Positions 1-64,000 of a DNA stretch of 64,000 bases are shown here, in pieces (position 1 is the stretch's first letter; each line of letters starts with the position of its first letter). The position numbers and the translations under genes were made by a program. The notes under the pieces are model-generated. The model did not search any database. It was not told where the DNA came from and saw nothing but the letters and a program-made list of their open reading frames with translations. The stretch comes from a candidate division WOR-3 bacterium (GTDB taxonomy: Bacteria; Hydrothermota; Tepidihabitantia; Tepidihabitantales; Tepidihabitantaceae): assembly GCA_016867815.1 (NCBI GenBank), contig VGIR01000004.1, positions 488 to 64,487 of the forward strand, written 5' to 3'.

Positions 1-216
1 TCCGCGCCACATCCTGTGCTTGAGCTTGCCCAAGAGAATCTCGATCCGAGGCCCACTTCGGCGCCCCGCTGGATGGAGTTCGTAGATGCGGCGTGTCCAA
101 TCATTGGGGAACCTCGCTATCAGACGCCCGGTATTCGCACCAAAGCAGTCAACGTATCTGAGCAAGGCGTCTTCAGTCCTTAGCACCTCAGGGTCGACAG
201 CGAATTCGTGGAGCAT
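1..216 (-). CDS. Partial CDS (N-terminal ~72 aa; 3' end lies beyond the window start). Putative partner gene of the upstream ATPase; function unknown.
   Basis: On the minus strand the ATG at ~216 starts 6 nt below the ATPase stop codon (223-225). It reads open to the window edge (MLHEFAVDPEVLRTEDALLRYVDCFGANTGRLIARFPNDW...). Absent from the ORF track only because it is truncated. Confidence 0.35.
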   Translation of the reverse strand, partial: MLHEFAVDPEVLRTEDALLRYVDCFGANTGRLIARFPNDWTRRIYELHPAGRRSGPRIEILLGKLKHRMWRG

Positions 217-222
217 GTCCGC

Positions 223-1932
223 CTAGAAGAGCTCGGCCGCCCGTTCGGCAAAGAAACCACCGGGCCAATCCACTGCAAGGTCGCCGTCAGGCGTTAGCGG
301 CATTTCGCGAACGACGCTCCCTTCGTTTGTCGGTTCGACGTAGACGACCTGCACGTCCTTCGTCGTAACACGAATGGCGCCCTTGCCATCAGTCGTTTCG
401 CGGATTCGACGTAGGATACGCAGGAGCAGATGCTCGCTGTGAGTCTCGACTATGAACGTATTCTCGCGTTCGCTCAGCGCCGCCTTGATGAACACGTCGC
501 CAAGCTCGGCCTGCAGTGCCGGGTGCAGGTGTATCTCCGGCTGCTCAATGACGATGGTCGCACCCCTAGAACCATAGGCCTCCGCGAGAACCGGCAGAAC
601 TTGGCTTATCCCCACTCCGATATCCCGATGGCTCACCAGAGTACCTGTGCGCTCGTCCGTCAGCTGCAGTTCGATGGCCGCCGGACCCTTCTCTCGTAGT
701 CGCTCCAGCGCAAGACGGATCTCAACTGGATCGTGATTCTGCGCCGAGAGTACCCGGGCGAGCGGCTCTACATCGTAGTAGGGATGCGCCTCAAGCCTGA
801 ACGGGGTCTGTAGCAGCCCTGAGCCAAGCCAGCGGTTCACAGCCTCGCGCACTTCTGAGTCAGTCCTGACTACGTCCCACGCAGATGCGCCGGAGGAATG
901 GTAGTTCGGGTCATACTCGCCATAAGTGATCAACCGCCTCGGAGGGTAGGCACGGAACGGGCCCAGGTACCGCATGCTGCCAAAGCCGCCAGCTATTCGC
1001 GCGTGCAGGTTTCTCACCATATCGTTCAGCTCTGCAAAGGGCACAGCCGGGATCCAATGCTCGGCAGTCTTCCGCAGGCTACAGATGTGCTGACGATAGG
1101 CTTCGTGGGACTCGGTTTCCTCACTCCAACTCAACGGGCCATCGCGACGCTCCTCGTAGTCAACGTCAGTGATGCCTCGTTCCTGTTTCCATTCTTCCCA
1201 CGTCACGTACCCCGGCAGCTCTCTGTCATCAGTCTGCAGAGTCGCTGTCAATTCACCGGCCGACTCCTGGCGGACCTTCACGGCGTCCCCGTCCTCACCG
1301 TGTAGCCGCTGTGCAACAAGCCCGGGGCACTTGGCGGCGATGCCGGTTACCTCAAACCACGGCCAGAAGTAGTCAGCCTCCATCTCCGCATAGACCTTAT
1401 CGTCTCCGGCCAAAGGGTAGTTCCCAGAGTCGGGGGTCTCCTCCTCAGTGAACACGTGGAGCTTCTCGGCTGCGCGCGTCCCGATTTGGGTCAACGCCAA
1501 GGGGGCATCGGAGCTCTCCCTGGTCAGCCGGATGCGTCCGCCTTCACTTTCAAGTGTGTATTCGCGGACGTACGGCTTCTTGTCGAATGCGAGTCGGACG
1601 CACACATTCCAGTCGTTGTCCAACAAGTGGCTCGCCTCGTCGGGCAGCGGCGGTTTCGCGAGCCGGAAGCCGAGCTCAACGTCGGCGTTCACGTCCCGCC
1701 TGAAAACGTACTGACGAAACCCGCCGAGGTCGACGTTGTCTCCGCCTATCTGAGTCGTGTGGGCGTCGAGGTTCTCCCTCGTGACGCCCTCATGGGCGAG
1801 TAGCAGCGCGTGTATGAGGCTGGACTTCCCGCCGCTGTTCGGCCCGAAGACCAGCGTGATGGGCTTGATAGGCAACCTCTGCGTGTCCCTGAATGCCTTG
1901 AACCCTCCAACCCGAAATTCCGTCAAGAACAC
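223..1932 (-). CDS. ABC-type AAA ATPase of the OLD/PtuA/AriA class (AAA_21-like N-terminus with a DUF3696-like C-terminal H-loop region). Candidate defence ATPase.
   Basis: Walker A GPNSGGKSS near the N-terminus. C-terminal ...TIVIEQPEIHLHPALQ... motif typical of AAA_15/AAA_21/DUF3696 ATPases. No Toprim or HNH domain inside the protein. A small downstream ORF follows on the same strand. Confidence 0.7.
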   Translation of the reverse strand: MFLTEFRVGGFKAFRDTQRLPIKPITLVFGPNSGGKSSLIHALLLAHEGVTRENLDAHTTQIGGDNVDLGGFRQYVFRRDVNADVELGFRLAKPPLPDEASHLLDNDWNVCVRLAFDKKPYVREYTLESEGGRIRLTRESSDAPLALTQIGTRAAEKLHVFTEEETPDSGNYPLAGDDKVYAEMEADYFWPWFEVTGIAAKCPGLVAQRLHGEDGDAVKVRQESAGELTATLQTDDRELPGYVTWEEWKQERGITDVDYEERRDGPLSWSEETESHEAYRQHICSLRKTAEHWIPAVPFAELNDMVRNLHARIAGGFGSMRYLGPFRAYPPRRLITYGEYDPNYHSSGASAWDVVRTDSEVREAVNRWLGSGLLQTPFRLEAHPYYDVEPLARVLSAQNHDPVEIRLALERLREKGPAAIELQLTDERTGTLVSHRDIGVGISQVLPVLAEAYGSRGATIVIEQPEIHLHPALQAELGDVFIKAALSERENTFIVETHSEHLLLRILRRIRETTDGKGAIRVTTKDVQVVYVEPTNEGSVVREMPLTPDGDLAVDWPGGFFAERAAELF

Positions 1933-2260
1933 GTGTACCTCCTCATGCGCCTCATCGTCTTATGTGACAGAGCACAGCAGCACAGGCCACAACCGGATCG
2001 ATCCTGGACAAGCCGAACAATGCAGTCCATCCTCGTACACCCGAACAACCGGAGGCTGCAGTACTCGTGCTGGATTATGGGTGATACCGAGACGGAGTCA
2101 AGCCGAGAGCGGCTGCGTGACTACTACCGGAAAGCAGAGTGGAGGGCGGACGCGATGACGGGGATTTCATCGCGGTGGAGGGCGCGGAAGTCGAGTAGGT
2201 ACTCGTCCTACTCGACCCTCCGAACACCGGCGGCCGATGGGGACAGCTGGCCTCTGGTCG

Positions 2261-3940
2261 CTAGCGGCTCAATCCCCGATACAGCGTGCCTTTGCGCACG
2301 CCCAGCCATTCCAGCGCTCCGTCGTCCCGGAAGACCGGACCGCCGTGGATGACGTCATGCTCCGGTCCGGGCCGTCCGTCGATGATTACGAACTCCTTCT
2401 TGCCCTCCCGGGCCCAGTGCGCCGTACGCCGGCTGTCCGGGCTGAACGCGAACCGGTCCAGGCCGGGATAGGCCGGCCCGGGAACGCCGTCGATCACGAC
2501 CCGGCGCTTGCCGCCGCTGTCCGCCTGGTAGGCCACGCGCCGGCTGTCCGGGCTGAAAACCATACTGCCCCAAGCGATCTCGTCGTACTTCGGTCCAGCC
2601 TGGCCATCCACCATCGCGAACTGCCCCGTGGCAGTCTTCACTCCGTAAGCCACGCGCCGGCTGTCCGGGCTGAAGACGCACCAGTCCCATACGTCCTCGT
2701 GCGCCGGGCCGGGCACGCCGTCGGTTACCAGGAACGCCTGCTCGCCCTGCAGCGCGAAGTAGACCACGCGACGGCCATCCGGGCTGAACGAGAGCCCGTC
2801 GATGAAGTCGTACGCCGGCCCGGGATTCCCGTCGACCACCGCACGCTGCTGCTGGCCATCTAGGACGGCGTAGGCGACTCGCCCGCCCTGCGGGCTGAAG
2901 ACCGGCGTTGAGACCTGCGCGTATTCCGGCCCGGCCAGCGTGTCAACCACCACGAGCCGCTTTGCGCCCTGGCGCGCCTGGTAGGCTGCGCGGGCCCCGT
3001 CCGGGCTGAATGCCAGACCCTCGATGAAGTAATACTCCCGACCGGCCTTGCCGTCGAGTACGACCCGCTGTTCCCCGACGTCGCCCGCAGCGTAGGCCAG
3101 CCGCCCGCCCACCGGGCTGAAAAGAAGCGGCCCAATGACCTCGTACTCCGCCCCGGGCAGGCTGTCGACCACGACCAGGTGCTTGTCACCCCGGCGCGCC
3201 TTGTACGCTACGTGCCGGCTGTCGGCACTGAACCGCTGATCGCTAATCTCGTCGTAGTCCGGGCCGGGCTTGCCGTCCACGACCAGGAACTGCCTGCCTT
3301 CGCGGCTCGCCCTGTACGCCACGCGTCGGCTGTCCGGGCTGAACAACGGCGCCGCACCCGCATCGTAGTCGTATTCCGGACCAGCAATGCCGTCGACCAC
3401 GACCCGCTGTTTCTCTTGGTCGAGAGCAACCCAGGCAATGCGCCGGCTGTCTGGGCTGAAAACCGTGAACAGCTCGCCCACGGCGCCGCACTTCGGCCCG
3501 GGCATGCCGTCCAGCACCACGCGCTGGCCATCACCGTCCTGCACGATACCCGCCACGTGCTTTCCGTCCTGGCTGAACGTGACCGTGAACGCGTAGACGT
3601 CGTCATACGCGGCCCCTGGCCGGCCGTCGATCACCAGGAATGCCTTGTTGTTCTTGATCCCGGTGAAGCAGAACCGCGCGCCATTCGGGCTGAACACCAG
3701 ATTGTTTTCGCGAACCGCATCCCACGTCCCGGGCAGCAGCTTGCCGTCGAGCCAGACGCTGTAACCGGAGTCGTCCGCTACGACGCAGGCAGCATGCAGT
3801 CCGTCCGCGCTGTAGGTGAAATCCTCGACCGGGTTCGGCAGCGCGCCGAGTACGGTCTCGGTCACGCTGCCCACCGCCTGCGCGCCGAGTGCCAGCGGTA
3901 ACAGGCTGGCTATCAGGACTGTGAATCGGACCAGTTTCAT
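2261..3940 (-). CDS. Secreted PD40 (WD40-like beta-propeller, TolB-like) repeat protein, paralog A.
   Basis: About 13 tandem ~39-aa repeats (V/IDGxPGPxYD....FSPDSRRxAY). Signal peptide MKLVRFTVLIASLLPLALGAQA begins at an internal ATG (3940) preceded by GGGAGA. The track ORF's longer N-terminal extension is spurious. Confidence 0.75.
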   Translation of the reverse strand: MKLVRFTVLIASLLPLALGAQAVGSVTETVLGALPNPVEDFTYSADGLHAACVVADDSGYSVWLDGKLLPGTWDAVRENNLVFSPNGARFCFTGIKNNKAFLVIDGRPGAAYDDVYAFTVTFSQDGKHVAGIVQDGDGQRVVLDGMPGPKCGAVGELFTVFSPDSRRIAWVALDQEKQRVVVDGIAGPEYDYDAGAAPLFSPDSRRVAYRASREGRQFLVVDGKPGPDYDEISDQRFSADSRHVAYKARRGDKHLVVVDSLPGAEYEVIGPLLFSPVGGRLAYAAGDVGEQRVVLDGKAGREYYFIEGLAFSPDGARAAYQARQGAKRLVVVDTLAGPEYAQVSTPVFSPQGGRVAYAVLDGQQQRAVVDGNPGPAYDFIDGLSFSPDGRRVVYFALQGEQAFLVTDGVPGPAHEDVWDWCVFSPDSRRVAYGVKTATGQFAMVDGQAGPKYDEIAWGSMVFSPDSRRVAYQADSGGKRRVVIDGVPGPAYPGLDRFAFSPDSRRTAHWAREGKKEFVIIDGRPGPEHDVIHGGPVFRDDGALEWLGVRKGTLYRGLSR

Positions 3941-3962
3941 TTCATGTCTCCCTAGTTTGGCG

Positions 3963-5444
3963 TCATCGTCCTGGCGGCAGTCGCACCCGGAACAGCGAAT
4001 CACTGCGCACCGCGAGCCACTCGAGCGCGCCGTCGGCACGGAACTCGGGGCCGCCCAGCAGCCGGTCATACTCCGCGCCGGGCAGGCCATCGACCACGAC
4101 CAGCGCCCGGTAGCCCCGGCCCGCCCGAAAGGCAAAGCGCCGGCTGTCTGGGCTGAAGACCGGCCGCGCGGCATCGTTGTACACCGTCCCGGGTTTGCCG
4201 TCGAGCACGGCGAACCAGCGGTCGACCGAGTCGTTGGCGCAATAGGCCAGATGCCGGCTGTCCGGGCTGAAGATAACGCTCTCATCCCGGATATCGTAGT
4301 ACTCCGCGCCGGGCAGGCTGTCATCAATCACCCGGGTCCGGTCGTTCTGCCAGGCAAGGACGGCCATGCGCCGGCTGTCCGGGCTGAAGACAGCCGGCTC
4401 GACACCGTCGTATGCCGGCCCGGGCACGCCGTCGCGCACCGTGAAAACCTTGTCTCCCTGCCGGGCCCGGTAGGCCAAGCTGCGGCTGTCCGGGCTGAAC
4501 ACCAAGTAATGCGCGTCCGCGTATTCCGGACCTTCCCGGCCGTCGACCACGACCCGGTACTGCTCGCCCCGGCGGGCGCAGTAGGCCATGCGCCGGCTGT
4601 CCGGGCTGAAGACCGGGCCGTCGGTGATCTCGTCGTACGCCGAACCGGGAGCAGTATCCTGCACAACAAACCACTTGTCGCCCCGGCGGGCCGAGTAAGC
4701 GAAGCTCCGGCCGTCCGGGCTGAAAACCGCCCCTTCCCGGCCGAGCGCGTCATACGCCGGCCCGGGCACCGAATCGACCACAATGAACTTTGCTTCGTCC
4801 TGCTCGGCGGAAAAGGCCAGGCGTCGGCTGTCCGGGCTGAAGACCAGTTCCCGGACACTCGTGTACTCCGGCCCGACCCGGCCGTCAATTACCACACGCC
4901 GGGCGCCTCTTTGCCAGAGGATGTACGCCGCGCGCCGGCTGTCCGGGCTGAAGATGAGCCCCCAGGCACCGTAGCCGCGCGGCCCGGCGACGCCGTCAAT
5001 CACCATCCACTGCCAGCTGCTGTCCCGCGCCGCGTAGCCGGTGCGCCGGCTGTCCGGGCTGAAGATCTGGTCGCCCAGCTCAATCTCATCGCATACCGGT
5101 CCGGGCCGGCCGTCGATCACGGCAAACGCCTTGCCGCCCTTCATGGCAATGTAAAGAGTATGTTGTCCGTCCGGGCTGAACGCGAGTTCACCGATCCAGA
5201 TCGAATCATAGATCCCGGCCTGCACTTTGCCGTCAAACCAGGCGCTCTGGCCGGAGTCGACCGCGACCACGCCTGCCGCGTGGCGCAGGTCCCGGCTGCG
5301 GACAATCTGGCCGACCAGCGCCGGAACCGGGCCGAGGAACTTCTCGGTCGCCTTCCCGGCCGGCCGCGCCCAGGTCAGAAAAGGGAGAAGACCGACGATC
5401 AACGCGCCGCGCAGACGAGGTCTCAAAGTCGATTCCTTTCGCAT
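3963..5444 (-). CDS. Secreted PD40 beta-propeller repeat protein, paralog B.
   Basis: Same repeat architecture as paralog A. Signal peptide MRKESTLRPRLRGALIVGLLPFLTWA at an internal ATG. Lies directly upstream of paralog A (23-nt gap). Confidence 0.75.
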   Translation of the reverse strand: MRKESTLRPRLRGALIVGLLPFLTWARPAGKATEKFLGPVPALVGQIVRSRDLRHAAGVVAVDSGQSAWFDGKVQAGIYDSIWIGELAFSPDGQHTLYIAMKGGKAFAVIDGRPGPVCDEIELGDQIFSPDSRRTGYAARDSSWQWMVIDGVAGPRGYGAWGLIFSPDSRRAAYILWQRGARRVVIDGRVGPEYTSVRELVFSPDSRRLAFSAEQDEAKFIVVDSVPGPAYDALGREGAVFSPDGRSFAYSARRGDKWFVVQDTAPGSAYDEITDGPVFSPDSRRMAYCARRGEQYRVVVDGREGPEYADAHYLVFSPDSRSLAYRARQGDKVFTVRDGVPGPAYDGVEPAVFSPDSRRMAVLAWQNDRTRVIDDSLPGAEYYDIRDESVIFSPDSRHLAYCANDSVDRWFAVLDGKPGTVYNDAARPVFSPDSRRFAFRAGRGYRALVVVDGLPGAEYDRLLGGPEFRADGALEWLAVRSDSLFRVRLPPGR

Positions 5445-5610
5445 ACATGTTCTTCCGAAGATCACACCGCATATTGTAGCAGGAAGGTAGAGCACTGTCA
5501 GGCGAAAACAGCCGCCGAGACTCCGCACTTGAGCCCACCACCAGGTCGGTGACCAGACCAGATCGGGAGTCAGAATCCTGCAGGTGGCCGAGCAACAGAA
5601 CGGACGCAGG

Positions 5611-7080
5611 CTAGTGCTGGAATGCGGACTGGAGGGCGGCGGCGATGATGGGAATCTCATCCTGGCGGAGGGTCCGGAAATCGAGCAGGTATTCGCCCTT
5701 CTCGACCCGGCCGAATACCGGTGGGCGATTGAGGCGCATCCGGCGGGCAAGCTCGTCCACGTGCACGGTCTTTGGCCGAACCGAAACCACGCGTGATTCG
5801 AGGCTCTCGGTGGCGAGCGACCCACCGCCGATTTCGGATAGCGCGGGCTTCACCTGGACTGCGGCCTTGTCCTTGAGCCTGGCCTGCACCTGACTCACAA
5901 GCGTCTCTGCCTCTTCCTGCATCTGCTGGGGAGTCTTGAGCAGGAGCTGGAACAGAGCGTGCTCCTTGACGACTCGCTCTTCGTCGAGGAAGAGCTCCAG
6001 GGTCCGTTCGAGCACGGCGTAGGTCAGCTTGCCGCAGCGCATGGCACGGGTGAGCGGGTGTTTCTTCAAGAGGTCGATGTACTTCTTCTTGCCGACGATG
6101 ATGCCTGCCTGCGACGCGGAAATCAGCTTGTCCCCGGAGAAGCAGATGACATCGGCTCCGGCTTTGACCGACTCCTGCACCAACGGTTCCTTGGGCAGGC
6201 CGTACTTCGAGAGGTCTATGAGCGCGCCGGAACCAAGGTCATCCACCACCAGCACCTTGGCCTCACGCGCCAGCCCGACCAGCTCTTCAAGTCCCACTTC
6301 CTTGGTGAACCCGGTAATCTTGTAGTTGGAAGTGTGGACCCGGAGCAGCAATGCCGTCTCGGACGTGATGGCATTCTTGTAGTCACGCAGGTGGGTACGG
6401 TTGGTTGTGCCTACCTCTACCATCTTGCATCCACTCTGCTGCATCACGTCGGGGATGCGGAATGCTCCGCCGATTTCGATGAGCTGGCCCCGCGAGACAA
6501 TCGCCTCCCTGCCCTTGGCCAGCCCCGAGAGGATGAGCAGCGTCGCGGCGCAGTTGTTGTTGACGACCATCGCCGCCTCGGCCCCGGTCAGCTCGCAGAG
6601 CAGCGGCTCGATGTGTCGATAGCGGCTGCCGCGCCTGCCAGTCTCAAGGTCGATTTCGAGGCTGGAGAAATGCTCGCTCACGTCGGCCAGCGCTTCCTGC
6701 GCGGCCTTGGACAACGGCGCGCGACCCAGCCCGGTATGCAGGATGACGCCGAGTCCGTTGATCGCCCGAGTCAGGGTCGGCTTGCGCTCGCGTTCAAGAC
6801 GCCGCTCTAGTTCGGTCTGGTCGTAGGCAACGCCCTCGCCAGCGTGAATCTTCTCCCGCAGTTCATCCAGGTAGACCCGTATCGTACGCACCGCCATTCG
6901 ACGGTGGACGTGAGACAGAACCGGCTTCAGTTCCTCACTCTCGAGCAGCTTGTCTACCGATGGCAGAGACCGAAAAGTGGCCCCGTGATCTAGTGGTCCA
7001 GTGTTCGAGTGTCCGGTCGGGAGTCCCGCACTTGACCTCTTGACCACTTGAGCACTAGACCGCTGCTGTTTCTTCTTCAC
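5611..7080 (-). CDS. selA: L-seryl-tRNA(Sec) selenium transferase (selenocysteine synthase).
   Basis: Full-length similarity to SelA (..FRSLPSVDKLL.., VVNNNCAATLLIL, VSRGQLIEIGGAFRIPDVM, HTSNY, FSGDKL...). GTG start at 7080 abuts the mcsB stop. The first ~35 codons are encoded by palindromic repeat element E1. Confidence 0.85.
   Translation of the reverse strand: MKKKQQRSSAQVVKRSSAGLPTGHSNTGPLDHGATFRSLPSVDKLLESEELKPVLSHVHRRMAVRTIRVYLDELREKIHAGEGVAYDQTELERRLERERKPTLTRAINGLGVILHTGLGRAPLSKAAQEALADVSEHFSSLEIDLETGRRGSRYRHIEPLLCELTGAEAAMVVNNNCAATLLILSGLAKGREAIVSRGQLIEIGGAFRIPDVMQQSGCKMVEVGTTNRTHLRDYKNAITSETALLLRVHTSNYKITGFTKEVGLEELVGLAREAKVLVVDDLGSGALIDLSKYGLPKEPLVQESVKAGADVICFSGDKLISASQAGIIVGKKKYIDLLKKHPLTRAMRCGKLTYAVLERTLELFLDEERVVKEHALFQLLLKTPQQMQEEAETLVSQVQARLKDKAAVQVKPALSEIGGGSLATESLESRVVSVRPKTVHVDELARRMRLNRPPVFGRVEKGEYLLDFRTLRQDEIPIIAAALQSAFQH
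6988..7062. repeat. Palindromic repeat element E1 (GTCNAGTG-type octamers x4, centre CGGGACTCCCG, inverted octamers x4), in-frame inside the selA 5' coding region.
   Basis: Read from the sequence; the plus and minus strands are near-identical. A homologous element sits in the lolD 5' region. Confidence 0.6.
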
Positions 7081-8120
7081 GGATGCACCAGCGTCTCTCG
7101 GACGAATGTGGCGCGGCGCTCGTCGCGTTCCGCCGCGGTCAGGTTCTCGCCCAGCAGCGCCTGCAGGTTCGCAGGACGGACAAGTATCATCAGCCGCGTC
7201 ACCTGCTCCAGGCTGATCTCGTTGACTATGCCAAGGGTGACTCCGAGCCTGAGGCCGGCAATCAGGTTTATCGCCTCGTCCGAAGAGAGGACGCGCGCGC
7301 CCCGCAACAGGCCAAGCGACCGGAAGACCTTGTCTTCGACCTCGACCCGCAGCTTCTTCATCAGGTACTCACGCGCCTTCCGCTCGTACAGAATCACCTG
7401 CCGACTGATGTCGGCGATCGTCTCGATGATCTCCCACTCGGTCTGGCCGACCGTCTTCTGGTTGGAAATCTGGAAGAAGTTGCCCTTGGTTTCAGTTCCC
7501 TCGCCGTACAGGCCGCGCACCGCGAGGCCGATATGGATGGCCCCGCGCAGCACCTTTTCGATCTCGCGGGTGATGACCAGCGCGGGGAGGTGCACGAGAA
7601 CCGAGGCCCGCATTCCGGTGCCGAGGTTGGTCGGGCACGCGGTCAGGAATCCGAACTCGGGCGAGAAGGCGTACTGAAGCTGGCTCTCCAGCTTCTCATC
7701 AAGAGCCGCCGCCGCAGTGAAGGCCTCGGGGAAATCGAGGCCGGATGCCATCACCTGGAACCGAAGGTGGTCTTCTTCGTTGATCATCAGGCTCGTGGCT
7801 TCATCGTTGCCGACGTAGAACCCGCGCTTTGCCTTGGAGGCGATGAAATCGGGCGAAGCGAGGTGACGCTCGATCAGGTACTGGCACTGCGGGTCGGCAA
7901 GCTGCTCGTTCTGGAGGAACTTGCCGTTCTCCAGGTAGCCGGTGTCGGTAAGCGCCCAGCGTACGACGTCAACGGTACGTTCGTGGTCGCGGGGCTCTGC
8001 CCGGTGGGTGAAGGGTACGTCGGCCAGGTTCCGCGCCAGCCGGACGCGGGTGGAGAGGACTACGTCAGCTTCCGGGCCGGAGGCCGCAAGCCACTTCCCG
8101 ACCGAACCGCCTGGACTCAT
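7077..8120 (-). CDS. mcsB: Protein arginine kinase (ATP:guanido phosphotransferase family).
   Basis: Phosphagen-kinase signature CPTNLGTGMRASV and an McsB-like N-terminus (VVLSTRVRLARNLADVPF). Confidence 0.8.
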   Translation of the reverse strand: MSPGGSVGKWLAASGPEADVVLSTRVRLARNLADVPFTHRAEPRDHERTVDVVRWALTDTGYLENGKFLQNEQLADPQCQYLIERHLASPDFIASKAKRGFYVGNDEATSLMINEEDHLRFQVMASGLDFPEAFTAAAALDEKLESQLQYAFSPEFGFLTACPTNLGTGMRASVLVHLPALVITREIEKVLRGAIHIGLAVRGLYGEGTETKGNFFQISNQKTVGQTEWEIIETIADISRQVILYERKAREYLMKKLRVEVEDKVFRSLGLLRGARVLSSDEAINLIAGLRLGVTLGIVNEISLEQVTRLMILVRPANLQALLGENLTAAERDERRATFVRETLVHP

Positions 8121-8133
8121 AGAAGCGGAGTAT

Positions 8134-8212
8134 CACCACCAAGGCACCAAGACACCAAGTCCGAGAACGGACTTCCTGTCCGGTCTGCTTTGTGCCTTTG
8201 TATCTTTGTGGC
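8134..8212. repeat. Palindromic repeat element E2 (ACCACCAAG GCACCAAG ACACCAAG, a 28-nt spacer, then CTTTGTGC CTTTGTAT CTTTGTGG) in the mcsA-mcsB intergenic region, ~22 nt upstream of the mcsB ATG.
   Basis: Read from the sequence. The arms differ from perfect complements by one systematic position per heptamer. Confidence 0.65.
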
Positions 8213-8220
8213 GGGCATCC

Positions 8221-8709
8221 TCACTCCCCTTCAGTTTTCCGGAGTTGGTCGCGCAGGGCCGCGGCCTTCTCGTAGTCTTCGTCCTGTATGGCGCCGGACA
8301 GCGCCTCGCGCAGCTTCTGGACGTTCATCTTCATCTGCGCCTGCTTGCGCCCTCCGCTCGCGGTCCTGCCGACGTGCTGCACCGCGTCGTGGATCCGTCT
8401 TATCAGCGGTACGAGCTGATCGTGAAATGACGTGTAACACTCGGCGCAGCCGAGCCGGGCCTGCCGTTTGAACTCGGCATAGGAGAGGCCGCAATTCGGG
8501 CAGATCAGCTTCGAATCGCCCTCATCGATGCGGTTCTTCAGCTCGGTGATGATCTCGGCTACGTTCGCCTTCAGCTTCTCGACTTCGGTGAACCCTCGCT
8601 GGCGGGCGCATTCGGGGCAGATGGTGATCTCCGTGACCTTGCCCTCCTTGTCGAGCTGGCTCACCTTCATTGTCGCCTCACCCTTGCCGCAGAGGTCACA
8701 TGCCTTCAT
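8221..8709 (-). CDS. mcsA: McsA-like activator of protein arginine kinase (zinc-ribbon plus UVR domain).
   Basis: MKACDLCGK...ICPECA...CPNCG...CAECY Cys pairs and a C-terminal UVR motif (EDYEKAAALRDQL). Start placed at the internal MKAC; the track ORF extends further upstream. Confidence 0.6.
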   Translation of the reverse strand: MKACDLCGKGEATMKVSQLDKEGKVTEITICPECARQRGFTEVEKLKANVAEIITELKNRIDEGDSKLICPNCGLSYAEFKRQARLGCAECYTSFHDQLVPLIRRIHDAVQHVGRTASGGRKQAQMKMNVQKLREALSGAIQDEDYEKAAALRDQLRKTEGE

Positions 8710-8732
8710 ATGGATGGAAAAACCGGAGGTCC

Positions 8733-8800
8733 GCCACAAGGGCACAAAGACCCGAAGAGGCCCCAGACTCTGGAACCTTCGGGACTTTGTGTTCTAGTGG
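8733..8800. repeat. Palindromic repeat element E3 (CACAAGG GCACAAAG ACCCGAAG, a 19-nt loop, then CTTCGGG ACTTTGTG TTCTAGTG) between lolD and mcsA.
   Basis: Near-perfect 15-bp inverted repeat. Belongs to the same heptamer family. Confidence 0.6.
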
Positions 8801-9573
8801 TTGGATTCCTCATCGAGCTTCCCTGCGGCGAGATGCAGCCGTCGCGTCGCCCGGTCCGCAACCGCCTGGTTGTGAGTCACGACCAGAATCGTCATCTTCC
8901 TTTCGTTGCTCAAGCGCACCATCAAGTCGACCAGGGCGGCCGCCGACGTCGTATCGAGGTTACCGGTCGGTTCGTCCGCCAGGATTACTGCCGGGTCGTT
9001 CACCAGCGCCCGGCCCATGGCGGCGCGCGCCTGCTCGCCGCCCGACAGCTCAGCCGGACGATGGGTCAGGCGGGAGGTGAACCCGATCTCCTCGAGTACT
9101 TTGTGCGCCCTGACCAACGCCTCGGCACGGGCAACACCCGCCACCAACAGCGGCATCGCCACATTCTCGAGAACCGTGAACTCGGAGAGCAGGTGGTGGA
9201 ACTGGAACACAAAGCCCAGTTTCCGGTTTCTCACCTCGTGCAGCTCCGACTCAGGGTAGCTGAAAACATCCAGTGAATCAAGCAGCACCCGGCCTCTGGT
9301 GGGCCGATCCAGAGCGCCGAGAACGTGCAGCAGGGTTGACTTGCCGGTGCCCGAAGGACCGAGAATGGCCACCAGGTCGCCGCGCTGCACTTCCAGATCG
9401 ACACCCCGCAGGATTTCAAGCCGCTCCGTCCCGGTTTCGAATACGCGCCAGACATCGGTCGCCTGAAGGACAGGCGTGTGGTCGAGTGGCGCCGTGGTCG
9501 AGTGGTCAAGTGCCGAACTCCCGGCCGAACACTGGTTCACTGGACCACTAGACCACTGCTTCTGCTCACTCAT
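8794..9573 (-). CDS. lolD: ABC transporter ATP-binding protein, LolD/FtsE/MacB family (lipoprotein release).
   Basis: Walker A GPSGTGKST, signature LSGGEQ, Walker B ILADEPTG. Its start overlaps the stop of the LolC/E-type permease by 8 nt. The N-terminal ~35 aa are encoded by repeat element E4, so the true start is uncertain. Confidence 0.75.
   Translation of the reverse strand: MSEQKQWSSGPVNQCSAGSSALDHSTTAPLDHTPVLQATDVWRVFETGTERLEILRGVDLEVQRGDLVAILGPSGTGKSTLLHVLGALDRPTRGRVLLDSLDVFSYPESELHEVRNRKLGFVFQFHHLLSEFTVLENVAMPLLVAGVARAEALVRAHKVLEEIGFTSRLTHRPAELSGGEQARAAMGRALVNDPAVILADEPTGNLDTTSAAALVDLMVRLSNERKMTILVVTHNQAVADRATRRLHLAAGKLDEESNH
9480..9560. repeat. Palindromic repeat element E4 (GTCTAGTG GTCCAGTG AACCAGTG, a centre, then CACTTGAC CACTCGAC CAC..CACTCGAC) inside the lolD 5' coding region.
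   Basis: Aligns with E1 in the same orientation and reading frame. Confidence 0.55.
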
Positions 9574-10789
9574 ACCTTATCGCCTCCAGCGGCACGAGCC
9601 TCGCTGCCTGCAGCGCCGGATAGATGGTGGCGGCAAAGGTAATAGCAATAGCCGAGATACAGACTAACGTCACATCCTGCACCATGACCTGCACCGGCAG
9701 GTTCTTGATGAAGTAGACGTCGCCGGGCAAAGAGACGAAGCGATACTTGTTCAGCAGCCAGCATGCGACCAGGCCGAAGACCGAACCCGTAACGGTACCG
9801 ATGATACCGATGAACCCGCCGGCCAGTATGAAGATGCGCGTCACGGTTGAGGACTTGGCCCCCATCGCTTTCAGGATACCTATCTCGCGGGTCTTGCGGA
9901 TGACCATCATCGTCAGCATGCCGATGATGTTGAACGCGGCAACCAGCACGATCAGCACCAGCACGATGAACGTAACGACCTTTTCCAGGCGCAAAGCGGT
10001 GAAGAGATTGCGGTTCTGCATTATCCAGTCGGTAGCGCGATACGGGTATCCAAGCTGCCGCGTGATGCGCCGCCCGATGCGGGCCGCAGCGTAGACGTCA
10101 CGCACGCGTAACTCGAACCCGGTAACCATTTTCTCCATGCCGAGGAACTGCTGGATTCCGGCCAGCGAAAGGTAGACGAAGCTCGAATTGTACTCGTACA
10201 TGCCGCAGTCGAAGATGCCGTTCACGACGAAGTACTTGGTGCGGGGCAGGAAGCCGAAGGCGGTCATCGTCCCGCCGAAGGGCGAAGCGAGGTTCAGCGA
10301 GTCACCGATGGAAAGCCCGAGTATACGCGCCAATTCGATGCCGATGACAACCCCGCTCGAGTCAAAGTCGAACTGCCCCTGGACAATGGTGCCGGATATG
10401 TCGGTGATATCGTCTTCGTACTCCGGATCGACGCCGCGAACCACGACACCCTCGACCCCGTTCTCGGTCCTTACCAACGTCTTGGCGTAGATGAACGGAG
10501 CGACCGACAGGACACCCGGAACCCGGGCAATCTCCTGCTGGAGCGAGTCGCCTCCGCCGGCCGGATACGGGATCGGCTCGAACGAATACTTGGCCACAAC
10601 CACATGCGGGGTAGCGCCGAGAATCCGATCCTTCAGCTCCTGGTGGAATCCGTTCTCGACCGAGAGAACGATGATGATTGCCGCAACGCCGACGAACACG
10701 CCACCCATCGCAATCGCGGTTATGCCGGAGAAAGTGCGCCTGCCCCTGCCGCGCAGGTACCGCCGCGCCATGAAGAGTTCGAATCTCAT
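9566..10789 (-). CDS. Lipoprotein-releasing system permease, LolC/LolE family (FtsX-like).
   Basis: N-terminus MRFELFMARRYLRGRGRR..., four TM segments and an FtsX-like C-terminus. Positioned in an operon with lolD. Confidence 0.8.
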   Translation of the reverse strand: MRFELFMARRYLRGRGRRTFSGITAIAMGGVFVGVAAIIIVLSVENGFHQELKDRILGATPHVVVAKYSFEPIPYPAGGGDSLQQEIARVPGVLSVAPFIYAKTLVRTENGVEGVVVRGVDPEYEDDITDISGTIVQGQFDFDSSGVVIGIELARILGLSIGDSLNLASPFGGTMTAFGFLPRTKYFVVNGIFDCGMYEYNSSFVYLSLAGIQQFLGMEKMVTGFELRVRDVYAAARIGRRITRQLGYPYRATDWIMQNRNLFTALRLEKVVTFIVLVLIVLVAAFNIIGMLTMMVIRKTREIGILKAMGAKSSTVTRIFILAGGFIGIIGTVTGSVFGLVACWLLNKYRFVSLPGDVYFIKNLPVQVMVQDVTLVCISAIAITFAATIYPALQAARLVPLEAIRYE

Positions 10790-10809
10790 GGTAGACGGAC
10801 CGGAGTCTT

Positions 10810-10888
10810 ACCACCAAGACACCAAGACACCAAGGTCGGAATCCGGCCGGCCGGAGAGATCTCTTTGTGCCTTTGTGCCTTTGTGGTG
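10810..10888. repeat. Palindromic repeat element E5 (ACCACCAAG ACACCAAG ACACCAAG, a 27-nt spacer, then CTCTTTGTG CCTTTGTG CCTTTGTGG) between lysS and the LolC/E gene, ~22 nt upstream of the permease ATG.
   Basis: Nearly identical to E2 in its arms. The distal context CTTGGTGGTRAKACTCCG..ATG is shared with mcsB. Confidence 0.65.
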
Positions 10889-10903
10889 AGAATCCTCACC
10901 GAA

Positions 10904-12451
10904 TCAGGATTCTTTCTGAGGCCGGAGTTGCGGAAAGAGAATCACGTCTCTGATGGTCGGTGAGTTCGTCAGCAGCATGGCAATCCGGTCAATCCCCAGT
11001 CCGAGGCCGCCGGTCGGCGGCATGCCGAACTCGAGCGCGGTGCAGTAGTCCTCGTCCACCGTCGCAAACTCCTCATTCAGAGCCACGCCCTCCTCGAACC
11101 GCTCCCGCTGCTCGGCCGGGTCGTTCAGCTCAGAGAACGCGTTGCCCAGTTCCATGCCGCATACCACCGGCTCGAACCGCTCGACCAGTTCCGGGTTGTC
11201 GCGGTGGCTCTTGGCCAGCGGCGTCGTCACCTTCGGATGGTCCATCACGAAGGTCGGGTCAATGATGTGGTCCTGTATCAGCTCGGAGAAGAGCTTGTCC
11301 AGCAGCTTGGCGCGGGAAATGTCCTCCGTGGTCTGAACGTTGAAGCGCGCCGCGACCTTCCTCAGCATCGGCATGGAGAGCTTCATCGGGTCCGTCTCAA
11401 TCCGCGCTGCCAGCGTGTCCACGAATTTCATCCGCTGCCAGGGTCTGCCGAAATCAACGATGTGGTCGCCGAACGGTAGCTCCGTCTTGCCGCAGACCTC
11501 CATGGCGAGGAACTTGAACAGCTCCTCGACCAGCGCGAGCACGTCATTGTAGTCGGCATAGGCCCAGTAGAGCTCCATCTGGGTGAACTCGGGATTGTGC
11601 GTCCGGTCCAGTCCCTCGTTGCGGAAATCCTTGCCGATTTCGAAGACCTTCTCCAACCCGCCGACGATCAGCCGCTTCAGGTACAGCTCGTCGGAAATCC
11701 GCATGAACATCTTCTGCTCGAGCACGTTGTAGAATGTCTCAAACGGACGGGCTGCGGCACCGCCGTAGATCGGCTGCAGAATCGGCGTCTCGACCTCGGC
11801 AAACCCGCGCTCGGAAAGGAACCGCCGCACGAGCCCGGTGATCTTGGTCCGATTCAGCAGCACCTGCCGCGACTCCTGATTGACAATAAGGTCAACGTAG
11901 CGCTGCCGATAGCGCATTTCGACATCTGTCAGACCGTGGAACTTCTCCGGCAGCGGATGTAGCGACTTTGTGAGGAGAACCAGTTCCTTCACGTTGACCG
12001 TCACCTCCCCGGTCTTGGTGCGGAACATCTCGCCCCGCGCTCCCACGAAGTCGCCTAGGTCGAGCAGACCAAGGTTCGCGAACGCCTGCTCGCCCAGGGT
12101 GTCCTTCCGCAGGTAGAGCTGCAGTCTCCCGGTTTCGTCCTGGATGTGGCCGAACTGGGTCTTCCCGTGCTCCCGCCGCGACATCAGCCTGCCCGCAACG
12201 CTCACTGCGAACAGGGGCGTGGGCAGAGGGGCTGTACCGGATTGCGGCGCTCCTGGCGCCGGAGACTGTCCCTGCCCGCTCAGATCCTCGAACTCCGCTA
12301 TCGCCTTCGCATTCGTGTGGGTCCGTTCCCACTTGTACGCGTAAGGATTGACACCGGCCTCGCGCAACTTCGCGAGTTTGCCGAGCCTGACTTCGCGGTC
12401 ATGGCCGCTGGTCTGAGTCGGTGGTTGTTGCTCCTGTGGGTTGTCGCTCAT
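10904..12451 (-). CDS. lysS: Lysine--tRNA ligase (class II).
   Basis: Class II aaRS motifs throughout (FRNEG, GGLGLGIDR...). About 505 aa with a typical OB-fold N-domain. Confidence 0.9.
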   Translation of the reverse strand: MSDNPQEQQPPTQTSGHDREVRLGKLAKLREAGVNPYAYKWERTHTNAKAIAEFEDLSGQGQSPAPGAPQSGTAPLPTPLFAVSVAGRLMSRREHGKTQFGHIQDETGRLQLYLRKDTLGEQAFANLGLLDLGDFVGARGEMFRTKTGEVTVNVKELVLLTKSLHPLPEKFHGLTDVEMRYRQRYVDLIVNQESRQVLLNRTKITGLVRRFLSERGFAEVETPILQPIYGGAAARPFETFYNVLEQKMFMRISDELYLKRLIVGGLEKVFEIGKDFRNEGLDRTHNPEFTQMELYWAYADYNDVLALVEELFKFLAMEVCGKTELPFGDHIVDFGRPWQRMKFVDTLAARIETDPMKLSMPMLRKVAARFNVQTTEDISRAKLLDKLFSELIQDHIIDPTFVMDHPKVTTPLAKSHRDNPELVERFEPVVCGMELGNAFSELNDPAEQRERFEEGVALNEEFATVDEDYCTALEFGMPPTGGLGLGIDRIAMLLTNSPTIRDVILFPQLRPQKES

Positions 12452-12524
12452 CGGGCAAGACTATATCCGTGTCAGAGGCGAAGTCAAACAGACGAAGAAG
12501 AGATCGACGCCGGGACAGGCACCT

Positions 12525-12552
12525 ACCACCAAGTCACAAAGACACAAAGATG
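12525..12552. repeat. Partial element E6 (CCACCAAG TCACAAAG ACACAAAG) upstream of lysS.
   Basis: Only one arm type is clearly present. Confidence 0.4.
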
Positions 12553-12588
12553 GATCTGGAAGCAGCCGCTACCGATGCACGCGCAAGG

Positions 12589-13407
12589 CTACTTCTTCTT
12601 GTGCCCGCTGGCAACGAGCCAGCTCCGCTCAACAACTCCCCAAACCGGATTGTCCGCATCGTGCTGCAGAAGCTCTCCATAGACACGCCAAGGCCGACTC
12701 CGACTCCAGAACTGCAGGCTCTGAACTATTCGGCGTTCGGCAGGCTGTGCACGCAGTCCAATCTCGCCCCCCGACTCAGTCCGGACCTGGTAGACAATGC
12801 CGCGCGGTCTGACGACGCGCCCTCCGACGGTGTCCCCTTCATCGAGCAGACGCTGGACCGATGCGGCGTCGGCGACGCCCGATATCTCGCGTTGCCACGC
12901 CGCGTAGTCCTCAAGCTTCCTGGGCTGGAACATAGTATCTACTTCCTCCGGCTTCAGCGGAAACCTGGGGAGGCACTGCTCGCCGCCAAACAGAGCGCCG
13001 ACCAAACCGGAGGCGCTCACCACGGTCTCCGGAGCGACATTGTCGCGTGGTCCGGAGAACAGAACCTGACGAACAACGAGCCAGTTGTCCGTACGAACGT
13101 ACCACACAAAGTCGTCCCTGGATGTCCCGTTTCGACGATCCTGGGCTTCGGCCCGCAGCACGTAGCAGTCCTGTTGTTCGACCGTCTCGACGCCGGCTAC
13201 ACAATATCGTTTGTAGCTGCAGCCGGAGTCAACCGCAGGATCGACTCTTGCCGGCTCCCAGGTCTTGACCACCCACCAGTCGCCCACTCGCCACCTGGGA
13301 GCAAAGTTCATCTTCCCGCCCGCGGTGAACTGCCGCGCGCATGCCGCGACAGCCAACGCGGTCAGGGCGACTCTCGTCCAACGCACGACACCAGTGTATA
13401 ACGACAC
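12589..13407 (-). CDS. Hypothetical secreted lipoprotein.
   Basis: Signal peptide with a lipobox (LAVAAC). No recognisable domain. Confidence 0.5.
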   Translation of the reverse strand: MSLYTGVVRWTRVALTALAVAACARQFTAGGKMNFAPRWRVGDWWVVKTWEPARVDPAVDSGCSYKRYCVAGVETVEQQDCYVLRAEAQDRRNGTSRDDFVWYVRTDNWLVVRQVLFSGPRDNVAPETVVSASGLVGALFGGEQCLPRFPLKPEEVDTMFQPRKLEDYAAWQREISGVADAASVQRLLDEGDTVGGRVVRPRGIVYQVRTESGGEIGLRAQPAERRIVQSLQFWSRSRPWRVYGELLQHDADNPVWGVVERSWLVASGHKKK

Positions 13408-13508
13408 AGACTGCTGTCAAACCACTTGTCGAGGGACAATCCCTAGCCGCCCGAGGAGGCTGGCCGCGAAGTTAGGCGCATGGCGAAGTCGGGATGATGA
13501 GACATGTT

Positions 13509-13760
13509 CGTATCACTATGCCGAGGGCGTTTTCGGTCCTATGTGCCTGAGGATTAGGGCGTTAGGCGGCATCGAGCCGAAATGACCCCCCCCGCCCCGG
13601 GGACTGCTCGGGGGATAGCCAGCCATGTCGTTTGTATCGCTGTATCGGACATCGTTCGGCAGACAGTCTCGGACACGGTCTGGGAGAGTCCTTGGTCCGT
13701 TGTCCCGGAGGCAGTGCGGCAAGCTGCGTGCATCGTTGCTTCGTGCGTCGTTTGGGGAAA
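13509..13760 (+). ncRNA. Conserved noncoding element, copy 1 (candidate sRNA, 5' leader or cis-regulatory element; not identified in any known family).
   Basis: About 230 nt that align at ~70% identity with 30006-30236 (shared blocks CCTATGTG..TGAGG..TTAGGC..CGAAATGACCCC, a CATCGTT/TCGNTGTA repeat block, CAGACAGTC, GAGAGTCCTTGGTCC). Lies in a 680-bp ORF-free divergent intergenic region. Strand not established. Confidence 0.3.
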
Positions 13761-13969
13761 AGCAGAGATAGTATGCAGCAGGCAGTAGACAGGACTGCCG
13801 GGCACGCAGACGGGCACGTCGTTCTGCACGTTGCTTCCGCCGCAATCCGGAACGCAGCCTGCGAGGCGGTTCGCGGGGTTGCGCCCGGAGTCATGTCCTT
13901 TTCCGTGACCCGAGTCCCACGATGAGAGGTCTTCCCGAATCCAGCCTGCGGCGTGAGTCCATCACCGGC

Positions 13970-13997
13970 TTGACATGGCGTACCGGGGCGATAGCAT
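13970..13997 (+). promoter_or_regulatory. Putative sigma70-type promoter (TTGACA-N16-TAGCAT) for the CARDB cargo gene.
   Basis: Read directly from the sequence, ~125 nt upstream of the ATG at 14121. Strong SD AAGGAGGT 7 nt before the ATG. Confidence 0.35.
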
Positions 13998-14120
13998 GAC
14001 CCGTTCACGGGCTGCGGTCCTTTGCAGCCGTGAGCGGCATACGCCGGCAGGCCGCGTGGCAAGGCTGTCTGCGGTGGCGACCGGCGGGTGCGCAACGCCA
14101 GTCAGCACGAAGGAGGTCGG

Positions 14121-16343
14121 ATGATTCAGGCAGTTCGCAAGGCAGTGACCGTGACAATGCTAGTCCTGCTGTTCGTTGCCGCTGGAGCATCGGCAGCGAC
14201 GTCGGAAGCGTCGGCGATCGAGAAGGCCAAGGCGGCAGCATACGCGGCCGCGTTCGACGCGCCCGGGGCTGACCCGCTCGAGTTGAGCGGCGGGCCGGAC
14301 GACTACGGGTACATCTTCAAAGACGAGACCGACAGCGGCGGTCCGGCCTACGACTGGATTGACACCGTCGGTGCAACCAGCCTGGATATCACGGGCGACG
14401 ATACATTCACTGTGGTCGCGCTGCCTTTCACCTTCTCGTTCTACGGCGCGGACTTTGACTACTGCCACCCCTCCACCAATGGCCAGATGGGGCTCGGCAG
14501 CGGCATCCGGGCCTACGCCAACTCCGAGCTTCCGACCACCAATCTCCCCGCCAGTCACCTGTGCCCCTACTGGGACGACCTGTACGTGGACACCAGCTCC
14601 AAGGTCCTCTACAAGACCGTGGGCACTGCCCCGAACCGGCAGTTCGCCGTCATCTGGGACAGCGTCCGCACGCTCAGCAGCAGCTATCGTCTCGTGTTCG
14701 AAGCCATCCTGGGTGAGTCAGACAACAGCATCACCTACCAGTACCGCTACCTGGACACGAACGCGCAGGGCCAGTCCGCCACAATCGGCGAACAGCAGGC
14801 CCAGACCGGCAACCGCTACCTGCAGTATTCGTACAACACGGCGTCGCTGACCGCCGGGCGCGCCATCAAGTTCTGGCGTCCGGAGATGACGGCCGACGTC
14901 GGCACTCACCGGATTGTCGCGCCCAACGGCGTCCACCTGATGGACACGATTCAGCCGGAGGCCGTCATCAAGAACTACGGGACTGCTGCCCAATCCAACT
15001 TCGGGGTCAGGCTCGACATCGGCACCGGCTATACCAGCACGGTGAACGTACCCGGTCCGGTTGCGCCCGGAGATACCGTCGTCGTCAACACGTTCACCCC
15101 CTGGGTCCCGACTGCCATGGGCCCGTACGCGGTCGCCTGCTCGACCCAACTCAGCGGCGACCTGTTCGAGAGGAACGACAAGGCGACCGCGAGCGCGATG
15201 ATTGTGAGCCTGGTCGAGCACTTTGAGCCGACCAACGGCGGCTACGTGCCGACTCCGGACTCGGGCCACTGGGCGTGGCGCGAACCGGCGTACCCGCGGC
15301 CGGCGCCGCCGTCGTCACCCAATGTGTGGACCATCCCGGACTCCGGTGCCTATCAGACATACGAAAGCAGCTACGTGGCATCCTGCAAGTACGTCGCCAC
15401 CCTGGACTCCCCGCAGGTCATGTTCGACCACCGGTTGTACGTCGAGCCGAACTTCGACGGCGGCAACGTATCCTACTCAACCGACCATGGCTCGACTTGG
15501 ACTGTCATCTTCCCGGACGGCACCCGGCCCTACGACTCTCTCCGTTCCGGGCAGTGGGGCTACACCGGCACCGTCCCCTGGGAACTGGCCACGTTCCGTG
15601 TCCCGGTCCTGCAGGACAGCGGGTTCAAGCTGCGCTGGAAGTTCATGACTGACCTTTCGGTCCAATACCAGGGCGGCTGGATGATTGACGACTTCGCCGG
15701 CATCGGCATCGCCAGGCTCGCGGCCGACGTCGGCGTCGTACAGACACTCGCGCCGGCCGAGTCGGTCTACTTCGGTGACACGATCGCCCCGCGTGCCGTA
15801 GTCCAGAACTTCGGTAGCGCGGAGCAGACGTTCGTGGTTCGGTTCTCGGTCGGCGACGGCTATGGGGACTCGGACTCGATGACGCTTGCTCCCGGCCTGA
15901 CGGACACGGTTGAGTTCGCGGACTGGACTCCGGAATCGCTCGGGACCTTCAGCGTCACCTGCTCGACCGAACTGGCCGGTGATATGGACCAGGCCAATGA
16001 CGCAGTCCATGGCTCGGCTACGGTCATGCCGTTCGTTGGGGTGGCCGAACAACCCCGCCTTGCCCGCGCCTTCTCACTGGACAATGCGCTGCCGAACCCG
16101 TTCACCGGCAGCACAACCATCCGTTTCGGCGTCACGCGCCGGGAGCAGGTGTGTGTGAGCGTCTACTCCGCCGCCGGTACGCTCGTTCGGACGCTCTGCA
16201 ACTCCGACCTGGTTCCGGGATACCACTCGCTTGCCTGGGACGGCCGGGACGCACGGGGGCACGCGGCCGGAGCCGGCGTGTACCTGATGCGGATGAAGAC
16301 CGACGTCTTCACCGCCACGCGCAAACTGGTCCTGCAGCGCTAG
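14121..16343 (+). CDS. Secreted CARDB-domain protein with a T9SS C-terminal sorting domain.
   Basis: Signal peptide MIQAVRKAVTVTMLVLLFVAAGASA. CARDB-like modules (..VIKNYGTAAQSNFGV..). C-terminus NPFTGSTTIRFGV...GVYLMRMKTDVFTATRKLVLQR matches the Por_Secre_tail/T9SS CTD pattern. Confidence 0.8.
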   Translation: MIQAVRKAVTVTMLVLLFVAAGASAATSEASAIEKAKAAAYAAAFDAPGADPLELSGGPDDYGYIFKDETDSGGPAYDWIDTVGATSLDITGDDTFTVVALPFTFSFYGADFDYCHPSTNGQMGLGSGIRAYANSELPTTNLPASHLCPYWDDLYVDTSSKVLYKTVGTAPNRQFAVIWDSVRTLSSSYRLVFEAILGESDNSITYQYRYLDTNAQGQSATIGEQQAQTGNRYLQYSYNTASLTAGRAIKFWRPEMTADVGTHRIVAPNGVHLMDTIQPEAVIKNYGTAAQSNFGVRLDIGTGYTSTVNVPGPVAPGDTVVVNTFTPWVPTAMGPYAVACSTQLSGDLFERNDKATASAMIVSLVEHFEPTNGGYVPTPDSGHWAWREPAYPRPAPPSSPNVWTIPDSGAYQTYESSYVASCKYVATLDSPQVMFDHRLYVEPNFDGGNVSYSTDHGSTWTVIFPDGTRPYDSLRSGQWGYTGTVPWELATFRVPVLQDSGFKLRWKFMTDLSVQYQGGWMIDDFAGIGIARLAADVGVVQTLAPAESVYFGDTIAPRAVVQNFGSAEQTFVVRFSVGDGYGDSDSMTLAPGLTDTVEFADWTPESLGTFSVTCSTELAGDMDQANDAVHGSATVMPFVGVAEQPRLARAFSLDNALPNPFTGSTTIRFGVTRREQVCVSVYSAAGTLVRTLCNSDLVPGYHSLAWDGRDARGHAAGAGVYLMRMKTDVFTATRKLVLQR

Positions 16344-16371
16344 TCAGCATCCGACAGCAGCAGTCGGCAGG

Positions 16372-16389
16372 GGCGGGCGCAAGCCCGCC
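16372..16389 (+). terminator. GC-rich GNRA-tetraloop hairpin (GGCGGGC GCAA GCCCGCC) immediately after the cargo-gene stop. Likely an intrinsic terminator without a U-tract.
   Basis: Perfect 7-bp stem with a GCAA loop. A near-identical hairpin follows the 27532-29889 gene. Confidence 0.4.
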
Positions 16390-16432
16390 TCTTGCTGGAC
16401 AGGTCGCGGGCTGTAGCCTACACTCTACAGAG

Positions 16433-16951
16433 ATGGGTCGCATCCTCTGTATAGACTACGGCGAGCGGCATACGGGCGTTGCGGTCTCTGACCCGACGCG
16501 AACCATCGCGCAAGCTTTGCCGACCATCCATCACTCGAGCAAACGCGAGCTGCTGGAAGCGCTTAGGCGGCTCATTGCCGAGCAGGAGGTGACTGAGGTC
16601 GTCATCGGCCTGCCGGTGGCTCAATCCGGCAAGCCGAGCCGTCGGTCCGAGCAGGTGCGGAGTTTCGCCGGGCAACTGAGGAAGGCAACCGGCCTGTCTG
16701 TGGCGACGTTCGATGAACGCTTCTCGACCGCCCGAGCGACCGAGGTGCTGGAGGAGATGTCGGGCGGCCGCGACCTCGCGCCCGGCAAGCGCGCAGCCAC
16801 CGGCCGGAACCGGAAGCGCCGCGAAGCCGTGGACCGGATAGCCGCGACCATCATCCTTGAAGACTACCTGGCTGAGATGGGGGACCGCACGAAGAACCCA
16901 GAATCCAGAGTCCAGAATCCAGAATCCAGAAGTACCGGAGCCGGGGCGTGA
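16433..16951 (+). CDS. ruvX: Holliday-junction resolvase-like protein YqgF/RuvX.
   Basis: MGRILCIDYGERHTGVAVSD... RNase-H-like YqgF motif. The C-terminal tail KNPESRVQNPESRST is encoded by an 11-bp tandem repeat (CAGAATCCAGA x3). Confidence 0.75.
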   Translation: MGRILCIDYGERHTGVAVSDPTRTIAQALPTIHHSSKRELLEALRRLIAEQEVTEVVIGLPVAQSGKPSRRSEQVRSFAGQLRKATGLSVATFDERFSTARATEVLEEMSGGRDLAPGKRAATGRNRKRREAVDRIAATIILEDYLAEMGDRTKNPESRVQNPESRSTGAGA

Positions 16952-17955
16952 AACCACCAGGATACCGGTGCACCAAGGTCCTGGTCCTGACCTCTTTGTG
17001 TCTCTGTGCCTTTATGGTGGGTCACCTCTCGTGTTCGAGCCGCGTGCCGTCGAACGGCCGGAAGGTCGAGGTGGTGGTGCGGCCCGGCCAGAGCGCCACG
17101 TCCATCGCCGACACCCTGGTTGTGAAGCAGGTCATCGGCTCCAAACCGCTGTTCCTGCTATACGCCTGGTACTACAACTACAATGCCCGCCTGCGCGCCG
17201 GCCGCTACCAGCTTTCCATCGGCACCGGCGAGCGGCGCGCGCTCCGGCTGCTGGCCGGCGAAGAGGCCGCGGTGACGATGGTCACGATTCCCGAGGGCTA
17301 CACCATGAACGAAATCGCAGCGGTGCTGGCGGAACGCGGGGTCTGCCCGGCCGACAGCTTCCTGAGCGCGTGCATGGATACGAGCCTGCTCCGGCAGTCC
17401 GGCGTGAGGGCGGCGACCGCCGAGGGCTACCTGTTTCCGGAGACCTATGAATTCCTCAGCGGCTCCGCGCCAGCCGATGTCGCGCGCAGGCTGATCCGCC
17501 AGTTCTTCTCGGTGTTCGCCGAACTCCACGACTCCTCACGCCTCCCTCCTGCCTCTTTCCTCACTCCCTCGCAGGTCGTGATACTCGCGTCCATCGTCGA
17601 GCGCGAAGCCAGGGTGCCGGAGGAGTTCCCGCGCATTGCCGGAGTATTCGCTAATCGCCTGCGCCGGCGCCTGCCGCTGCAGTCTTGTGCCACCGTCGAG
17701 TACCTGCTGCCGCAGCGCAAGGGACGGCTGTCGGTAGAGGACACGAAGATAGCGTCCCCGTACAATACCTATCTCCACGCCGGCCTGCCGCCCGGGCCGA
17801 TCTGCAATCCGGGCCGCCGCGCGCTGGCCGCCGCGCTCCATCCCGAGCGGAACGACTATCTCTTCTTTGTCGCCCGCGGCGACGGCACCCACCTCTTCTC
17901 CCGCACCGCGGCCGAGCACGCTGCGGCCTGCCGCCGCGTCCGCGACGGCGGCTAG
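16948..17955 (+). CDS. mltG: Endolytic murein transglycosylase MltG (YceG family).
   Basis: YceG-like domain (..VVVRPGQSATSIADTL..., NTYLHAGLPPGPICNPG). ATGA overlap with the ruvX stop. The N-terminal TM anchor is encoded within repeat element E7. Confidence 0.8.
   Translation: MKPPGYRCTKVLVLTSLCLCAFMVGHLSCSSRVPSNGRKVEVVVRPGQSATSIADTLVVKQVIGSKPLFLLYAWYYNYNARLRAGRYQLSIGTGERRALRLLAGEEAAVTMVTIPEGYTMNEIAAVLAERGVCPADSFLSACMDTSLLRQSGVRAATAEGYLFPETYEFLSGSAPADVARRLIRQFFSVFAELHDSSRLPPASFLTPSQVVILASIVEREARVPEEFPRIAGVFANRLRRRLPLQSCATVEYLLPQRKGRLSVEDTKIASPYNTYLHAGLPPGPICNPGRRALAAALHPERNDYLFFVARGDGTHLFSRTAAEHAAACRRVRDGG
16954..17020. repeat. Palindromic repeat element E7 (CACCAGG..CACCAAGG, a spacer, then CTCTTTGTG TCTCTGTG CCTTTATGG) at the ruvX/mltG junction. 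It encodes the MltG N-terminal hydrophobic segment and supplies an in-frame ATG.
   Basis: The right arm matches E5 at 27 of 31 nt. Confidence 0.5.
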
Positions 17956-17965
17956 CGGAAATGAA

Positions 17966-17993
17966 GCGGGGCGAAACGCCCGTTTCGCCCCGC
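17966..17993. terminator. Bidirectional intrinsic-terminator-like hairpin between convergent mltG and the 18013-19971 gene.
   Basis: Perfect inverted repeat GGGGCGAAACG-CC-CGTTTCGCCCC. Confidence 0.5.
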
Positions 17994-18012
17994 GACTTCC
18001 CGTTCGGTTCGG

Positions 18013-19971
18013 CTAGTTGACCAGCACGGCCCGGCCCGTGAGCCTGCGGTCCTGGGTCCTCAGCTCCACGAAGTAGGTGCCGCGCGAGAGCTTGTGCCCG
18101 CTGTCGTCTCTGCCGTCCCAGACCGCCGTCCCCGGCTCAAGCGCTGAGCGTGCCAGTAGCCGTACGATTCTGCCGGTCTTGTCGAGTATCCGCAGGTCGA
18201 CCGGCACCGACTCCGCTGTCTGCCAACGGATACTGGTGCTGTGGGTGAACACATTCGGCGTCACCGAGAGCCGGTCAGTCCCGACCGAGCGGGAGGTCTC
18301 GACGACGCCAAGCAGCCGGTAGACAGGCGGGCTGACAAACGACGCGACCACCTTGTCTTCGACCAGTATAGGCTCAAAGTAGGTGCCGCCGCTGTAGCCC
18401 GATGCCGAGACGGTCAGCGTGTACTCTCCGGCAGCCAGCCCCTTGATAAGGTACTCACCCCAGGTAGTCGTGTACGCCTGCCCGGTGCCTTTCGCGCCGG
18501 AGGCGGTAACCAGCACCCCACTGACCTCAGTCTGACTGACCCCTTCGTAGACAAAGCCCGAAATGCCGCCGCTTTCGACCGCAACCAGGGCGAAGTTGAT
18601 GTTCTCCGTGATCTGGCCCGCCTGAACGTGAACGCTCTCCGGATAGACCTGGTGGTAGTAGCCCCGCGCGCATGCCCGAACCAGGTACTTGCCCGCGCGC
18701 AGCTCCTGAATCAGGTAGTAGCCGTTTGAGTCCGACTTGGCGTGACCCTGACCGCGCGGACCCCAGGCAAACAGCTCTGCGTTCTTGATCGGCTCCTGGG
18801 TTGCGGAGTCGGTCACCGTTCCGGAGATGCGGCCTCTCTCGCCTTCCTCCGGCTCCAGGGCGAAGTCCACGTGCTGGGTTACCTGTCCGGAATCGACCAC
18901 GACCGTCTCCGGGGGCGCGGGCTTGAATCCTCGGGCACTGGCCATTACGTGGTAGTTACCAGGCGGCAGTTCGCCGATGTAGTAGTTACCTTCCATGTTG
19001 GTATTTGCCTGGCCGCGCCTCGGCCCCTCGGCGACGACCAGCGCGCCGAATATCGGCTTGCCGTTCACCTTGTTCGTCACCGTTCCGGCGACCGCGCCGT
19101 AGCCACCACCCACGGGCTCCAGCGCGAAGTTGATGCCGTCCGTAATCTGGCCGCCAACGACCAGGACCGACTCCGGATAGACCTTGGGCTTGAACCCCTG
19201 AGCCTGCGCGCAGACCCGGTACTTGCCCGCCGGCAGATTCTCTATCAGATACCCGCCCTGCTGGCAGGTATGTGCTTCGCCGCTGCCTTTCGGCCCGGTG
19301 GCAAACACCACCGCTCCCGGGATGGGCTCGCCGTTGCTGGCATTGGTGACCTTGCCGGAGATGCCGCCTTTCTCGCCGCCGGTGGGCTGCAGAGCGAAGT
19401 TGATGTTCTTTGTGATTTCGCCCGCAACCACAGTAACCGACTCCGGATACACGGACGATTCATACCCAGTGGCCGAGGCGGTGACGCGGTACCTGCCCGG
19501 TGGCAGTCCCGCGATCTGGTACCCGCCGCAGGCATACGAATGGGCCTCGCCGTCTCCGCTCGGACCGCGGGCAACGATGAGAGCGCCGGCAATCGGTTCC
19601 TCCGTAACCGCATCGGTCACCTTACCGGAGATCCCGCCCTTCTCACTGCCGAGCGGTTCCAGGGCGAAGTTGATGCCGTCGGTGACATGGCCCTCCTCCA
19701 CTACTACCGACTCCGGGTAGACCTTGGTCTTGAACCCGGTAGCCGAGGCATGGACCTGGTACTTGCCCGGCTGAATCTGAATCAGGTAGTGGCCGGTGCT
19801 GTCGGTGTAGGCTCCGCCATGGCCGGTGCACACCGCCGCACCCGCGATCGGCTGCCCGCTCTCGGCGTTGGTGACCTTGCCGCAGATACCGGTAAGTGCC
19901 AGCGCCGGTGTACCGGCGACCAGCGTCAGAACCGCAAACAGAACCAGAACACTCTTCATTGCCACCTCCAC
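18013..19971 (-). CDS. Secreted protein with ~7 carboxypeptidase-regulatory-like (CarbopepD_reg/Cna-B-like) repeats and a T9SS C-terminal sorting domain.
   Basis: Repeats GISGKVTDA.T.EPIAGA.V...G....HSYACGGYQI.GLPPGRYRV.ASA.GY.... Signal peptide. C-terminus ...GTYFVELRTQDRRLTGRAVLVN. Confidence 0.8.
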   Translation of the reverse strand: MEVAMKSVLVLFAVLTLVAGTPALALTGICGKVTNAESGQPIAGAAVCTGHGGAYTDSTGHYLIQIQPGKYQVHASATGFKTKVYPESVVVEEGHVTDGINFALEPLGSEKGGISGKVTDAVTEEPIAGALIVARGPSGDGEAHSYACGGYQIAGLPPGRYRVTASATGYESSVYPESVTVVAGEITKNINFALQPTGGEKGGISGKVTNASNGEPIPGAVVFATGPKGSGEAHTCQQGGYLIENLPAGKYRVCAQAQGFKPKVYPESVLVVGGQITDGINFALEPVGGGYGAVAGTVTNKVNGKPIFGALVVAEGPRRGQANTNMEGNYYIGELPPGNYHVMASARGFKPAPPETVVVDSGQVTQHVDFALEPEEGERGRISGTVTDSATQEPIKNAELFAWGPRGQGHAKSDSNGYYLIQELRAGKYLVRACARGYYHQVYPESVHVQAGQITENINFALVAVESGGISGFVYEGVSQTEVSGVLVTASGAKGTGQAYTTTWGEYLIKGLAAGEYTLTVSASGYSGGTYFEPILVEDKVVASFVSPPVYRLLGVVETSRSVGTDRLSVTPNVFTHSTSIRWQTAESVPVDLRILDKTGRIVRLLARSALEPGTAVWDGRDDSGHKLSRGTYFVELRTQDRRLTGRAVLVN

Positions 19972-20383
19972 TGGCTATGCCGCTGTCGGAGTACCGAACG
20001 ACCCCGGCCGCATCCGGGCAGGAGTCGTTCCTGTATTTTCGCCTGACCGGTTTGGATGTCAAGTCCGCGCTCCGCCCTGAATCCGACGATGAGCCACGGA
20101 GCACGCAGACAACTGAAGTATGCGGGGTGGAAACTCCGACCGACACCGGGACTGCGGGCTCACTGGCCTGTGAGAGCGCCCCAGTTCCTGTCGTGGAGAC
20201 ACTCGGCCGCTTGACACGATGGAACTCCAGGGCTAGGATTGTACGTTGATTGGTCGCAGGACCGTTGGCAGAGAAGGTTCTTGAACAGCCTGCAAGTCGT
20301 CGAGTTCGGTCTAGCCTGAAATCCGGTCTGCCGTCCGGCAGAGCCTGTACCGATTCCCCGCACGGCGAGCAAAGGAGTACACC

Positions 20384-22513
20384 ATGATGCTGCGCTTTTC
20401 CGCAAGGTCGCTCGCGACCCTGATTGCCGCGGTCGCGCTTCTCGCCGGCATTGCCGGCGCCGTTCCCGAACCCTGGGTCCACCCGGACGGGAGCATTCAC
20501 TATTACGACCCCATCAGCACGCCGAGCGGCCTGAACTGGAACTTCGCCTGGGATTCGGCGCTCGGGCATGGCGGCTACCTCGCCACCATCACGTCGCAGG
20601 CCGAGAACGATTTCGTCTTCAGCCTGGTCGACTCCAGCCAGTTCTGGCACACGCGCACATCGCGCCAGGTTGCCGGACCGTGGCTCGGCGGCACGCAGGA
20701 CTTCGGCTCATTCGAGCCGGACAGCGGCTGGCACTGGGTGACCGGCGAGTCGATGAACTACCGCAACTGGACTCCGGGCGAGCCGGACAACAACGGAGAC
20801 GAGAATGCTCTCCACTTCGGCGAGGCGCTGAACGCGCGCGTGCCGTCCTGGGATGACGTCAACCGCCTGGACGATTCGATCCGCGGATTCGTACGCGAGC
20901 TCTCTGCCGATTCGACCACGCTCGGCCTGCGCTACTGGGATTCCCCGGCCTGGGAAGGCTACACGCTGTTCGCAAACAACCAGGGCCGGGCCTTCTACCT
21001 GATCGACAACAAGGGCCGGCTGATCCACAGGTGGCGTGTTACCGACAAGACGGTCGGCGCGCTCTACCTGCTGGAAAACGGACTAGTTTCCCAGATCGGT
21101 AACTTGAACAACCCCCATTTCCTCAATGGCGGCCGCGTATCGCTCATCGACTGGGGCGGCAACAAGACCTGGTCCTTCGACTATTCGGACAGCCTGGTCT
21201 GCCTGCACCACGACGCCATCTGGCTGCCCAATGGAAACATGCTGGCGATTGCCTGGGAGCTCAAGACCCGGGCAGAGGCGATCGCGGCGGGCCGCGATAC
21301 GACCAAGCTGACCGCAAACAAGCTCTGGCCCGACCATATCATCGAAGTCGACCCGGCAACCGACAGCATCGTCTGGAAATGGCATGTCTGGGACCACCTC
21401 ATCCAGGACTACGACTCTACCAAGCAGAACTACGGGGTGGTCGGGGACCATCCTGAACTCATCGACCTGAACTTCACGGACGCGGTTTCGCCGATCGCGG
21501 CCGACTGGATACACTCCAACGCTCTCGACTACAACTCGGAGTTCGAGCAGATCCTGCTCAGCGCCCGCGACTTCAACGAAGTGTGGGTCATAGACCACAG
21601 CACAACGACCGATGAGGCGGCCGGTCACACCGGCGGGCGCTACGGCAAGGGCGGAGACCTGCTCTTCCGCTGGGGTAATCCTCGAACCTACCGCCGGGGC
21701 GACAGCACCAGCCAGATCTTCTACCATCAGCACCACTCGTCGTGGATCCCGAGCGGCCTGCCGGGCGCGGGCAATATCACGGTGTTTGACAACGGACTGC
21801 AACGGCCGGGATCGGCGTACTCGACCGCCATCGAGTTCATTCCGCCGGTTGATTCCACCGGCCACTACGCGGACCCTCCGCCCGGCGCACCCTACGATCC
21901 TTTCGGTCCGGCCTGGCAGTACGTCGCCGACCCGCCGACGTCCTTCTACTCGTCCCAGCTCAGCAGCGTCCAGCGACTACCCAACGGGAACACGCTGATT
22001 TGCGAGGGCAACAGCGGGCGGTTCTTCGAACTCGCACCGGATACCCAGGTAGTGTGGAAGTACACCAACCCTGTCACGGACACGCTGCCTAAGTACCAAG
22101 GCACGCCGCCGGCACAGAACACGGTCCACCGGTCGCCGCGCTATCCGCTCGACTACGCCGGACTGCAAGGTCACGACCTGACCCCGGGATACCCGGTGGA
22201 ACTCTACACCACCAAGCAGTACGTCGGCGTGAAGGAAGCTCCGCCGTCCGGCAGCGCTCCGGTCGGGCTGTCAGTCAGCCCCAATCCTTTCGGACCGCTC
22301 GCCCGAATCAGCTTTAATCTGCCGCGTGCCGTTTCGGCGGAACTCGGCATCTACTCGGCTGACGGTCGACTTGTGCGGACGCTGCCGGCCGTCAGCGGCT
22401 CCGTCTGGAACGGCGCCGACAACAACGGGAATCGCGTGGGCCGAGGTGTCTACTACTGCCGGCTGCAGGGACCGTCATTCGGCACGTCGGCGAAACTGGT
22501 GAAGAGCGAGTAG
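20384..22513 (+). CDS. Secreted C-type-lectin-like domain plus arylsulfotransferase (ASST)-like beta-propeller protein with a T9SS C-terminal sorting domain.
   Basis: N-terminal lectin-like region (WHWVTGESMNYRNWTPGEPDN). Central region matches ASST-family blocks (HHDAIWLPNGN, HSNALDY, FYHQHHSSW). C-terminus SPNPFGPLARISF...GVYYCRLQG...KLVKSE. Confidence 0.65.
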   Translation: MMLRFSARSLATLIAAVALLAGIAGAVPEPWVHPDGSIHYYDPISTPSGLNWNFAWDSALGHGGYLATITSQAENDFVFSLVDSSQFWHTRTSRQVAGPWLGGTQDFGSFEPDSGWHWVTGESMNYRNWTPGEPDNNGDENALHFGEALNARVPSWDDVNRLDDSIRGFVRELSADSTTLGLRYWDSPAWEGYTLFANNQGRAFYLIDNKGRLIHRWRVTDKTVGALYLLENGLVSQIGNLNNPHFLNGGRVSLIDWGGNKTWSFDYSDSLVCLHHDAIWLPNGNMLAIAWELKTRAEAIAAGRDTTKLTANKLWPDHIIEVDPATDSIVWKWHVWDHLIQDYDSTKQNYGVVGDHPELIDLNFTDAVSPIAADWIHSNALDYNSEFEQILLSARDFNEVWVIDHSTTTDEAAGHTGGRYGKGGDLLFRWGNPRTYRRGDSTSQIFYHQHHSSWIPSGLPGAGNITVFDNGLQRPGSAYSTAIEFIPPVDSTGHYADPPPGAPYDPFGPAWQYVADPPTSFYSSQLSSVQRLPNGNTLICEGNSGRFFELAPDTQVVWKYTNPVTDTLPKYQGTPPAQNTVHRSPRYPLDYAGLQGHDLTPGYPVELYTTKQYVGVKEAPPSGSAPVGLSVSPNPFGPLARISFNLPRAVSAELGIYSADGRLVRTLPAVSGSVWNGADNNGNRVGRGVYYCRLQGPSFGTSAKLVKSE

Positions 22514-22520
22514 TCCGACA

Positions 22521-23912
22521 GTGAACGCATCTCGACGTACCGTGAAGACACTGGTACTGGCCCTGCTGCCGGCACTGGCAATTGCCACGGTGACGTTCGA
22601 GCGCCGCTGGCACTGGTTCCGCGAAGACATCGGCCGCTCGGTGGCGCTGATGGCGGACGGCGGGTATCTGGTCTCTGGTGAAACCTGGGTGGACTCAACC
22701 TTGTACGGCATCGTCCTGGCGCGAACCGACTCCCTGGGCGACACGAATTCGGTACGTCACTTGCTGGGCGTTGCTCACGGCAGCGGCTACGTCTGTGCCC
22801 TGACAGGGGGGGACATCGTCGCTGCCGGCATTCGCAACGGCTCACGTTTTTTCGCGCAGGGCTTCGATCCCTCGGGTGACTCGATCTGGACCTACGATTC
22901 CCCGCACCGCGGCCTGCCGTTTGCACTCATGGCCACGAGCGATGGCGGATGCCTGATTGCCGGCCGGGATTCGATGCAGGACATGGGCCTCGTGCGGCTC
23001 GATTCCGCGGGCAGCGAAAAGTGGGTCCGTTCCTATGATGAACCCCGCGTCCAGGGTTCCACCACCAACGGTGTGGCCCAAACCCGGGACAGCGGTTTCA
23101 TACTCTGCGGCGACGCGACCGACTACATGGGTTCCTACGTCCGGCTGGTCCGGACCAGTTCAACCGGCGACACGCTCTGGACCCGCCTCTACTCGGGGCC
23201 CGTCGGACCCTCACTGGAGGCGGTCTGCGAAACCCCGGACCGCGGGTTTCTCGCCGTGGGCAACGAGTTCGACACCTTGCAGTCACTGGACGCAGCCTTT
23301 CTCCTGCGTACCGATTCCAACGGCACCATCATCTGGACCCGCAACATCCCGTTTCCCGGCGCCGGAACGCATGCCACGGCACTTCGCACCACCAGTGACG
23401 GTGGCTACATCCTCGCTGGTGCGGTCGATTGGGGTGACTCTTCACGGGCGTGGCTGGCCAGGCTCGACGCCGGGGCGGACACGGTCTGGACAAAGGTCTT
23501 GCCCGGCATTGGCAGGGAAAAGGCCGAGGACGTGTGGCAGACTCCGGATGGTGGCTACGTGATTGCCGGCACATCCGACTCCGCCGGCGGCAGCGTGTTG
23601 CTGGTGAAGACGGATTCTACCGGCCACGTGGATTACGGCGTCGCTGAGGACAACCAGGCCGTCGGCCGGCGCATGGGCCTGTCAATCACGCCCAACCCGA
23701 CCCGCGGCGCAGTCAGTGTAAGCTGGTCACTGCCCGCCAATTCCGCGGCCGACGTCAGCGTGTACGACATCACCGGCACCCACGTGTACTCGGCATCCGA
23801 AATCCGGGCTTCTTCATTCCGGCTCGGTCTTCGGTCACTACCGTCCGGCGTCTACCTGCTCCGACTCGAGTCCGGCCGCAGCAGCGCGACGAGGAAACTG
23901 GTTATCGAATAG
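22521..23912 (+). CDS. Secreted repeat (beta-propeller-like) protein of unknown function with a T9SS C-terminal sorting domain.
   Basis: Seven-fold repeated (T.DGGY.L.G......W..K.D..G..LW) units. C-terminus ITPNPTRGAVSVSW...GVYLLRLESGRSSATRKLVIE. Lies 7 nt after the previous cargo gene. Confidence 0.7.
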   Translation: MNASRRTVKTLVLALLPALAIATVTFERRWHWFREDIGRSVALMADGGYLVSGETWVDSTLYGIVLARTDSLGDTNSVRHLLGVAHGSGYVCALTGGDIVAAGIRNGSRFFAQGFDPSGDSIWTYDSPHRGLPFALMATSDGGCLIAGRDSMQDMGLVRLDSAGSEKWVRSYDEPRVQGSTTNGVAQTRDSGFILCGDATDYMGSYVRLVRTSSTGDTLWTRLYSGPVGPSLEAVCETPDRGFLAVGNEFDTLQSLDAAFLLRTDSNGTIIWTRNIPFPGAGTHATALRTTSDGGYILAGAVDWGDSSRAWLARLDAGADTVWTKVLPGIGREKAEDVWQTPDGGYVIAGTSDSAGGSVLLVKTDSTGHVDYGVAEDNQAVGRRMGLSITPNPTRGAVSVSWSLPANSAADVSVYDITGTHVYSASEIRASSFRLGLRSLPSGVYLLRLESGRSSATRKLVIE

Positions 23913-24579
23913 GCGGTCCGGCCGGCGCGTCGACCGGAGCCCGCGCCACCAGCACTACGAAGCTCGCCCCGCGCACGAAGCCGGGGCGGGCTTCTTCCAT
24001 GGAAACAGTCTCACCTGGTCCCTGGAAGAGAGTGGAGAGCGTATCCAGCAACTCAAAGCCCGCCTGCTCCGTCAATCGCCTGACGTCCTCGTAGCGATCG
24101 AAGTGTGCCCGGCTGAACAGCGGATGTCCTTGTCGCCTTCGCTCGACATAGCTCGCACCCCACCTGCCGTCGCGTTCGAGAATGGCGTTCACCAGGCGGC
24201 CGCCGGGCTTGAGCACGCGCCGGCACTCACGCAGCACCTTCGGCGGGTCGTTGAGGAACTCCCATGTAGTCAGCAGGAACACGGTGCCGAAACAGGCGGC
24301 CCGGAACACCAGTTCCTCTCCCTCCCCGTACAGCACTTCGACTCCCCGCCGCCGCGCCTTCTCGAGCAGCGCCGGTGACGGGTCGACGCCCAGCGGAATT
24401 CCCAGCGCCTGAGCGAATCGACCCGTGCCCACGCCGACTTCGAGCCACGGCTCGGGCAGTCCGGCCAGGAGCGGCCTCAGGGCTGCCAGCTCTATCTCGA
24501 ACGGCAGGCGACCCTTGCCGTCGTACCACGAGTCGTACCTGTCGGCCTGAGCCTCAAAAGGACTCGATTGCGGATCCAT
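23902..24579 (-). CDS. Class I SAM-dependent methyltransferase (Methyltransf_11/UbiE-like).
   Basis: Motif I LEVGVGTGRF and post-I VLKPGGRL. Start taken at the internal MDPQSS. Confidence 0.7.
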   Translation of the reverse strand: MDPQSSPFEAQADRYDSWYDGKGRLPFEIELAALRPLLAGLPEPWLEVGVGTGRFAQALGIPLGVDPSPALLEKARRRGVEVLYGEGEELVFRAACFGTVFLLTTWEFLNDPPKVLRECRRVLKPGGRLVNAILERDGRWGASYVERRRQGHPLFSRAHFDRYEDVRRLTEQAGFELLDTLSTLFQGPGETVSMEEARPGFVRGASFVVLVARAPVDAPAGPPIR

Positions 24580-24791
24580 CTCCTGGAAGGTCAGCACCTC
24601 ACAGCGCGGCGCATGGCGTTCAGCATCGCGCGGGCGAAGCACCCGGGGTCGCTGAAAGCGCACCGCGCCACTCTCGGCACGGATTTCCTTTCATCTGCCA
24701 CGGATTCCAGTATGCCGCGCCCGCGGCAACAATCAAGCCGGGGCCTCGCGCCGACTCCTTGACCCGCCCGGCTCGCCGGATATAGTAGCCC

Positions 24792-27014
24792 GTGCGGACT
24801 CCGAACCACCTCGGCCGCATGCCGCGCATAGATCCTGCTTCTCGACTTGGCATCGGGTTCGTGGCGCTGGCTGCGGTCCTCAGCTGCTATCCGTTCATCG
24901 CCCCGGGACATCCGGCTACGGTCGACGTGTGGCCGCATCTGGCGCGTCAGAGCATCGTCTACCAGGCGGTCAAAGAGGGCTTTTCGCCCTTCTACACTTT
25001 CATGTTCTACTGCGGATTCCCGGTGCTCAGGTTCTATTCACCCTTGTTCTACATGCTGGGCGGGCCTTTGACGCTGCTCACGTCCGGGAATCTACTGCTG
25101 GCCTTGCGCATCCTCCTTGTTCTGCTGCACCTGGCGAGCGCTCTCGCAATGTACCGGTTTCTGTGCTCCCGGGGGAATCGAGCGAGAAGTGAAGATGCGC
25201 CGCCAACACTCGGGCCGGCACTCGGCACCATCGTCTACATGGTAGTCCCCTGGCGAACGTTGTACCTTTCGGGCTGCGCCAACTACCCCCAGGCGCTGGT
25301 CTACCTGCTTCTGCCGCTTGCCTTTCTCGCGCTGGAGCGGATCCTGGAGGAAAGAAAGGAAGACGCGGAGAGCAATACGCGTCAGGCCCTGCTGCTTGGT
25401 CTCTGGGTCGGCCTGCTCTTCCTCAGTCACCTGGTGTATGCCATCTACACGCTCGTCTTTCTCGCCTTGTGGGCACTGGCCAAAGGTCCAGCTCGGGCCG
25501 TGGCCCGTTGGCGGCCGCTGGGCACGGCCATGCTGGCCGCCATTGGAGTCTCGGCTTTCTTCCTCGTCCCCTTCGCAGCCGAGCAGGCATCGCACCGATT
25601 TCCGATTGCCCACCTGAACCTGTCCGTGCCGGACTTAGTGGTCCTGCTCGGACTCAGGCCGCGGACAGGCGGATATGGAGGTGGGTACCTGGGATTGAGC
25701 GTAGTAGTGATGCTGCTCGTCAGCCTCGGCGCCATTCTCCTGCGGCGCCCCGAGCGCTTTCAACTGCCGGACCTGGTCGGCCTGGCAGCCAGCGTCTTTC
25801 TGACGTTCGCCCCGGCCCTGCTGAGAGACAAGCAGCACCTGATTACTACCGGGCTGCCACCGGAGCGCTTCCTTCTCTTCGTCATCTTCTTCGTGGCGCT
25901 GCTGATCCCGAGCGCGCATCGGCTCGTACGCGACGCCGTAGCCCGCAAACGAGGCTGGCCCGGTATGGTGTTTGCGGTCATTGCCGGAATCGTGATGTTC
26001 GACTGCCTGCGGTTCGTGCTACGCGTCTATTTCAGGCCCCCGAGCGAGTTCCGGGACGTGCGCGAGGAGCTGTACCCGATGGTCGCCAGCGAACCGCATG
26101 CCCGGCTTCTCGACGTGAACATCCCGACGGCCAGGGTCGACGATCCGCGCCGCGTAGTACGGATGCCCACAGTCGGCGTCGTCTATGGCGGGCTTCCATC
26201 TCCTCTCGGGCTACCTTACCACCAGTACGCGCCCCGGTCGATGCTCCATGCCTATGCCTGGGTTGATTTCGTAGCCGAAGACCTTGGTGCCCGGGAGTCA
26301 CCTCTCATCTCCGCCAACGCTCACAAGGCACTCGCGCTGATGGGTATCAGCCACCTCATTACCCTCCCGTCGCTGTTGAACGTCACCGATACCGGGCCCA
26401 CGCTCCTGCTGCTCAAGAATGAGATGGACTGGGACGACCGGTTTATGAGAGCCGGGCGCGAGCCTCCCCTGGCGTTGGGCCGAACCAATCAGAACCTTCT
26501 CCTGGCTGCGAGCCGAACCGCCCCGATGGCCCCGGATACGCTGGGCCGCAAACTCTCTTTCATCGTGGCGCGGAACTGGCGTCGACTGCTCGACACGCTG
26601 CAACTCGACGCGGCCACGCGCTCCCTCAACTTCATACCGGTTCCGGCGGGCTCCGGCCCCGAGTCATTGCCGGGCAAACCGGTGCTGGTGATTGACCGCA
26701 CGCGCATCCGCCATCCCGACGTCGCCGCCGGATTCTGGGCCAAATCGGACTGCTTCCTCCGCATAGCCGTCAGCTACTACCCGGAACTCGAGGTCCGGCT
26801 GGACGGCAAGCCGGTTCAGTTCTTTGAGACGGCCGACCACTTTACCTACATCCGTTGCCCGGCCGGACCCCACGTCCTGAGCGTCACGGCTCGCCTCGGA
26901 AGACTAAGAAGCGCGACCCGGCTACTTTCCCTCATCTCTCTGCCGGTAGTAGTAGTTCTCATTCTGCGGCGAAAGCGAGCGCAGCCGACAGACCCCCGGC
27001 AGGCAGAAACATGA
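24792..27014 (+). CDS. Large polytopic membrane protein (>=10 TM helices plus a C-terminal soluble domain). Possibly a YfhO/PMT-like glycosyltransferase.
   Basis: Hydropathy is evident from the sequence. No confident family assignment. Confidence 0.6.
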   Translation: MRTPNHLGRMPRIDPASRLGIGFVALAAVLSCYPFIAPGHPATVDVWPHLARQSIVYQAVKEGFSPFYTFMFYCGFPVLRFYSPLFYMLGGPLTLLTSGNLLLALRILLVLLHLASALAMYRFLCSRGNRARSEDAPPTLGPALGTIVYMVVPWRTLYLSGCANYPQALVYLLLPLAFLALERILEERKEDAESNTRQALLLGLWVGLLFLSHLVYAIYTLVFLALWALAKGPARAVARWRPLGTAMLAAIGVSAFFLVPFAAEQASHRFPIAHLNLSVPDLVVLLGLRPRTGGYGGGYLGLSVVVMLLVSLGAILLRRPERFQLPDLVGLAASVFLTFAPALLRDKQHLITTGLPPERFLLFVIFFVALLIPSAHRLVRDAVARKRGWPGMVFAVIAGIVMFDCLRFVLRVYFRPPSEFRDVREELYPMVASEPHARLLDVNIPTARVDDPRRVVRMPTVGVVYGGLPSPLGLPYHQYAPRSMLHAYAWVDFVAEDLGARESPLISANAHKALALMGISHLITLPSLLNVTDTGPTLLLLKNEMDWDDRFMRAGREPPLALGRTNQNLLLAASRTAPMAPDTLGRKLSFIVARNWRRLLDTLQLDAATRSLNFIPVPAGSGPESLPGKPVLVIDRTRIRHPDVAAGFWAKSDCFLRIAVSYYPELEVRLDGKPVQFFETADHFTYIRCPAGPHVLSVTARLGRLRSATRLLSLISLPVVVVLILRRKRAQPTDPRQAET

Positions 27015-27401
27015 TGAGATGGGGACCAGCACGATGGTGGTCCTGATGCTACTGGTTGCCTTCGGCCGGGCCGAGCCCCAACTCACCATGGCCTGTCACC
27101 GCGTCGACCACGCGGCCCCGCGGCTCGACGCGTGTCTCAACCCAAAGGACTTCCGAACGCGCTACGGCCCGTACCTGAAACAGGTAGCCGAACAGGAGTC
27201 ATGCTCGCCGTTCGACGGCTGCACTCGGACTCATGCAGGCGCATGAATGCGAGAACGTAGGGTACCGGACCGACATCCCGGGTCTGCCCTCGAACCCGGA
27301 ATCCGCCAACGTGGACCTCTAACCAGCGGACGACCGTGCCGCGCTGCGGCTGAAACTCAGACCATCTGCCGGCCGCACTCCACCCTCCCCGACAGCGGTG
27401 T

Positions 27402-27430
27402 TTGACACAAACAGTTTCCGCGTCTAGCAT
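27402..27430 (+). promoter_or_regulatory. Putative sigma70-type promoter (TTGACA-N17-TAGCAT) for the YVTN cargo gene.
   Basis: Read from the sequence. AAGGAG SD 5 nt before the ATG at 27532. Confidence 0.4.
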
Positions 27431-27531
27431 AGGCTGAATGAGCCGAACCCGACCGGTTCGTCCGTCGAACGCGGACATGTCGCGCGACGCGGTGCCCTGG
27501 AGTCCCGGTACTTGAACCAGAAGGAGATGAC

Positions 27532-29889
27532 ATGAACCGAACCGCAGTTCTCGCCGTCCTTTGCCTGCTCGTTGCGTACGCCGGCGCCCAGTTCCGGGAA
27601 ACCACTGTGCTGCTGCCCGATACGCTCGGTGGCGTCGGATACCCGGGTGCGATGGTCTACAACAGCGGCGCCAACCGCATCTACGCCGGCGGGACCGCGA
27701 GCGACGCGGTAGCCGTCATCGACGCGGCGACCGGCACGCGTGTCGCCCGGATCTCCACCCCACCCGGCGAGGGAATCTATGCGCTATGCTACAATCCGGC
27801 CAACAACAAGCTCTATGCCTCAACCAGCGTCAGCTCCGCCAAGCTGCTGGTCATCGACGGCGCGACGCACGCAGTGCTGGCAACGGTGCCTGTAGGCGGC
27901 TACGTCAACGCAATTCTAGTCAACCCGGCGACCGACCGAGTCTACTGCGTGAACTCGGGCGTGGACTCGGTTACAGTCATCGACGGAACCACCAACGGCG
28001 TCGTCACGACGGTGAAGGTAGGTGACTATCCGTACGCGCTCTGCGTCAACGCGACCAACAACAAGATCTACGTCGCAGGGAACTCCGACAGCTCAGTCAC
28101 CGTCATCGACGGCGCGACCAACAACGTCGTCGCCACTGTCCGGGTCGGCCGCGGCCCGATCGCGCTCTGCTGGAACTCGGGCGAGAATAAGGCGTACAGC
28201 GCCAACAGCACCGATGGCAGCGTCACCGTCATCGATGGCGCAACCAACAACGTCGTCGCCACTGTGGCGACCGGGACTCTAACCCGCGACGTCTGCTACA
28301 ACCCGACCAACAGCAAGGTATACGCTGCGGCAAATGGCACCAGCAAGCTCGTGGTCATAAACGGAGTGACCAACGCCATCGACACGTTCTTCACGGTCGG
28401 CCAAGCCTACGCGGTCGGATACAATCCAACCAGCAACAAGGCCTATTGCACCTGGCAGTACAGCCGTCGGGTCACCATCATTGACGGCACGGCCGATACC
28501 GTGCTCGGCACGGCCGACGTCGGCTACACGCCGGGGCCGGTCATCCACGCCGCGACGGGCAACCGGGTTTTCGTCTGCAACCGCGACGACAACAACCTGA
28601 GCATCGTGGATGGCGTGTCCGATTCGACCGTCGCGACCGCGTATGTCGGCTTCTACCCGTACGGCGCCTGCTATGATTCGCGGCAGAACCGGCTCTACGT
28701 GCCCAACGCGCATGGGCCGACGGTCGCGGTCGTGGACTGCGCGACGAACACCGTCGACGCCGAGGTGGCGGTCGGTCAGGATGTGAGTTCGGCCTGCTTC
28801 GACAGCGTGGACAACAAGATCTTCTGCGCCGTCTCCGGTTCGCAGCGGGTTGCGGTCATTAACGCGGCGACCGGTGCAGTAGTCGACTCGGTGCCGGTCG
28901 GCGGCAGGCCCTTTGGAATCCTGTACAATCAGGCGTCGGGCAAGGTCTACTGCTCCGACATCTATACCGACTCGCTGTTCGTCATCAACGCGGCGACCAA
29001 CGCGGTTCTGGCGCGAATGAGCCCCGGCAACAACCCTGTTGCACTTTGCCTCAGCACTGCCGGTAACAAGGTCTACGTCGCCACCCGTGACGACGACCAG
29101 GTCAGGGTTATCGATGGCGTCACGAATCTCGTTCTTGACTCGATACCGGTCGGCGACGGCCCCTACTTCCTCTGCTACAACGGCAATGACGACAAGGTGT
29201 ACGTCGCGAACTACGGCGACAGCACCGTATCGGTCATCGATTGCGCGGGCGACTCCGTCGTTGCCACCGTCAAGGTCGGCCGCTGGCCGTTCCGGTTGGC
29301 ATACAACCCCGACCACAACAAGGTCTACGTCGTCACCGGCTCTGGGAGCAGTGTCGCTGTGCTCGACGGCGCCGGCGACAGCATCATCACCAAGGTCAGC
29401 GTCGGCCAGAGTCCGCTAAGCGTCATCTACAGTGAACGCACCGGGCTTGCCTACGTCGGCGTCAGTGCGAGGAACATCGTGCTCATAGACGGTGCCACCA
29501 ACGAAGTGAGGAAGAACGTACCTTCCGGCGTCCGGGTCGAGGTCTTCGCCCTGAACCCGTCCGGCGGGCGGGTCTACGCCATCAGCCCGTACGGCTCGGA
29601 CATCACAGTTGTCGTTGACTCTCTGACCGGCATCGCGGAAGCGATGAGTGATGAACGAGCAACGATGAAAGCCGGTCCCACCATCGTCCGCGGCGTCTTC
29701 CTACTGGATGGGGACTGTCCCCGCACAGGGACCATCCCCAAAGCCGTCCTACTGGATGCATGCGGCCGCAGGGCAATTGATCTCAAGCCCGGCGCGAATG
29801 ACGTGCGTCGCCTCGCGCCCGGGGTATACTTCGTCCGGCGCCTGGCCGGCGACTACCGGGCTACCGAGAAGGTGGTCTTGCAGAAGTAG
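27532..29889 (+). CDS. YVTN-family beta-propeller repeat protein (~16 repeats) with a T9SS C-terminal sorting domain.
   Basis: Canonical 40-aa YVTN repeats (..NKIYVAN.GS.SVSVID..TN.VVATV.VG..P.GIA). Signal peptide. C-terminus GVYFVRRLAGDYRATEKVVLQK. Confidence 0.85.
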   Translation: MNRTAVLAVLCLLVAYAGAQFRETTVLLPDTLGGVGYPGAMVYNSGANRIYAGGTASDAVAVIDAATGTRVARISTPPGEGIYALCYNPANNKLYASTSVSSAKLLVIDGATHAVLATVPVGGYVNAILVNPATDRVYCVNSGVDSVTVIDGTTNGVVTTVKVGDYPYALCVNATNNKIYVAGNSDSSVTVIDGATNNVVATVRVGRGPIALCWNSGENKAYSANSTDGSVTVIDGATNNVVATVATGTLTRDVCYNPTNSKVYAAANGTSKLVVINGVTNAIDTFFTVGQAYAVGYNPTSNKAYCTWQYSRRVTIIDGTADTVLGTADVGYTPGPVIHAATGNRVFVCNRDDNNLSIVDGVSDSTVATAYVGFYPYGACYDSRQNRLYVPNAHGPTVAVVDCATNTVDAEVAVGQDVSSACFDSVDNKIFCAVSGSQRVAVINAATGAVVDSVPVGGRPFGILYNQASGKVYCSDIYTDSLFVINAATNAVLARMSPGNNPVALCLSTAGNKVYVATRDDDQVRVIDGVTNLVLDSIPVGDGPYFLCYNGNDDKVYVANYGDSTVSVIDCAGDSVVATVKVGRWPFRLAYNPDHNKVYVVTGSGSSVAVLDGAGDSIITKVSVGQSPLSVIYSERTGLAYVGVSARNIVLIDGATNEVRKNVPSGVRVEVFALNPSGGRVYAISPYGSDITVVVDSLTGIAEAMSDERATMKAGPTIVRGVFLLDGDCPRTGTIPKAVLLDACGRRAIDLKPGANDVRRLAPGVYFVRRLAGDYRATEKVVLQK

Positions 29890-29918
29890 ACGGCAGACAG
29901 TAGACAGCATACAGGGCA

Positions 29919-29940
29919 GGGGCGGGCGAAAGCCCGCCCC
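29919..29940 (+). terminator. GC-rich GNRA-tetraloop hairpin (GGGGCGGGC GAAA GCCCGCCCC) after the YVTN gene. A conserved terminator-like element.
   Basis: Perfect 9-bp stem. The flanking GACAGCA..CAGGG context is shared with the hairpin at 16372. Confidence 0.45.
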
Positions 29941-30005
29941 TGCGTCCTTCGATCTACTCGCCGTGACGATGTCCTAGGCTCGCTGCCGAGCGCGATTCTA
30001 CGACG

Positions 30006-30236
30006 CTGTAGAATAGCGCGGCAGCGGGCTTTCGGGCCTATGTGTTTGAGGCTCGAGGCCTTAGGCTTGAAGCTGACGAAATGACCCCTGTACCTGAGGG
30101 AATACCCCCTGCATCGTTCACATCGTTGTATCGTACATCGTTCCTCAGACAGTCGCAAACGTAGTCCCGGAAAGTCCTTCGTCCCTGGTCTCCAGAGCAG
30201 TCTGACCGGGAGTTCGAGGGCTTGCGTGCCGAACAG
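30006..30236 (+). ncRNA. Conserved noncoding element, copy 2 (homologous to 13509-13760).
   Basis: See copy 1. Sits in a 1.06-kb ORF-free gap and is followed by a perfect 9-10-bp hairpin at ~30276-30305. Confidence 0.3.
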
Positions 30237-30432
30237 CAGGGGATGCAGTTTGCCGGTCTGCAGTCCGGGTTCCTCTCCACTGAGTCCGGGCGTTTGCGGC
30301 CCGGACTGCCGCTGAGACAGCAGTCCAGATTGCGTGCGGGTCAGTCTCCAGACTTGCCTGCCGGGCTATGCGCGGAGGCAATGCAAACTGCAGAATGCAG
30401 ACATCAAAGTGCAGAATGGCGGACCCGAGGAT

Positions 30433-30455
30433 CACCACCAAGGCACCAAGGCACT
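30433..30455. repeat. Partial element E8 (CACCACCAAG GCACCAAG GCAC) in the 1-kb intergenic gap, followed by a 9-bp tandem repeat (GAATGACGA x3, ~30465-30500).
   Basis: Read from the sequence. Confidence 0.4.
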
Positions 30456-30794
30456 ACGATGGAGGAATGACGAAGTCCGAATGACGAATGACGATTGAAA
30501 CTCGAAGCCCGAGGGATGAAACCGCCGATGCACGCCGATGGACGCAAATAGGCGGACCTGGGTAGTTCAGAATCTAGAAACCAGAGGCAACGCGGCCAAA
30601 GGCCGCGAGTTTCCAAGCGAGCCTCTCAAGCAGCTCTTGACCGAGCTTTCGCACGTGCTGCCGAGGGATCTTCCCTTCGACCTTTTGGCACAGCTTTGAG
30701 CTGCGATTCCCCAGTTCCCATTTGGCAGTTTGCGGTGGAGGAGCGGACCCAAGGCTGAGTAGTCTGCGGGTTCCGTGGATAGCAGGCCGCGGGG

Positions 30795-30822
30795 TTGACA
30801 TCCTCGGTCACTGGACTAGAAT
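30795..30822 (+). promoter_or_regulatory. Putative sigma70-type promoter (TTGACA-N16-TAGAAT) for the TPR gene.
   Basis: Read from the sequence. GGAGGAG SD before the ATG at 30950. Confidence 0.4.
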
Positions 30823-30949
30823 CTCATTCTGAGCAGACCGTCTTGCGTGTAGACGGATACCCCTGGCGAGCGGCCGCGGTCCATGCGTGTGGCCGGGAAA
30901 TGCCGCACCCCGGGGTGGCATCAAGTCGAGAGTAGAGGAGACATCGTAG

Positions 30950-31864
30950 ATGAGCAGCAAATCCGACCGTTGGCATCGCAGGCCTGCAAAGCCTGACGCT
31001 GCCGAGGACCGCGGTCCGGGCGTGACGCCGCAGACAGCAGCGCACGGCGGGCAGCCATCCGCCGACACGCCGGTGCAGGAAGCAGAGGAGTGGTGCATGA
31101 AGGCGGTTGCCCTGCACCGGGAAGGCCGACTCGAGGACGCAATCCCTCTTTTCGATAAAGCGCTGGAGCTGAATCCCCGTGAAGCCCGAGGCTGGGCGGG
31201 CAAAGGTCTCTGTCTTGATGCGCTGGGCCGAGACGAAGAGGCGCTCGCCTGCTACAGCGAGGCACTCGCAGACGCCCCACGGGACGCCGAGGTCTGGTGG
31301 CTCAAGGGTGATGCCCTTGAAAGGCAGGGCCGGCACGAGGAGGCGCTGCGACACCTGGACAAGGCACTCGAGCTCGATCCCTGCCTGGCAAACGCGTGGA
31401 TCGACGAAGGACTGGCCCGCAAGGCTCTCGGCCGGTGCGATGAAGCGGTTCGCTGCTATGACCAGGCGCTGAAGCTGGACAGGCGCAGCCCGGAAGCCTG
31501 GTACAACAGAGGGAACGCCCTCTGTGCCCTGGGACGGTTTGAGGAGGGACTCCGCTGCTTCAGCGAGTCGCTGGTGCTCAACCCGCACGACGCGAGCGCC
31601 TGGAGCAACAAAGGCGTCTGCCTTGCCGGCCTGGGCCGCCACGAGGAAGCGGTCGCCTGCTTCGAAAAGGCCCTGCAGATCGACCCCTTGTACCCGGTGG
31701 CTTGGCGGGCAAAGGCAGTGGCACTGGAACGGCTTGGCCGGATAGCGGAAGCGGTCGAGGCGTACAAGCAGTTCATCACGCTTGCATCTGCCGACGATGC
31801 CGCGTCGGTCGAGGGCGTAGAGAAGCACGTTCGCGAGTTGGAGAGCGCATCGGCCGCATCGTAG
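30950..31864 (+). CDS. TPR-repeat protein (about 7 TPR units).
   Basis: Repeated W.AKG.AL..LGR.EEA..CYD.AL.LDP consensus. The long minus-strand ORF 30824-31828 is its antisense shadow. Confidence 0.75.
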   Translation: MSSKSDRWHRRPAKPDAAEDRGPGVTPQTAAHGGQPSADTPVQEAEEWCMKAVALHREGRLEDAIPLFDKALELNPREARGWAGKGLCLDALGRDEEALACYSEALADAPRDAEVWWLKGDALERQGRHEEALRHLDKALELDPCLANAWIDEGLARKALGRCDEAVRCYDQALKLDRRSPEAWYNRGNALCALGRFEEGLRCFSESLVLNPHDASAWSNKGVCLAGLGRHEEAVACFEKALQIDPLYPVAWRAKAVALERLGRIAEAVEAYKQFITLASADDAASVEGVEKHVRELESASAAS

Positions 31865-32122
31865 AGACGCGTCCCGGCGCGTTGACGGGCGACCGGGAAG
31901 GATGAGACGGGTCCAAGCCCTGGCAGAGAGGAGCCCGGGTTTCGAGGCGGGGGCGGGGACGGGGCTTCTCTCCAGCTTGACAGCAGGTTAATCCCGGCCA
32001 TCCTTGTATCGGGAATGATGACCTTCATCCGTGATGTGAGTTCTGCGTGGCGTCCCTGCGCGTGTCCGCAGGTTACCTCGAACATCGCTGAGTCGGCAGG
32101 GCGTCGAGCCGGAGAGTTCTAG

Positions 32123-33136
32123 TTGCCTGGCGAGTCCGGACCGACAAACCGGCCGTCCAGGAACTGGGACAAGGCAGCGGCGTTCGCGGCCGTGGCCGCC
32201 CTTTCGCCGATTGTCCTGCTGGTCCTGGAGCGCGGCATCCTGGCCAGGGCGCGCGCACTCCTCTCCGACACCAATGCCGCCGCAATCAGGCCGCCGGTGT
32301 CCTGGTTCGTGGTCCATGTCGATGTTGTCGCCTGGGCATGGGTGATCTTCTTCGTGGTACTGGCGTTCGTCTTTCTCCGCGATACGGGGTCGGAGGAAGA
32401 GGCGTTGGCCGTGTCGGAGGCATTCGACGACTACCCCGAGACGGAACCCCGGCCGGAGGTGGCGACGGCGGGTCCCCGCATTGCAGCACCACGGGCAGCA
32501 GCGGAGCCGTCGGCAGGGAGTCGCGACTCCGTGCCGGTGGTGCCGAACATGCCGCAGGCCCTGGCCTGGTTGAAGAAGGGTAACGAGTTGTACGCCTTGG
32601 GTCACGTCGAGCAGGCGATTGCCAATTTCGACAGTGCCATCAGGCTCAATCCGCGCCTCGCCGGTGCCTGGGCCGGCAAGGGGCTGGCCAGCAATGCCCT
32701 GGGTCAGTACCAGGAAGCGATCCGCTGCTATGATGAGTCGCTCCGACTCGATCCGCGGGATCCGGCAGTCTGGCACGACAAGGGTAACACGCTCTGCGCC
32801 ATCGGGCGGCTGGAGGGAGCACTCAACTGCTTCAACGAGACGCTGGTACTCGACCCGCGCGACGCGAGGGCGTGGAACAACAAGGGCATCTGTCTTGCCA
32901 GTCTGGGCCGCCCCGAGGAAGCGCTTCCCTGTTGCAGCAAGGCCACCGAGCTGGATCCTTCTTTCGCCGTGGCGTGGCACGCCAGGGCGGTCATAGAGGA
33001 ACGCCTGGGCCTGCTGCCGCAGGCAATCGCGACCTACAAGCGGTTCGTCACCCTCGCCCCGGAAGGCGAAGCAGTGGTCGAGAGAGTCCGGCGGCATGTG
33101 AGCGCGCTCGAAGCCGCTCCCAAGACAGAGGCCTGA
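32123..33136 (+). CDS. TPR-repeat protein with an N-terminal hydrophobic/TM region (paralog of 30950-31864).
   Basis: The same TPR consensus as the previous gene. N-terminal start uncertain. The antisense ORF 31988-33097 is rejected. Confidence 0.65.
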   Translation: MPGESGPTNRPSRNWDKAAAFAAVAALSPIVLLVLERGILARARALLSDTNAAAIRPPVSWFVVHVDVVAWAWVIFFVVLAFVFLRDTGSEEEALAVSEAFDDYPETEPRPEVATAGPRIAAPRAAAEPSAGSRDSVPVVPNMPQALAWLKKGNELYALGHVEQAIANFDSAIRLNPRLAGAWAGKGLASNALGQYQEAIRCYDESLRLDPRDPAVWHDKGNTLCAIGRLEGALNCFNETLVLDPRDARAWNNKGICLASLGRPEEALPCCSKATELDPSFAVAWHARAVIEERLGLLPQAIATYKRFVTLAPEGEAVVERVRRHVSALEAAPKTEA

Positions 33137-33492
33137 GCCGGTCGCCTGACCGGAGTTCCTTCAGTTCCCCGGATCACTGCCGCAATGCAGGCCAGACGAA
33201 TGCCGGCAGTGCGGCAACTCGCGGACGAGGCGGAGAAAGAAAAGCCGGAGTGGCGATGCCACCCCGGCGTCGGTTCGAAAGGCGTCGCTACCTGAGCAGC
33301 ACCAGTGGTTCGGTGACCACCTGGTTGCCGGCCGCTACCGTGCAGAGATAGAGACCGTTCCGGTTGCCGCGCAGGTCCAGCCGGGCGTTGTTTCCGGTCG
33401 TCGTCCGGCGGGCGCCGGCCCGCAGCTTGACCGGCGGGCGCGCCGCCGACATAATCTCTGGAGTGAATTCCATACCGAGAGGAGATTGAAGA

Positions 33493-34143
33493 ATGCTGAG
33501 GCAATTCGCGCTACTGCTGGGCGCCGCGCTGACACTGGCGGCGGCGCAGCCGGTGATACCGTACGATTCGCTGTTGGTAGACCGGGTAGGAATTGACGGC
33601 GTTATCGACAACGAGGAAGGGCCGGAGTACCCCGCTACCTACAAGGACAAGGCGTCGGGCATCACGGTTCACTGGGGATTCGACGACAGCCTGATCTACG
33701 TCGGGCTGGAGACCAAGAGCCGCGGCTGGCTGGCAATCGGGTTCGGTTCGGCCAGGATGGACAAGTCGAACATGATGATCGGCTACTTCACCGAGGATTC
33801 GACCGAGGTTATGAACCAGGTCGGGGCAAACTACGCCCACAACCGCTCAGCGCAGTCGGACAGCGCCATCCGCGAGGCCGAGATCGACCGTGACGAGGAG
33901 ACCGGCGTCACGGCCATGGAATTCTCCTACCCGCTGCGGTTTCCCGCCGGTGAGGCGCTGGCGGTTCCGGGCTTGGAGCCAGGCGGGGCGTACGACGTTA
34001 TCCTCGCCCAGAACACCAAGAGCATTTCGCTCCGCGCGAAGCATACCAACTACAGCACGCTGAAGGTGAAGTTGGCCGCCGGACCGCCTCCGCCACCGCC
34101 AACCCAGACGCAGGAACAGCCGGAGCCGGGGCCGCAGAAGTAG
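33493..34143 (+). CDS. Secreted DOMON-like domain protein with a Pro-rich C-terminal tail.
   Basis: Signal peptide. HWGFDDSLIYVGLE...GWLAIGFG...MIGY pattern resembles DOMON domains. GAGGAG SD. Confidence 0.5.
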   Translation: MLRQFALLLGAALTLAAAQPVIPYDSLLVDRVGIDGVIDNEEGPEYPATYKDKASGITVHWGFDDSLIYVGLETKSRGWLAIGFGSARMDKSNMMIGYFTEDSTEVMNQVGANYAHNRSAQSDSAIREAEIDRDEETGVTAMEFSYPLRFPAGEALAVPGLEPGGAYDVILAQNTKSISLRAKHTNYSTLKVKLAAGPPPPPPTQTQEQPEPGPQK

Positions 34144-34261
34144 GGCCTGCATTCGGGCGGAACCGGGCCGGGCAGAAGCGCGGATGCGGAAGGCGTCACC
34201 GGCGCTACGTTGTCTCCGCTACCTTGACTTTCCTGAGGGAGGAGCTATTGTTTCCCTCGCC

Positions 34262-35584
34262 ATGAGAAATCTCTTCGCAGCTATTCTGGCCGCCTTGGCG
34301 CTGACGGCCTGCGCCGGCGCTCCGGGCCGGCAGGTCGTGGCCGTGGTCAACGGCGAGAAGATCGCCGCCGCCGACGTCGAGGCGATGCTCCCCCAGAACC
34401 TTGACTCGGTGCGGGCCGACACGGTCAGGAAACAGGTCCTCGACAACATCATCACCCGGAAGCTGTTCGCCCAGGAGGCGAAGCGCGCGGGCATGGATAA
34501 GGATGCCGAGTACCAGGTAGAGCTGGAGCAGAAAGCGCTGGTGAACCAGCGGCTGTACGACACGATTACGGCTGCCGGCAACCGGTTGACCGAGGCCGAG
34601 CTGCAGGCGGCCTACAAGCTGCTGCAGGTCGAGGCGCACCTGAGAATGATCTCGGTCCCCGACGAGAGCGTGGCCCGCCGTCTGGCGGCCGAGCTGAACC
34701 AGGGAGCGGTCTTCGAATCGCTCGCCGTGAAGTACTCGAAACACCCCAGTGCGGTCAAGGGCGGGGACGCCGGTTTCGCTCCACTCCTCTACATCGACGA
34801 ACCGCTGCGGACCAGGGTGACGGTTCTGAAGCCGGGCCAGCGCACCGAGCCGACGCCGGTGTCGGGCGTGTGGCAGATTGCGGAGCTGCTGGAGACGAGG
34901 CCGGCAGACCCGGGCCCGCCGCCGCTCAGCCAGTACCGGCCGGAGTTCGAGCGGCGAGTGAAGCAGTTGCAGCGGCGGGAACTTGCGAACCGGTACATGG
35001 CCGACCTGCGGCAGCGCATCACTTACAACCCGGAAGGCCTCGATATCCTGTGCAAACCGATTGACGAGATGACCGAGGCCGACAAGGACGTGGCCGTTGC
35101 CTACAAAGACAAATCGAAGTACGTGAAGGTGACGAGACTGCTCCCCGTCGCGGCCCGGTTCACGCCGATGCTCGACTCGGCGACAAAGAAGTACGCGGTG
35201 CGCCGCTACATTGAAGAGGACCTGATGTACGAGGACGCGCTGCGCATGGGGCTGCAGAAGGCCCCGGAAATCGTGCGGCAGCTGGCGGTCAAGCGCGAGG
35301 ATGTGTTGTACAAGGCGCTGTTCAAGGCGGAGATCTCCGACAAGCTGAACGTATCCGATGCGGACGTGATGGACTATTTCCAGCAGAACCGCGAGAATCT
35401 AACGACCCCGGACACGAACCAGGTCGCGAACATGATTCGCAGCCGACTGCTGACCGAGCGCCGCGACGCCCGGATGCAGGAGTACGTGGCCGAGTTGAAG
35501 GCAAAGGCGAAGATAACGATCAACCAGGCGGCGCTCGCCGCCGTGAAGAAGCAAGCGACAGCAAGGGTCAATCCCAGGCAATAA
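34262..35584 (+). CDS. SurA-N-domain/parvulin-type peptidyl-prolyl isomerase lipoprotein.
   Basis: Lipoprotein signal MRNLFAAILAALALTAC. SurA N-terminal chaperone-like region and a PpiC-type domain. Confidence 0.65.
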   Translation: MRNLFAAILAALALTACAGAPGRQVVAVVNGEKIAAADVEAMLPQNLDSVRADTVRKQVLDNIITRKLFAQEAKRAGMDKDAEYQVELEQKALVNQRLYDTITAAGNRLTEAELQAAYKLLQVEAHLRMISVPDESVARRLAAELNQGAVFESLAVKYSKHPSAVKGGDAGFAPLLYIDEPLRTRVTVLKPGQRTEPTPVSGVWQIAELLETRPADPGPPPLSQYRPEFERRVKQLQRRELANRYMADLRQRITYNPEGLDILCKPIDEMTEADKDVAVAYKDKSKYVKVTRLLPVAARFTPMLDSATKKYAVRRYIEEDLMYEDALRMGLQKAPEIVRQLAVKREDVLYKALFKAEISDKLNVSDADVMDYFQQNRENLTTPDTNQVANMIRSRLLTERRDARMQEYVAELKAKAKITINQAALAAVKKQATARVNPRQ

Positions 35585-35593
35585 GGAGCGGCG

Positions 35594-36496
35594 ATGATAA
35601 ACCGATATCTACTGGTTCCGGCGGCGGTGCTGGCGGCAGCAGTTTTCCTGTCCGGCTGCGGCAACAGCAGTACTCAGAAGAGCGCGCCGGCCCTGACCGG
35701 GCCGGTGCTTGCCAGCGTGAACGGCGACAAGCTGACCGTGCCCGAGCTCGATTCGCTCTCACCCGAGGGGTTCGATGTCACCCGCGAGAACCTGCCCAAG
35801 ATTCTCGACAAGTGGGTCTCGAATACGCTGATGTACCAGGAGGCCGTGCGCCGCGGGGTAGAGAAGGAACCGCAGATACAGGCCCGCCTCAAGCGGCTCG
35901 AGCGCGACTACCTGGTCAACGAGCTCTTGGACCGGTTGACCGCCCCCGAACGTATTCAGCTGGGCCACGTAACGCAAAATGGAGTGGAGTTGGACAACAT
36001 CGGAAGCCAGGTCTTGGATTACTACAGAAAGCATAAGGAAGAGTTCAGTTACGAGGTGAAGATAACCCGCATCGTGCTGGCCGACAGCCTGATGGCCGTT
36101 CAGACGCTCGCGGAACTCCGGGCCGGGGCTGACTTCGCCAAGCTGGCCAAGGAATGGTCGCAGGACGTGGCACTCGAGGCCGGCCAGGAGTCGCGCTATT
36201 TCGCCCGGAACGTCGGCGACCCGCGGATGGGCGGCGACCCGGCCGTGGCCGAGGCCATCTTCGCGCTTTCGCCCGGACAGATCTCGGACGTCGTCCCGAG
36301 CCAGGAAGGCTACCAGATCATTAAGCTCGTGGATAAGAAGAAGGTGAAGGCGGACGTGACCTTCGCCGAGGCGAAGCCCGACATCGAGGCGATTCTCTTG
36401 TATCGTCGGAGCCAGGCGATTGTAGACAGCGTGCTCAGTGCCCTGCGCGCGACCGCGAAGATTGAGCTGAAGCCGGACGCGTATTTCGAGAAGTAG
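35594..36496 (+). CDS. PpiC/parvulin-type peptidyl-prolyl isomerase lipoprotein (PrsA/SurA-like).
   Basis: Lipobox LSGC. Parvulin domain (..FAKLAKEWSQD...GYQIIKL). Confidence 0.7.
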   Translation: MINRYLLVPAAVLAAAVFLSGCGNSSTQKSAPALTGPVLASVNGDKLTVPELDSLSPEGFDVTRENLPKILDKWVSNTLMYQEAVRRGVEKEPQIQARLKRLERDYLVNELLDRLTAPERIQLGHVTQNGVELDNIGSQVLDYYRKHKEEFSYEVKITRIVLADSLMAVQTLAELRAGADFAKLAKEWSQDVALEAGQESRYFARNVGDPRMGGDPAVAEAIFALSPGQISDVVPSQEGYQIIKLVDKKKVKADVTFAEAKPDIEAILLYRRSQAIVDSVLSALRATAKIELKPDAYFEK

Positions 36497-36517
36497 GGAG
36501 AAGTCGGGGTACAGAAA

Positions 36518-37828
36518 GTGGAAATGGCGAAGGGAGGAGTGCCGGCGGTCGTGACTTTGGCCTTGTGCCTTCTCACTTTCCACCCGGCGCACGCGGCTGA
36601 GCCGGCCGACAGCATCGTCGCCGTGGTCGGTGATGAGCTGATTCTCGCCAGCGAACTCAACCAGGCGGTGACTTTCCTGCGGCTGTCGCAGCCGGACACG
36701 ACCGCGTCGGAAGCCGCGCTGGAGGACCTGGCGCTGGGCCGCCTCATCGACGACCTCGTACTGGAGGAGCAGGCGCGGCGCGAGACAGTCGAGGCGGCGC
36801 CGTCGGAAGTCGCGGCCGAGGTGGATGGCAATATCGCCGCCGTTAAGGAGCGTTTCGGGGACGAGGAGCGGTACCGGGAGGCGCTGGCGGTCGAAGGCTA
36901 CACCGAGCGGGCACTGCGCCAGCGCTACGAAAGAGATGCGCGGCGCAAGCTGCTCGCCCGCAAACTGATGGAGAAAGCCGGGCTCACCCAGATCTACGTC
37001 TCGCCGAGCGAAGCCGAGCGCTTCTACAACGAGAACCGAGATTCCATCGCCCGGGTGCCGGGAAGAGTGGCCCTCGCCCACGTCCTGCTTGTCTTTGCGC
37101 CGGGCCCGGCCGCTGACTCCGCCGGTCAGCGCCGCATGACCGAGGTGATGGATGTGCTGGCGAGGGGTGGCGACTTCGCGACCGTTGCCGCTTCATTCTC
37201 CGACGACAAGCGGACAGCCGCCCGAGGCGGCGACCGTGGCTGGGTGGAGATAGCGCAGCTGCCCCCGGAGTTGATGATGGTTCTGTCGCAGCTGGAACCC
37301 GGTCAGACCTCGCCGCCGTTCCCGACCCGCGAAGGCTACATGACGGTGAAGTTCGAGCGCAAGGGCGAGGACCGCGTTCGCTTCCGGCAGATACTGATCC
37401 GCGTGCCGGTCACGCGTGGCGACACGGTCCGGGCGCGGACTCTCGCCAACTCAGTCCGCCGCAAGGCGCTCGAGGGAGTACCTTTCGACTCGCTCGCCCG
37501 GCAATACTCGCAGGACCCGGTGACTGCCGACTCGGGCGGCCGGCTGGGCGAGTTCCTGGTCGTCGGTCTCGCCCCGCCGTTCAACCAGGTCGTCGCCGGC
37601 ATGGACTCCGGTGACGTGAGCGAGCCGGTGCTCTCCGAGCACGGCTACCACATCATCAAGGTCTTGTCCAAGCAGCCGGAGCAGATTCTCTCCTACCTCG
37701 AACTGCAGGAGAACATCCGCAACTACCTCTATCAGCAGAAACTGGGCGAGCGGCTCGAGACCTACCTCGACCGCGTGCGCGGCAAGGTGTACGTCAAGCG
37801 ATTCCGTTCGACCGGCTCGTCAGGCTAG
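36518..37828 (+). CDS. surA: Periplasmic chaperone/PPIase SurA (two parvulin domains).
   Basis: Signal peptide. SurA N-domain followed by two PpiC-type domains (..GWVEIAQLPPEL.., ..GEFLVVGLAPPF..GYHIIKV). Confidence 0.7.
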   Translation: MEMAKGGVPAVVTLALCLLTFHPAHAAEPADSIVAVVGDELILASELNQAVTFLRLSQPDTTASEAALEDLALGRLIDDLVLEEQARRETVEAAPSEVAAEVDGNIAAVKERFGDEERYREALAVEGYTERALRQRYERDARRKLLARKLMEKAGLTQIYVSPSEAERFYNENRDSIARVPGRVALAHVLLVFAPGPAADSAGQRRMTEVMDVLARGGDFATVAASFSDDKRTAARGGDRGWVEIAQLPPELMMVLSQLEPGQTSPPFPTREGYMTVKFERKGEDRVRFRQILIRVPVTRGDTVRARTLANSVRRKALEGVPFDSLARQYSQDPVTADSGGRLGEFLVVGLAPPFNQVVAGMDSGDVSEPVLSEHGYHIIKVLSKQPEQILSYLELQENIRNYLYQQKLGERLETYLDRVRGKVYVKRFRSTGSSG

Positions 37829-37834
37829 CGCCAC

Positions 37835-39106
37835 ATGAAGCGTACGGCAATCGTCATGGCAGTAGTCATTCTGGCGCTGGCGGCGGCCCAGGCGCAGCCG
37901 GTCGCCTCGGATACGGCTTCGCGGGACGACGTCGTGCTGGCGGCAAGACAGGCGCTGGAAGCGGCGAGCCGGAATCTCGGCCGCACGCTCACGTTCGTCA
38001 TTGTGGCGGTTCTGGTCGCGGCCGCGCTGGCCGTGTGGCGGACATGGTCCCTGAGCCGGAAGGTCGCAAGGCTCGAGGACCTGCGGTCGTCGTGGGAAGG
38101 ACGATTCGCTGGTACCGCGGACGAAGTCCTGCGCTTGAAGCGGAAGCTGGCCGATTCCGAGAGCAGGGTCGGAAAGATCGAAGCAGACACGGCTGCCCTG
38201 CGGCCTGCAGAGCAGGATGCCGCAACCGCTCAGGTCGCGATGGTGCAGTCCGAGATGGTGGCGCTGCGCGAACGTCTTGACCGCGCCGAGGAGAACCTGG
38301 AGGCGGTCGCTGATCACACCGTCGTGACGAAGCAGGAACGCGCCGCCGTCGAGGAACTGGTCCGAAGCGCCATCGAAGAACGGGGCAGGGCGGAGGATCT
38401 GGCGAAGGCAGTGGCCGAAGAACGGGCAAGAATCGAGGAGCTGGTCAAGACGGCCGCCGGCGAGCGGGGCAAGGTCGGGGACCTCGCGCGCAGCGTCGTC
38501 GCCGAGCGGGCCCGGGTGGAGAGCGTGGCGCAGGCCGCCGCCGCCGACCGCGCCAAGACCGAGGGCCTGGTCAAGACCGCGGTCAAGGCGCAGTCAGCGG
38601 CTGAGGCCGGCGCGGCGCGGGCCGAGGCGGTGGCGCGGCGTACGGCAGCGGTCGATTCGCTGCGGGCCGGCGACCAGAGGCTGGATCAGCAGGCGTACCC
38701 GGCGGCGGTTCGGGCATACACGCTTTGTTTGGAATCTCTCGCCGGCGGGCCCTGGGACGAACCGGAGCTGCGATTCCACGCCCTGCACGGCCGTGCGCTT
38801 GCCAATCTGCGTCAGCGGGAGTTCGGTCGGGTGCTGTCCGACGCGGCCGAAATCGAGGGCGTAGGTTCCGACCGGGCACAAGGCGCCTCACGGCTTCTGT
38901 CCGGGGTCGCCCGGCTGTGGCAGGGCGACGTGCCGCGAGCCCTCAAAGACTTCGCCGACGCCACGGCGAGAGACGCGGGGGCGCGGGCGGCCATCGTTCA
39001 GGACGAAGACATCGCCGCCTGGGTCAAGGTCAACTCGAGGCGGGCAGCTCCGGTCAAGCAGTACATCCGGGAACTGGGCCGGGAACTGGAACAGCCCAGC
39101 CACTGA
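37835..39106 (+). CDS. Membrane-anchored coiled-coil protein with ~22-aa Glu/Arg/Ala-rich repeats and a TPR-like C-terminus. Function unknown.
   Basis: Signal/TM segments at the N-terminus. Repeats ER.R.EELVKTA..ERG...DLA..V. Confidence 0.55.
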   Translation: MKRTAIVMAVVILALAAAQAQPVASDTASRDDVVLAARQALEAASRNLGRTLTFVIVAVLVAAALAVWRTWSLSRKVARLEDLRSSWEGRFAGTADEVLRLKRKLADSESRVGKIEADTAALRPAEQDAATAQVAMVQSEMVALRERLDRAEENLEAVADHTVVTKQERAAVEELVRSAIEERGRAEDLAKAVAEERARIEELVKTAAGERGKVGDLARSVVAERARVESVAQAAAADRAKTEGLVKTAVKAQSAAEAGAARAEAVARRTAAVDSLRAGDQRLDQQAYPAAVRAYTLCLESLAGGPWDEPELRFHALHGRALANLRQREFGRVLSDAAEIEGVGSDRAQGASRLLSGVARLWQGDVPRALKDFADATARDAGARAAIVQDEDIAAWVKVNSRRAAPVKQYIRELGRELEQPSH

Positions 39107-39218
39107 CTTCCCGGACGACACCCAAGGGCAGAACCGGGCCGGATCGCTGAAGCCACCGGCAGCGCCTGGTGCTGCCACGGCTTGACTGGGGTGGCGCAGG
39201 GGCTAATCTTTAGGGCCT

Positions 39219-40697
39219 ATGCACTGGCTCCTGTGCGTGATCGGCCTCTCGGTGCGCGTCGCGTCGCTGCCGGGGTCGGCCTGGGGCGACAGCCTGCCCG
39301 GCCCGGCCCGCAGCGCGTTTTCGTTCGCGCAGCTTGCCAACAGCCGGTACTCCGTCCACTCCGGGTTTGATGACTCCCTGCCGGCGCAGGTAATGGCCAA
39401 CGTGCTCTGGGCGATGAGCCGCGCGCCGCAAGTCGGCAGTGGGTACCGGGAGTTCTACGTGGCTACGTCCAGCAATGTCTATCGCTACGACCCGCTAGCC
39501 CTCCGCCTGACTCTGCATCGGGCCGGTGACCATCGCTACAATTCCGGTTCGGCGTTTGAGGTGGGCGTCGCCGCCGACCGGGCGGAAGCAGCCGGCATGG
39601 CGATCCAGGCAGGGCTGCTCGCCGGAACTGCCTTCAGGGGCGGCGGGACGGAGGTGGTCAGCTGCCCGATGCAGTGGGCCGCAGACCACGCCGCCACCGC
39701 ATGGCTGCCGGGCCACCGGGTCCAGATGGTCAACGTTTTCGGCCGGGCCGCCGCTGGGCCGCTCGACACGCTGTGCGTCGCCTTCTCGTCGGATTCAAGC
39801 CTGCCACAGCCACATGTCGTCGGACCCGATACTTTCGAGGCGGTGATGGCCGACCTGCACCAGGATTCGTTGTTCAACTCCGTCGAGTTGTCGCAGGAGA
39901 ACGTTTCTCAGCTCTGCTGGGCCGCCTACGGCGTTACCCCGCATCTGACCTACAACCGCCGCCAGGGATTGACAGTGCCCAGCGCGATGGCGAGCTACTA
40001 CCTGACCGACCGCATCTACGTCGTCAGCGCCTACGAAGTCAGCCGGTATCACAACCGGCTTATGGTCGCGGCCGACGCGGCGAAGCGCGACCACCGTTTG
40101 GAGCGGGTCGCAGCCGGCGACCGCCGACCCCAGTTGCGGGCGGCCTCGGCGCGGATTCCCGGCAGCGCGCCGACCTACTTCGTCATCTGCGTTCCGGACA
40201 CGGGCTCCGGCCCGGTGATGATTGAGGCTGGCACTGCCGGATTCCAGCTGCTCGCGCAGGCACGGGCGCTCGGGCTTGCCGGGTTCCTGGTCGTGCCGCT
40301 CGACCGCACCGAACGGCGGGCAATTGCCTCGGCGCTCGGGCTGCCTTCCGGTCACGTCCCGGCGCTCGTGTTCGCCGTCGGTGAAGCTGAAGGTGTAACT
40401 GCCGACGGTGGGTCCGCTGCCGACGTCGTGACAATCGTCCGGGCGCAGTCGGCCATGCGCCGCGGCAGCCTGCGGGTCGAGTATCGGCTGAGCCGGGCAG
40501 GGCAGGTCCGCGCGGAAGTCTTCGACATGCTGGGAAGGCCGGTCAAGTTGCTCCTGACCGAACAGCAGACGTCCGGGTATCACGCCGTCGAGTGGGACGG
40601 CAGCGGCGAGGACGGCGTGCGCCTGAAGCGCGGCACCTACCTCGTCGTTATCATCTCCGGCGCGACCGTCGCCAAGCACAAAGTCAGTCTCGGCTAG
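39219..40697 (+). CDS. SagB-type dehydrogenase/nitroreductase-fold domain protein with a T9SS C-terminal sorting domain.
   Basis: Blocks resembling SagB/nitroreductase (..VGSGYREFYVATSSNVYRYDP.., ..IEAGTAGFQLLAQARALGLAGF..). C-terminus LRVEYRLSRAGQVRAEVFDMLGRPV...GTYLVVIISGATVAKHKVSLG. Confidence 0.6.
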   Translation: MHWLLCVIGLSVRVASLPGSAWGDSLPGPARSAFSFAQLANSRYSVHSGFDDSLPAQVMANVLWAMSRAPQVGSGYREFYVATSSNVYRYDPLALRLTLHRAGDHRYNSGSAFEVGVAADRAEAAGMAIQAGLLAGTAFRGGGTEVVSCPMQWAADHAATAWLPGHRVQMVNVFGRAAAGPLDTLCVAFSSDSSLPQPHVVGPDTFEAVMADLHQDSLFNSVELSQENVSQLCWAAYGVTPHLTYNRRQGLTVPSAMASYYLTDRIYVVSAYEVSRYHNRLMVAADAAKRDHRLERVAAGDRRPQLRAASARIPGSAPTYFVICVPDTGSGPVMIEAGTAGFQLLAQARALGLAGFLVVPLDRTERRAIASALGLPSGHVPALVFAVGEAEGVTADGGSAADVVTIVRAQSAMRRGSLRVEYRLSRAGQVRAEVFDMLGRPVKLLLTEQQTSGYHAVEWDGSGEDGVRLKRGTYLVVIISGATVAKHKVSLG

Positions 40698-40858
40698 AAG
40701 CCCCCGCTTCGCGCCATCTACCTCCGAAACCTCGAAGCCGGCCAGCGCCTACTTGACGCTCCAGACTCCGGGCTGTAGGCTTCTGATAAGGTGGATGCGT
40801 TGTCGCGCTGCGACCGTTTCGCGGACGTCCGGATACTGCCCGCAGCAGAGGTGTCCTG

Positions 40859-42469
40859 ATGCCGAGGCCGGAAAGGCTTGGCTTGCTGGTCTGCGAGTGC
40901 TTGCACCCGGCCGCAGTCGAGCTGGTGCGCGCCGCGCGGCTCGAGGACGTCCGGTTGATACCATTTCCCGGCGACTGCAGCAGACAACTTGACGGCTGGC
41001 AGGAGATTGAGCGGGCCGTGGCGACGCTGGGCGACTGCCAGCAGTTTCGCATGCTCGCCGGCGCTTGCGTCCCCGGCCCGGCCCCAGCCATCCTCGCCGG
41101 ACGGCAACTGCCGATCGTCCGATGCTTTGACGGCCTGCCCCGGGCTTTGTCTGATGCCGGGCGCGAGCGACTGGGGCTGCTGATCGAGAAGACGGCGCTG
41201 GAGTGGCGGCTGGAGTGTCAGCGGACGCGATTGAACGTCATCCTGTCCGGCGCCTACCGGCGGCTCACGGACTTCGGCATGGTGACGGAACTCGTGAGCG
41301 GGCTGGCCGGGACCCTGGCTGAGGAGAAGGTCGTGGACAGAGTGTTCGGCCTGTTCGCGGCGATGCTGGCGCCGACGACGATGGTCTTCGCTGCGCTGGA
41401 GGAAGGCAAGCTGCTCCGAATCTGGTCGCGGCCGGCGGGGTTCGGAGAATCCGAGGAGGTGAAACGACGGCTCGTGGCTTTCAGCCGCTCGCATGCCTGG
41501 ACAGAGAGCGGGGCTGGGTTTCGTTTGAGCCTGCGGCACCGGACCAGGACGCTCGGCGTGCTCGAAGTCGAGGGCGCCTCCTTCTCCGAGTACCGGGATC
41601 ACTACCTCGATCTGGCGCTGGTAGTTGCCCGGACAGGCGCGCTCGCTATCGCCGATGCCCGGCTGTACCGGGAGATGAAGGGGCCGAACCGATCCTACCT
41701 CGGATTCGCCGAGGACCTGCAGGACGCGCTCGCCGCCCGCAAGCGGGCCGAGGAGAAGCAGGCGCAGCTGATGAAACAGGTCGAAGCCGCCAACCTGGAA
41801 CTGGCCGCATTCGCACACACTGTGGCCCACGACCTGAAGAGCCCGCTCGGCGCCGTTCTTGGTTTCGCCGAACTCCTGACCGATGCAGCCGTGGAACTGA
41901 GCAGCAAGGATGTCCGCGAGTCGCTGCAGGCGGTCCACCACAGCGCACGCAAGATGAACAACATCATCGACGAACTCCTGCTGCTGGCCGAGGTGCGCGA
42001 GGCCGAAGTCGAGAAGCAGCCGGTCGAGATGGCCGCAATCGTGTCCGGCGCGCTGCAGCGTCTCTCGCACATGACGGCGGAGTATGCGCCGGAAATCGTG
42101 CTGCCTGACAGGTGGCCGCTAGCCCTCGCTCACGGGCCCTGGATTGAGGAAGTCTGGGCCAACTATCTGTCGAACGCGATGAAGTACGGCGGCAGGCCGC
42201 CGCGGCTGGAGCTGGGGGCCGACACTGCGGACGGCAAAGCCCGGTTCTGGGTCAGGGACAACGGGCCCGGACTGACACCGGAACAGCAGGCGCGACTCTT
42301 CATGCCTTTCACCCGGCTGCACCACGCGCGGGCTACCGGCTCGGGACTGGGGCTTTCCATCGTGCGCCGCATCATGGAAAAGCTCGGCGGCGAGGCCTGG
42401 GTTGAGAGCGAATCGGGCAGAAGCAGCAGATTCGGTTTCACGCTTCCGCATGTCCCCGCGTCTGACTAG
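40859..42469 (+). CDS. Cytoplasmic sensor histidine kinase (GAF-like sensory region, HisKA, HATPase_c).
   Basis: H-box AHDLKSPL; N, G1 and G2 boxes (NAMKYG, DNGPGL, GSGLGLSI). The kinase core is ~95% identical at DNA level to the next gene. Confidence 0.8.
   Translation: MPRPERLGLLVCECLHPAAVELVRAARLEDVRLIPFPGDCSRQLDGWQEIERAVATLGDCQQFRMLAGACVPGPAPAILAGRQLPIVRCFDGLPRALSDAGRERLGLLIEKTALEWRLECQRTRLNVILSGAYRRLTDFGMVTELVSGLAGTLAEEKVVDRVFGLFAAMLAPTTMVFAALEEGKLLRIWSRPAGFGESEEVKRRLVAFSRSHAWTESGAGFRLSLRHRTRTLGVLEVEGASFSEYRDHYLDLALVVARTGALAIADARLYREMKGPNRSYLGFAEDLQDALAARKRAEEKQAQLMKQVEAANLELAAFAHTVAHDLKSPLGAVLGFAELLTDAAVELSSKDVRESLQAVHHSARKMNNIIDELLLLAEVREAEVEKQPVEMAAIVSGALQRLSHMTAEYAPEIVLPDRWPLALAHGPWIEEVWANYLSNAMKYGGRPPRLELGADTADGKARFWVRDNGPGLTPEQQARLFMPFTRLHHARATGSGLGLSIVRRIMEKLGGEAWVESESGRSSRFGFTLPHVPASD
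41975..42215 (+). repeat. About 240-290 bp that are ~95% identical to 43810-44050 (the duplicated histidine-kinase core between the two adjacent kinase genes).
   Basis: Direct comparison of the two DNA segments and of the encoded peptides (LLLAEVREAEVEKQPVEMAAIVSGALQRLSHMT.EYAPEIVLP...GPWIEEVWANYLSNAMKYGGRPPRLELGA). Confidence 0.7.
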
Positions 42470-42508
42470 CGGCCTCACGCTGCCCAAACCGTCGGCGTCG
42501 GTGACCGG

Positions 42509-44341
42509 ATGATAGAGTCACGGACCGTGACTCCGATGACGCTCGTGTACGCGCTGGCGCTGGCCGCATACCTGTCGCTGGCCGTGCGGGTGCTCCGGCG
42601 CCGGCCGCGCACGCTGCTCCACTGGCTGTGTGCCGCCGTGCTCGTCGCGCTTGCTCTCTGGAGCGTCGAGGACATTGTCCACGGCATGCCGGACGCGCCA
42701 AGGGACCTGGTCTGGCTGTTCGGGTACGTCGGCTCGCTGGGCTGGGTCGGGTTTGCTAGCGTCTACCTCGCCTTCGCGATGGTGCTGACACGTCGGCTCA
42801 AGCTGCTGCGGTCCTGGCTGTTCTGGCCGGTGCTCGTCGTCCCGCCCGCGCTGATCATCTGCGCGCAGTTGGCCGGGAAGCTCACTGCCGACTACGACCG
42901 CAGCGTCTACGGTTGGAGGACGGTCTGGGCAAAAACCGCCTGGGTTCCGTCCTATTATGCGTACTACGGGCTGTATACGCTGGCAGCGCTCTTCCTGATA
43001 TTCAAGTTGTGGCAGTCGGCCAAGACCTACCGTGAACGGAGACAGACAGGCCTGATTCTCAGCACCAGCCTCATCACTCTCGTGCTCGGCACGGTCACCG
43101 ACGTCGTGCTGCCGCAGTTCACTTACCTCGGGATTCCCGACCTCGCCGGCGCGCTCTGTCTGATCTGGGCCGGCGGGCTCTACCTTGCGGTCACCCGCTA
43201 CGGGCTGATGTCGGTTACTCCCCAGCGTGCCGCCCGCGAGATCATTGCCACGATGGCCGACGCCCTGCTGCTCCTGACACCGGAGGGTGAGATCGCGATC
43301 GCGAACCAGGGCGCCGCCGACCTCTTCGGCAGAGAGATACAGGGACTGCGCGGGCAGAAGGCCGAGCAGTTCTTCGTCCTGCCCGACCTGTTCCGGCAGA
43401 CATTCATCCGGGTCGGTGATGGGGTTGCGTTGAGCGCGCTCGATCTCGAATGTCAAGGTCAAGGCGGCCGTATCGTCCCGGTCAGTGTATCGAGCCGGCT
43501 GATGCGGGACAAAGGCGGCGAAACCGTGGGCAGCGTCTGGGTTATCCGTGATGTCACCGCCCGGCACGAGGCCGAGCAGCGTCAGGCGCATTTGCTGCGG
43601 CAGGTCGAGGCCGCGAACCAGGATCTCGCCGATTTCGCGCACGTGGTGGCGCACGACCTCAAGAACCCGCTCTGCGCCGTGCTCGGTTTCGCCGGGCCGC
43701 TGACCGCCGCCGACGTCCGTTTGAGCGACAAGGACGTTTCCGAGTCGCTGCAGGCAATCGGCCAGAGCGCGAGGAAGATGAGCAGCATCATTGACGAACT
43801 CCTGCTGCTGGCCGAGGTGCGTGAGGCCGAAGTCGAGAAGCAGCCGGTCGAAATGGCCGCGATCGTGTCCGGCGCGCTGCAGCGCCTTTCGCACATGACG
43901 AAGGAGTATGCGCCGGAAATCGTGCTGCCCGAAACGTGGCCGGTAGCGCTCGGTCACGGGCCCTGGATTGAGGAAGTCTGGGCCAACTACCTGTCGAACG
44001 CGATGAAGTATGGCGGCAGGCCGCCACGGCTCGAACTCGGGGCCGCCGCGGCCGCAGGCGAGGTTCGTTTCTGGGTCAGGGACAACGGGCCCGGCCTGAC
44101 GCCGGAACAGCAGTCGCGACTCTTCATGCCTTTCACCCGGCTGCACCAAGTCCGCACCACCGGGCAGGGATTGGGACTCTCCATAGTGCGGCGCATCATG
44201 GAGAAACTCGGCGGCGAGACATGGATCGAAAGCGAGCCCGGCAGTGGCAGCAGGTTCGGGTTCACTCTGCCGGCCAGTATGTGTGCCGGACGTTGCACCG
44301 GCAGGCCGACAAAACTACAGGTTGACATCGATGAACAGTGA
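42509..44341 (+). CDS. Membrane sensor histidine kinase (~6-7 TM sensor, PAS-like, HisKA, HATPase_c).
   Basis: N-terminal multi-TM region, then the same kinase core as the preceding gene (AHDLKNPL...NAMKYGGRPPRLELGA...DNGPGL). Confidence 0.8.
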   Translation: MIESRTVTPMTLVYALALAAYLSLAVRVLRRRPRTLLHWLCAAVLVALALWSVEDIVHGMPDAPRDLVWLFGYVGSLGWVGFASVYLAFAMVLTRRLKLLRSWLFWPVLVVPPALIICAQLAGKLTADYDRSVYGWRTVWAKTAWVPSYYAYYGLYTLAALFLIFKLWQSAKTYRERRQTGLILSTSLITLVLGTVTDVVLPQFTYLGIPDLAGALCLIWAGGLYLAVTRYGLMSVTPQRAAREIIATMADALLLLTPEGEIAIANQGAADLFGREIQGLRGQKAEQFFVLPDLFRQTFIRVGDGVALSALDLECQGQGGRIVPVSVSSRLMRDKGGETVGSVWVIRDVTARHEAEQRQAHLLRQVEAANQDLADFAHVVAHDLKNPLCAVLGFAGPLTAADVRLSDKDVSESLQAIGQSARKMSSIIDELLLLAEVREAEVEKQPVEMAAIVSGALQRLSHMTKEYAPEIVLPETWPVALGHGPWIEEVWANYLSNAMKYGGRPPRLELGAAAAAGEVRFWVRDNGPGLTPEQQSRLFMPFTRLHQVRTTGQGLGLSIVRRIMEKLGGETWIESEPGSGSRFGFTLPASMCAGRCTGRPTKLQVDIDEQ

Positions 44342-44395
44342 GTTCCCGGAACTGCACACTTCTGACTTCGTTCTCTCCTTGTGCTATAATCCCGC

Positions 44396-45205
44396 ATGCG
44401 ATTCCTGATTGACGGTCTGGTACTTCTCGCCCTCGGTCTGAGCACGTATGCCGAGGCGAAGCGAGGCTTGTTCTTCGCCCTCTTCGATCTCATCCGAATC
44501 GTCATCGGGCTGGCACTGGGATTCGCCGCTTTCTCCCTGCTCCACCGGATGTCCGGCTCGTACCCGGCCGGCTTCGCCGCGTTCGGGGTCGCGGCCCTCA
44601 TCGGCATCTTCGGCGTGCGTGCCCTGCTGCATGCGCTGCGGTTGGACCCGGCCTGGGGCCGGCTGCCTGCGGCGCGCTTCCTGGGAGGTCTCCTCGGCCT
44701 GCTGCTCGGCTGTCTCATCAGCGCGGTGTTCGTGCCGGTCATCGGCCGTTCCGGCTGGGGACGTGAGGCGGTCCCGCGCTCGTCCCTGGCCCGGCCGTTC
44801 CTCGATGCCGCGCCCACGCTCTACTACGTTGCCGATGCCGTCAACCTGGACTTCCCGATGCTCAACGCCCGGGCGGTCAGATTCGAGGATGAAGGCCGGG
44901 GCGCCGAGGCGACACTGGTTGATCGTATCAACTACTCCCGGCTCGACGGCTCGACCTGCATCGAATGCGGGTCCGCGGTTCACTTCGACGGCTACTTCCG
45001 TCGCGTCGGCGTATCGGTCTCGCCGAGATTCACCTGTCCGCAGTGCGGCCGGATGTCGGACGGGTGCCAGACTTTCGAGGGATTCCACGAGATGTACGGT
45101 CGCTGCCCGACTGACGTTTGCCGGGAGATAGGCCCGATCGACTGCGGGGTGTGGCCCAACGGCCGGCCGGTGATGCCGTATGGCGTGTGCCCGATAGACG
45201 GCTAG
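44396..45205 (+). CDS. cvpA: CvpA-family membrane protein with a C-terminal Cys-rich (zinc-ribbon-like) domain.
   Basis: Four TM helices of the CvpA type. C-terminal CIECG...CPQCG...C..C motifs. A perfect TATAAT 5 nt upstream of the ATG suggests a leaderless transcript. Confidence 0.6.
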   Translation: MRFLIDGLVLLALGLSTYAEAKRGLFFALFDLIRIVIGLALGFAAFSLLHRMSGSYPAGFAAFGVAALIGIFGVRALLHALRLDPAWGRLPAARFLGGLLGLLLGCLISAVFVPVIGRSGWGREAVPRSSLARPFLDAAPTLYYVADAVNLDFPMLNARAVRFEDEGRGAEATLVDRINYSRLDGSTCIECGSAVHFDGYFRRVGVSVSPRFTCPQCGRMSDGCQTFEGFHEMYGRCPTDVCREIGPIDCGVWPNGRPVMPYGVCPIDG

Positions 45206-46149
45206 TCCATCGGTTCAGGCCGCTGACTCACCGGCCGCAAACCTCCAGCACCAAGCTCGGCGTAGACGCGATAGCGGGCGCCACGGCCAGCTGCCGGGTT
45301 GTCCTCAAAGCAATTGAACTGAGCTTCAAGAACCGCATCTCCGACTGAGCCGCCGCTCTCCTCAACACGCGAAGCCATTTGACTAGCCGGGCGCAGGACC
45401 GAATACTGCACTTAGAACACAACTTGGGGCGGTACTCCGGTGGTGACGTGAGTGACGGTGAGCCCGGCAGTGCCTCGGCCAATCCTTGGGACTGACCGGT
45501 GAATCGCACCGCAGGTAGCCTCGGCTGCAAGACCCGGGGCAAACCGGGCAGCGAACTCCACCGTAACGAGGAGGCAAACCTCGGGGCTGACCCGACCGGC
45601 CAGCTCCCCGGCTAAAAGGGAAGTTCACCAGCCGGTTGGTCCGGACGTTGCCCGGGAGATTGTGTGCGGGACGCCGGCCGGGTTTACCCGGAGGATTGCG
45701 CTGGAAGCAACGAGGGAATTAACCTCGCGGGCAATCGGTGGGGCAATCCCCGGGGCAGTCCCCCGGGCGGGGGTATCATTTCCCGGCCCCAAGCCCAAAG
45801 CCATAGGCCGCAAACAGATACGCCAGAGAGCCGTCTCCGCAGGATGATAAGAACCTGTCTCATCCGCGCCAAGGTCAGTTCCCGCTCGCCGCACTGCGAT
45901 AGCATGGCCACCGTCTTCCAATTCCCTGCAGAGCGCCGGCCCCTGCTGGATAGTCTAGAGAGGGATCTACTGCTCCAGCGGTGTTCAATTCAAGTCGGCG
46001 CTCCCGTTCACAATGGACATCGCGAGCCTGCTTCCACAAGGTCAATAGCGTGTCAGCTCGGCGACAGGCTGTCGCTTCACGGTGACTGATTCCACTCTGT
46101 CCATCTGCTAGGTCCCGCAATATCGGCCCTTGGCCGACTGGCATGCGGC

Positions 46150-47112
46150 ATGCAATCCAGTGCGGTGTGGAACAGTGGCAGACGCGGACTCCGCAGGAAG
46201 CACCTCGGGAGTTTCCGTGCACCAGAAGGCAGAGGAGGTAGTGTGGGACTGACAGAAACTGGATCCGAGCGCTTCCGGGCAGTACCGTTCCCAATCCAAA
46301 GGCGGCTCGTCGTCGACGCCGGGCGGCATGCGCGACGGATGAGCCTCGTCCACGGGTTGCTGGAGTTCGACATCACGCTGGTTCGGAGGCGTCTGCAGGC
46401 GGAGCGGGAGCGCACCGGCGAGCGGCCGTCGCTGACTGCCTACATGGCGGCATGCCTTGGCCGGGCCGTGGCTGCCGACCGCTCGGTGCAGGCATACCGG
46501 GACTGGCGGAATCGGCTGGTCATCTTTGATGATGTCGATATTGCCCTGATGGTTGAGATGCGCACCGCTGCCGGTTCGTTCCCCGTGGTTCACGTTGTGC
46601 GAGCGGCCGACAAGCGGAGTCTCCGCCAGATCGACGCGGAAATCCGCGAACTGCGCACCGGTCGGCAGGATCACATCGGGCTGGGGTACGGACGGGGCGC
46701 GAGGTTGTTCGCGCGACTGCCGCGGTTCGTGCGCGATCTCGTCTACCGCTACTACAAGGCCGAACCGTGTCGCTGGAAGCAACAGGGCGGCACCGTAGGT
46801 CTGACCGCCGTCGGGATGCTCGGGCAAGGTGGTGGCTGGGGCATTCACTGCTCCAACAGCAACCTGAGCGTCTGCACCGGTGGCATCACCGAGAGGCCGG
46901 TCTACATCGACAACGTCCTGACGAGACGCGAGTTCCTGTGCGTGACCGTGGCCTTCAATCACGACATCGTTGACGGCGGACCGGCGGCACGGTTCGTGAC
47001 CCTTTTCAGGCGGCTGGTTGAGACCGCGGCGCTGCTGAGTCCTGAGGCGGAGGCTCCGATTCATGACCGGGCCGCCAGGCACGAGTTGGCGGTCACGGTC
47101 CAATCGGCCTGA
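46150..47112 (+). CDS. 2-oxoacid dehydrogenase E2 catalytic-domain-like (CAT-fold) acyltransferase. No lipoyl or E1/E3-binding domain.
   Basis: A FNHDIVDGGPAARF catalytic H-x-x-x-D-G motif and the preceding ..RAVPFP..RR.VA.... block match E2 catalytic domains. The true start is probably internal. The antisense ORF 46108-47133 is rejected. Confidence 0.55.
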   Translation: MQSSAVWNSGRRGLRRKHLGSFRAPEGRGGSVGLTETGSERFRAVPFPIQRRLVVDAGRHARRMSLVHGLLEFDITLVRRRLQAERERTGERPSLTAYMAACLGRAVAADRSVQAYRDWRNRLVIFDDVDIALMVEMRTAAGSFPVVHVVRAADKRSLRQIDAEIRELRTGRQDHIGLGYGRGARLFARLPRFVRDLVYRYYKAEPCRWKQQGGTVGLTAVGMLGQGGGWGIHCSNSNLSVCTGGITERPVYIDNVLTRREFLCVTVAFNHDIVDGGPAARFVTLFRRLVETAALLSPEAEAPIHDRAARHELAVTVQSA

Positions 47113-47153
47113 CGGGGCAGCGGCGGCGGACACGGCCGGTGCGGTTCGACGGC

Positions 47154-47181
47154 TTGACAGTGTCCAGCCGAGTTATATAAT
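47154..47181 (+). promoter_or_regulatory. Sigma70-type promoter (TTGACA-N16-TATAAT) for the sigma54-activator gene.
   Basis: Perfect -35 and -10 hexamers ~40 nt upstream of the ATG at 47219. GAAGGGAGAG SD. Confidence 0.5.
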
Positions 47182-47218
47182 CCAGCGTGACTTGCCGCCG
47201 AATGCGAAGGGAGAGTAG

Positions 47219-48589
47219 ATGAGAGAGAGAGACAGCAGGGGTCTCCGGCCGCTGGTGTACGTGGTCGATGACGAACCGCTGGTGGCCAGAGCGCTGTCCG
47301 CTATGCTGCGACAGGCCGGCTGTGAGGCGACCGTGTTCGACACGGGCCCGGCCGCGCTGGCGGCGCTGAACCAGGTCCGGCCGCAGCTGGTGATGCTGGA
47401 CCTGGCCATGCCGGAGATGGATGGCATCGAGACGCTGCGCCGCATCCGCCTGGCCGCACCTGACCTGCCCGTGGTGATGGTGTCGGGCCATGGGACAATC
47501 CGCGCCGCGGTGGACGCACTTAGACTCGGCGCCTTCGACTTCCTGGAAAAGCCGGTTGACCAGGAACGGATGGAAGCTGCGCTTGCCCGGGCGCTGGAAT
47601 GCTCGCAGTTGCGGCGCCAGGTGAGCGTGCTGCGGGCGGAGCTCGGGGAGCGGTTCCGGATGGTCGGCAGCTCAGGGGCGCTGGACCAGGTGAAGGACCT
47701 CGTAGGCCGGGCCGCGCCGACCGCGGCTGGGGTGCTGATTACCGGCGAGACCGGCGTGGGCAAAGAGCTGGTGGCGCGGGCGATTCACCTGCAGAGCCCG
47801 CGGCAGGCTGAGCCGTTTGTGGCACTCAACTGCGCCGCGATTCCCAAGGAGTTGATTGAAAGCGAGTTGTTCGGGCACGAGCGGGGCGCGTTCACCGGCG
47901 CCGAGGCCGCGCGCAAAGGCAAGCTGCAGGAGGCCGACAAGGGCACGCTGTTCCTGGACGAGGTCGCCGACATGAGTCTCGCAGCGCAGGCCAAGTTGCT
48001 TCGTTTTCTCGAGCATCCTGAGGTCGAGAGGCTGGGCTCGAACGAAAAGCACCTGCTGGACGTGCGGGTACTTGCCGCCACCAACAAGAACCTCGCGGCG
48101 TCTATCAAGGACGGCTCTTTCCGCGAGGACCTTTTCCACCGCCTGAACGTTGTGAGTATCAAAGTCCCGGCGCTGCGCGAGCGCCCGGAAGACATTGAGC
48201 AGTTGACCGCGTTCTTCCTCGAACGGTTCTGCCGGCAGTACAACCGGGTGCTGGCTCTTGCCCCGGAATGCCCGGCCGTTCTGCGCGACTACCACTGGCC
48301 CGGAAACGTGCGCGAGCTGCGCAACCTGATGGAGCGGGTAGCCGTGCTGGCCAGGACTAACCCGGTCGAGCCGGACGAGCTGCTGGCGTTCATTGGTCTC
48401 GAGACTCAGGTGCGCCATGACGGAACACTGAAGGCTACCTTGGACCGGGCCGAGCGCGAGGCCGTAGAAGGGGCGCTGGCTGCCGAAGAAGGCGTTGTTA
48501 GCGCGGCAGCGCGGAGGCTCGGCGTGGAGCGCGCCAGCCTGTACCGGATCATGAAGCGGCACGGCATCGCTCACGAGACGGCCGACTGA
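47219..48589 (+). CDS. Sigma54-dependent Fis-family response regulator (REC, AAA+ sigma54-interaction and HTH domains), NtrC-like.
   Basis: Receiver D54-like (VMLDLAMPEMDG). GETGVGKE Walker A, ESELFGHERGAFTGA GAFTGA motif, arginine finger, C-terminal HTH. Confidence 0.85.
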   Translation: MRERDSRGLRPLVYVVDDEPLVARALSAMLRQAGCEATVFDTGPAALAALNQVRPQLVMLDLAMPEMDGIETLRRIRLAAPDLPVVMVSGHGTIRAAVDALRLGAFDFLEKPVDQERMEAALARALECSQLRRQVSVLRAELGERFRMVGSSGALDQVKDLVGRAAPTAAGVLITGETGVGKELVARAIHLQSPRQAEPFVALNCAAIPKELIESELFGHERGAFTGAEAARKGKLQEADKGTLFLDEVADMSLAAQAKLLRFLEHPEVERLGSNEKHLLDVRVLAATNKNLAASIKDGSFREDLFHRLNVVSIKVPALRERPEDIEQLTAFFLERFCRQYNRVLALAPECPAVLRDYHWPGNVRELRNLMERVAVLARTNPVEPDELLAFIGLETQVRHDGTLKATLDRAEREAVEGALAAEEGVVSAAARRLGVERASLYRIMKRHGIAHETAD

Positions 48590-48692
48590 GAAACCGGGCC
48601 GACGTGCCCGGCCGTCGCCTGCCTCCACCTGCGCCGATTGCGGCCCGGTCGACGGCGCGCTCTCTCGTGGCTTCCATATCGACTCAAGGGCT

Positions 48693-48780
48693 AGTCAATC
48701 CAGCTTGACGGCCTTGTGCGTGAGCTTGGCGCCCGTGCTCTTGATGCGGTAGAGGTGAGTGCCTTGTTCGACGCGGCGCG
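48693..48780 (-). pseudogene. Orphan 3' fragment encoding the last ~30-35 aa of a T9SS C-terminal sorting domain (...GRPVHAQLTRRVEQGTHLYRIKSTGAKLTHKAVKLD*). Remnant of a cargo gene.
   Basis: Translation of the minus strand ends in a typical CTD tail (G.Y.YRIK....K.V.L). It has no start or N-terminal domain, and it overlaps the 3' end of the ABC-2 permease in another frame. Confidence 0.35.
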
Positions 48781-49596
48781 TCAACTGGGCGTGGACGGGA
48801 CGTCCGCTCGGCGCGGGCCAGGGCGGCGGACCCGCATCCGGAGGAAGTAGACCACCAGCGCCGCGGCGAGGAAGGCGCCGCCGTAGAGCAGGCTGCCGAG
48901 CAAGGCCTGGCCGACGCCGTGGTGGGTGAACGCCGCGGTCATGCTCAACTGCGACGGGTAGAAGGCGGGCAGCCGGCGGATGATGACCTGGTTTTGCGCG
49001 CCCGCGTAGTAGACCGGGTTCTGGAGCCAGGCCGCGTCGATGTTGGCCAAGAGGGCGATGAAGAGCACTCCTTCGAGCTCGCGGCGGAAGATGGCGCCGA
49101 TGAGGAGGCCGTAGCAGCCGTAGACGAACCCGGCCAGGGCAAAGCCGGCGATGACGAGGACGAGCCGTTCGGGCTCGAAGAAGAGCGGCAGGAGCTCGGC
49201 AACGAAGGCGCCGATGATGATGGTAACAATGAGGAGCACGGCGAGCTTGGCCGCGATGAGCTCAAGCGGGCGATAGCCGCAGAGGACGAGCCGACGGTTG
49301 GTCTCGACGTTCTTCTGGACAAGGCCGAGCGCGAGGAACGCGGTGAGCAGGCCGACCGCGGCGGTACCGATGAAGATGAGGTTGGTGCTGCGCTCGCTGA
49401 CCTGAACGAACGGGTTGCCCGGGATGGAGGCGAGCTTGAACGCGATCTTGGTGGTCCTGGTGGTCAGGACGACCAGTGTGTCGAAGAGCGCCGGGATGAT
49501 GAAGAGCATCAAGAGGGCGACGCGGTTGCGGGCGAGCTCCTGTCCGGTAAGCGCGAGCGCGGTACCGAAGCGGCGGGCAGAGGAGCCGCGCTTCAT
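48781..49596 (-). CDS. ABC-2 type transporter permease.
   Basis: Six predicted TM helices. Start overlaps the ATPase stop (4 nt). Confidence 0.75.
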   Translation of the reverse strand: MKRGSSARRFGTALALTGQELARNRVALLMLFIIPALFDTLVVLTTRTTKIAFKLASIPGNPFVQVSERSTNLIFIGTAAVGLLTAFLALGLVQKNVETNRRLVLCGYRPLELIAAKLAVLLIVTIIIGAFVAELLPLFFEPERLVLVIAGFALAGFVYGCYGLLIGAIFRRELEGVLFIALLANIDAAWLQNPVYYAGAQNQVIIRRLPAFYPSQLSMTAAFTHHGVGQALLGSLLYGGAFLAAALVVYFLRMRVRRPGPRRADVPSTPS

Positions 49597-50231
49597 CTCG
49601 TGGCCTCCGGTTCGAGTCGACCGGCGACGATACGGTAGAGCGAGTCGAACCGGGCGCGGTCCTGGACGAAGTGCGACACCACGAGCACGGCCCGCTTTCT
49701 CTCCCGCAGTTCGGCGGTGAGTTCCCAGAAGTGGAGGTAGGTCTCCCAGTCGAAGCCGGAGTAGGGCTCGTCGAGGACGAGGATGTCGGGGTCATGTAGG
49801 TAGGCGATGGCGAGGTTCAGTTTCTGGCGGGTGCCGCCGCTCAAGTGGTTGACCATGGTGTCGGCGTAGCGCTCGAACTTGAGCTGGCCGAGCAAGACCT
49901 GCATGCGCTTTGGCCAGTCGGCGCGGCCGTAGGCAGCGGCGAAGTAGCGGAAGTTCTCGCGCACGGTGAGCGTTTCGAAGACGAGCATCTCCTGCGGGCA
50001 ATGGCCGACGCGGCCGGACATGACGACCGTGCCGGCGTCGGGCCTGAGGCGGCCGACAATGATGTTGAGGAGGGTGCTCTTGCCCGAGCCGTTCTCGCCG
50101 GTGACGCCGGCTATTTCGCCGGGAGCGAGGCTGAGGCTCGCGTCCAAAAGAACGCGGTTGCGTCCGAACGACTTGGCCACGTTCCGGGCGAAGAGGAGCG
50201 GCCGCGTCGCCGGGTCAGTCGAAGAGGGCAT
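49593..50231 (-). CDS. ABC transporter ATP-binding protein.
   Basis: Walker A GENGSGKST, signature LSGGTRQK, Walker B ILVLDEP. Confidence 0.85.
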   Translation of the reverse strand: MPSSTDPATRPLLFARNVAKSFGRNRVLLDASLSLAPGEIAGVTGENGSGKSTLLNIIVGRLRPDAGTVVMSGRVGHCPQEMLVFETLTVRENFRYFAAAYGRADWPKRMQVLLGQLKFERYADTMVNHLSGGTRQKLNLAIAYLHDPDILVLDEPYSGFDWETYLHFWELTAELRERKRAVLVVSHFVQDRARFDSLYRIVAGRLEPEATR

Positions 50232-51114
50232 ATTCGTCTAACAGCGGCACTTCGGTGCGGAGCGTGGTCCCTGAGTGTTCGATGCGGGCTACGGCGCGGC
50301 CGGTGAACTTGACCCCGCGCGGGTTGCGGGTGATGCGGCGCAGAAGCGGCCCGGAGATAAACTCGGACTCGACCGCGGCGCTTTCGTGGACGACATCGAG
50401 TTCCACGCCGAGGCCGGGCCCGGTTGCGTTCAGGCGATAGCGGGAGGGGCACGCGATGCCGAGTTCCGGCGAAGGCCGCCACTCGGACGGCTCGACCTTA
50501 ACATCAGTCGCGACGATCACGCGCTCGCCGATCCGGAGGACAAGTCGCGGCCAGGCGCCGGCGGGACCGGATGCAACGGTGTAGGTCAGATCGCAGTAGG
50601 AATCATGGGCGCGGCCCCAGAAGAGCGTGCGGACAGGGACGGACGGCGGGAGTACGGTCGAGCGGAGATAGTCGTCGTAGCCCCGCACGTTCGAGGCGAC
50701 AATCGTCCTGCCCCGGAGTTGAACCTCACCCTGGACCATGGCGCCGAGCATTACCGGTTGCCAGAGCACAGTGCCGCGGCGCGCGGCAATCGCGAGGCCG
50801 GGGTCGGTCAGCGGCCGGGCCGTGTACTCAAGCCGGACTGAGGCGTCGGGCAGGTTGACGGCGACGGATGCGGCGGCCGGGCTGAACGTGAGCCGGCCGG
50901 CGGGGAAGTCGATGGTGGGAGTAGCGCCGCCGCTGACCTCTGCCGGCAGGCGGCCGGACCACTTCACCGGCTCATCGGTCCCGGCGCGGCGGAGGTGGAG
51001 CGCGAGTTCGGATGTGCGGGTGCCGAGGAATGCGACCTGGGCAAAGTAGCCGAAGAAGTAGTCGCCGGCTTCGGTCAGGAAGTCGAAGTACCACTTCTCC
51101 AACTGGTAGAGCAT
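50215..51114 (-). CDS. Hypothetical protein (~300 aa, soluble beta-rich; family unassigned, possibly a lipocalin/CrtC-like fold). Start at the internal MLYQLEKWYFDF.
   Basis: ATGA overlap with the upstream radical-SAM gene's stop. 17-nt overlap with the downstream ABC ATPase start. Confidence 0.5.
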   Translation of the reverse strand: MLYQLEKWYFDFLTEAGDYFFGYFAQVAFLGTRTSELALHLRRAGTDEPVKWSGRLPAEVSGGATPTIDFPAGRLTFSPAAASVAVNLPDASVRLEYTARPLTDPGLAIAARRGTVLWQPVMLGAMVQGEVQLRGRTIVASNVRGYDDYLRSTVLPPSVPVRTLFWGRAHDSYCDLTYTVASGPAGAWPRLVLRIGERVIVATDVKVEPSEWRPSPELGIACPSRYRLNATGPGLGVELDVVHESAAVESEFISGPLLRRITRNPRGVKFTGRAVARIEHSGTTLRTEVPLLDEYALFD

Positions 51115-52283
51115 CAGAAGAACGAGGGGGCCCGGTCGGTCAGTTCGCTTCCCCGGTAAGGGCCGGGATGCGGGCCGAGACACCGGCTGTCGCGGCGCGC
51201 GTAGGTGCCGTAGAGTGCCATGTTGCCGGCGCGGCAGCCGCCGGCGCAGGCCGACTTGTACGCGCAGGGCTCGCACTCTTCAGGCGTGCTCTTGAACTCG
51301 ACGAGGGCCGGGTTGGAGAAGCGACCGTGGTAGATGGTCCAGATGTCTTGCTCGGCAATGTTGCCGAGCGGGATGTCAACGATGAACGGGCAGGGCTGGA
51401 CCGATCCGTCGACCTTCACGGTCAGGACGAAGTTGCCGCCGGAGCAGGCGTTGCCGGTCAGCTCGTAGAAGCGGCGGACGAAGCGGGCGTGGTCCGGGTT
51501 CTCTTCGAGCAGTGCCCAGTGCTTGACGTCGGCCCAGGTTCGGGCCGGCACCTGGAGCGGGTCGTCTTTCATCTGCGGTGTGTATTGGTAGAAGATGGCG
51601 TGGGCGTCGAGCGCGCCACGGGCAAAGCGGTCGATCTGGCGGCAGTGCGCGGCGTTCAGGCTGTGGACCGCGCTGAAGGTGTAGACCCGGATGCCGGCGG
51701 CGCGCAGGTTGCGGATGCCCGCGACGGTGCGCGCATGGGAGCCAGGGCTGCCGGTGAACTCGTCGTGGGTCGCCGGGTCGTGGGAGATGAGTGAAACGAT
51801 GCCGGCGTCGAGCCCGGCCGCAGCGAGCTCGCGGCAGAGCGCAGGTTCGGCGGTCGTGCCGTTGGTATAGAGCGTCACGAACGGCGAGCGGGCCCGATGC
51901 TTGGCCGCGCGCACGATTTCCGCGATGCCGGGCATGAGCAGCGGCTCGCCGCCGAGCAGTTCGACCCTGACCCCGCACCCGCTGATGTCGTCGAGCAGGC
52001 GGTCTACCTGGTCGCGAGGCAGCTCCTTCTTCCCGGCCGGCACGTAGCACATGCGGCAGGAGAGGTTGCAGTAGTTGTTCAGTTCGACCTTGAGCGAGTA
52101 GAGGTAGGCGCCGACCAGTCGCCGGGCGGAGCGGGCGTAGAGCTGGGCAGCGGGCGGTGTCGTGGGCAGGCTGCCGAAGAGGTCGAGCAGGCGGAACTGG
52201 ACCCGGGTGATGGTGCGGTTCTTCTGCCGGCACCAGCGGTCGAGCGGCGCGTTCGTCGTGATGGGGCGGCCGTAGTCGAGCAT
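51114..52283 (-). CDS. Radical SAM enzyme with a C-terminal SPASM domain.
   Basis: CNLSCRMCY (CxxxCxxC). C-terminal CEPCAYKSACAGGCRAGN...C cluster typical of SPASM/twitch auxiliary Fe-S domains. Start at the internal MLDYGRP, 2 nt after the upstream stop. Confidence 0.8.
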   Translation of the reverse strand: MLDYGRPITTNAPLDRWCRQKNRTITRVQFRLLDLFGSLPTTPPAAQLYARSARRLVGAYLYSLKVELNNYCNLSCRMCYVPAGKKELPRDQVDRLLDDISGCGVRVELLGGEPLLMPGIAEIVRAAKHRARSPFVTLYTNGTTAEPALCRELAAAGLDAGIVSLISHDPATHDEFTGSPGSHARTVAGIRNLRAAGIRVYTFSAVHSLNAAHCRQIDRFARGALDAHAIFYQYTPQMKDDPLQVPARTWADVKHWALLEENPDHARFVRRFYELTGNACSGGNFVLTVKVDGSVQPCPFIVDIPLGNIAEQDIWTIYHGRFSNPALVEFKSTPEECEPCAYKSACAGGCRAGNMALYGTYARRDSRCLGPHPGPYRGSELTDRAPSFF

Positions 52284-52285
52284 GT

Positions 52286-53971
52286 TCAGCGCGTATTGGG
52301 TTCGATACCCAGTTCGTTGCGCATGATCGCGACGATGAAGTCCTGCCACTTCAGCACGCTCTCGGAAGGGAAGGTGAGCTGATAGAGCCGGCCGGCTGCG
52401 GCGTCGTAGAGCTGGAGCTTGCGGTTACTTTCGGTCGTGACCGAGCGGACCGCTGCGAGGTCGATTATGCGCGCACCGTTCGTTCCCTGGATGCCGAGGG
52501 AGCGGCGGCCGAGGGTCAGCCAGCCGGTGAGCACGGACTTGAGTTCGGTGCCGGTCTCTTCCCAGAGCTCGGCTGAGTCGGCGGCAGCGATGAGTCCTTC
52601 AGGGCCGGCAAGGTCGGCGGCCCTAATGCGAATCCGGTCGTAGACCGCGGCCAGCGGCATATCAAATGCCGCGTCGGCTTCAGACCAGCCGATAGAGTAC
52701 TCCGGGCTGATGGTGAAGGAGCGGCCGCAGTCAGGGCAGTTCAAACCGGCCGGCCCGGAGAGAGCGAGCGGACGGAAACTGCGGCAGGACGGGCAGCGGT
52801 ATACAATCTTGGTGAGTCCTGAGTTCAGTCTCCGGCTCAGGCAGCGGCGGCCCGAGTCGTCGGGCTCGATGAGCGAGCGGAGATGTCGCTCGAGCGCCCC
52901 GGTGTCGGCTCCGGGGCGCACCTTCACCGGCGCGCCGATTGCGAGTTCGACACGCGCGCGGCGCAGGTTCGATCCCCAGCGCGGCCAGGCGAGGTAGTTG
53001 CCCGAGATCCGTACCGGCACGATCGGTACATCCGGAAAATGGACGAAGAGGTTGAGCACCTCGGGCTTCCACGCCTGGGTAAGGCCGCTCCACGACCGCT
53101 CGCCTTCGGGGAAGACGCCGACGACTGCTGCTCCTTTCAGGCGCGCGGCAATCGCGCGAGCGGCGCTCACATCGTTCAGGTAGCGTTTCTTCGGAATGCA
53201 GAGGAACCTGCGAAATAGCGCGCCGAGCCGGGGACTGCGGAACATCTCGTACGTGGTGATGAAGTGGACCGGGAACCCGGCGCCGGCGCCGATGAAGGAA
53301 GGGTCGAGGTAGTTCCGGTGGGCCGCGATGATGAAGAACGGCGGCGCAAGCGGCAGGTTCTCCTTCCCGCGAATGCGGAGGTCGAACAGCACCCAGCAGA
53401 CCAGCCGAAAGAACGGGAGCAGGATGAACCCGAGGCGCGGGACGAGGAGCGGCGTGCGCCGGCAGTAGTTGCGCCAGGCGGTCCCGAAGCGGCGGTCGAG
53501 CGCGCGCTCTTCGAGGGCGATGTAGCCGGCCTCGGCCGCGACAAAGGCAGGCAGGACGATCAAGAGCAGGGACAGCGAGCGTACCAGCAGGCCGACGCCG
53601 ACGAAGAAGAGGGTGAAGAAGAGGTAGATCGGGTGGCGCCAGACCGCGTAGAGCCCGGCCTGGATGAGCCGGTCGGGCGGGAGGGCCGAGACCGGCATCG
53701 CCCGGCCGAAGTGCCGGAACTGGACGATCGAGGTGCCGAGCATCAGACCCGAGCTGACGACGATGAGTCCGCCTACGACGGTCCAGAACCATGTGAAGGC
53801 GATGTGCCAGCCCAATCGTCGGTCGAGAAAGAGCGCGCTTGCCAAGAGCAGCGCGGGCAGCACGAGCCAGAAAAGGACGATGTAGACGGCGAGCAGCAGG
53901 CCCCGGCGGATGCTACATCTCCCCGAGGTGAGAGTAGACGGTCGTCCGGAGCGGTTCGTCGACAGCAGCAC
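52286..53971 (-). CDS. Fusion protein with an N-terminal PEMT/ICMT-family membrane SAM-dependent lipid methyltransferase, a PlsC-type (lysophospholipid) acyltransferase domain, and a C-terminal Cys-containing domain.
   Basis: RHPIYLFF...EE.AL...FG..WRNYCRRTP matches the ICMT/PEMT motifs. AAHRNYLD (HxxxxD) and FPEGERS match LPLAT/PlsC motifs. About 5 TM helices. The 5' end overlaps the upstream rSAM by ~59 nt, so the start may be a non-ATG codon further in. Confidence 0.7.
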   Translation of the reverse strand: MLLSTNRSGRPSTLTSGRCSIRRGLLLAVYIVLFWLVLPALLLASALFLDRRLGWHIAFTWFWTVVGGLIVVSSGLMLGTSIVQFRHFGRAMPVSALPPDRLIQAGLYAVWRHPIYLFFTLFFVGVGLLVRSLSLLLIVLPAFVAAEAGYIALEERALDRRFGTAWRNYCRRTPLLVPRLGFILLPFFRLVCWVLFDLRIRGKENLPLAPPFFIIAAHRNYLDPSFIGAGAGFPVHFITTYEMFRSPRLGALFRRFLCIPKKRYLNDVSAARAIAARLKGAAVVGVFPEGERSWSGLTQAWKPEVLNLFVHFPDVPIVPVRISGNYLAWPRWGSNLRRARVELAIGAPVKVRPGADTGALERHLRSLIEPDDSGRRCLSRRLNSGLTKIVYRCPSCRSFRPLALSGPAGLNCPDCGRSFTISPEYSIGWSEADAAFDMPLAAVYDRIRIRAADLAGPEGLIAAADSAELWEETGTELKSVLTGWLTLGRRSLGIQGTNGARIIDLAAVRSVTTESNRKLQLYDAAAGRLYQLTFPSESVLKWQDFIVAIMRNELGIEPNTR

Positions 53972-55097
53972 TGCCGGCGCCCGGCAACGGGCTGATACGG
54001 TCGGCCACGCACACCGGGGTCAGGCGGCCGTTGCGGATGGTGGCGTCCGGGCAGTGGTAGCACATCTGAACCGCGTTCCTTTCGGCATTGAACGTCGGCG
54101 GCTCCTGCAGAACGATGTAGTGGAGCCGGATGTCCCCGGCGCCGCGGCTGTCGCGCATCAGGGCGATGAAGCGGCCGACCCGGCCGGGATGGAGCAGCAG
54201 TTCGAGGAGAATCGAACCGTAGAAGGAGAACGAGACCCTTTCCGGCCGGGTGGTCATCCCGAACGCGTAGCGGCCGTTGATGACGCGGAACGCCCACCGG
54301 AGCAGCCGGTTGAGCTGGGGCGAGAGTCCGAACGTTTCGCCGGTGCGGGCGTTGATGTTGTAGAAGTAGATGAGCCAGCTCACGTCGTCATCGCTGAGGC
54401 TGGTCGGCAGGTAGGTGACCGGCTCTACCTTGAGGTCTTGTGCGATGGTGCGGTACTCGGTCAGCATCTCAGAGCCGAAGCCGTGGCCATGGGTGGGGCT
54501 GCGACCCGCGTCGCGCGGAAGCGTCACGAGCACACCGTCAAAGAAGCGGAAGCGCGACCAGCGGCGCATCACCTGAGAAATGGTGCCGCTCGACTCGGGG
54601 TAGACCGTGACCGCGAGAGCGGCCCAGAGCCGGCGCGACTCGGCCATGCCGAGCAGCCGCTCGCAGTCGGCATCGGGATCGGGGCGGACATGCGTTTGAC
54701 CGCAGTCAACGTGGAACGCGATGCGGTCCAGCCCGGCGGTGACGAGCGCGTCCAAGTACTCGTCCCCGTCCGGTTCGAGCAGACGAAGCCCGTTGGTCAG
54801 CATTTCGCAGTAGAGGTTTTGCCTCCTGATGTAGCGGATGATCTGGGGCAGGTCGGGGTGGAGCGTGGGCTCGCCACCGAGGATGCTGATGGTCTCCAAT
54901 CGGCGCTTGGACAGCCCGAGGTCGATCTCGGCGCGGATCTGGTCGAGCGTCTTGTCCGGGGCGCGGAAGCGATTGTAGCAGGCGCGGCAGCCGAGATTGC
55001 AGCGCAGCGTGGGCTCGAGCACGAGGTGCGGTATTTCGCCAAGCGGCAGCTTCATCGGCCTGATGCCGTTGCCGGGCCGCATCTGCCTGACGTTCAC
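53913..55097 (-). CDS. Radical SAM enzyme (second) with a partial C-terminal Cys motif (CYHCPD...C).
   Basis: CNLGCRACY CxxxCxxC near the N-terminus. The true start is probably the internal ATG (MRPGNG.. or MKLPLG..). Confidence 0.75.
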   Translation of the reverse strand: MNVRQMRPGNGIRPMKLPLGEIPHLVLEPTLRCNLGCRACYNRFRAPDKTLDQIRAEIDLGLSKRRLETISILGGEPTLHPDLPQIIRYIRRQNLYCEMLTNGLRLLEPDGDEYLDALVTAGLDRIAFHVDCGQTHVRPDPDADCERLLGMAESRRLWAALAVTVYPESSGTISQVMRRWSRFRFFDGVLVTLPRDAGRSPTHGHGFGSEMLTEYRTIAQDLKVEPVTYLPTSLSDDDVSWLIYFYNINARTGETFGLSPQLNRLLRWAFRVINGRYAFGMTTRPERVSFSFYGSILLELLLHPGRVGRFIALMRDSRGAGDIRLHYIVLQEPPTFNAERNAVQMCYHCPDATIRNGRLTPVCVADRISPLPGAGSAAVDEPLRTTVYSHLGEM

Positions 55098-55330
55098 TCT
55101 GGCTTCCTCGCGCCCAGAGAGTAGTGATCCGGCCGGTGGGAGTCAAGCAATGGAGCGGGCCCAAGCGACCGACTCTTGCGCCTCCAGAGCATGACGGGTG
55201 TTCTGCAGCTTGAATGCCAGGCAGTGAGACATACAAGTTGCGTCACCAATGAAGAGCGAGGTCCGGGACTTGTCTCTCAATGGTGACGTTGAGTCGCTGT
55301 TCGGACACATCCCGGCGGCGTCCGGGCGGC

Positions 55331-55356
55331 TGGAACCGGAAGGGCGGGACGCGAAT
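55331..55356 (-). terminator. GC-rich hairpin (GGGCGGG...CCCGCCC) just downstream of the giant-gene stop on the minus strand.
   Basis: 7-bp GC stem with a ~12-nt loop. No U-tract. Confidence 0.3.
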
Positions 55357-55384
55357 GCGCCCCGCCCGTGAGATCCGTACAGCC

Positions 55385-58300
55385 CTAGTGTATCTTAGTG
55401 GCCTTGCGGGTGAGGACTGTGCCTTCGCTCTCCATTCGCCAGAAGTAGATGCCCGGAGCCACGCTCCGGCCCGAGTTGTCGCGTCCGTCCCAAGCCAGGG
55501 TATAGGTGCCAGGGGCGAGGGACTTGGGCCCGGAGAGGGTTCGGACGAGGGTGCCGGTGACGGAGCGGACGGTGACGTTCACTCGGGTCCGGCGCGGGAG
55601 GCTGAGCCTGATGGTAGCACATCCGCGCATCGGGTCAGGCCGTGGCCGTTCCAGCGCGAGCACCCTGGGCAGGACTTGCAGTTCGGCCACGCCGGTGTAG
55701 GTCTCGACGAAGACCGAGTCATGGATTGCGTCGTTCGTCGGGTCCATGTCGGTTGCGAGCGTCGTGGCGCACAGGGTTGGGAACGTTCCGGGTGCGAAGG
55801 CGGTCCAGGCTGCGAAGTCGAGCGTGTCTGTCTGCCCGGCAGTCAGCGTGACCGACACCGTGTCAGCGAAGCCGGCGCCGACCGCGAACCGTACGTTGAA
55901 CATCTCCGCGGTGGTACCGAGATTCTCGACCACGGCCCGCGGCACAACAGTTGCGCCGGAGTCGACCGTGTCCCGCGGTGCCAGAAGTTGGGTGCAGGCG
56001 ACGTCGCGCACGCGCACGGTCACCAGACCCGGCAATGTATCGTTGGCCCGGTTGTTGTCGCCGGAAAGCGCGGTGGAACAGCGGACCCCGTTGTCGCCGC
56101 GCGCCGTCGCCGTCCACGTCGCGAAGCTCACCGAAGCTGAGTCGCCCGCCGCGAGATTGGTAACGTTCTGGGTATCCGCGTAGGCGCCGATGCGGAAGAC
56201 GACCGGGAAAGATGTCGCTCCTGTCCCGTAGTTTCTGACCCGCGCCTGCGGGTTGACCGCCGCGCCGGAATCAACGGTGTCGGTCGGCGCTACGATGGCA
56301 GTAACGCCGACGTTGAGCACTCGCACCGTCACTGCGCCGGACAGTGTGTCGTTGGTGTCGACCTGGTCGCCCGTAAGGTCGGTGGAGCAGCGCACGGACA
56401 ACAGGCCGCGCGGTGAAGCCGTCCAGTTTGCGAAGTTCACTTCAATCGAATCGCCGGGCGCAAGGTCGGTGACGGTCTGGGTGTTGGTGTAGTTCGGAAA
56501 GAGGGATACCGGTGAGGGGTTCGAGCCGGCGCCGGTACGGTTCATCCTCGCGCTGATGGATTTGTTGCCGGTGGCCGGCTCGACCGGGATGGTAGCGGCA
56601 GACGTGCCGGCGCTCCGGCCACTCTTCAGGTTCGCACCAATGGACATGGTTATCGGGAACGTCGCGGCGGTGTTGCCGTGATTCCGTACCCGGGCCTTCG
56701 GGGTGATGCTCGCACCCGAGTCGACCGTGCCGGCCGGTGCGACGATGGCCGTCACGCCGACATTGGTCACCCGTACCGCCACCGAGCCGGAGAGCGTGTC
56801 ATTGGCGCGGTGCTCGTCTCCGGCGAGCGCGGTGGAACAGCGAGTCGCATGGGTGCCGCGCTGCAGCGCGGTCCAGTTAGTGAATGAGACAAGGACCGAG
56901 TCACCGGCCGCAAGGTTCGATACAGTCTGGGTGTTGGAGTAGAACGAGCCAATACTGAAGTAGACCGGGAACGAGGCGGCGGACGATCCATAGTTCCTGA
57001 CCCTGGCCTGGGGCGTGACAGTGGTGCCCGAATCGAGCGTCCCGGTCGGTGCGACAATCGCGGTAACGCCGACGTCCAAAGTGGGCGGAGGCACGACAGT
57101 GACAAGGCCAGATAGCGTATCGTTTGTCTGCACCTGGTCATTGGCCAGGCCGGTCGAGCAGCGTTTGACATGGGTGCCAAGCTGCAGCGCGCTCCAACCA
57201 AGGAAGGTCACCTGAGCCGAGTCGCCGGCCGCGAGGTTCGTGACGGTCTGGGAGTCGGAGTAGAACGAGCCGATGCGGAAAGTGACCGGGAAAGTGGCGG
57301 CAGCCGTGCCGTAGTTCCTCACCCGGGCCTTTGGCGCAACGACCGTGCCCGAATCGACGGTGTCGACGGGCGCGGTGATCGCGAAGACACCGACATTCGT
57401 GACACGTACAGCTACCGAGCCGGAGAGCGTGTCGTTGGCGTGATTCTGGTCATTGGTGAGGTCGGTGGAGCAGCGAGTGACGTGGGTGCCGCGCTGCGTC
57501 GCGGTCCAATTGGTGAACGAGACCAGCGCCGAGTCACCAGCCGCGAGGTTGGTGACCGTCTGCGTGTTGGTGTAGAAGGAGCCGATGCGGAAGGTGGTTG
57601 GGAATGTGGCGGCGCCGGTGCCGTAGTTCCTCACCTTGGCCTGCGGGGTTACGGTCGTGCCGGAATCGAGCGTACCGGTCGGGGCCACGATTGCGGTAAC
57701 ACCGACATTGAGCACGCGCACCGTCACCGAACCGGAGAGCGTGTCGTTAGCGGGATACTGGTCGCCAACCAGCGCCGTAGAACAGCGCGTTGCGTGCGTG
57801 CCGCGTTGCGTCGCGGTCCAGTTCGTGAATGAGACAAGGGCCGAGTCGCCGGCAGCCAGATTGGTGACGTTCTGGGTGTTGGAGTAGAAGGAGCCGACCC
57901 GGAACGTGACCGGGAACGTAGCGGCGCCGGTGCCGTAGTTCCGCGCTCTGGCTCTTGGTGTCACGACCGTGCCCGAGTCGATGGTGCCGGTCGGCGCGAC
58001 CAACGCGGTCATGCCGACATTGATGACCCGCACGGTGACGGAGCCAGCCAGCGTGTCGTTCGTCTTGTCCTGGTCGCCGGTCAGCGCGGTGGAGCAACGG
58101 GTAGCGTGGGTGCCGCGTTGCGTCGCGATCCAGTTCGTGAACGACACCAGCAGGGAGTCGCCGGGCGCGAGGTTGGAGACATTCTGGGTATTGTTGTAGA
58201 AGGAACCGATCTTGAACGTGACCGGAAAGGTGACAGAACCGGTGCCGTAGTTCCTGACTCTGGCTCTCGGCGTCACGACCGTGCCCGAGTCAACCGTGCC

Positions 58301-61300
58301 GATAGGCGCGACAATCGTTGTGACGCCAACGTTGGTGACCCGCACTGTAACGGACCCCGGCAGCGTGTCGTTGGCTTTGTTCTGGTCGCCGGCGAGCGCG
58401 GTGGAGCAGCGAGTGGCGTGGGTGCCGCGTTGCGTCGCGGTCCAGTTGGTGAGCGATACCAGCACGGAGTCTCCGGGCGCCAGGTTACTGACATTCTGGG
58501 AGTTGTTGTAGAACGAACCGATCTTGAAGAAGGCCGGGAACGAAACCGCATCGGTGCCGTAGTTCCTGACTCTGGCCTGAGGCGCAACGGTCGTGCCGGA
58601 GTCGACCGTGCCGGTCGGGGCGACAATAGCTGTTACACCGACATCGGTTACTCGAACCTTCACCGTCCCGGACAGCGTATCGTTAGTGTGTACCTGGTCG
58701 CCCGCAAGTGCGGTGGAGCAGCGCGTGGTGTGCGTGCCGCGTTGCGTGGCGGTCCAGTTGCTGAACGAGACCACAGTCGAATCACCGGCCGCGAGGTTCG
58801 TCACGGTCTGGGAATTGGAGTAGAAGGAACCGATCTTGAAGAAGGCCGGGAACGAAGCCGGATCGGTGCCGTAGTTCCTGACTTTGGCCTGAGGCGCAAT
58901 GGTCGTGCCGGAGTCCACGATGCCGGTGGGTGCGACGATGGCGGTTATCCCGACATTCGTCACCCGCACCTTCACGGAACCGGACAGCGTGTCGTTGCTG
59001 TGCACCTGGTCGCCGGCGAGGTCGGTGGAGCAGCGCGTGATGTGCGTGCCGCGTTGTACTGCGGTCCATGCGGCGAACGAAACCAGGGTTGAGTCACCGG
59101 CCGCAAGGTCGGTGACGTTCTGCGAATTGGAGTAGAAGGCGCCGATGCGGAAGAAGACGGGGAACGAAGCAGGGCCGGTGCCGTAGTTCCTGACCCGGGC
59201 CTGGGGCGTGACCGACGTGCTGGAGTCAACAGTGCCGATGGGCGCGACGATTGCGGCCACGCCGACATTGGTTACGCGCACCATCACGGTGCCGGCCAGG
59301 GTGTCGTTGGCGCGGTACTGGTCGCCGGAGAGGTCGGTCGAGCAGCGCACGGACAAGAGGCCGCGCGGCGCAGCAGCCCAGTTGGTGAAGCTGACCAGGA
59401 GTGAGTCACCGGCCGCAAGGCTGGTAACCGTCTGGGTGTTGGTGTAGCCGGTGCCGATGCGCATCGTGACCGGGAAGGTGGCGGCGGACGTGCCGTAATT
59501 CTTGACGCGGGCCTGGGGTGTTACCGTCGTACCGGAGTCGACGGTGCCCGTGGGCGCGAGGATTGCGGTCACCCCGACATTGGTGACTCGCACGGTCACG
59601 GAACCGGACAGCGCGTCGTTTGTGGGGACCTGGTCGCCGGTGAGGGCGGTGGAGCAGCGGGTGGCGTGGGTGCCACGCTGCGTGGCGGTCCAGTTTGTGA
59701 ACGACACCGAGGCCGAGTCCCCGGCCGCAAGGCTCGTGACATTCTGGGTGTTGGAGTAGAACGAGCCGATGCGGAAGGTCACCGGGAATGTCGCCGCTGC
59801 CGTGCCGTAGTTCTTCACCCGGGCCTGCGGGGTGACGGTCGTACCGGAGTCGATTGTGCCCGTGGGTGCAACAATTGTGGCCACACCGACATCGGCTACC
59901 CGCACCATCACGGTGCCCGCCAGTGTGTCGTTAGTGTGGTACTGGTCGCCGGAGAGGTTGGTCGAGCAGCGCACAGACAGCAGGCCGCGCGGTGCCGCCG
60001 TCCAGTTGATGAAGTTGACCAGGAGCGAGTCGCCGGCAGCGAGGCTGGTGACCGTCTGGGTGTTGGTGTAGCCGGTGCCGATACGCAGCGTTACCGGGAA
60101 AGTGGCTGCTGCCGTGCCGCAGTTCTTCACCCGGGCCTTTGGGGTGACGACTGCACCCGAATCGACCGTGCCGGTGGGTGCGACAATCGCGGTTACGCCG
60201 ACGTCAGTTACCCGCACCGTGACCGAGCCGGCGAGCGTGTCGTTGGTGTGGTTCTGATCGCCCGAGAGGTTGGTCGAGCAGCGCGTGACGTGGGTGCCCC
60301 GCTGAGTTGCGGTCCAGTTGGTGAACGATACCAGCGCCGAGTCACCGGCCGCCAGGTTGGTTACCGTCTGAGTATTGGAGTAGAAGGAGCCTATCCGGAA
60401 GGTGACAGGGAATGTTGCCGCTGCCGTGCCGTAGTTCCTGACCCTGGATTGCGGAGCAACGGTCGTGCCGGAATCGATTGTACCGGCGGGGACGACGATG
60501 GCGTTGACACCGACATCGAGCACCCGCACCGTCACCGTACCGGGCAGCGTGTCGTTACTGCGCAGTTGGTCACCGGCGAGGGCGGTGGAGCAGCGGGTAG
60601 CGTGGGTGCCGCGCTGCACTGCGGTCCAGTTGGTGAAGCTGACCTGAACTGAGTCGCCGGCGGCAAGACTCGTCACGGTCTGCGTGTTTGTGTAGAACGA
60701 GCCGATGCGGAAAGTTACCGGGAACGTGGCCGCTGCCGTACCGTAGTTCTTCACCCGGGCCTGCGGGGTGACCACGGTGCCCGAGTCGACGGTACCCGTG
60801 GGCGCGAGGATTGCGGCCACCCCGACATCGGTGACTCGCACGGTCACGGAACCGGAAAGCGCATCGTTGCCGGGGACCTGGTCGCCGGTGAGGGCGGTGG
60901 AACAGCGGGTGGTGTGCGTGCCGCGCTGCGTAGCGGTCCAGTTCGTGAATGACACCAGGGCCGAGTCACCAGCCGCGAGGTTGGTGACGGTCTGCGAGTT
61001 GGAGTAGAAAGAACCGATCTTGAAGTAGACGGGGAAAGTCGCGGTGGATGTACCTGAGTTCTTCACGCGAGCCTGCGGTGTCACGGTAGTGCCGGAGTCG
61101 ATGGTGCCGGTGGGCGAGACAATCGCGGTCACGCCGACGTTGGTCACCTTGACCGTCACGGAACCCGATAGTGCGTCGTTGGCGAGGTTCTGGTCACTTG
61201 TCAGGGCGGTCGTGCAGCGAGTGGTGTGCGTTCCGCGCTGCGTCGCGGTCCAACTGGTGAATGACACCAGGGCCGAGTCCCCCGGCGCGAGGTTGATGAC

Positions 61301-63988
61301 ATTCTGGGAGTTGTTGTAGAAGGAGCCGATGCGGAAGGTCACCGGGAAAGTGGCGCTCACGTTGCCGAAGTTCTTGACCCTGGCCTGCGGGGTGATGGCT
61401 GCGCCGGAGTCCACCGTCCCGACAGGCGCGACAATCGCGGTAACGCCGACGTCCATCACCACAGGAATGCGCACTGTCACCAGTCCGGAGAGGGTATCAT
61501 TGCCCGGCACCATGTCGCCGGAGAGACCGGTGGAGCAGCGTTTAACGTGCGTCCCGCGCTGCAGCACATTCCAGGAGGTGAAGGAGACCAGCGCCGAGTC
61601 GCCGGCCGCGAGGCCGGTAACGGTCTGAGTGTTGTTGTAGAACGAGCCGATGCGGAAAGTCACCGGGAATGTCGCCGCTGCCGTGCCGTAGTTCTTCACC
61701 CGGGCCTGCGGGGTTACGGTTGTGCCGGAGTCGACCGTGTCGGGCGGCACGACAATCGCCCTAACGCCTACGTTGACCACGCGCACCGTCACCGAGCCGG
61801 AGAGCGTGTCGTTGCCCGGGACCTGGTCGCCGGTGAGCGCGGTGGAGCAGCGGGTGGCGTGGGTGCCGCGCTGCACTGCGGTCCAGTTCGTGAAAGAGAC
61901 CAGCGCCGAATCGCCGGCAGCGAGATTGGTGACCGTCTGGGTGTTGGAGTAGAACGAGCCGATCCTGAAGAACACCGGGAACGTCGCTGCACCGGTGCCA
62001 TGGTTCTTCACCCGAGCCTGTGGCGTGATGGCTGTCCCGGAGTCCACCGTGCCGATGGGCGCGACGATCGCCGTCACGCCGACGTTGGTCACCCGTACCG
62101 TGACGGAACCTGAGAGCGCATCGTTGCCGGGGACCTGGTCGCCCGAAAGGGCGGTGGTGCAACGGGTGGTATGGGTGCCGCGCTGCAATGCAGTCCAGTT
62201 GGTGAAAGAGACCAGCGCCGAGTCACCCGGCGCGAGGTTGGTGACTGTCTGTGTGTTGGTATAGAAGGAGCCGACCTTGAACGTCACAGGGAATGTAGCC
62301 GAACCGGTGCCGTAGTTCTTGACCCGCGCTCGCGGCGTGACGACCGTGCCCGAGTCAACCGTGCCGATAGGCGCGACAATCGCGGTGACACCGACATTGG
62401 TGACACGCACGGTGACGGAGCCAGGCAGTGTGTCGTTGGCCTTGTTCTGGTCGCCGGTGAGCGCGGTTGAGCAACGGGTAGCGTGGGTGCCGCGTTGCGT
62501 CGCGGTCCAGTTCGTGAACGACACCAGCAGGGAGTCGCCGGGCGCGAGGTTGGAGACATTCTGGGTGTTGTTGTAGAAGGAACCGATCTTGAACGTGACG
62601 GGGAACGACGCACCGGACGAGCCAAAGTTCTTGACCCGGGCTTTGGGAGCTATGACAGTTCCGGAGTCGATGGTCCCGGTGGGCGCGGTGATCTGGGTTA
62701 CACCGACATCCGTACGGATGATTCGGGCCCGGGCATACACCCCGACATTGTAGTCCGGGATGCTGACCGGCGTGTCGCTCGATATGCCGGTCGCGTTCCA
62801 CGCCAGGTGCGTGGCCGCAAAGTAGTTGATGGTGCCGGTCTTGGAATCGGAGACGTCGTCAATTGCCCGGACAAAGACTGTGTCGGTCGTGTTGTTGGTG
62901 ATGTAAGGTTCGCCTTCGGTCATGTCGAAGACGATGTTGTTGTTCGGGAACGAGCGGTCGACTCTTGGGTAGCGCCAGGTACGGAAGTTCTTCTGCCAAT
63001 TGGGGGACGAGGGACGGCCGACGCCCAGGCGGATGCCGATCTTGTCCCGGGCTGCATGGGTTATCTTCACGCGGCCGAGCATGGTTGGCGAGTAGCCGAT
63101 GAGGTCATCGAGGTAGTACCCGACCTGATGGGAGAGTACTATGTGCCGGGCCGCCACGTACGACATCCAGCAGTACCCGGACTGGCCCCAGCCCGTGCCC
63201 CAGGAATTGATGATCTTGAAGGCGCCGGTCCCGTCGTTCGTGGTCATGGTGTCGTTGTAGCCGACGATGGTTATGGCGTGGCTGCCGCGGTCGCCGCCGT
63301 AGGTATCGGCCACGCAGTACTTGTAGCCATAGTTGTGAACGTTGTCGAAATTGGAGTAGACCTCGATGCCGATGACCGTTGTATAGCCACTGTCGAGCCG
63401 CCGTTTGGCCTGCTTGATTCCGTTGGTGTCGGTCATCCAGAACCAGTGGGCGGTGCCGCCGCGGAACGGTATGGCCCGGGAATAGGCCGATTCGGATGGC
63501 CAGGATGTGTAATCGTTCTGGTTGTAAGGGCAGTCGGCCATGGTCGCGCAGCCCTGCTCATTGATGAGAGAGAAGGCGGTGGACGTACTCGACCCCAGGT
63601 CGTCGCCGCCGTTTATCTGGTTGTAGATGAACTTCGGGCTGAACTGGTGGCTGGTCTGGCCCAGGTCCCACTGGTGTTCGATCCATTCGTAGTGGGTCTT
63701 CTGGTAGTAGCCGACCGCCCACGCGGTACACGAACCCTGGGATCCCTGGTTCCCGACCGGCGGCATCTGACCGGACAAGTCAACCGATACAGCGAGGCGG
63801 GGAGGCACGCTCGGAACGATCGTGTCCTGGACCATCCACGGAACCGTGCGCGGATCCTCGCGGATCAGGCCACACGGATGCAGCTCGGGGGAATCCGAGC
63901 CACGTTGCCCCACGGCCGAACTCTGCCGGTTGGAGTTCGGCAGGGTCTGGGCCAGGACAGGGCTGAAGAGAACCGCACCAAGCAGCAT
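55385..63988 (-). CDS. Giant (2867 aa) secreted papain-family (C1A) cysteine peptidase with ~22 tandem CARDB repeats and a T9SS C-terminal sorting domain.
   Basis: Signal peptide MLLGAVLFSPVLA. C1 motifs QGSQGSCTAWAVGYY (Cys), HAITIVGY (His) and NSWGTGWGQSGYCWM (Asn). ~104-aa repeats (VGVTAIVAPTGTVDSGT.VTPQARVKNYGTAAATFPVTFRIGSFYSNTQTVTNLAAGDS.LVSFTNWTA.QRGTH..RCST.L.GDQ...ND.LSGSVTV). C-terminus ...GIYFWRMESEGTVLTRKATKIH. Confidence 0.85.
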   Translation of the reverse strand: MLLGAVLFSPVLAQTLPNSNRQSSAVGQRGSDSPELHPCGLIREDPRTVPWMVQDTIVPSVPPRLAVSVDLSGQMPPVGNQGSQGSCTAWAVGYYQKTHYEWIEHQWDLGQTSHQFSPKFIYNQINGGDDLGSSTSTAFSLINEQGCATMADCPYNQNDYTSWPSESAYSRAIPFRGGTAHWFWMTDTNGIKQAKRRLDSGYTTVIGIEVYSNFDNVHNYGYKYCVADTYGGDRGSHAITIVGYNDTMTTNDGTGAFKIINSWGTGWGQSGYCWMSYVAARHIVLSHQVGYYLDDLIGYSPTMLGRVKITHAARDKIGIRLGVGRPSSPNWQKNFRTWRYPRVDRSFPNNNIVFDMTEGEPYITNNTTDTVFVRAIDDVSDSKTGTINYFAATHLAWNATGISSDTPVSIPDYNVGVYARARIIRTDVGVTQITAPTGTIDSGTVIAPKARVKNFGSSGASFPVTFKIGSFYNNTQNVSNLAPGDSLLVSFTNWTATQRGTHATRCSTALTGDQNKANDTLPGSVTVRVTNVGVTAIVAPIGTVDSGTVVTPRARVKNYGTGSATFPVTFKVGSFYTNTQTVTNLAPGDSALVSFTNWTALQRGTHTTRCTTALSGDQVPGNDALSGSVTVRVTNVGVTAIVAPIGTVDSGTAITPQARVKNHGTGAATFPVFFRIGSFYSNTQTVTNLAAGDSALVSFTNWTAVQRGTHATRCSTALTGDQVPGNDTLSGSVTVRVVNVGVRAIVVPPDTVDSGTTVTPQARVKNYGTAAATFPVTFRIGSFYNNTQTVTGLAAGDSALVSFTSWNVLQRGTHVKRCSTGLSGDMVPGNDTLSGLVTVRIPVVMDVGVTAIVAPVGTVDSGAAITPQARVKNFGNVSATFPVTFRIGSFYNNSQNVINLAPGDSALVSFTSWTATQRGTHTTRCTTALTSDQNLANDALSGSVTVKVTNVGVTAIVSPTGTIDSGTTVTPQARVKNSGTSTATFPVYFKIGSFYSNSQTVTNLAAGDSALVSFTNWTATQRGTHTTRCSTALTGDQVPGNDALSGSVTVRVTDVGVAAILAPTGTVDSGTVVTPQARVKNYGTAAATFPVTFRIGSFYTNTQTVTSLAAGDSVQVSFTNWTAVQRGTHATRCSTALAGDQLRSNDTLPGTVTVRVLDVGVNAIVVPAGTIDSGTTVAPQSRVRNYGTAAATFPVTFRIGSFYSNTQTVTNLAAGDSALVSFTNWTATQRGTHVTRCSTNLSGDQNHTNDTLAGSVTVRVTDVGVTAIVAPTGTVDSGAVVTPKARVKNCGTAAATFPVTLRIGTGYTNTQTVTSLAAGDSLLVNFINWTAAPRGLLSVRCSTNLSGDQYHTNDTLAGTVMVRVADVGVATIVAPTGTIDSGTTVTPQARVKNYGTAAATFPVTFRIGSFYSNTQNVTSLAAGDSASVSFTNWTATQRGTHATRCSTALTGDQVPTNDALSGSVTVRVTNVGVTAILAPTGTVDSGTTVTPQARVKNYGTSAATFPVTMRIGTGYTNTQTVTSLAAGDSLLVSFTNWAAAPRGLLSVRCSTDLSGDQYRANDTLAGTVMVRVTNVGVAAIVAPIGTVDSSTSVTPQARVRNYGTGPASFPVFFRIGAFYSNSQNVTDLAAGDSTLVSFAAWTAVQRGTHITRCSTDLAGDQVHSNDTLSGSVKVRVTNVGITAIVAPTGIVDSGTTIAPQAKVRNYGTDPASFPAFFKIGSFYSNSQTVTNLAAGDSTVVSFSNWTATQRGTHTTRCSTALAGDQVHTNDTLSGTVKVRVTDVGVTAIVAPTGTVDSGTTVAPQARVRNYGTDAVSFPAFFKIGSFYNNSQNVSNLAPGDSVLVSLTNWTATQRGTHATRCSTALAGDQNKANDTLPGSVTVRVTNVGVTTIVAPIGTVDSGTVVTPRARVRNYGTGSVTFPVTFKIGSFYNNTQNVSNLAPGDSLLVSFTNWIATQRGTHATRCSTALTGDQDKTNDTLAGSVTVRVINVGMTALVAPTGTIDSGTVVTPRARARNYGTGAATFPVTFRVGSFYSNTQNVTNLAAGDSALVSFTNWTATQRGTHATRCSTALVGDQYPANDTLSGSVTVRVLNVGVTAIVAPTGTLDSGTTVTPQAKVRNYGTGAATFPTTFRIGSFYTNTQTVTNLAAGDSALVSFTNWTATQRGTHVTRCSTDLTNDQNHANDTLSGSVAVRVTNVGVFAITAPVDTVDSGTVVAPKARVRNYGTAAATFPVTFRIGSFYSDSQTVTNLAAGDSAQVTFLGWSALQLGTHVKRCSTGLANDQVQTNDTLSGLVTVVPPPTLDVGVTAIVAPTGTLDSGTTVTPQARVRNYGSSAASFPVYFSIGSFYSNTQTVSNLAAGDSVLVSFTNWTALQRGTHATRCSTALAGDEHRANDTLSGSVAVRVTNVGVTAIVAPAGTVDSGASITPKARVRNHGNTAATFPITMSIGANLKSGRSAGTSAATIPVEPATGNKSISARMNRTGAGSNPSPVSLFPNYTNTQTVTDLAPGDSIEVNFANWTASPRGLLSVRCSTDLTGDQVDTNDTLSGAVTVRVLNVGVTAIVAPTDTVDSGAAVNPQARVRNYGTGATSFPVVFRIGAYADTQNVTNLAAGDSASVSFATWTATARGDNGVRCSTALSGDNNRANDTLPGLVTVRVRDVACTQLLAPRDTVDSGATVVPRAVVENLGTTAEMFNVRFAVGAGFADTVSVTLTAGQTDTLDFAAWTAFAPGTFPTLCATTLATDMDPTNDAIHDSVFVETYTGVAELQVLPRVLALERPRPDPMRGCATIRLSLPRRTRVNVTVRSVTGTLVRTLSGPKSLAPGTYTLAWDGRDNSGRSVAPGIYFWRMESEGTVLTRKATKIH
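55900..62650 (-). repeat. Tandem ~312-bp (104-codon) coding repeat array (~21-22 units, highly similar at DNA level) inside the giant gene.
   Basis: Periodicity is visible in the plus-strand shadow ORFs spaced ~312 nt apart and in the protein repeats. One or two units carry a divergent insert. Confidence 0.8.
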
Positions 63989-64000
63989 GAGCCAACGGGC

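What the first reader, a model, noticed from the sequence alone, without database searches (positions are those of the whole stretch)
13408..14120. Conserved ~230-nt noncoding element (copy 1) in a 680-bp divergent intergenic region: candidate sRNA or leader
Region 13509-13760 aligns at ~70% identity over ~230 nt with 30006-30236. Shared blocks include CCTATGTG..TGAGG..TTAGGC..CGAAATGACCCC, a run of CATCGTT/TCGNTGTA direct repeats with ~10-nt spacing, CAGACAGTC and GAGAGTCCTTGGTCC. Both copies have the same orientation on the plus strand and begin with a -10-like box (TATCAC/TAGAAT). Both lie upstream of plus-strand genes (a T9SS cargo gene and a TPR protein gene). No ORF is conserved between the copies; conservation is patchy, as expected for an RNA or protein-binding element. 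I could not match it to any RNA family I know (not RNase P, tmRNA, 6S or SRP).
Basis: seen in the sequence. Interest (0 to 1): 0.62.

Follow-up and report, generated by a model that had tools for sequence, protein, structure and literature searches.

The report
Lineage-specific noncoding repeat, probably an RNA
A bacterium of candidate division WOR-3 from Lake Tanganyika carries a few copies of a conserved, non-protein-coding element of 250-440 bases that most likely makes a stand-alone regulatory RNA rather than a leader for the neighbouring genes; it matches no catalogued family, is known from only six sequences, and has no expression data.

Summary
The global alignment scores +32, against -49 +/- 7 for shuffles.

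There is a third copy on the minus strand (45742-45865), and three further distinct homologues in other metagenome/MAG contigs. That makes six distinct sequences. Nothing was found in Rfam, plasmids, phages, viral contigs or 5.8 billion predicted proteins.

The element is not a 5' leader:
- Both downstream genes in the window have their own strong sigma-70 promoters, lying between element and gene.
- Four of six copies face a convergent gene.

Conservation is modular:
- core: 89% identity
- UCGUU word array: 81%
- middle: 39%

Consensus folding is clearly better on the element strand than on its reverse complement. The word UCGUU occurs 22 times on that strand and never on the other.

Best reading (about 0.45): a small family of independently transcribed regulatory RNAs built from short repeated words.

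Main rival (about 0.27): a mosaic intergenic DNA repeat of the BIME/BOX kind.

No promoter, terminator or transcript is shown.

The parts
13393..13420 (-). Sigma-70-type promoter (TTGACA-16-TACACT) of the divergent gene 12589-13407(-). It lies outside the element and marks the left edge of the free intergenic space.
13498..13515 (+). Copy 1, hairpin P1 (UGAGAC / GUAUCA with one G.A mismatch, loop AUGUUC).
   Evidence: pairing is kept across copies, with 2 compensatory pairs between the UGAGAC..GUAUCA type and the AUUCUAC..GUAGAAU type
13527..13589 (+). Copy 1, conserved core: CCTATGTG, heptamer-like words (CTGAGGA TTAGGGC GTTAGGC), then CGAAATGACCCC. The 13-bp P2 helix of the copy-2 type is mostly broken here (4-5 pairs). 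An alternative UUUCGG/CCGAAA helix is possible.
   Evidence: pattern match 13540-13585; the alternative helix was read by eye from the sequence
13595..13613 (+). Copy 1, variable G/C hairpin (CCCCG-GGGACTGCT-CGGGG). Absent or different in other copies; the 13-nt indel relative to copy 2 lies here.
13625..13715 (+). Copy 1, word arrays: four (A/G)TCG(T/C/G)T words 8-9 nt apart (13627-13656), CAGACAGTC (13660-13668), and GTCY words (13684-13706). blastn similarity to copy 2 ends at 13715.
13716..13969 (+). Copy 1, non-conserved tail with further UCGUU words (13733, 13748, 13819) and a 15-nt tandem repeat (13723-13752). No terminator-like site.
13970..13997 (+). Own sigma-70-type promoter (TTGACA-16-TAGCAT) of the T9SS-cargo-like gene (ATG at 14121, Shine-Dalgarno AAGGAGG at 14110-14116).
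29995..30014 (+). Copy 2, hairpin P1 (AUUCUACG-ACGC-UGUAGAAU).
30027..30088 (+). Copy 2, core: P2 helix GGCUUUCGGGCCUA / UAGGCUUGAAGCU (30027-30074) enclosing UUGAGGC-type heptamers, then CGAAAUGACCCC (30077-30088).
30113..30154 (+). Copy 2, AUCGU x4 array and CAGACAGUC.
30261..30361 (+). Copy 2, 3' domain of four consecutive hairpins. Shared with L003, L004 and L001; absent from copies 1 and 3.
29992..30428 (+). Copy 2, full extent of similarity to its closest homologues (437 nt vs L004, 375 nt vs L003).
30795..30822 (+). Own sigma-70-type promoter (TTGACA-16-TAGAAT, 11 of 12) of the TPR gene (ATG at 30950).
45742..45865 (-). Copy 3 (new). P1 (45844-45863), a diverged core (45776-45820, ATG replaced by ATC, 1-nt deletion) and a G/C hairpin. 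It lies antisense between two plus-strand genes, in a 1037-nt intergenic region.

Best explanation
The region holds one member of a small, lineage-specific family of non-coding elements in candidate division WOR-3. The elements most likely function as independently transcribed small-to-medium RNAs (about 250-450 nt), read from the strand on which the element is defined.

The common part has three pieces:
- a 5' hairpin P1, conserved in structure but not in sequence;
- a highly conserved core made of UUGAGGC-like heptamers, which in most copies folds into a long helix P2;
- an invariant single-stranded CGAAAUGAC.

The core is followed by a variable G/C hairpin and then by arrays of short single-stranded words (UCGUU/AUCGU, AGUCC/GUCCC), whose number differs between copies. 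The copy-2 type adds a 3' domain of four hairpins.

Inferred mechanism (not shown): the structured 5' module stabilises or identifies the RNA. The repeated words offer several equivalent binding sites for one partner, either an RNA-binding protein (sponge-like titration) or complementary mRNA segments.

Shown:
- the element is non-coding;
- conservation is modular;
- hairpins and word bias are strand-specific;
- the element is independent of its neighbouring genes.

Inferred: transcription, the partner, and any regulatory role.
For: (1) Real, non-chance family.
- A 24-specified-base core pattern hits exactly three times in the window and 0 times in 100 shuffles.
- It also hits 1 GTDB genome contig and 5 metagenome contigs, which collapse to 3 distinct sequences.

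(2) Not coding.
- The frame after the conserved ATG differs between copies: the ATG-to-CAGACAGTC distance is 78 and 66 nt in some copies, 65 and 65 in others.
- No Pfam hit for any intergenic ORF.
- A six-frame translation finds nothing among 5.8 billion proteins.

(3) Independent of neighbours.
- The flanking genes have their own promoters.
- Orientation relative to neighbours is inconsistent, and 4 of 6 copies have a convergent gene downstream.

(4) Modular conservation among four homologues: core 0.89, AUCGU array 0.81, 3' domain 0.70, middle 0.39, P1 0.57. P1 stays 84% paired, with GC/UA and AU/CG exchanges at two pairs.

(5) Structure tests.
- 5' domain: 86.6% of cells paired, against 35-51% when partners are slid. 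Covariation score 0.209 against 0.148 shuffled (2 of 500 shuffles reach it).
- 3' domain: 88.6% paired, against 28-48% slid.

(6) Strand specificity.
- Consensus folding energy, forward vs reverse complement: -17.5 vs -7.9, -36.2 vs -23.0 and -29.3 vs -21.5 kcal/mol.
- 58 G.U cells against 9 A.C cells.
- TCGTT occurs 22 times (2.3 expected), in all six copies, and 0 times on the other strand.

(7) Low copy number and no terminal inverted repeats.
Against: - No promoter is shared by the copies. Only copy 3 has a 9-of-12 sigma-70 match, and its -10 is the P1 arm.
- No intrinsic terminator follows the element.
- Single-sequence folding is not unusual for the composition: z = -1.0 for copy 2 and -1.9 for copy 1.
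- P2 is invariant in four copies, so it is uninformative there, and it is largely broken in copy 1 and partly in copy 3.
- There are only six distinct sequences. The two P1 exchanges may reflect a single event separating two subtypes.
- The structures were derived from these same sequences, which inflates the paired fractions.
- No expression data are available.
- It is not established whether L003 and L004 are other species or paralogues in the same genome.
Confidence: 0.45

Rival explanations
1. A mosaic intergenic DNA repeat of the BIME/BOX/ERIC kind. It would be assembled from short tandem word arrays of the sort that fill this genome's intergenic regions, copied to a few sites by recombination or an unknown mobility mechanism. 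It would have no RNA function of its own, or only incidental effects on neighbouring transcripts.
For: - Intergenic regions of the window are full of 7-8-nt tandem arrays: CACCAAGA, CTTTGTGC, GAATGAC, AATGCAG, AGAATCC, GCAGACA.
- The element itself is largely made of such words.
- Modules vary in number between copies. L001 has duplicated AUCGU and GUCCC blocks, plus a degenerate tandem half-copy at L001:3047-3139.
- Assemblies break next to the elements. Four Logan contigs start at window 30517, and the L002, L003 and L004 elements sit at contig ends.
- No promoter or terminator was found.
- The element is absent from relatives whose LysRS is 83-90% identical.
Against: - Copy number is low: three in 64 kb, and six distinct sequences across all collections scanned.
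- There are no terminal inverted repeats or target duplications.
- Word and folding asymmetry is strongly strand-specific, which a pure DNA repeat does not predict.
- Conservation is very uneven: 0.89 in the core against 0.39 in the middle. Neutral decay would be even.
Confidence: 0.27
2. A decayed segmental duplication or pseudogene remnant with no function.
For: - Identity between the window copies is only 60-75%.
- Copy 3 has lost the ATG and carries an indel in the core.
- No ortholog exists at the syntenic place in relatives.
Against: - Homologues exist in unrelated genomic contexts in other contigs. One is in a separate MAG (L001), and an identical copy occurs in two further metagenomes.
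- The core is 89-98% conserved among four copies while the flanks are unalignable.
- P1 base pairing is kept despite 57% sequence identity.
Confidence: 0.1
3. It encodes one or two very small proteins.
- A 14-codon ORF runs from the ATG in CCTATGTG to the TGA in GAAATGA (MCLRLEALGLKLTK).
- Its stop overlaps, in an ATGA arrangement, the start of a second, Pro-rich ORF (MTPxPxG...).
For: - The two most conserved blocks are exactly the start and stop of the 14-codon ORF, which is intact and of equal length in 5 of 6 copies (reading).
- 4 of 6 variable sites among the four close copies are third-codon positions and synonymous.
- The ATGA overlap is a common translational-coupling arrangement (established knowledge).
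Against: - By my own binomial estimate, the third-position excess has p of about 0.1. The same sites are also neutral in the P2 helix (C-G to U-G).
- There is no Shine-Dalgarno sequence, although neighbouring genes have strong ones.
- Copy 3 lacks the ATG.
- The C-terminal half in copy 1 is unrelated (GGIEPK vs GLKLTK).
- The second ORF varies from 27 to more than 230 codons and changes frame relative to the conserved words.
- There are no protein homologues.
Confidence: 0.07
4. A cis-acting 5' leader or riboswitch controlling the downstream plus-strand genes.
For: Copies 1 and 2 lie upstream of co-oriented genes.
Against: - Both genes have strong promoters of their own between the element and the start codon.
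- The element lies 360-520 nt or more from those promoters.
- Copy 3, L001, L003 and L004 have no co-oriented downstream gene.
- The neighbouring genes share no function.
Confidence: 0.04

Closest known systems
Families of paralogous bacterial sRNAs, and multi-site sponge RNAs such as CsrB/RsmY/RsmZ (comparison from general knowledge)
   Same: - Several diverged copies per genome, in unrelated intergenic sites.
- A non-coding, structured module plus a variable number of short repeated single-stranded words.
- The number of words differs between copies.
   Different: - The repeated word here is UCGUU/AUCGU or GUCC, not the GGA of CsrA-binding RNAs.
- No partner protein is known.
- No promoter, terminator or transcript is shown.
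- No Rfam family matches.
Mosaic extragenic repeats: E. coli BIME/REP, pneumococcal BOX, enterobacterial ERIC (from general knowledge)
   Same: - Strictly intergenic.
- Modular, with a variable number of internal sub-units.
- Contain imperfect palindromes.
- Either orientation relative to genes.
- Cause assembly breaks.
   Different: - Those families have tens to hundreds of copies per genome. Here there are three in 64 kb and six distinct sequences in all collections.
- Strand asymmetry is strong and G.U-dependent helices are present.
- There is no conserved terminal palindrome.
Intergenic heptamer direct repeats: TAACTGA repeats of Beggiatoaceae, Cyanobacteria and Bacteroidetes (PMC4679880), and cyanobacterial STRR heptamers (general knowledge)
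   Same: - 7-8-nt words repeated in tandem, 3-6 times, in intergenic regions.
[quoted passage not shown]
   Different: - The words differ and there are many kinds of them in one genome.
- They are not placed just upstream of start codons.
- Here several diverged arrays are fixed together in one conserved 250-440-nt unit, with hairpins.
Integron attC sites
   Same: The core contains GTTAGGC, which fits the attC core-site consensus GTTRRRY, inside an imperfect hairpin.
   Different: - No inverse core site RYYYAAC.
- No integrase gene.
- No cassette array.
- Copies lie 16 kb apart among housekeeping genes and in both orientations.

Membership tests
Any Rfam 15 RNA family | Covariance-model score at or above the family's gathering threshold | tested here: not met
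   There were no hits over the whole window. Only chance-level hits (E 0.17-6, far below gathering score) appear in the three intergenic regions.
cis-regulatory 5' leader / riboswitch | Always upstream of, and co-oriented with, a gene, as part of its transcript | tested here: not met
   The downstream gene is convergent for copy 3, L001, L003 and L004. In copies 1 and 2 the gene's own promoter lies between element and gene.
Independently transcribed sRNA gene | Own promoter upstream of the conserved part | tested here: inconclusive
   Only copy 3 has a sigma-70-like match (9 of 12), and it overlaps P1. By eye, the six upstream regions share no motif. Promoters for alternative sigma factors were not modelled.
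Independently transcribed sRNA gene | Defined 3' end (intrinsic terminator) | tested here: not met
   The scan finds no co-oriented terminator-like site downstream of any window copy; its hits lie inside the core or on the opposite strand. In copy 2 a GC hairpin with a weak U tract at 30590-30614 was read by eye.
Independently transcribed sRNA gene | Conserved secondary structure supported by covariation, on one strand | tested here: met
   The forward strand folds clearly better than the reverse complement. Support is modest: six sequences and few independent events.
Independently transcribed sRNA gene | A discrete transcript | not testable with these tools
   No expression data are accessible.
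MITE / non-autonomous transposon | Terminal inverted repeats and target-site duplication at the similarity boundaries | tested here: not met
   No inverted repeat frames the element in any of the three regions. Flanks of copy 2, L003 and L004 show no duplication.
MITE / non-autonomous transposon | Presence/absence polymorphism between close strains | tested here: inconclusive
   All 19 same-species contig stretches retrieved from other assemblies carry the elements. All but one are 100% identical to the window, and the exception differs at 2 bases. The test therefore has no power.
BIME/BOX/ERIC-type mosaic repeat | Modular build with a variable number of sub-units, extragenic, in either orientation | tested here: met
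BIME/BOX/ERIC-type mosaic repeat | Tens to hundreds of copies per genome | tested here: inconclusive
   There are three copies in 64 kb. The strict core pattern gives only 1 hit in GTDB genomes and 5 in metagenomes. Diverged copies would be missed, and the whole genome was not available.
Heptamer direct repeats (TAACTGA / STRR type) | Perfect or near-perfect tandem 7-nt units in intergenic DNA | tested here: met
   This holds for the genome in general (TRF). Inside the element the arrays are diverged (UUGAGGC x4, AUCGU x4, period 7-9).
Heptamer direct repeats (TAACTGA / STRR type) | Position within a few nucleotides upstream of start codons (PMC4679880) | tested here: not met
   The element's arrays lie hundreds of nt from any start codon.
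Integron attC | Inverse core RYYYAAC paired with core GTTRRRY; an integrase; a cassette array | tested here: not met
   Only GTTAGGC is present. No tyrosine recombinase was found among the genes scanned.
Small-protein gene | An ORF conserved in frame and length, with a translation signal | tested here: inconclusive
   The 14-codon ORF is intact in 5 of 6 copies, but it has no Shine-Dalgarno sequence, it is broken in copy 3, and the codon-position test is weak.
CsrB/RsmZ-type sponge | Many GGA motifs in hairpin loops | not tested
   GGA placement in loops was not analysed. The enriched strand-specific words are UCGUU, AUCGU, AGUCC and GUCCC.

The most novel reading that the evidence does not exclude
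A previously undescribed class of modular regulatory RNA in candidate division WOR-3. It would combine a conserved 5' structured module with expandable arrays of short words (UCGUU, GUCC) that arose from the heptamer tandem repeats typical of this lineage's intergenic DNA. It would act as a multivalent decoy for an unknown RNA-binding protein. If so, this would be a route by which simple tandem repeats are turned into functional RNA.
Probability: 0.2. Interest if true: 0.6.

Novelty: new member of a known kind. Interest (0 to 1): 0.4.

Why it matters
WOR-3 is an uncultured phylum, and I know of no described non-coding RNA beyond the universal ones.

If the element is a transcribed regulator, it would be a first lineage-specific RNA family there. 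It would also be an example of an RNA built from short tandem word arrays, and it would account for the three longest intergenic regions of this window.

If it is only a mosaic DNA repeat, it is mainly of practical interest, as a cause of assembly breaks. It would also add to the poorly understood heptamer-repeat phenomenon known from Cyanobacteria and Beggiatoaceae.

Either way the distribution is narrow, so the wider impact is modest.

Tried and rejected
- Rfam at gathering and at permissive thresholds: nothing.
- Orthologous copies in relatives. I fetched about 100 kb around LysRS and PTPS-related homologues (76-86% coding nucleotide identity). Synteny breaks exactly at the element-bearing intergenic regions, and neither nhmmer nor the covariance model R1 finds a copy.
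- Presence/absence or SNP analysis in the same species: all contigs are 100% identical, so it was uninformative.
- Six-frame chimeric protein query, meant to fish out spurious ORF calls over other copies: no hit.
- Viral contigs, plasmids, phages: no match. A looser 14-base pattern gave only chance hits.
- Pfam on all intergenic ORFs: nothing.
- Reverse-strand ORF. It is open in L001 and long in copy 2, L003 and L004, but broken in copies 1 and 3: rejected.
- ECF-type or sigma-54-type promoter around P1. By-eye spacing does not fit consistently: rejected as unsupported.
- Tetranucleotide comparison to decide whether L003 and L004 come from the same genome as the window. All WOR-3 loci correlate at 0.85-0.93, so it is not decisive.
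- One look-up of encoding contigs failed on a frame error. One found no record because the start codon differs from the gene caller's.

Full report
**Setting**

The window has 64.5% G+C. Its lysyl-tRNA synthetase (10904-12451, minus strand) has homologues named candidate division WOR-3, with the closest non-self relatives at 90% identity.

Contig stretches retrieved from 19 JGI and Logan (SRA-run) assemblies, including Ga0194110, Ga0194111 and Ga0194125, are identical to the window; one differs at 2 bases. I recognise those three Ga-series identifiers as Lake Tanganyika metagenomes; no tool output names the site.

The finding lies between a gene on the minus strand (12589-13407, signal-peptide-like N-terminus, no Pfam hit) and a 740-aa CARDB/FlgD_ig protein that starts at 14121.

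Yes, but it is weaker than stated.
- blastn of 13408-14120 against the window gives two collinear matches to the second region: 75% over 89 nt (E 9e-10) and 73% over 59 nt (E 9e-4).
Its score is +32, against -49 +/- 7 for shuffles.

The same search revealed a third copy on the minus strand (45742-45864, E 4e-8). It lies in a 1037-nt intergenic region between two plus-strand genes.

A pattern of 24 specified bases spanning the core hits exactly these three places and none in 100 shuffles. nhmmer and a covariance model find no further copy in the window. The three copies occupy the three longest intergenic regions of the window.

**Homologues elsewhere**

The core pattern found one contig among 185,579 GTDB species genomes: L001, a MAG labelled 'uncultured bacterium'. 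It also found five metagenome contigs. By sequence these are three distinct elements:
- L001 = L005 = L006
- L002 = L004
- L003

The flanking genes are unrelated to those in the window. Tetranucleotide composition puts all of them in the same WOR-3 neighbourhood.

Copy 2 aligns with L004 over 437 nt (75%) and with L003 over 375 nt (81%).

Nothing similar exists in plasmids, phages or viral contigs, or in Rfam.

**Not coding**

The ORF that starts at the invariant ATG of GAAATGAC is 68, 27, 31, 87, 27 and more than 230 codons long in the six elements. It reads the shared words in different frames: the ATG-to-CAGACAGTC distance is 78 and 66 nt in two copies, 65 and 65 in two others.

No frame on either strand is open in all copies. 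No intergenic ORF hits Pfam. A chimeric six-frame translation finds nothing among 5.8 billion predicted proteins.

One oddity remains. A 14-codon ORF, MCLRLEALGLKLTK, runs exactly from the ATG in CCTATGTG to the TGA in GAAATGA, and is intact in five of six copies. Three things argue against it:
- It has no Shine-Dalgarno sequence.
- Its C-terminal half is unrelated in copy 1, and it is broken in copy 3.
- The excess of third-position changes is weak (p about 0.1, my estimate) and is equally explained by G.U-neutral changes in a helix.

**Not a leader**

Consensus scans place strong promoters outside the element:
- TTGACA-16-TACACT at 13420-13393, for the minus-strand gene.
- TTGACA-16-TAGCAT at 13970-13997, for the T9SS-cargo gene.
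- TTGACA-16-TAGAAT at 30795-30822, for the TPR gene.

The element thus sits between or upstream of the real promoters.

In copy 3, L001, L003 and L004 the next gene downstream is convergent. In copy 1, copy 3, L001 and L004 the upstream neighbour is divergent. Neighbouring gene functions have nothing in common.

**Anatomy**

(i) P1 is an 8-bp hairpin at the 5' edge. It comes in two sequence types that align position for position:
- UGAGAC...GUAUCA in copy 1, copy 3 and L001.
- AUUCUAC...GUAGAAU in copy 2, L003 and L004.

Two pairs are exchanged compensatorily (G-C/U-A and A-U/C-G), and L004 has G.U wobbles. Sequence identity is only 0.57, yet 84% of cells pair. As a -10 box they fail in three copies (TGTAAT, TGGGAT, TATCAC).

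(ii) The core is about 70 nt with 0.89 mean pairwise identity among four homologues. It consists of UUGAGGC-like heptamers. In the copy-2 type it forms a 13-bp helix P2 that needs three or four G.U pairs. P2 is largely broken in copy 1 (4-5 pairs) and partly in copy 3. It is followed by the invariant CGAAAUGAC.

(iii) A variable G/C hairpin follows. This is where the indel between copies 1 and 2 lies.

(iv) Next come word arrays: four AUCGU/UCGUU words 8-9 nt apart (identity 0.81), then CAGACAGUC and GUCC words. L001 and L004 carry extra blocks of the same words.

(v) A poorly conserved middle follows (0.39). In the copy-2 type there is then a 3' domain of four hairpins (0.70; 88.6% paired, against 28-48% with slid partners).

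L001 also has a degenerate tandem half-copy. It has a perfect P1 palindrome followed by a different heptamer array (CTACGGC). This suggests that the heptamer part evolves by slippage.

**RNA or DNA?**

Three results favour a function read from one strand.
- RNAalifold energies are much better for the element strand than for its reverse complement: -17.5 vs -7.9 for the six-sequence 5' domain, -36.2 vs -23.0 for the four-sequence 5' half, and -29.3 vs -21.5 for the 3' domain.
- G.U cells outnumber A.C cells 58 to 9. This count is biased, because the structure was predicted on this strand.
- Downstream of the core, TCGTT occurs 22 times against 2.3 expected, in all six elements including their non-alignable parts, and never as AACGA. 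ATCGT, AGTCC, CAGTC and GTCCC are enriched five- to eight-fold.

The uneven conservation (0.89 vs 0.39) argues against neutral decay of a dead duplicate.

Several points count against a confident RNA call:
- Single-sequence folding z-scores are ordinary (-1.0 and -1.9).
- No shared promoter or terminator was found.
- Covariation rests on few sequences and perhaps on single events.
- No expression data could be consulted.

**The genomic background matters**

Tandem Repeats Finder lists many 7-8-nt arrays in the window's intergenic DNA. Some are inverted pairs of arrays that form hairpins between genes (8137-8210, 10812-10885). Assemblies tend to break beside the elements.

This resembles the heptamer repeats of cyanobacteria and the TAACTGA repeats of Beggiatoaceae, which were suggested to bind a post-transcriptional regulator (PMC4679880).

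It keeps alive the rival reading, in which the element is a mosaic intergenic repeat assembled from such arrays. Against that rival stand the low copy number, the absence of terminal inverted repeats and the strand asymmetry.

**Verdict**

| Reading | Confidence |
|---|---|
| Small lineage-specific family of independently acting non-coding RNAs, with a structured 5' module and multivalent word arrays | about 0.45 |
| Mosaic DNA repeat | about 0.27 |
| Dead duplication | about 0.10 |
| Micro-ORF | about 0.07 |
| Leader | about 0.04 |

The element is not a member of any catalogued family. It is best filed as a new candidate member of a known kind (bacterial sRNA or intergenic repeat). Interest is moderate, because the distribution is narrow and function is unproven.

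Noticed in passing
window 55385-64000 (-): A giant ORF of more than 2867 aa runs off the window. It is made of at least 21 tandem 312-nt (104-aa) repeats that are 60-84% identical to each other.
   Followed up: no
window 8137-8210, 10812-10885; single arrays at 12527-12550 and 30436-30454: Inverted pairs of 8-nt tandem arrays (CACCAAGA x3 facing CTTTGTGC x3) form long imperfect hairpins between genes. They appear to be a genome-specific intergenic palindrome built from short words, possibly terminators.
   Followed up: partly
window 16893-16931, 29880-29914, 30380-30418, 30465-30498: Further heptamer tandem arrays: AGAATCC x5.6, GCAGACA x5 (overlapping the stop of the beta-propeller gene), AATGCAG x5.6, and GAATGAC x4.9.
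   Followed up: partly
window about 30517 and 13736; ends of L002, L003, L004: Independent assemblies break at the same points next to the elements. Four Logan contigs (one of them recurring in 5 samples) start at 30517, and one starts at 13736. Two JGI contigs both end near window coordinate 71,700, which may mark another repeat.
   Followed up: partly
L001 3047-3139: A degenerate tandem half-copy of the element sits 160 nt upstream of the main copy. It has a perfect 20-nt palindrome ATGATGCGAATTCGTATCAT, followed by a CTACGGC-type heptamer array and a terminator-like hairpin.
   Followed up: partly
window 13542-13586, 30041-30085: A 14-codon ORF (MCLRLEALGLKLTK in copy 2, MCLRIRALGGIEPK in copy 1). 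Its TGA overlaps the next ATG, in an ATGA arrangement.
   Followed up: yes
window 30538-30699 (+): Gene callers in public assemblies call a 53-aa ORF here, in the non-conserved tail of the copy-2 intergenic region. It has no Pfam match.
   Followed up: partly
window 5611-7080 (-), 7077-8120 (-): Selenocysteine synthase SelA sits next to an McsB-type ATP:guanido phosphotransferase, with a UVR-domain partner nearby. This arrangement is conserved in related WOR-3 contigs.
   Followed up: no
window 48781-55097 (-): A cluster containing two radical-SAM proteins (one with a SPASM domain), an ABC ATPase, two proteins without Pfam domains and a PEMT-acyltransferase fusion. It may be a peptide-modification or lipid-modification locus.
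   Followed up: no
window 12452-14120 compared with L013, L016, L020: In relatives with 83-90% identical LysRS, gene order is conserved up to LysRS and breaks at the element-bearing intergenic region. The relatives carry toxin-antitoxin pairs there instead.
   Followed up: partly

What the first reader, a model, noticed from the sequence alone, without database searches (positions are those of the whole stretch)
29890..30949. 1.06-kb ORF-free gap packed with repeat features: conserved element copy 2, perfect hairpins, 9-bp tandem repeat, partial heptamer element, sigma70 promoter
Downstream of the YVTN cargo gene the sequence shows, in order: the GNRA hairpin terminator (29919-29940); copy 2 of the conserved noncoding element (30006-30236); a perfect 9-10-bp hairpin AGTCCGGGC-GTTTGCG-GCCCGGACT (~30276-30305); the partial heptamer element E8 (30433-30455); GAATGACGA x3 tandem repeats; and a TTGACA-N16-TAGAAT promoter (30795-30822) for the TPR gene. 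Only short spurious ORFs occur. Such a density of structured or repetitive motifs suggests a regulatory or RNA locus, possibly the footprint of small mobile elements.
Basis: seen in the sequence. Interest (0 to 1): 0.5.

Follow-up and report, generated by a model that had tools for sequence, protein, structure and literature searches.

The report
Repeat-built spacer between two genes
The 1.06-kb gene-free gap in this uncultured WOR-3-type bacterium is real non-coding DNA assembled from the lineage's own repeat modules, including one copy of a previously undescribed ~380-base dispersed element, followed by an ordinary promoter for the next gene; no test here showed it to encode a structured RNA.

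Summary
All the listed features exist and exceed chance: 5 tandem arrays against 0.13 expected, 2 perfect hairpins against 0.09, and one 11/12 sigma-70 site.

The gap is not coding. No ORF has a family or homologue. Substitutions against a homologue fall 26/25/22 over the three codon positions.

The core finding is a discrete ~380-nt element at 29995-30373.
- Two truncated, diverged copies lie in the window, at 13489-13723 (+) and 45866-45735 (-).
- Relatives occur in two other lake-metagenome genomes (81-85% identity) with unrelated flanks.
- None was found in about 110 kb (non-redundant) from the closest relatives.
- It is built from short arrays (GAGGCYY x4, ATCGTT x4, AGTCC-type) and is conserved in blocks of 22-30 identical bases.

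Rfam finds nothing. Folding energy is unremarkable (z -0.7). Covariation is no better than shuffles. No canonical -35 or terminator is present.

The flanking 7-8-nt arrays belong to a lineage-wide habit: about 3.2 per kb of intergenic DNA in relatives.

Best reading: a patchwork spacer made of a gene-end hairpin, a dispersed modular repeat, arrays, an orphan hairpin arm, then the TPR promoter and leader. An independent small-RNA family is not excluded. Moderate interest.

The parts
29880..29914 (+). Period-7 array (GCAGACA/GTAGACA, about 5 units) overlapping the YVTN stop codon at 29887-29889
   Evidence: TRF. Logan contigs from several runs end at 29886, at the start of this array.
29916..29943 (+). 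Perfect 12-bp hairpin with GAAA loop at the end of the YVTN gene. It has no T-run.
   Evidence: A sister copy follows the other T9SS cargo gene at 16367-16392. The terminator scan does not list it.
29978..30029 (.). Imperfect palindrome at the 5' edge of the element. Its inner part, 29990-30019, is a 12-bp stem with one mismatch. It holds a -10-like TAGAAT at 30009-30014.
   Evidence: Self-hit and I6. All five copies have TAnnAT in the same alignment columns. No copy has a TTGACA-like -35.
29995..30373 (+). Copy c2 of a dispersed, non-coding, modular element of about 380 nt
   Evidence: 81% identity with no indels to L020 262-636, whose flanks are unrelated. 85% identity to L016 in the core. 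nhmmer E = 1.7e-134. Mismatches fall 26/25/22 over codon positions.
30048..30075 (+). Sub-array GAGGCTC GAGGCCT TAGGCTT GAAGCTG (period 7) inside the element
   Evidence: Read. Copy c3 has fewer units. The reverse complement (AAGCCTC-type arrays) stands alone in relatives L057 and L065.
30061..30090 (+). Longest block identical to L020 (30 nt). It includes CGAAATGACCCC, which is shared by four of the five copies; c3 keeps only GAAATGA.
30113..30142 (+). Sub-array ATCGTT x4 at 8-9-nt spacing
   Evidence: Read. Conserved in c1, L020 and L016, and duplicated in L016.
30151..30191 (+). AGTCC/GTCC-type units, about 5, at 7-10-nt spacing
   Evidence: Repeated three times in L016.
30283..30307 (+). 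Perfect 9-bp hairpin, loop GTTTGCG. A second upstream partner, GCAGTCCGGG (30260-30269), can pair with the same 3' arm.
   Evidence: Kept in L016 with one compensatory change and one wobble change (read by eye). Weakened in L020, where 3 of 9 pairs are lost.
30380..30418 (+). Period-7 array of the lineage-wide CAGAATN type (AATGCAG x5.6)
   Evidence: The same unit type follows stop codons in relatives L057, L062 and L065, and occurs at window 16893-16931.
30427..30455 (+). Orphan left arm of the octamer hairpin family (GAGGATCACCA CCAAGG CACCAAGG CAC)
   Evidence: 93% identical to 8128-8155. No complementary arm occurs downstream in the window.
30465..30498 (+). Period-7 array GAATGAC x4.9
30523..30545 (+). 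Period-10 array CGCCGATGCA x2.3. Logan contigs from four runs start at 30517.
30546..30794 (.). Unique spacer. It holds a small hairpin, CGCGGCC-AAA-GGCCGCG, at 30592-30608 and a 53-aa ORF (30538-30699) that JGI calls as a gene.
   Evidence: The ORF has no homologue but itself among 5.8 billion proteins and no Pfam hit. No related DNA was found elsewhere.
30795..30822 (+). Sigma-70-type promoter TTGACA-N16-TAGAAT for the TPR gene
   Evidence: 11 of 12 positions. Other genes here have the same form, at 13970-13997 and 27403-27430.
30823..30949 (+). Predicted 127-nt leader of the TPR gene, with GAGGAG at 30935-30940, 9 nt before the ATG at 30950
   Evidence: No Rfam match.
13489..13723 (+). Copy c1 of the element. 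It has the 5' motif, the B domain, the ATCGTT array and the AGTCC units, but lacks the 3' third.
   Evidence: (E = 7e-52). It lies between divergent promoters at 13420-13393 (-) and 13970-13997 (+).
45735..45866 (-). Copy c3 of the element. Only the 5' motif and a shortened B domain are present. It lies inside a 900-nt ORF-free gap.
   Evidence: nhmmer E = 3.8e-5 with the 4-sequence model. E = 2.8e-30, but c3 was in that model. Sequence.
16367..16392 (+). Sister of the gene-end hairpin, after the CARDB/FlgD_ig cargo gene that ends at 16343
   Evidence: (I24).

Best explanation
The gap is a composite non-coding spacer in a freshwater WOR-3-type bacterium. It is assembled from repeat modules that this lineage uses throughout its intergenic DNA.

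In order, it contains:
(a) A gene-end module: a 7-nt array across the stop codon and a perfect GAAA-loop hairpin. This most likely closes or protects the 3' end of the YVTN transcript.
(b) One copy (29995-30373) of a dispersed, modular, non-coding element of about 380 nt. The element is itself a chain of short arrays (GAGGCYY, ATCGTT, AGTCC-type) plus a hairpin.
(c) A CAGAATN array, an orphan arm of the octamer hairpin family, and two more arrays.
(d) About 250 nt of unique sequence.
(e) The TPR gene's own sigma-70 promoter and 127-nt leader.

Shown: the parts, their repetition, their non-coding nature, and their blockwise conservation.

Inferred: the arrays arise and turn over by slippage and recombination. 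The spacer grew by accretion of such modules. The element acts, if it acts at all, through its conserved sequence blocks (binding sites on DNA or RNA) and not through a defined RNA fold.
For: Features and chance tests.

Not coding.

Element family:
- Three copies in the window.
- Homologues in L016 (identical to L033 and L036) and in L020, with unrelated flanks.
- Internal module duplication in L016.
- Unit loss in c3, and truncation in c1 and c3.
- Boundaries differ between pairs: L016 and L020 share 60 nt more upstream than c2 and L020 do.

Blockwise conservation: four identical runs of at least 20 nt, permutation p = 0.0024.

Modules occur independently elsewhere in the lineage: GAGGCTT-type and CAGAATN arrays in relatives.

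Lineage-wide density of arrays: 43 period-7/8 arrays in 13.3 kb of called intergenic DNA, against 38 in 82 kb of called coding DNA.

No RNA-structure signal.

Promoter form matches other genes of this genome.

The gene-end hairpin is repeated after a second cargo gene.
Against: - Only five distinct copies are known, so absence of covariation is weak evidence.
- Copies in different genomes (81-85% identity) are more alike than copies within the window (about 70% identity to c2 over the aligned parts). This fits functional paralogues under selection better than passive filler or a recent mobile burst.
- In all five contexts the element lies outside the neighbours' predicted transcription units, after a terminator-like hairpin or between divergent promoters. 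That differs from REP/BOX-type elements.
- A -10-like TAnnAT sits at a fixed distance from the first conserved block in all copies. This would suit an independent transcript.
Confidence: 0.5

Rival explanations
1. The element is an independently transcribed small-RNA gene family. Transcription would start about 7 nt after the TAnnAT box (near 30021 in c2). The RNA would be about 100-360 nt long. It would act through its conserved single-stranded blocks and repeated motifs (GAGGC x4, AUCGUU x4, AGUCC x5), either by base-pairing with targets or as a multivalent decoy for an RNA-binding protein.
For: - TAnnAT sits at a fixed distance from block B1 in all five copies.
- The element lies outside neighbouring transcription units in all contexts.
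- Sequence is conserved blockwise without coding signal.
- Copies across genomes are more similar than copies within the genome.
- A C-run/G-run/C-run hairpin follows GAAATGA in 4 of 5 copies.
- On the + strand, blocks B1 and D of c2 and L020 can pair through G-U pairs, with one compensatory change.
Against: - No TTGACA-like -35, although the protein-gene promoters examined in this genome have one.
- No hairpin-plus-U-run terminator at any plausible 3' end.
- MFE z-scores are -0.66 (+ strand), -0.73 (- strand) and -1.72 (L020).
- The RNAalifold covariation term is +0.88 for five sequences.
- The c2/L020-derived structure shows covariation no better than shuffles on four sequences (153 of 500), and one slid control scores higher.
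- No Rfam family matches.
Confidence: 0.27
2. The element is a non-autonomous mobile element, of the MITE type or derived from IS200/IS605 with subterminal hairpins. It would have inserted into this spacer, and the rest of the gap would be debris of further insertions.
For: - The unit is discrete, with unrelated flanks in three genomes.
- It has a palindrome near the left end and a hairpin near the right end.
- c1 lies in a 4.4-kb island that relatives lack.
- Logan assemblies from several runs break at 29886 and 30517.
Against: - No terminal inverted repeats and no consistent target-site duplication were seen when the junctions were read by eye.
- Homology boundaries differ between pairs.
- Copies within the window are only about 70% identical.
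- No transposase gene was found among the window genes scanned against Pfam (JGI calls in 17, 31).
- No match in the viral, phage or plasmid collections.
Confidence: 0.12
3. The arrays and palindromes are operator or binding arrays for DNA-binding proteins. Ribbon-helix-helix proteins, for example, bind tandem 7-8-bp units (MetJ metboxes, omega-protein heptads). Such arrays would regulate the TPR promoter or organise the chromosome.
For: - Tandem 7-8-nt units and 20-bp palindromes are present.
- The element lies upstream of a sigma-70 promoter in two of the three window copies.
- Conservation is of sequence and not of structure.
- The comparison with MetJ and omega protein rests on my own knowledge.
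Against: - At least eight different unit types in 630 nt would need many different proteins.
- The element is 420 nt (c2) and 250 nt (c1) from the promoters, and in L016 and L020 it faces convergent genes.
- The same array types follow stop codons inside operons in relatives.
Confidence: 0.07
4. The gap is the remnant of a decayed protein-coding gene.
For: Its size, 1.06 kb, is gene-like. JGI calls a 53-aa ORF at 30538-30699.
Against: - No Pfam hit for any of the 10 longest ORFs, even at E <= 1 apart from one chance-level match.
- The 53-aa ORF has only itself as a homologue.
- Substitutions against L020 show no codon periodicity.
- c1 and c2 differ by a 13-nt indel.
- The sequence is dominated by 7-10-nt arrays.
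Confidence: 0.03

Closest known systems
REP/BIME elements of Escherichia coli and other enterobacteria (own knowledge)
   Same: Dispersed intergenic repeats. They are mosaic combinations of a few motif types, form hairpins, are non-coding and are restricted to a lineage. The lineage's octamer hairpins at operon junctions resemble REPs in position.
   Different: REPs are 35-40-nt palindromic units with a conserved GTAG head. They are linked to RAYT transposases and mostly lie inside transcription units. The 380-nt element here is a chain of direct 7-9-nt arrays, has no sequence similarity to REPs, and lies outside the neighbours' predicted transcription units. No RAYT gene was seen in the window.
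BOX elements of Streptococcus pneumoniae (boxA-boxB(n)-boxC) (own knowledge)
   Same: Modular build, with internal modules that vary in copy number between copies. The C and D modules are duplicated in L016, and units are lost in c3. BOX elements are also intergenic and non-coding, 100-400 nt long.
   Different: BOX copies number over 100 per genome and are highly similar to each other. They have defined end modules and a strong predicted fold. Here three copies occur in 64 kb at about 70% identity, boundaries vary, and no fold signal was found.
Contiguous heptamer repeats of heterocystous cyanobacteria (STRR) and of Beggiatoaceae
   Same: Tandem arrays of 7-nt units, 3-17 copies, concentrated in intergenic DNA near start codons, stop codons and promoters, with several unit families per genome. 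A regulatory role is suspected but unproven (bioRxiv 10.1101/2022.06.06.494920; STRR literature from own knowledge).
   Different: The phylum differs (WOR-3), the unit sequences differ (CAGAATN, GCAGACA, GAATGAC), and an 8-nt class forming long hairpins is also present. The 380-nt element is a conserved chain of several different arrays, which I do not know to have been described for STRRs.
MITEs and IS200/IS605-derived palindrome-associated elements
   Same: A small non-coding unit found in unrelated contexts, with hairpins near both ends.
   Different: No terminal inverted repeats, no target duplication, low identity within the genome, and no cognate transposase in view.
Multivalent decoy RNAs such as CsrB/RsmZ (own knowledge)
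   Same: A short motif repeated many times within a few hundred nucleotides, and paralogous copies in one genome.
   Different: There is no GGA-in-loop hairpin series, no terminator, no Rfam match and no evidence of transcription.

Membership tests
Any Rfam 15 RNA family | Covariance-model score at or above the family's gathering threshold | tested here: not met
   No match in the whole window at gathering thresholds. The gap and the c1 region give only E = 2.4-6 chance hits, 50-70 bits below threshold.
Structured non-coding RNA (generic) | Folding energy lower than shuffled sequence | tested here: not met
   z = -0.66 on the + strand, -0.73 on the - strand and -1.72 for L020.
Structured non-coding RNA (generic) | Base pairs kept through compensatory changes | tested here: inconclusive
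   The RNAalifold covariation term is +0.88 for five sequences. On four sequences the covariation score is reached by 153 of 500 shuffles, and a +2 slide scores higher. Only 4-5 distinct sequences are available.
Independent sRNA gene | Own promoter | tested here: inconclusive
   A -10-like TAGAAT, TGTAAT, TATCAT or TATCAC occupies the same columns in all copies. None passes the two-hexamer scan, whereas the protein-gene promoters examined here show TTGACA.
Independent sRNA gene | Intrinsic terminator at the 3' end | tested here: not met
   No hairpin-plus-T-run lies downstream of the core on the + strand in c2, c1 or L020. The only ones in L016 belong to the convergent gene or lie upstream of the element.
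Intrinsic terminator (hairpin at 29916-29943) | GC-rich stem followed by a T-run | tested here: not met
   The stem is perfect (12 bp), but the tail is CGTCCTTCGATC and the scan does not list it. It works like a gene-end hairpin, but a termination function is not shown.
Sigma-70 promoter (30795-30822) | TTGACA and TATAAT hexamers 16-18 nt apart, upstream of a gene with a ribosome-binding site | tested here: met
   11 of 12 positions, 16-nt spacer, one site against 0.2 expected. GAGGAG lies 9 nt before the ATG at 30950. Activity was not tested.
MITE | Terminal inverted repeats and target-site duplication | tested here: not met
   The junctions of c2 and L020 were read by eye. The ends are not inverted copies of each other. 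The flanks are GCGCG/GCGCG in the window but GGGA/TCCC in L020.
MITE | Many near-identical copies in one genome | tested here: inconclusive
   Three copies at about 70% identity in 64 kb. The rest of the genome could not be scanned.
REP/BIME | 35-40-nt imperfect palindromic units in alternating orientation, inside transcription units | tested here: not met
   The element consists of direct arrays and lies between a terminator-like hairpin and the next promoter, or between divergent promoters.
BOX-type modular element | Fixed end modules with a variable number of a middle module | tested here: inconclusive
   Middle modules do vary: they are duplicated in L016. The 3' ends are not fixed: c1 and c3 are truncated.
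Tandem heptamer arrays (STRR-like) | Contiguous direct repeats of a 7-nt unit, enriched in intergenic DNA | tested here: met
   Three period-7 arrays in the gap. 3.2 arrays per kb of intergenic DNA against 0.46 per kb of coding DNA in five loci of the lineage. The similarity is of kind only, because the unit sequences differ from the published ones.
Protein-coding gene or pseudogene | Codon-periodic substitution, or homology to proteins | tested here: not met
   Mismatches fall 26/25/22 over codon positions. No Pfam family. No homologue.

The most novel reading that the evidence does not exclude
The 7-8-nt arrays, the octamer-periodic hairpins and the 380-nt composite element may together form one lineage-specific intergenic system in freshwater WOR-3 bacteria.

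In this reading, paired arrays make conserved intercistronic hairpins whose loops serve as entry points for gene cassettes. Two observations prompt it:
- The 4.4-kb island with c1 lies between split octamer arms.
- In L062 a 23S_rRNA_IVP-family gene lies between complementary heptamer arrays.

The 380-nt element would then be an independently transcribed RNA with multivalent motif arrays that acts on the same machinery. The gap would be a site where several such modules piled up.
Probability: 0.15. Interest if true: 0.7.

Novelty: new variant of a known kind. Interest (0 to 1): 0.36.

Why it matters
Uncultured phyla such as WOR-3 have almost no described non-coding biology. This gap shows three things about one freshwater lineage:
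- It fills its intergenic DNA with short-unit arrays.
- It keeps array-built hairpins at the same operon junctions while the unit sequence changes.
- It carries a dispersed 380-nt element conserved in sequence blocks across genomes.

If the element or the hairpins prove functional, as an RNA decoy, a protein-binding array or a cassette entry site, they would be a new regulatory or genome-plasticity device.

In practice, these repeats coincide with breaks in short-read assemblies at fixed points. They also mislead gene callers, which extend N-termini through hairpins and call a 53-aa phantom ORF.

Tried and rejected
- **Rfam.** Gathering and E-value scans of the window, the gap and the c1 region found nothing.
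- **Genome collection.** A scan with ACATCGTTCNNCAGACAGTC gave 10 loci. Nine were chance and one was real, L016.
- **Metagenome collection.** A scan with TTAGGC-N8-12-CGAAATGACCCC gave 33 loci. Only L020, L033 and L036 were real.
- **Viral, phage and plasmid collections.** No true match. One 16-base pattern hit, L056, failed the model search.
- **Orthologues of the YVTN gene for synteny.** The best hit is 35% identical, so there is no usable orthologue.
- **LysRS-anchored loci from relatives** (79-90% identity, about 110 kb non-redundant). No copy of the element was found, and the c1 position is occupied by other genes or by nothing.
- **Retrieving the middle Logan contig** through the 98-aa ORF. 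It is not on record.
- **Sigma-54 promoter.** None in the gap.
- **Invertible-segment (inverton) reading.** The inverted repeats within the gap are at chance level by my own rough estimate. The sequences at the Logan break points are not inverted copies of each other.
- **DGR template/variable-repeat reading.** The gap has no match to coding sequence in the window.
- **GGGAAATGCC...CCCC motif in the TPR leader.** It looked like block B2 of c3, but it is not matched by the strict pattern and was dropped.
- **Small conserved ORF inside the element.** Rejected. The 40-aa frame has a stop at codon 5 in L020, and c1 has a 13-nt indel.
Full report
**Observation**

The gap 29890-30949 lies between a 785-aa YVTN beta-propeller gene (27532-29889) and a 304-aa TPR gene (30950-31864).

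The density of features is far above chance. Five merged arrays were found against a mean of 0.13 in 200 dinucleotide-preserving shuffles. Two perfect hairpins were found against 0.09. G+C falls only from about 65% to 57-59%. There is a strong A-over-T excess on the + strand across the arrays.

**Source and reality of the sequence**

Three JGI assemblies from different samples carry the gap at 99.96-100% identity (L001/L050, L002/L051, L055). It is therefore not an assembly artefact. The lysyl-tRNA synthetase of the window (10904-12451, minus strand) has its best named relatives in candidate division WOR-3, at 74-76% identity. Unnamed metagenome relatives reach 90%.

**Not coding**

The longest ORFs in the gap (30-101 aa) are arginine-rich out-of-frame products. 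None has a Pfam family. The 53-aa ORF that JGI calls a gene has no homologue but itself among 5.8 billion proteins. Against its homologue in L020, the element has 73 mismatches in 375 aligned bases, no indel, and 26/25/22 mismatches at the three codon positions.

**The conserved element**

Copy c2 is a discrete unit at 29995-30373.
- It aligns to L020 (a different Ga0194125 contig) over 375 bases at 81% identity. The sequence on both sides is unrelated.
- Its core is 85% identical to L016, from the MAG CAZAKP01. The same L016 sequence recurs in L033 and L036. In L016 the middle modules are duplicated.

Two further copies lie in the window.
- c1 is at 13489-23723's counterpart 13489-13723 on the plus strand and lacks the 3' third.
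- c3 is at 45866-45735 on the minus strand and has only the 5' third, with fewer heptamer units.

Each copy lies in one of three long ORF-free gaps of the window (680, 1060 and 900 nt).

No copy was found in about 110 kb (non-redundant) of LysRS-anchored loci from relatives. None was found in viral, phage or plasmid collections.

c1 lies in a 4.4-kb stretch between LysRS and YceG that relatives lack or fill with other genes.

Conservation is blockwise. Four runs of 22-30 identical bases occur where about 20 would be the expected maximum, with permutation p = 0.0024. The same blocks are the ones shared with c1 and L016.

Internally the element is a chain of short direct arrays:
- GAGGCTC/GAGGCCT/TAGGCTT/GAAGCTG
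- ATCGTT four times, at 8-9-nt spacing
- about five AGTCC-type units
- a hairpin whose 3' arm has two alternative 5' partners

**Tests for an RNA**

- Rfam finds nothing.
- Minimum free energies are like those of shuffled sequence: z = -0.66 and -0.73 for the two strands, and -1.72 for L020.
- RNAalifold on five 5' domains gives a covariation term of +0.88.
- A structure derived from c2 and L020 pairs block B1 with block D through G-U pairs. Counted on four sequences, it shows covariation no better than shuffles (153 of 500), and one slid control scores higher.
- The 30283-30307 hairpin keeps its pairs in L016 through one compensatory change and one wobble change (read by eye). It loses three of nine pairs in L020.

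With five sequences this is absence of support, not refutation.

**Transcription context**

The protein-gene promoters examined in this genome have canonical sigma-70 form: TTGACA-N16-TAG(A/C)AT. The LysRS promoter, TTGACT-N17-TATAGT, is conserved in relatives.

All five copies of the element have a -10-like TAnnAT at a fixed distance from the first conserved block. None has a matching -35, and none is followed by a hairpin with a T-run.

In every context the element lies outside the neighbours' predicted transcription units:
- after a gene-end or terminator-like hairpin (c2, L016, L020)
- between divergent promoters (c1)
- facing a divergent gene (c3)

No sigma-54 site is present.

**The short arrays are a lineage habit**

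In five loci of the lineage (95 kb) TRF finds 81 period-7/8 arrays. Of these, 43 lie in 13.3 kb of called intergenic DNA and 38 in 82 kb of called coding DNA. Most of the 'coding' ones lie in N-terminal extensions of gene calls.

CAGAATN arrays, like the one at 30380-30418, follow stop codons directly in L057, L062 and L065. GAGGCTT-type arrays stand alone in L057 and L065.

The gap's octamer piece is a left arm of the hairpin family seen at 8128-8224 and 10803-10899. It has no partner arm in the window.

The gene-end hairpin recurs after the other T9SS cargo gene, at 16367-16392.

**Assembly breaks**

Logan contigs that carry the YVTN gene end at 29886 in three runs. Those that carry the TPR gene start at 30517 in four runs. 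The break points bracket the repeat-rich 630 nt exactly.

Three causes fit: length variation of arrays among strains, paralogous gene ends, or a presence/absence allele. The data at hand do not separate these. A simple deletion joining 29886 to 30517 does not fit the left break by one base.

**Interpretation**

I read the gap as a patchwork spacer, in this order: gene-end array and hairpin; one copy of a dispersed modular repeat; further arrays and an orphan hairpin arm; unique sequence; then the TPR promoter and leader (confidence 0.5).

The main rival is an independently transcribed small-RNA family acting through conserved single-stranded blocks or as a multivalent decoy (0.27). What keeps it alive:
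- the fixed TAnnAT box
- the position outside other transcription units
- the higher similarity between genomes than within the window

Lower-ranked readings are a non-autonomous mobile element (0.12), protein-binding operator arrays (0.07) and a dead gene (0.03).

**Comparison with known systems**

It works most like mosaic intergenic repeats: REP/BIME, pneumococcal BOX, and the cyanobacterial and Beggiatoa heptamer arrays (for the last). It meets the defining features of none of these families except the generic 'tandem heptamer array' description. It is therefore a new family of a known general kind, with an unusual build (a conserved chain of different short arrays) and an unusual position.

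**Verdict**

The 'RNA locus' reading is unproven, and the 'mobile footprint' reading is plausible but unproven. Interest is moderate at 0.36. The lineage-wide array and hairpin system noticed in passing is probably the more rewarding lead.

Noticed in passing
window 6976-7061, 8128-8224, 9478-9558, 10803-10899; L057 11654-11727, 12973-13064, 15424-15506; L062 13403-13487, 15858-15931; L065 6881-6972, 9315-9438; L068 about 3135-3255: Long hairpins whose two arms are tandem 8-nt units sit at the same operon junctions (LysRS|FtsX, FtsX|ABC, McsB|SelA) in the window and in relatives. The unit sequence differs between genomes, while arm complementarity and a mismatch about every 8 nt are kept. This looks like a conserved intercistronic structure evolving in concert. 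Gene callers often extend ORFs through them.
   Followed up: partly
window 12521-12550 and 16993-17022: The two halves of an octamer pair (83% complementary) flank a 4.4-kb stretch that holds a hypothetical gene, element copy c1 and a CARDB/FlgD_ig cargo gene. Relatives L060 and L061 have YceG and LysRS only 225 nt apart. L057 and L062 have toxin-antitoxin genes there. This suggests insertion into a hairpin loop, or arrays acting as cassette ends.
   Followed up: partly
L062 11662-11699 and 12121-12156; also L065, L069, L070 between LysRS and FtsX: A small 23S_rRNA_IVP-family (PF05635) gene lies between LysRS and FtsX in four relatives but not in the window. In L062 it is flanked by AATCCAG x5.4 and the complementary ATTCTGG x5.1.
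   Followed up: no
window 29886/29887 and 30516/30517: Logan short-read contigs from independent SRA runs stop and restart at exactly these two positions (three runs on the left, four on the right). JGI assemblies run through. The cause is not resolved: strain polymorphism, array length variation, or repeats elsewhere in the genome.
   Followed up: partly
window 55385-63988 (minus strand): A 2867-aa ORF is built of about 21 tandem 312-nt (104-aa) units at 60-84% identity. It is probably a giant repetitive surface protein.
   Followed up: no
window 2261-5825 (minus strand): Two adjacent PD40 beta-propeller genes contain about 16 units of 111-117 nt. These dominate the direct-repeat families of the window.
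   Followed up: no
window 16893-16931: An AGAATCC x5.6 array (CAGAATN type, 90% matches) lies between the cargo gene's hairpin and YceG. It is the cleanest heptamer array in the window.
   Followed up: no
L016 3048-3070 and 3208-3230: Two copies of a near-perfect 20-bp palindrome of the type ATGATNCGAATTCGNATCAT lie 160 nt apart, upstream of the element and next to the promoter of a type I restriction R-subunit gene. Weaker versions head copies c1 and c3 in the window. It looks like an operator, but no partner protein is known.
   Followed up: no

What the first reader, a model, noticed from the sequence alone, without database searches (positions are those of the whole stretch)
48781..55384. 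Six-gene operon combining two radical SAM enzymes (one SPASM) with a lipid methyltransferase/PlsC acyltransferase fusion and an ABC exporter: a candidate uncharacterised membrane-lipid tailoring or maturation system
Six minus-strand genes are translationally coupled through overlapping stop and start codons. In transcription order they are rSAM-2, a PEMT/ICMT-like membrane methyltransferase fused to a PlsC-type lysophospholipid acyltransferase, an rSAM with a SPASM domain, an unknown ~300-aa protein, an ABC ATPase and an ABC-2 permease. PEMT/ICMT and PlsC domains both act on membrane lipids. Radical SAM enzymes are the chemistry used for C-C bond formation or methylation on unactivated lipid carbons, as in archaeal and bacterial tetraether/membrane-spanning lipid synthases and hopanoid or tuberculostearate-type methylations. 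I do not recognise an rSAM plus lipid-MTase-PlsC fusion plus exporter operon as a described pathway. An alternative reading is a RiPP-type system (rSAM-SPASM maturase plus ABC exporter). A sigma54 activator gene converges on the operon's 3' end.
Basis: partly seen in the sequence, partly recalled or inferred. Interest (0 to 1): 0.72.

Follow-up and report, generated by a model that had tools for sequence, protein, structure and literature searches.

The report
Uncharacterised anaerobe lipid-tailoring gene cassette
Six tightly packed genes in an uncultivated WOR-3 bacterium form a cassette that recurs across several phyla of uncultivated anaerobes, most likely remodels the hydrocarbon part of a membrane lipid without oxygen and exports the product, and matches no described pathway.

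Summary
The window matches a candidate division WOR-3 MAG.

New findings:
- The fusion protein has four modules: ICMT/PEMT-like membrane methyltransferase, PlsC acyltransferase with an intact HX4D motif, zinc ribbon, and PH-like domain.
- The cassette is conserved. All six genes recur in Bacteroidota, Calditrichota and WOR-3-like contigs, and sub-sets recur in Aminicenantes, KSB1 and Bipolaricaulota. In 25 of 28 well-flanked loci the fusion sits next to at least one partner, most often the rSAM-SPASM (20 of 28).
- Variants add a PAP2 lipid phosphatase, or fuse AttH-like + ICMT-like + Lgt domains.
- There is no conserved precursor-peptide ORF and no RRE hit, so the RiPP reading is not supported.
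- Neither rSAM reaches any NCBIfam equivalog cut-off (Tes, HpnH, NirJ, PqqE and others).
- The sigma54-type motif exists but is not conserved in the two closest relatives.

Best reading: an O2-independent lipid-tail tailoring and export module, analogous to the archaeal Ted/Hgs pair. The product is unknown.

The parts
53913..55097 (-). rSAM2: radical SAM enzyme without a SPASM domain (394 aa from GTG 55097). It has the CX3CX2C motif (C28/C32/C35 in the numbering that starts at ATG 55082). Its ~250-aa C-terminal domain of unknown type ends in an invariant CxxC-x13-C motif.
   Evidence: Pfam Radical_SAM 66 bits. No NCBIfam cut-off is reached; the best hits are TrsS at 55 bits against a cut-off of 490 and Tes at 40 against 450. 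The Cys motifs are invariant in 11-14 homologues. The GTG/TTG start and the GAGGAAG Shine-Dalgarno sequence are conserved in L086 and L088.
52286..53971 (-). Four-module fusion protein (561 aa). Modules: ICMT/PEMT-like membrane methyltransferase (aa ~20-196; 53384-53914); PlsC/LPLAT acyltransferase (aa ~198-345; 52937-53380); Cys4 zinc ribbon (aa 391-416; 52724-52801); PH-like domain (aa ~456-556; 52304-52606).
   Evidence: Pfam PEMT 36 bits, ICMT 24 bits, Acyltransferase 60 bits. Invariant in 20 homologues: WRHPIYLF, EE..L..RFG, H218-x4-D223, FPEGER, C393/C396/C412/C415. AF2 model pLDDT 87. Foldseek hits: TmPlsC 5kym, Ma-ICMT 4a2n, and the GRK2 and Dbs PH domains. PDB profile search: 5kym at 2.5e-21 and 4a2n at 7e-10.
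51114..52283 (-). rSAM-SPASM enzyme (389 aa from ATG 52283) with a complete 7-Cys SPASM motif, implying two auxiliary Fe-S clusters. It is the best conserved gene of the cassette, at about 50% identity across phyla.
   Evidence: Pfam Radical_SAM 66 bits and SPASM 31 bits. Best NCBIfam hits NirJ2 at 112 bits (cut-off 500) and GeoRSP at 110 (cut-off 400) fall below their cut-offs. PDB best hit SkfB at 4.5e-13. All 10 Cys are conserved in 33-34 of 34 homologues. It is adjacent to the fusion in 20 of 28 loci.
50215..51114 (-). AttH/CrtC-like double beta-barrel protein (299 aa). It has no signal peptide. The family has invariant polar residues K7, D11, Y146, D148, R168, K269 and E294.
49593..50231 (-). 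ABC transporter ATPase (212 aa), of the ABC-2/DrrA-like short type.
   Evidence: Pfam ABC_tran 100 bits. NCBIfam RbbA, DrrA and NodI hits are below their cut-offs. It co-occurs with the permease in 9 of 28 loci at 44-55% identity.
48781..49596 (-). ABC-2 type membrane permease (271 aa).
   Evidence: Weak Pfam ABC2_membrane_3 hit, 22.5 bits, below the cut-off of 31.6. It is 47-57% identical to the permease in the same position of the cassette in other phyla.
55118..55146 (-). Promoter-like element TTGACT-N17-TACTCT, followed by the Shine-Dalgarno sequence GAGGAAG (55103-55109). It is conserved in the two closest relatives while the rest of the upstream region has diverged.
   Evidence: Alignment of window, L086 and L088 upstream regions. 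The strict sigma70 consensus scan did not call it, because the -10 hexamer matches only 3 of 6.
55204..55219 (-). Sigma54-type -24/-12 motif TGGCATTCAAGCTGCA. It is present only in this genome.
   Evidence: It is the only match to TGGCAYN5YTGCW in the 64-kb window, with 0.2 expected. It is absent upstream of the cassette in L086, L088 and 27 other loci.
55342..55367 (-). GC-rich hairpin with an 11-bp stem, just after the stop codon of the upstream giant gene. It probably separates the two transcription units.
   Evidence: RNA fold of -37.5 kcal/mol, z = -4.7 against shuffles.

Best explanation
This is a modular, horizontally shared gene cassette of strict anaerobes. It most likely tailors the hydrocarbon part of a membrane glycerolipid, or a closely related hydrophobic lipid, without oxygen, and then moves the product across the cytoplasmic membrane.

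Shown:
- Six co-oriented, tightly packed genes.
- Intact catalytic and cluster-binding motifs in both rSAMs.
- An intact SAM-binding ICMT-type motif and an intact HX4D acyltransferase motif in the fusion protein.
- An AttH/CrtC-type fold for the fourth protein.
- Conservation of the cassette and its sub-sets across phyla.
- Recurrent recruitment of other glycerolipid enzymes (PAP2, Lgt domain).

Inferred mechanism:
1. One or both radical SAM enzymes abstract hydrogen from an unactivated C-H of a lipid tail. The result is an alkene or another activated intermediate.
2. The cytoplasmic AttH-like protein binds that tail in its barrel. It interconverts alkene and alcohol by hydration, or less likely cyclises the tail.
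3. The membrane-embedded fusion protein finishes the lipid by O-acylation (PlsC module) and by methylation of a carboxyl, phosphate or hydroxyl group (ICMT-like module). Its PH-like and zinc-ribbon modules dock it to the lipid or to the rSAM-SPASM partner.
4. The ABC-2 exporter flips or extrudes the product towards the outer leaflet or outer membrane.

The fusion plus the rSAM-SPASM is the commonest core. The AttH-like protein, rSAM2, the exporter and PAP2 are optional add-ons.
For: - Gene structure and coupling.
- Domains.
- Invariant catalytic motifs.
- All characterised structural neighbours act on hydrophobic tails: carotenoid- and kievitone-type hydratases, 25-phosphosteroid lyase, decalin Diels-Alderases.
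- A direct precedent exists for an rSAM paired with an overlapping AttH-like gene acting on membrane lipids: Ted desaturase plus Hgs hydratase make hydroxy-GDGTs (bioRxiv 10.1101/2025.10.20.683597).
- Cross-phylum conservation: all six genes in L006 and L010 (Bacteroidota), L008 (Calditrichota), L086 and L088. Of 28 well-flanked loci, 25 have at least one partner next to the fusion.
- Rosetta-stone protein P0185 = AttH-like + ICMT-like + Lgt, with an rSAM2 homologue (41% identity) 3 kb away.
- P0051 = ICMT-like + PAP2 + Lgt.
- A PAP2 gene lies inside or beside the cassette in four Acidobacteriota loci.
- A HlyIII/PAQR gene lies upstream of the fusion in six loci.
- No conserved small ORF flanks the cassette.
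Against: - No substrate or product is known, and all carriers of the cassette are uncultivated.
- Neither rSAM is demonstrably related to a lipid-modifying rSAM beyond the common core.
- The nearest named families of the rSAM-SPASM are tetrapyrrole or peptide enzymes (NirJ2, GeoRSP, AhbD, SkfB, PqqE), all far below their cut-offs.
- The order of steps and the acceptor groups are guesses.
- Many loci hold only two of the six genes, so the full pathway may differ between lineages.
- The AttH superfamily also contains Diels-Alderases, so hydration is not the only option.
- The Lgt and ICMT parallels could instead point to a cysteine-containing, peptide-like acceptor.
Confidence: 0.6

Rival explanations
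1. The cassette makes a hydrophobic secondary metabolite rather than a bulk membrane lipid, for example an isoprenoid- or polyene-derived small molecule. In this reading the AttH-like protein acts as a cyclase or Diels-Alderase, the rSAMs and the methyltransferase/acyltransferase decorate the product, and the ABC-2 pump secretes it.
Against: No scaffold-forming gene (PKS, terpene synthase, prenyltransferase or NRPS) is in or beside any of the cassettes examined. The recruited partners (PlsC, Lgt, PAP2) are glycerolipid enzymes. The minimal two-gene versions could not build a scaffold.
Confidence: 0.15
2. The cassette modifies a lipidated cysteine on a protein or peptide. In this reading Lgt- or PlsC-type modules attach lipid, the ICMT-like module methylates the cysteine carboxylate as eukaryotic ICMT does, the rSAM-SPASM modifies the peptide, and the ABC-2 exporter releases it.
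For: ICMT-family enzymes methylate S-lipidated C-terminal cysteines (established knowledge of the family; 4a2n and 5vg9 are hits). Lgt domains are fused to the same ICMT-like domain in P0185 and P0051. rSAM-SPASM enzymes are most often peptide modifiers, and SkfB and PqqE are among the best PDB hits.
Against: No conserved small ORF or candidate substrate gene lies in or beside the cassettes. Pfam reports no PqqD-type recognition (RRE) domain in the rSAM-SPASM, and only about 70 residues precede its core. The AttH fold has no known peptide substrates. No signal peptidase II or Lnt-like partner is present.
Confidence: 0.1
3. This is a classical RiPP system, with the rSAM-SPASM as maturase and the ABC transporter as exporter.
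For: The rSAM-SPASM plus ABC transporter pairing fits. Weak similarity exists to GeoRSP, SCM and sactipeptide maturases.
Against: All those matches are 3-10 fold below the family cut-offs. No conserved precursor ORF lies within 500 bp of 12 cassettes. The 32-codon ORF upstream of rSAM2 overlaps the conserved promoter-like element, and its start region is diverged in L086 and L088. There is no protease and no RRE. The commonest conserved pair is the rSAM-SPASM with the lipid-enzyme fusion.
Confidence: 0.05
4. The six genes are adjacent by chance and are functionally unrelated.
For: Only the sub-set variation between lineages could suggest this.
Against: The same genes recur together across at least five phylum-level lineages, while the flanking genes differ. 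A domain fusion links two of the families.
Confidence: 0.02

Closest known systems
Ted/Hgs pair of archaea: B12-radical SAM tetraether desaturase plus AttH-like hydroxy-GDGT synthase (bioRxiv 10.1101/2025.10.20.683597)
   Same: A radical SAM gene is translationally coupled with an AttH-like gene. Both occur in anaerobes. The established logic is O2-independent activation of an inert lipid tail followed by hydration. The window's fourth protein has the same fold class.
   Different: Ted is a B12-binding rSAM. Neither window rSAM gave a B12-binding domain hit in Pfam. The hosts here are bacteria, presumably with acyl rather than isoprenoid tails. The cassette adds a methyltransferase-acyltransferase fusion, a second rSAM and an exporter. 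Sequence relatedness of the AttH-like protein to Hgs was not tested, because no Hgs sequence was available.
Tes / GDGT-MAS and bacterial Mss (membrane-spanning lipid synthases)
   Same: These are radical SAM enzymes acting on lipid tails in anaerobes. GDGT-MAS (7tol) is the best PDB match of rSAM2.
   Different: The match covers only the generic rSAM core (residues 16-121). The NCBIfam Tes model scores 40 bits against a cut-off of 450. The C-terminal domain gives no significant match. Mss was not tested.
PlsC (1-acyl-sn-glycerol-3-phosphate acyltransferase, T. maritima 5kym)
   Same: The fusion shares the LPLAT fold and the HX4D and FPEGxR motifs.
   Different: The TIGR00530 score of 46 is below its cut-off of 103. 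The domain is embedded between an ICMT-like membrane domain and zinc-ribbon plus PH-like modules. It is co-inherited with rSAM genes rather than with housekeeping phospholipid genes.
ICMT / PEMT / LmtA / MddA family of membrane methyltransferases
   Same: The fusion shares the multi-helix membrane domain and the conserved RHPxY and EE..L..FG SAM-binding motifs.
   Different: No equivalog cut-off is met: isoprenylcysteine methyltransferase 37 bits against 160, LmtA 30 against 325, MddA 21 against 270. The methyl acceptor is unknown.
AttEFGH of Agrobacterium (ABC transporter plus AttH) and CrtC-type hydratases
   Different: The transporter here is ABC-2 type. The AttH-like protein has no signal peptide. 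There is no sequence-level Pfam match, apart from one family member with a weak Lipocalin_9 hit at E 0.009.

Membership tests
Tetraether lipid synthase Tes / GDGT-MAS (NF045702) | Whole-protein score at or above the NCBIfam equivalog cut-off (450 bits), with homology extending beyond the rSAM core into the lipid-binding and auxiliary-cluster domains. | tested here: not met
   rSAM2 scores 40.1 bits over residues 30-133 only. The PDB 7tol match is confined to core residues 16-121, and the C-terminal segment scores -2.5 bits.
Bacterial membrane-spanning lipid synthase Mss | Sequence homology to the T. maritima or T. ethanolicus Mss proteins. | not tested
   No Mss sequence or model was available in the tools. 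Only the review description was read.
HpnH adenosyl-hopene transferase (TIGR03470) | Score at or above 225 bits. | tested here: not met
   rSAM2 scores 36.4 bits.
RiPP rSAM-SPASM maturases (PqqE, SkfB, AlbA, GeoRSP, SCM and others) | Family cut-off reached, an N-terminal RRE/PqqD-like domain present, and an adjacent precursor peptide gene. | tested here: not met
   Scores against cut-offs: GeoRSP 110 vs 400, PqqE 75 vs 381, SkfB 49 vs 300. No PqqD hit. No conserved small ORF flanks 12 cassettes.
Tetrapyrrole rSAM-SPASM enzymes NirJ / AhbC / AhbD | Family cut-off reached (500-650 bits). | tested here: not met
   NirJ2 scores 112 bits, AhbD 96, NirJ 94. No heme d1 or ahb genes are nearby.
SPASM domain radical SAM enzymes (generic) | A CX3CX2C motif plus the 7-Cys SPASM motif. 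| tested here: met
   Pfam SPASM 31.3 bits against a cut-off of 21.5. All ten Cys are conserved in 33-34 of 34 homologues.
LPLAT / PlsC acyltransferase superfamily (PF01553) | Pfam gathering score reached, with HX4D and the EGxR block present. | tested here: met
   59.5 bits against a cut-off of 23. H218, D223 and F287-P288-E289/R292 are invariant and E291 is nearly invariant. The fold matches 5kym. The canonical PlsC subfamily TIGR00530 is not met, at 46 bits against 103.
ICMT/PEMT membrane methyltransferase family (PF04191 / PF04140) | Pfam gathering score reached, with the SAM-binding motifs conserved. | tested here: met
   PEMT scores 36.3 bits against a cut-off of 25. ICMT scores 23.9 against 24, which is borderline. 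The WRHPIYLF and EE..L..RFG motifs are invariant. The fold matches 4a2n. Specific equivalogs are not met.
AttH / CrtC-like hydratase superfamily | The double beta-barrel fold, and a sequence match to Pfam CrtC or Lipocalin_9. | tested here: inconclusive
Ted/Hgs-type lipid desaturase-hydratase system | A B12-binding radical SAM desaturase coupled to an AttH-like hydratase. | tested here: not met
   The Pfam hits listed for the two rSAMs include no B12-binding domain. The AttH-like partner is present. The resemblance is functional analogy only.
Sigma54-dependent operon | A -24/-12 promoter upstream that is conserved in orthologous loci, with a cognate activator linked. | tested here: inconclusive
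   The motif is present and unique in the window, and an NtrC-type gene is adjacent. Neither the motif nor the activator is conserved in L086 or L088.

The most novel reading that the evidence does not exclude
The cassette is a bacterial counterpart of the archaeal Ted/Hgs route. It would perform oxygen-independent in-chain functionalisation of saturated acyl or alkyl tails: rSAM-driven desaturation or coupling, then AttH-type hydration. The dedicated methyltransferase-acyltransferase would then O-acylate and/or methylate the new group. The product would be a so far undescribed class of in-chain acyloxy, methoxy or otherwise branched membrane lipids, exported to the outer leaflet or outer membrane of uncultivated sediment anaerobes (WOR-3, Bacteroidota, Calditrichota, KSB1, Aminicenantes, Bipolaricaulota). 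Such lipids could be the source of orphan sedimentary biomarkers.
Probability: 0.2. Interest if true: 0.8.

Novelty: new variant of a known kind. Interest (0 to 1): 0.62.

Why it matters
Radical SAM chemistry is how anaerobes modify inert lipid tails. Most known examples are archaeal (Tes, Gms, Grs, Ted) or involve hopanoids; the bacterial Mss is one of the few exceptions. The makers of many bacterial sedimentary lipids remain unknown.

This cassette is a compact unit of 2-6 genes that recurs in several phyla of uncultivated anaerobes and matches no curated family. It is a ready-made candidate for heterologous expression and lipidomics.

If it makes a new lipid class, it would add a biosynthetic marker for interpreting environmental lipid records. 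It would also add new rSAM and AttH-type enzyme activities. If the rival readings hold instead, it would reveal a new protein or peptide lipidation route.

Tried and rejected
1. Sigma54 control. The motif was found, but it is not conserved in the nearest relatives or in 27 other loci. The activator gene is not syntenic. I kept it only as a genome-specific possibility.

2. Leader or precursor peptide. A 32-codon ORF runs from ATG ~55191 to a TGA that overlaps the rSAM2 GTG start. It spans the conserved promoter-like element, and the region holding its start codon is diverged in L086 and L088. A systematic search for conserved small ORFs within 500 bp of 12 cassettes found none shared beyond near-identical genomes.

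3. C-terminal half of rSAM2. It gave no NCBIfam hit even at E <= 10. An apparent resemblance of its CYHCPD...C motif to the C-terminus of GDGT-MAS is not statistically significant.

4. Athalassotoga and Mesoaciditoga (cultured Thermotogota). A high-scoring ABC ATPase 2.3 kb from their distant fusion homologue turned out to be a PnrA-type nucleoside importer, not the cassette exporter.

5. Recurrent extra neighbours. Clustering was swamped at first by shadow ORFs of GC-rich DNA. After filtering, only PAP2, HlyIII and MFP/RND genes recurred across lineages.

6. Word-indexed protein searches for the AttH-like protein reached few distant relatives. The exhaustive HMM search was needed.

7. The afdb50 fold library was unavailable.

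8. Literature searches for this domain combination returned nothing relevant.

9. Neighbours of the ICMT-less PlsC-Zn-PH homologues in Spirochaetia and Deltaproteobacteria were not resolved, because there were too many spurious ORFs.

Full report
**1. What is in the sequence**

The region 48781-55097 holds six minus-strand ORFs. Start-codon inspection and comparison with homologues give these genes:
- rSAM2, 53913-55097. The GTG start and the Shine-Dalgarno sequence GAGGAAG are conserved in relatives.
- Fusion protein, 52286-53971.
- rSAM-SPASM, 51114-52283.
- The ~300-aa unknown protein, 50215-51114.
- ABC ATPase, 49593-50231.
- ABC-2 permease, 48781-49596.

Four junctions overlap, by 59, 1, 17 and 4 nt, and one has a 2-nt gap. 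The fusion protein is 100% identical to hypothetical protein FJY68_01430 of a candidate division WOR-3 MAG.

Upstream lies a 2867-aa Peptidase_C1 + CARDB-repeat protein with a FlgD_ig tail (55385-63988). It ends in a strong GC hairpin. Downstream, an NtrC-type sigma54 activator gene converges on the operon.

**2. Domain content**

No protein reaches the cut-off of any curated equivalog family.
- rSAM2 scores 40 bits on the Tes model (cut-off 450) and 36 on HpnH (cut-off 225).
- The rSAM-SPASM scores 112 on NirJ2 (cut-off 500), 110 on GeoRSP (cut-off 400) and 75 on PqqE (cut-off 381).

The rSAM-SPASM family keeps CX3CX2C and all seven SPASM cysteines in 33-34 of 34 homologues. rSAM2 keeps its CX3CX2C and an invariant C-terminal CxxC-x13-C. 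Its C-terminal half matches nothing, even at E <= 10.

In the PDB, rSAM2's best hit is the tetraether synthase GDGT-MAS, but only over the generic core. The best hits of the rSAM-SPASM are SkfB, BlsE and PqqE.

**3. The fusion protein has four modules**

An alignment of 20 homologues shows these invariant features:
- the ICMT-type SAM-binding motifs WRHPIYLF and EE..L..RFG;
- the acyltransferase HX4D (H218, D223) and FPEGER blocks;
- a Cys4 zinc ribbon;
- a conserved C-terminal domain.

The AlphaFold model (pLDDT 87) matches Ma-ICMT, T. maritima PlsC and eukaryotic PH domains. Both catalytic modules therefore look active, and the protein is not an ordinary PlsC.

**4. The unknown protein has an AttH/CrtC-like fold**

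All of these act on hydrophobic tails, mostly interconverting alkenes and tertiary alcohols. The family is small, with 235 clusters at 50% identity among 1.84 billion representatives. It has invariant polar residues (K7, D11, Y146, D148, R168, K269, E294), which suggests an enzyme rather than a passive carrier. It has no signal peptide.

**5. Conservation**

A scan of one genome per GTDB species found 194 relatives of the fusion protein. The lineages are:
- Bacteroidota, Aminicenantes and other Acidobacteriota;
- Calditrichota, KSB1, WOR-3 and Aegiribacteria;
- Bipolaricaulota and MAGs labelled Thermotogae;
- Marinimicrobia and others.

All are MAGs. The one exception is a distant, stand-alone homologue in Athalassotoga saccharophila.

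Searching the fetched loci with the six window proteins shows:
- All six genes in L006 and L010 (Bacteroidota) and L008 (Calditrichota), in the order rSAM2, fusion, SPASM, ATPase, permease, AttH-like.
- The window's own order in L086 and L088, whose flanking genes are unrelated.
- In Aminicenantes: fusion, SPASM, AttH-like, PAP2, ATPase, permease.
- Many loci with only fusion + SPASM. These two genes are convergent in Bipolaricaulota.
- Bacteroidia with fusion + AttH-like only.

Counts among 28 non-redundant loci with enough flanking sequence:

| Gene adjacent to the fusion | Loci (of 28) |
|---|---|
| rSAM-SPASM | 20 |
| AttH-like protein | 14 |
| ABC ATPase + permease pair | 9 |
| rSAM2 | 8 |
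| None of these | 3 |

The rSAM-SPASM is the most conserved gene, at about 50% identity across phyla, against 30-40% for the fusion and 22-32% for the AttH-like protein.

**6. Further links to lipid enzymes**

- P0185 fuses an AttH-like domain, the ICMT-like domain and an Lgt (diacylglyceryl transferase) domain. Its locus also holds an rSAM2 homologue at 41% identity and remnants of the ABC genes.
- P0051 combines ICMT-like, PAP2 and Lgt domains.
- A PAP2 gene sits in or beside the cassette in four Acidobacteriota loci.
- A HlyIII/PAQR gene lies upstream of the fusion in six loci.

**7. RiPP and regulation**

No conserved small ORF flanks 12 cassettes. The rSAM-SPASM has no PqqD/RRE hit and only about 70 residues before its core. 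A 32-codon ORF upstream of rSAM2 spans the conserved promoter-like element, and its start region is diverged in the two closest relatives.

The sigma54-type motif TGGCATTCAAGCTGCA at 55204-55219 is the only match in the window, with 0.2 expected. It is missing in L086, L088 and 27 other loci. Those two relatives instead share TTGACT-N17-TACTCT just before the start codon. The strict sigma70 scan did not call this element. The NtrC gene is not syntenic in the relatives.

**8. Interpretation**

The best-supported reading is a modular cassette that tailors the hydrophobic part of a membrane lipid without oxygen and exports it. A recent preprint gives a direct precedent. An archaeal radical SAM desaturase (Ted) overlaps an AttH-like gene (Hgs), and together they turn saturated GDGT tails into hydroxy-GDGTs.

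By analogy, I infer four steps:
1. The rSAM(s) activate a tail C-H.
2. The AttH-like protein hydrates or otherwise converts the intermediate.
3. The ICMT-PlsC fusion caps it by methylation and/or acylation.
4. The ABC-2 pump translocates the product.

Only the parts list, the motifs, the fold and the synteny are shown. The substrates, the order of steps and the product are inferred.

Rival readings:
- A secreted hydrophobic metabolite, with the AttH-like protein acting as a cyclase.
- Modification of a lipidated cysteine on a peptide or protein, suggested by the ICMT and Lgt parallels.
- A classical RiPP system, which has little support.

**9. Novelty**

No curated family, solved structure or paper in the searchable library describes this combination. 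It belongs to a known kind, rSAM-based anaerobic lipid tailoring with an AttH-type partner. Its enzyme set, its bacterial hosts, and its dedicated methyltransferase-acyltransferase fusion and exporter are new. I rate it a new variant of a known kind, with moderate-to-high interest. The cassette is small enough to test by heterologous expression.

Noticed in passing
window 55385-63988 (-): Giant 2867-aa ORF. It has an N-terminal papain-type Peptidase_C1 domain, then about two dozen ~100-aa CARDB-like repeats, then a FlgD_ig-type C-terminal tail that I read as a T9SS sorting tail. Similar C1-peptidase/CARDB proteins lie downstream of the cassette in relative L086. It is not conserved as a neighbour, so it is probably unrelated to the cassette.
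   Followed up: partly
window 55204-55219 (-) and 47219-48589 (+): A near-consensus sigma54 -24/-12 motif sits in the intergenic region upstream of the operon, and an NtrC-type response regulator/sigma54 activator converges on the operon's 3' end. Neither is conserved in the closest relatives.
   Followed up: yes
window 40859-42469 (+) and 42509-44341 (+): Two consecutive histidine kinase genes, the second with a PAS domain, lie 3-6 kb upstream of the NtrC-type regulator gene on the same strand. They may form a two-component module.
   Followed up: no
window 34184-37828 (+): Three consecutive SurA/PpiC-type peptidyl-prolyl isomerase paralogues.
   Followed up: no
L092 8001-10364 (JGI 3300025716 contig): A 787-aa protein fuses an AttH-like domain, an ICMT/PEMT-like domain and an Lgt domain. 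It is followed by fragments of the cassette's ABC genes, an Orn/Arg decarboxylase, an aldehyde dehydrogenase and an rSAM2 homologue.
   Followed up: partly
L074 9902-11350 (Athalassotoga saccharophila NAS-01 chromosome): This is the only cultured organism in the set with a fusion-like protein. It is distant (25% identity), has PEMT + PlsC + zinc ribbon, and is 482 aa long. It stands alone, with no rSAM or AttH-like neighbour. It could serve as an experimental entry point for the fusion family.
   Followed up: partly
L079-L084, L069-L072, L077 (Spirochaetia, Myxococcota, Deltaproteobacteria MAGs): Shorter homologues cover only the PlsC + zinc-ribbon + PH-like part of the fusion (query residues ~171-546), without the ICMT-like domain. 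Their gene neighbourhoods were not resolved.
   Followed up: no
L004 3850-9735 and L008 9460-10512: RND/MFP/OEP efflux genes, or a HlyD-type membrane-fusion protein gene, lie directly beside the cassette in Aminicenantes and Calditrichota loci. This may extend export across the outer membrane.
   Followed up: no
window 46150-47112 (+): A 320-aa ORF with only the C-terminal catalytic part of a 2-oxoacid dehydrogenase acyltransferase domain. Its function and its relation to its neighbours are unknown.
   Followed up: no
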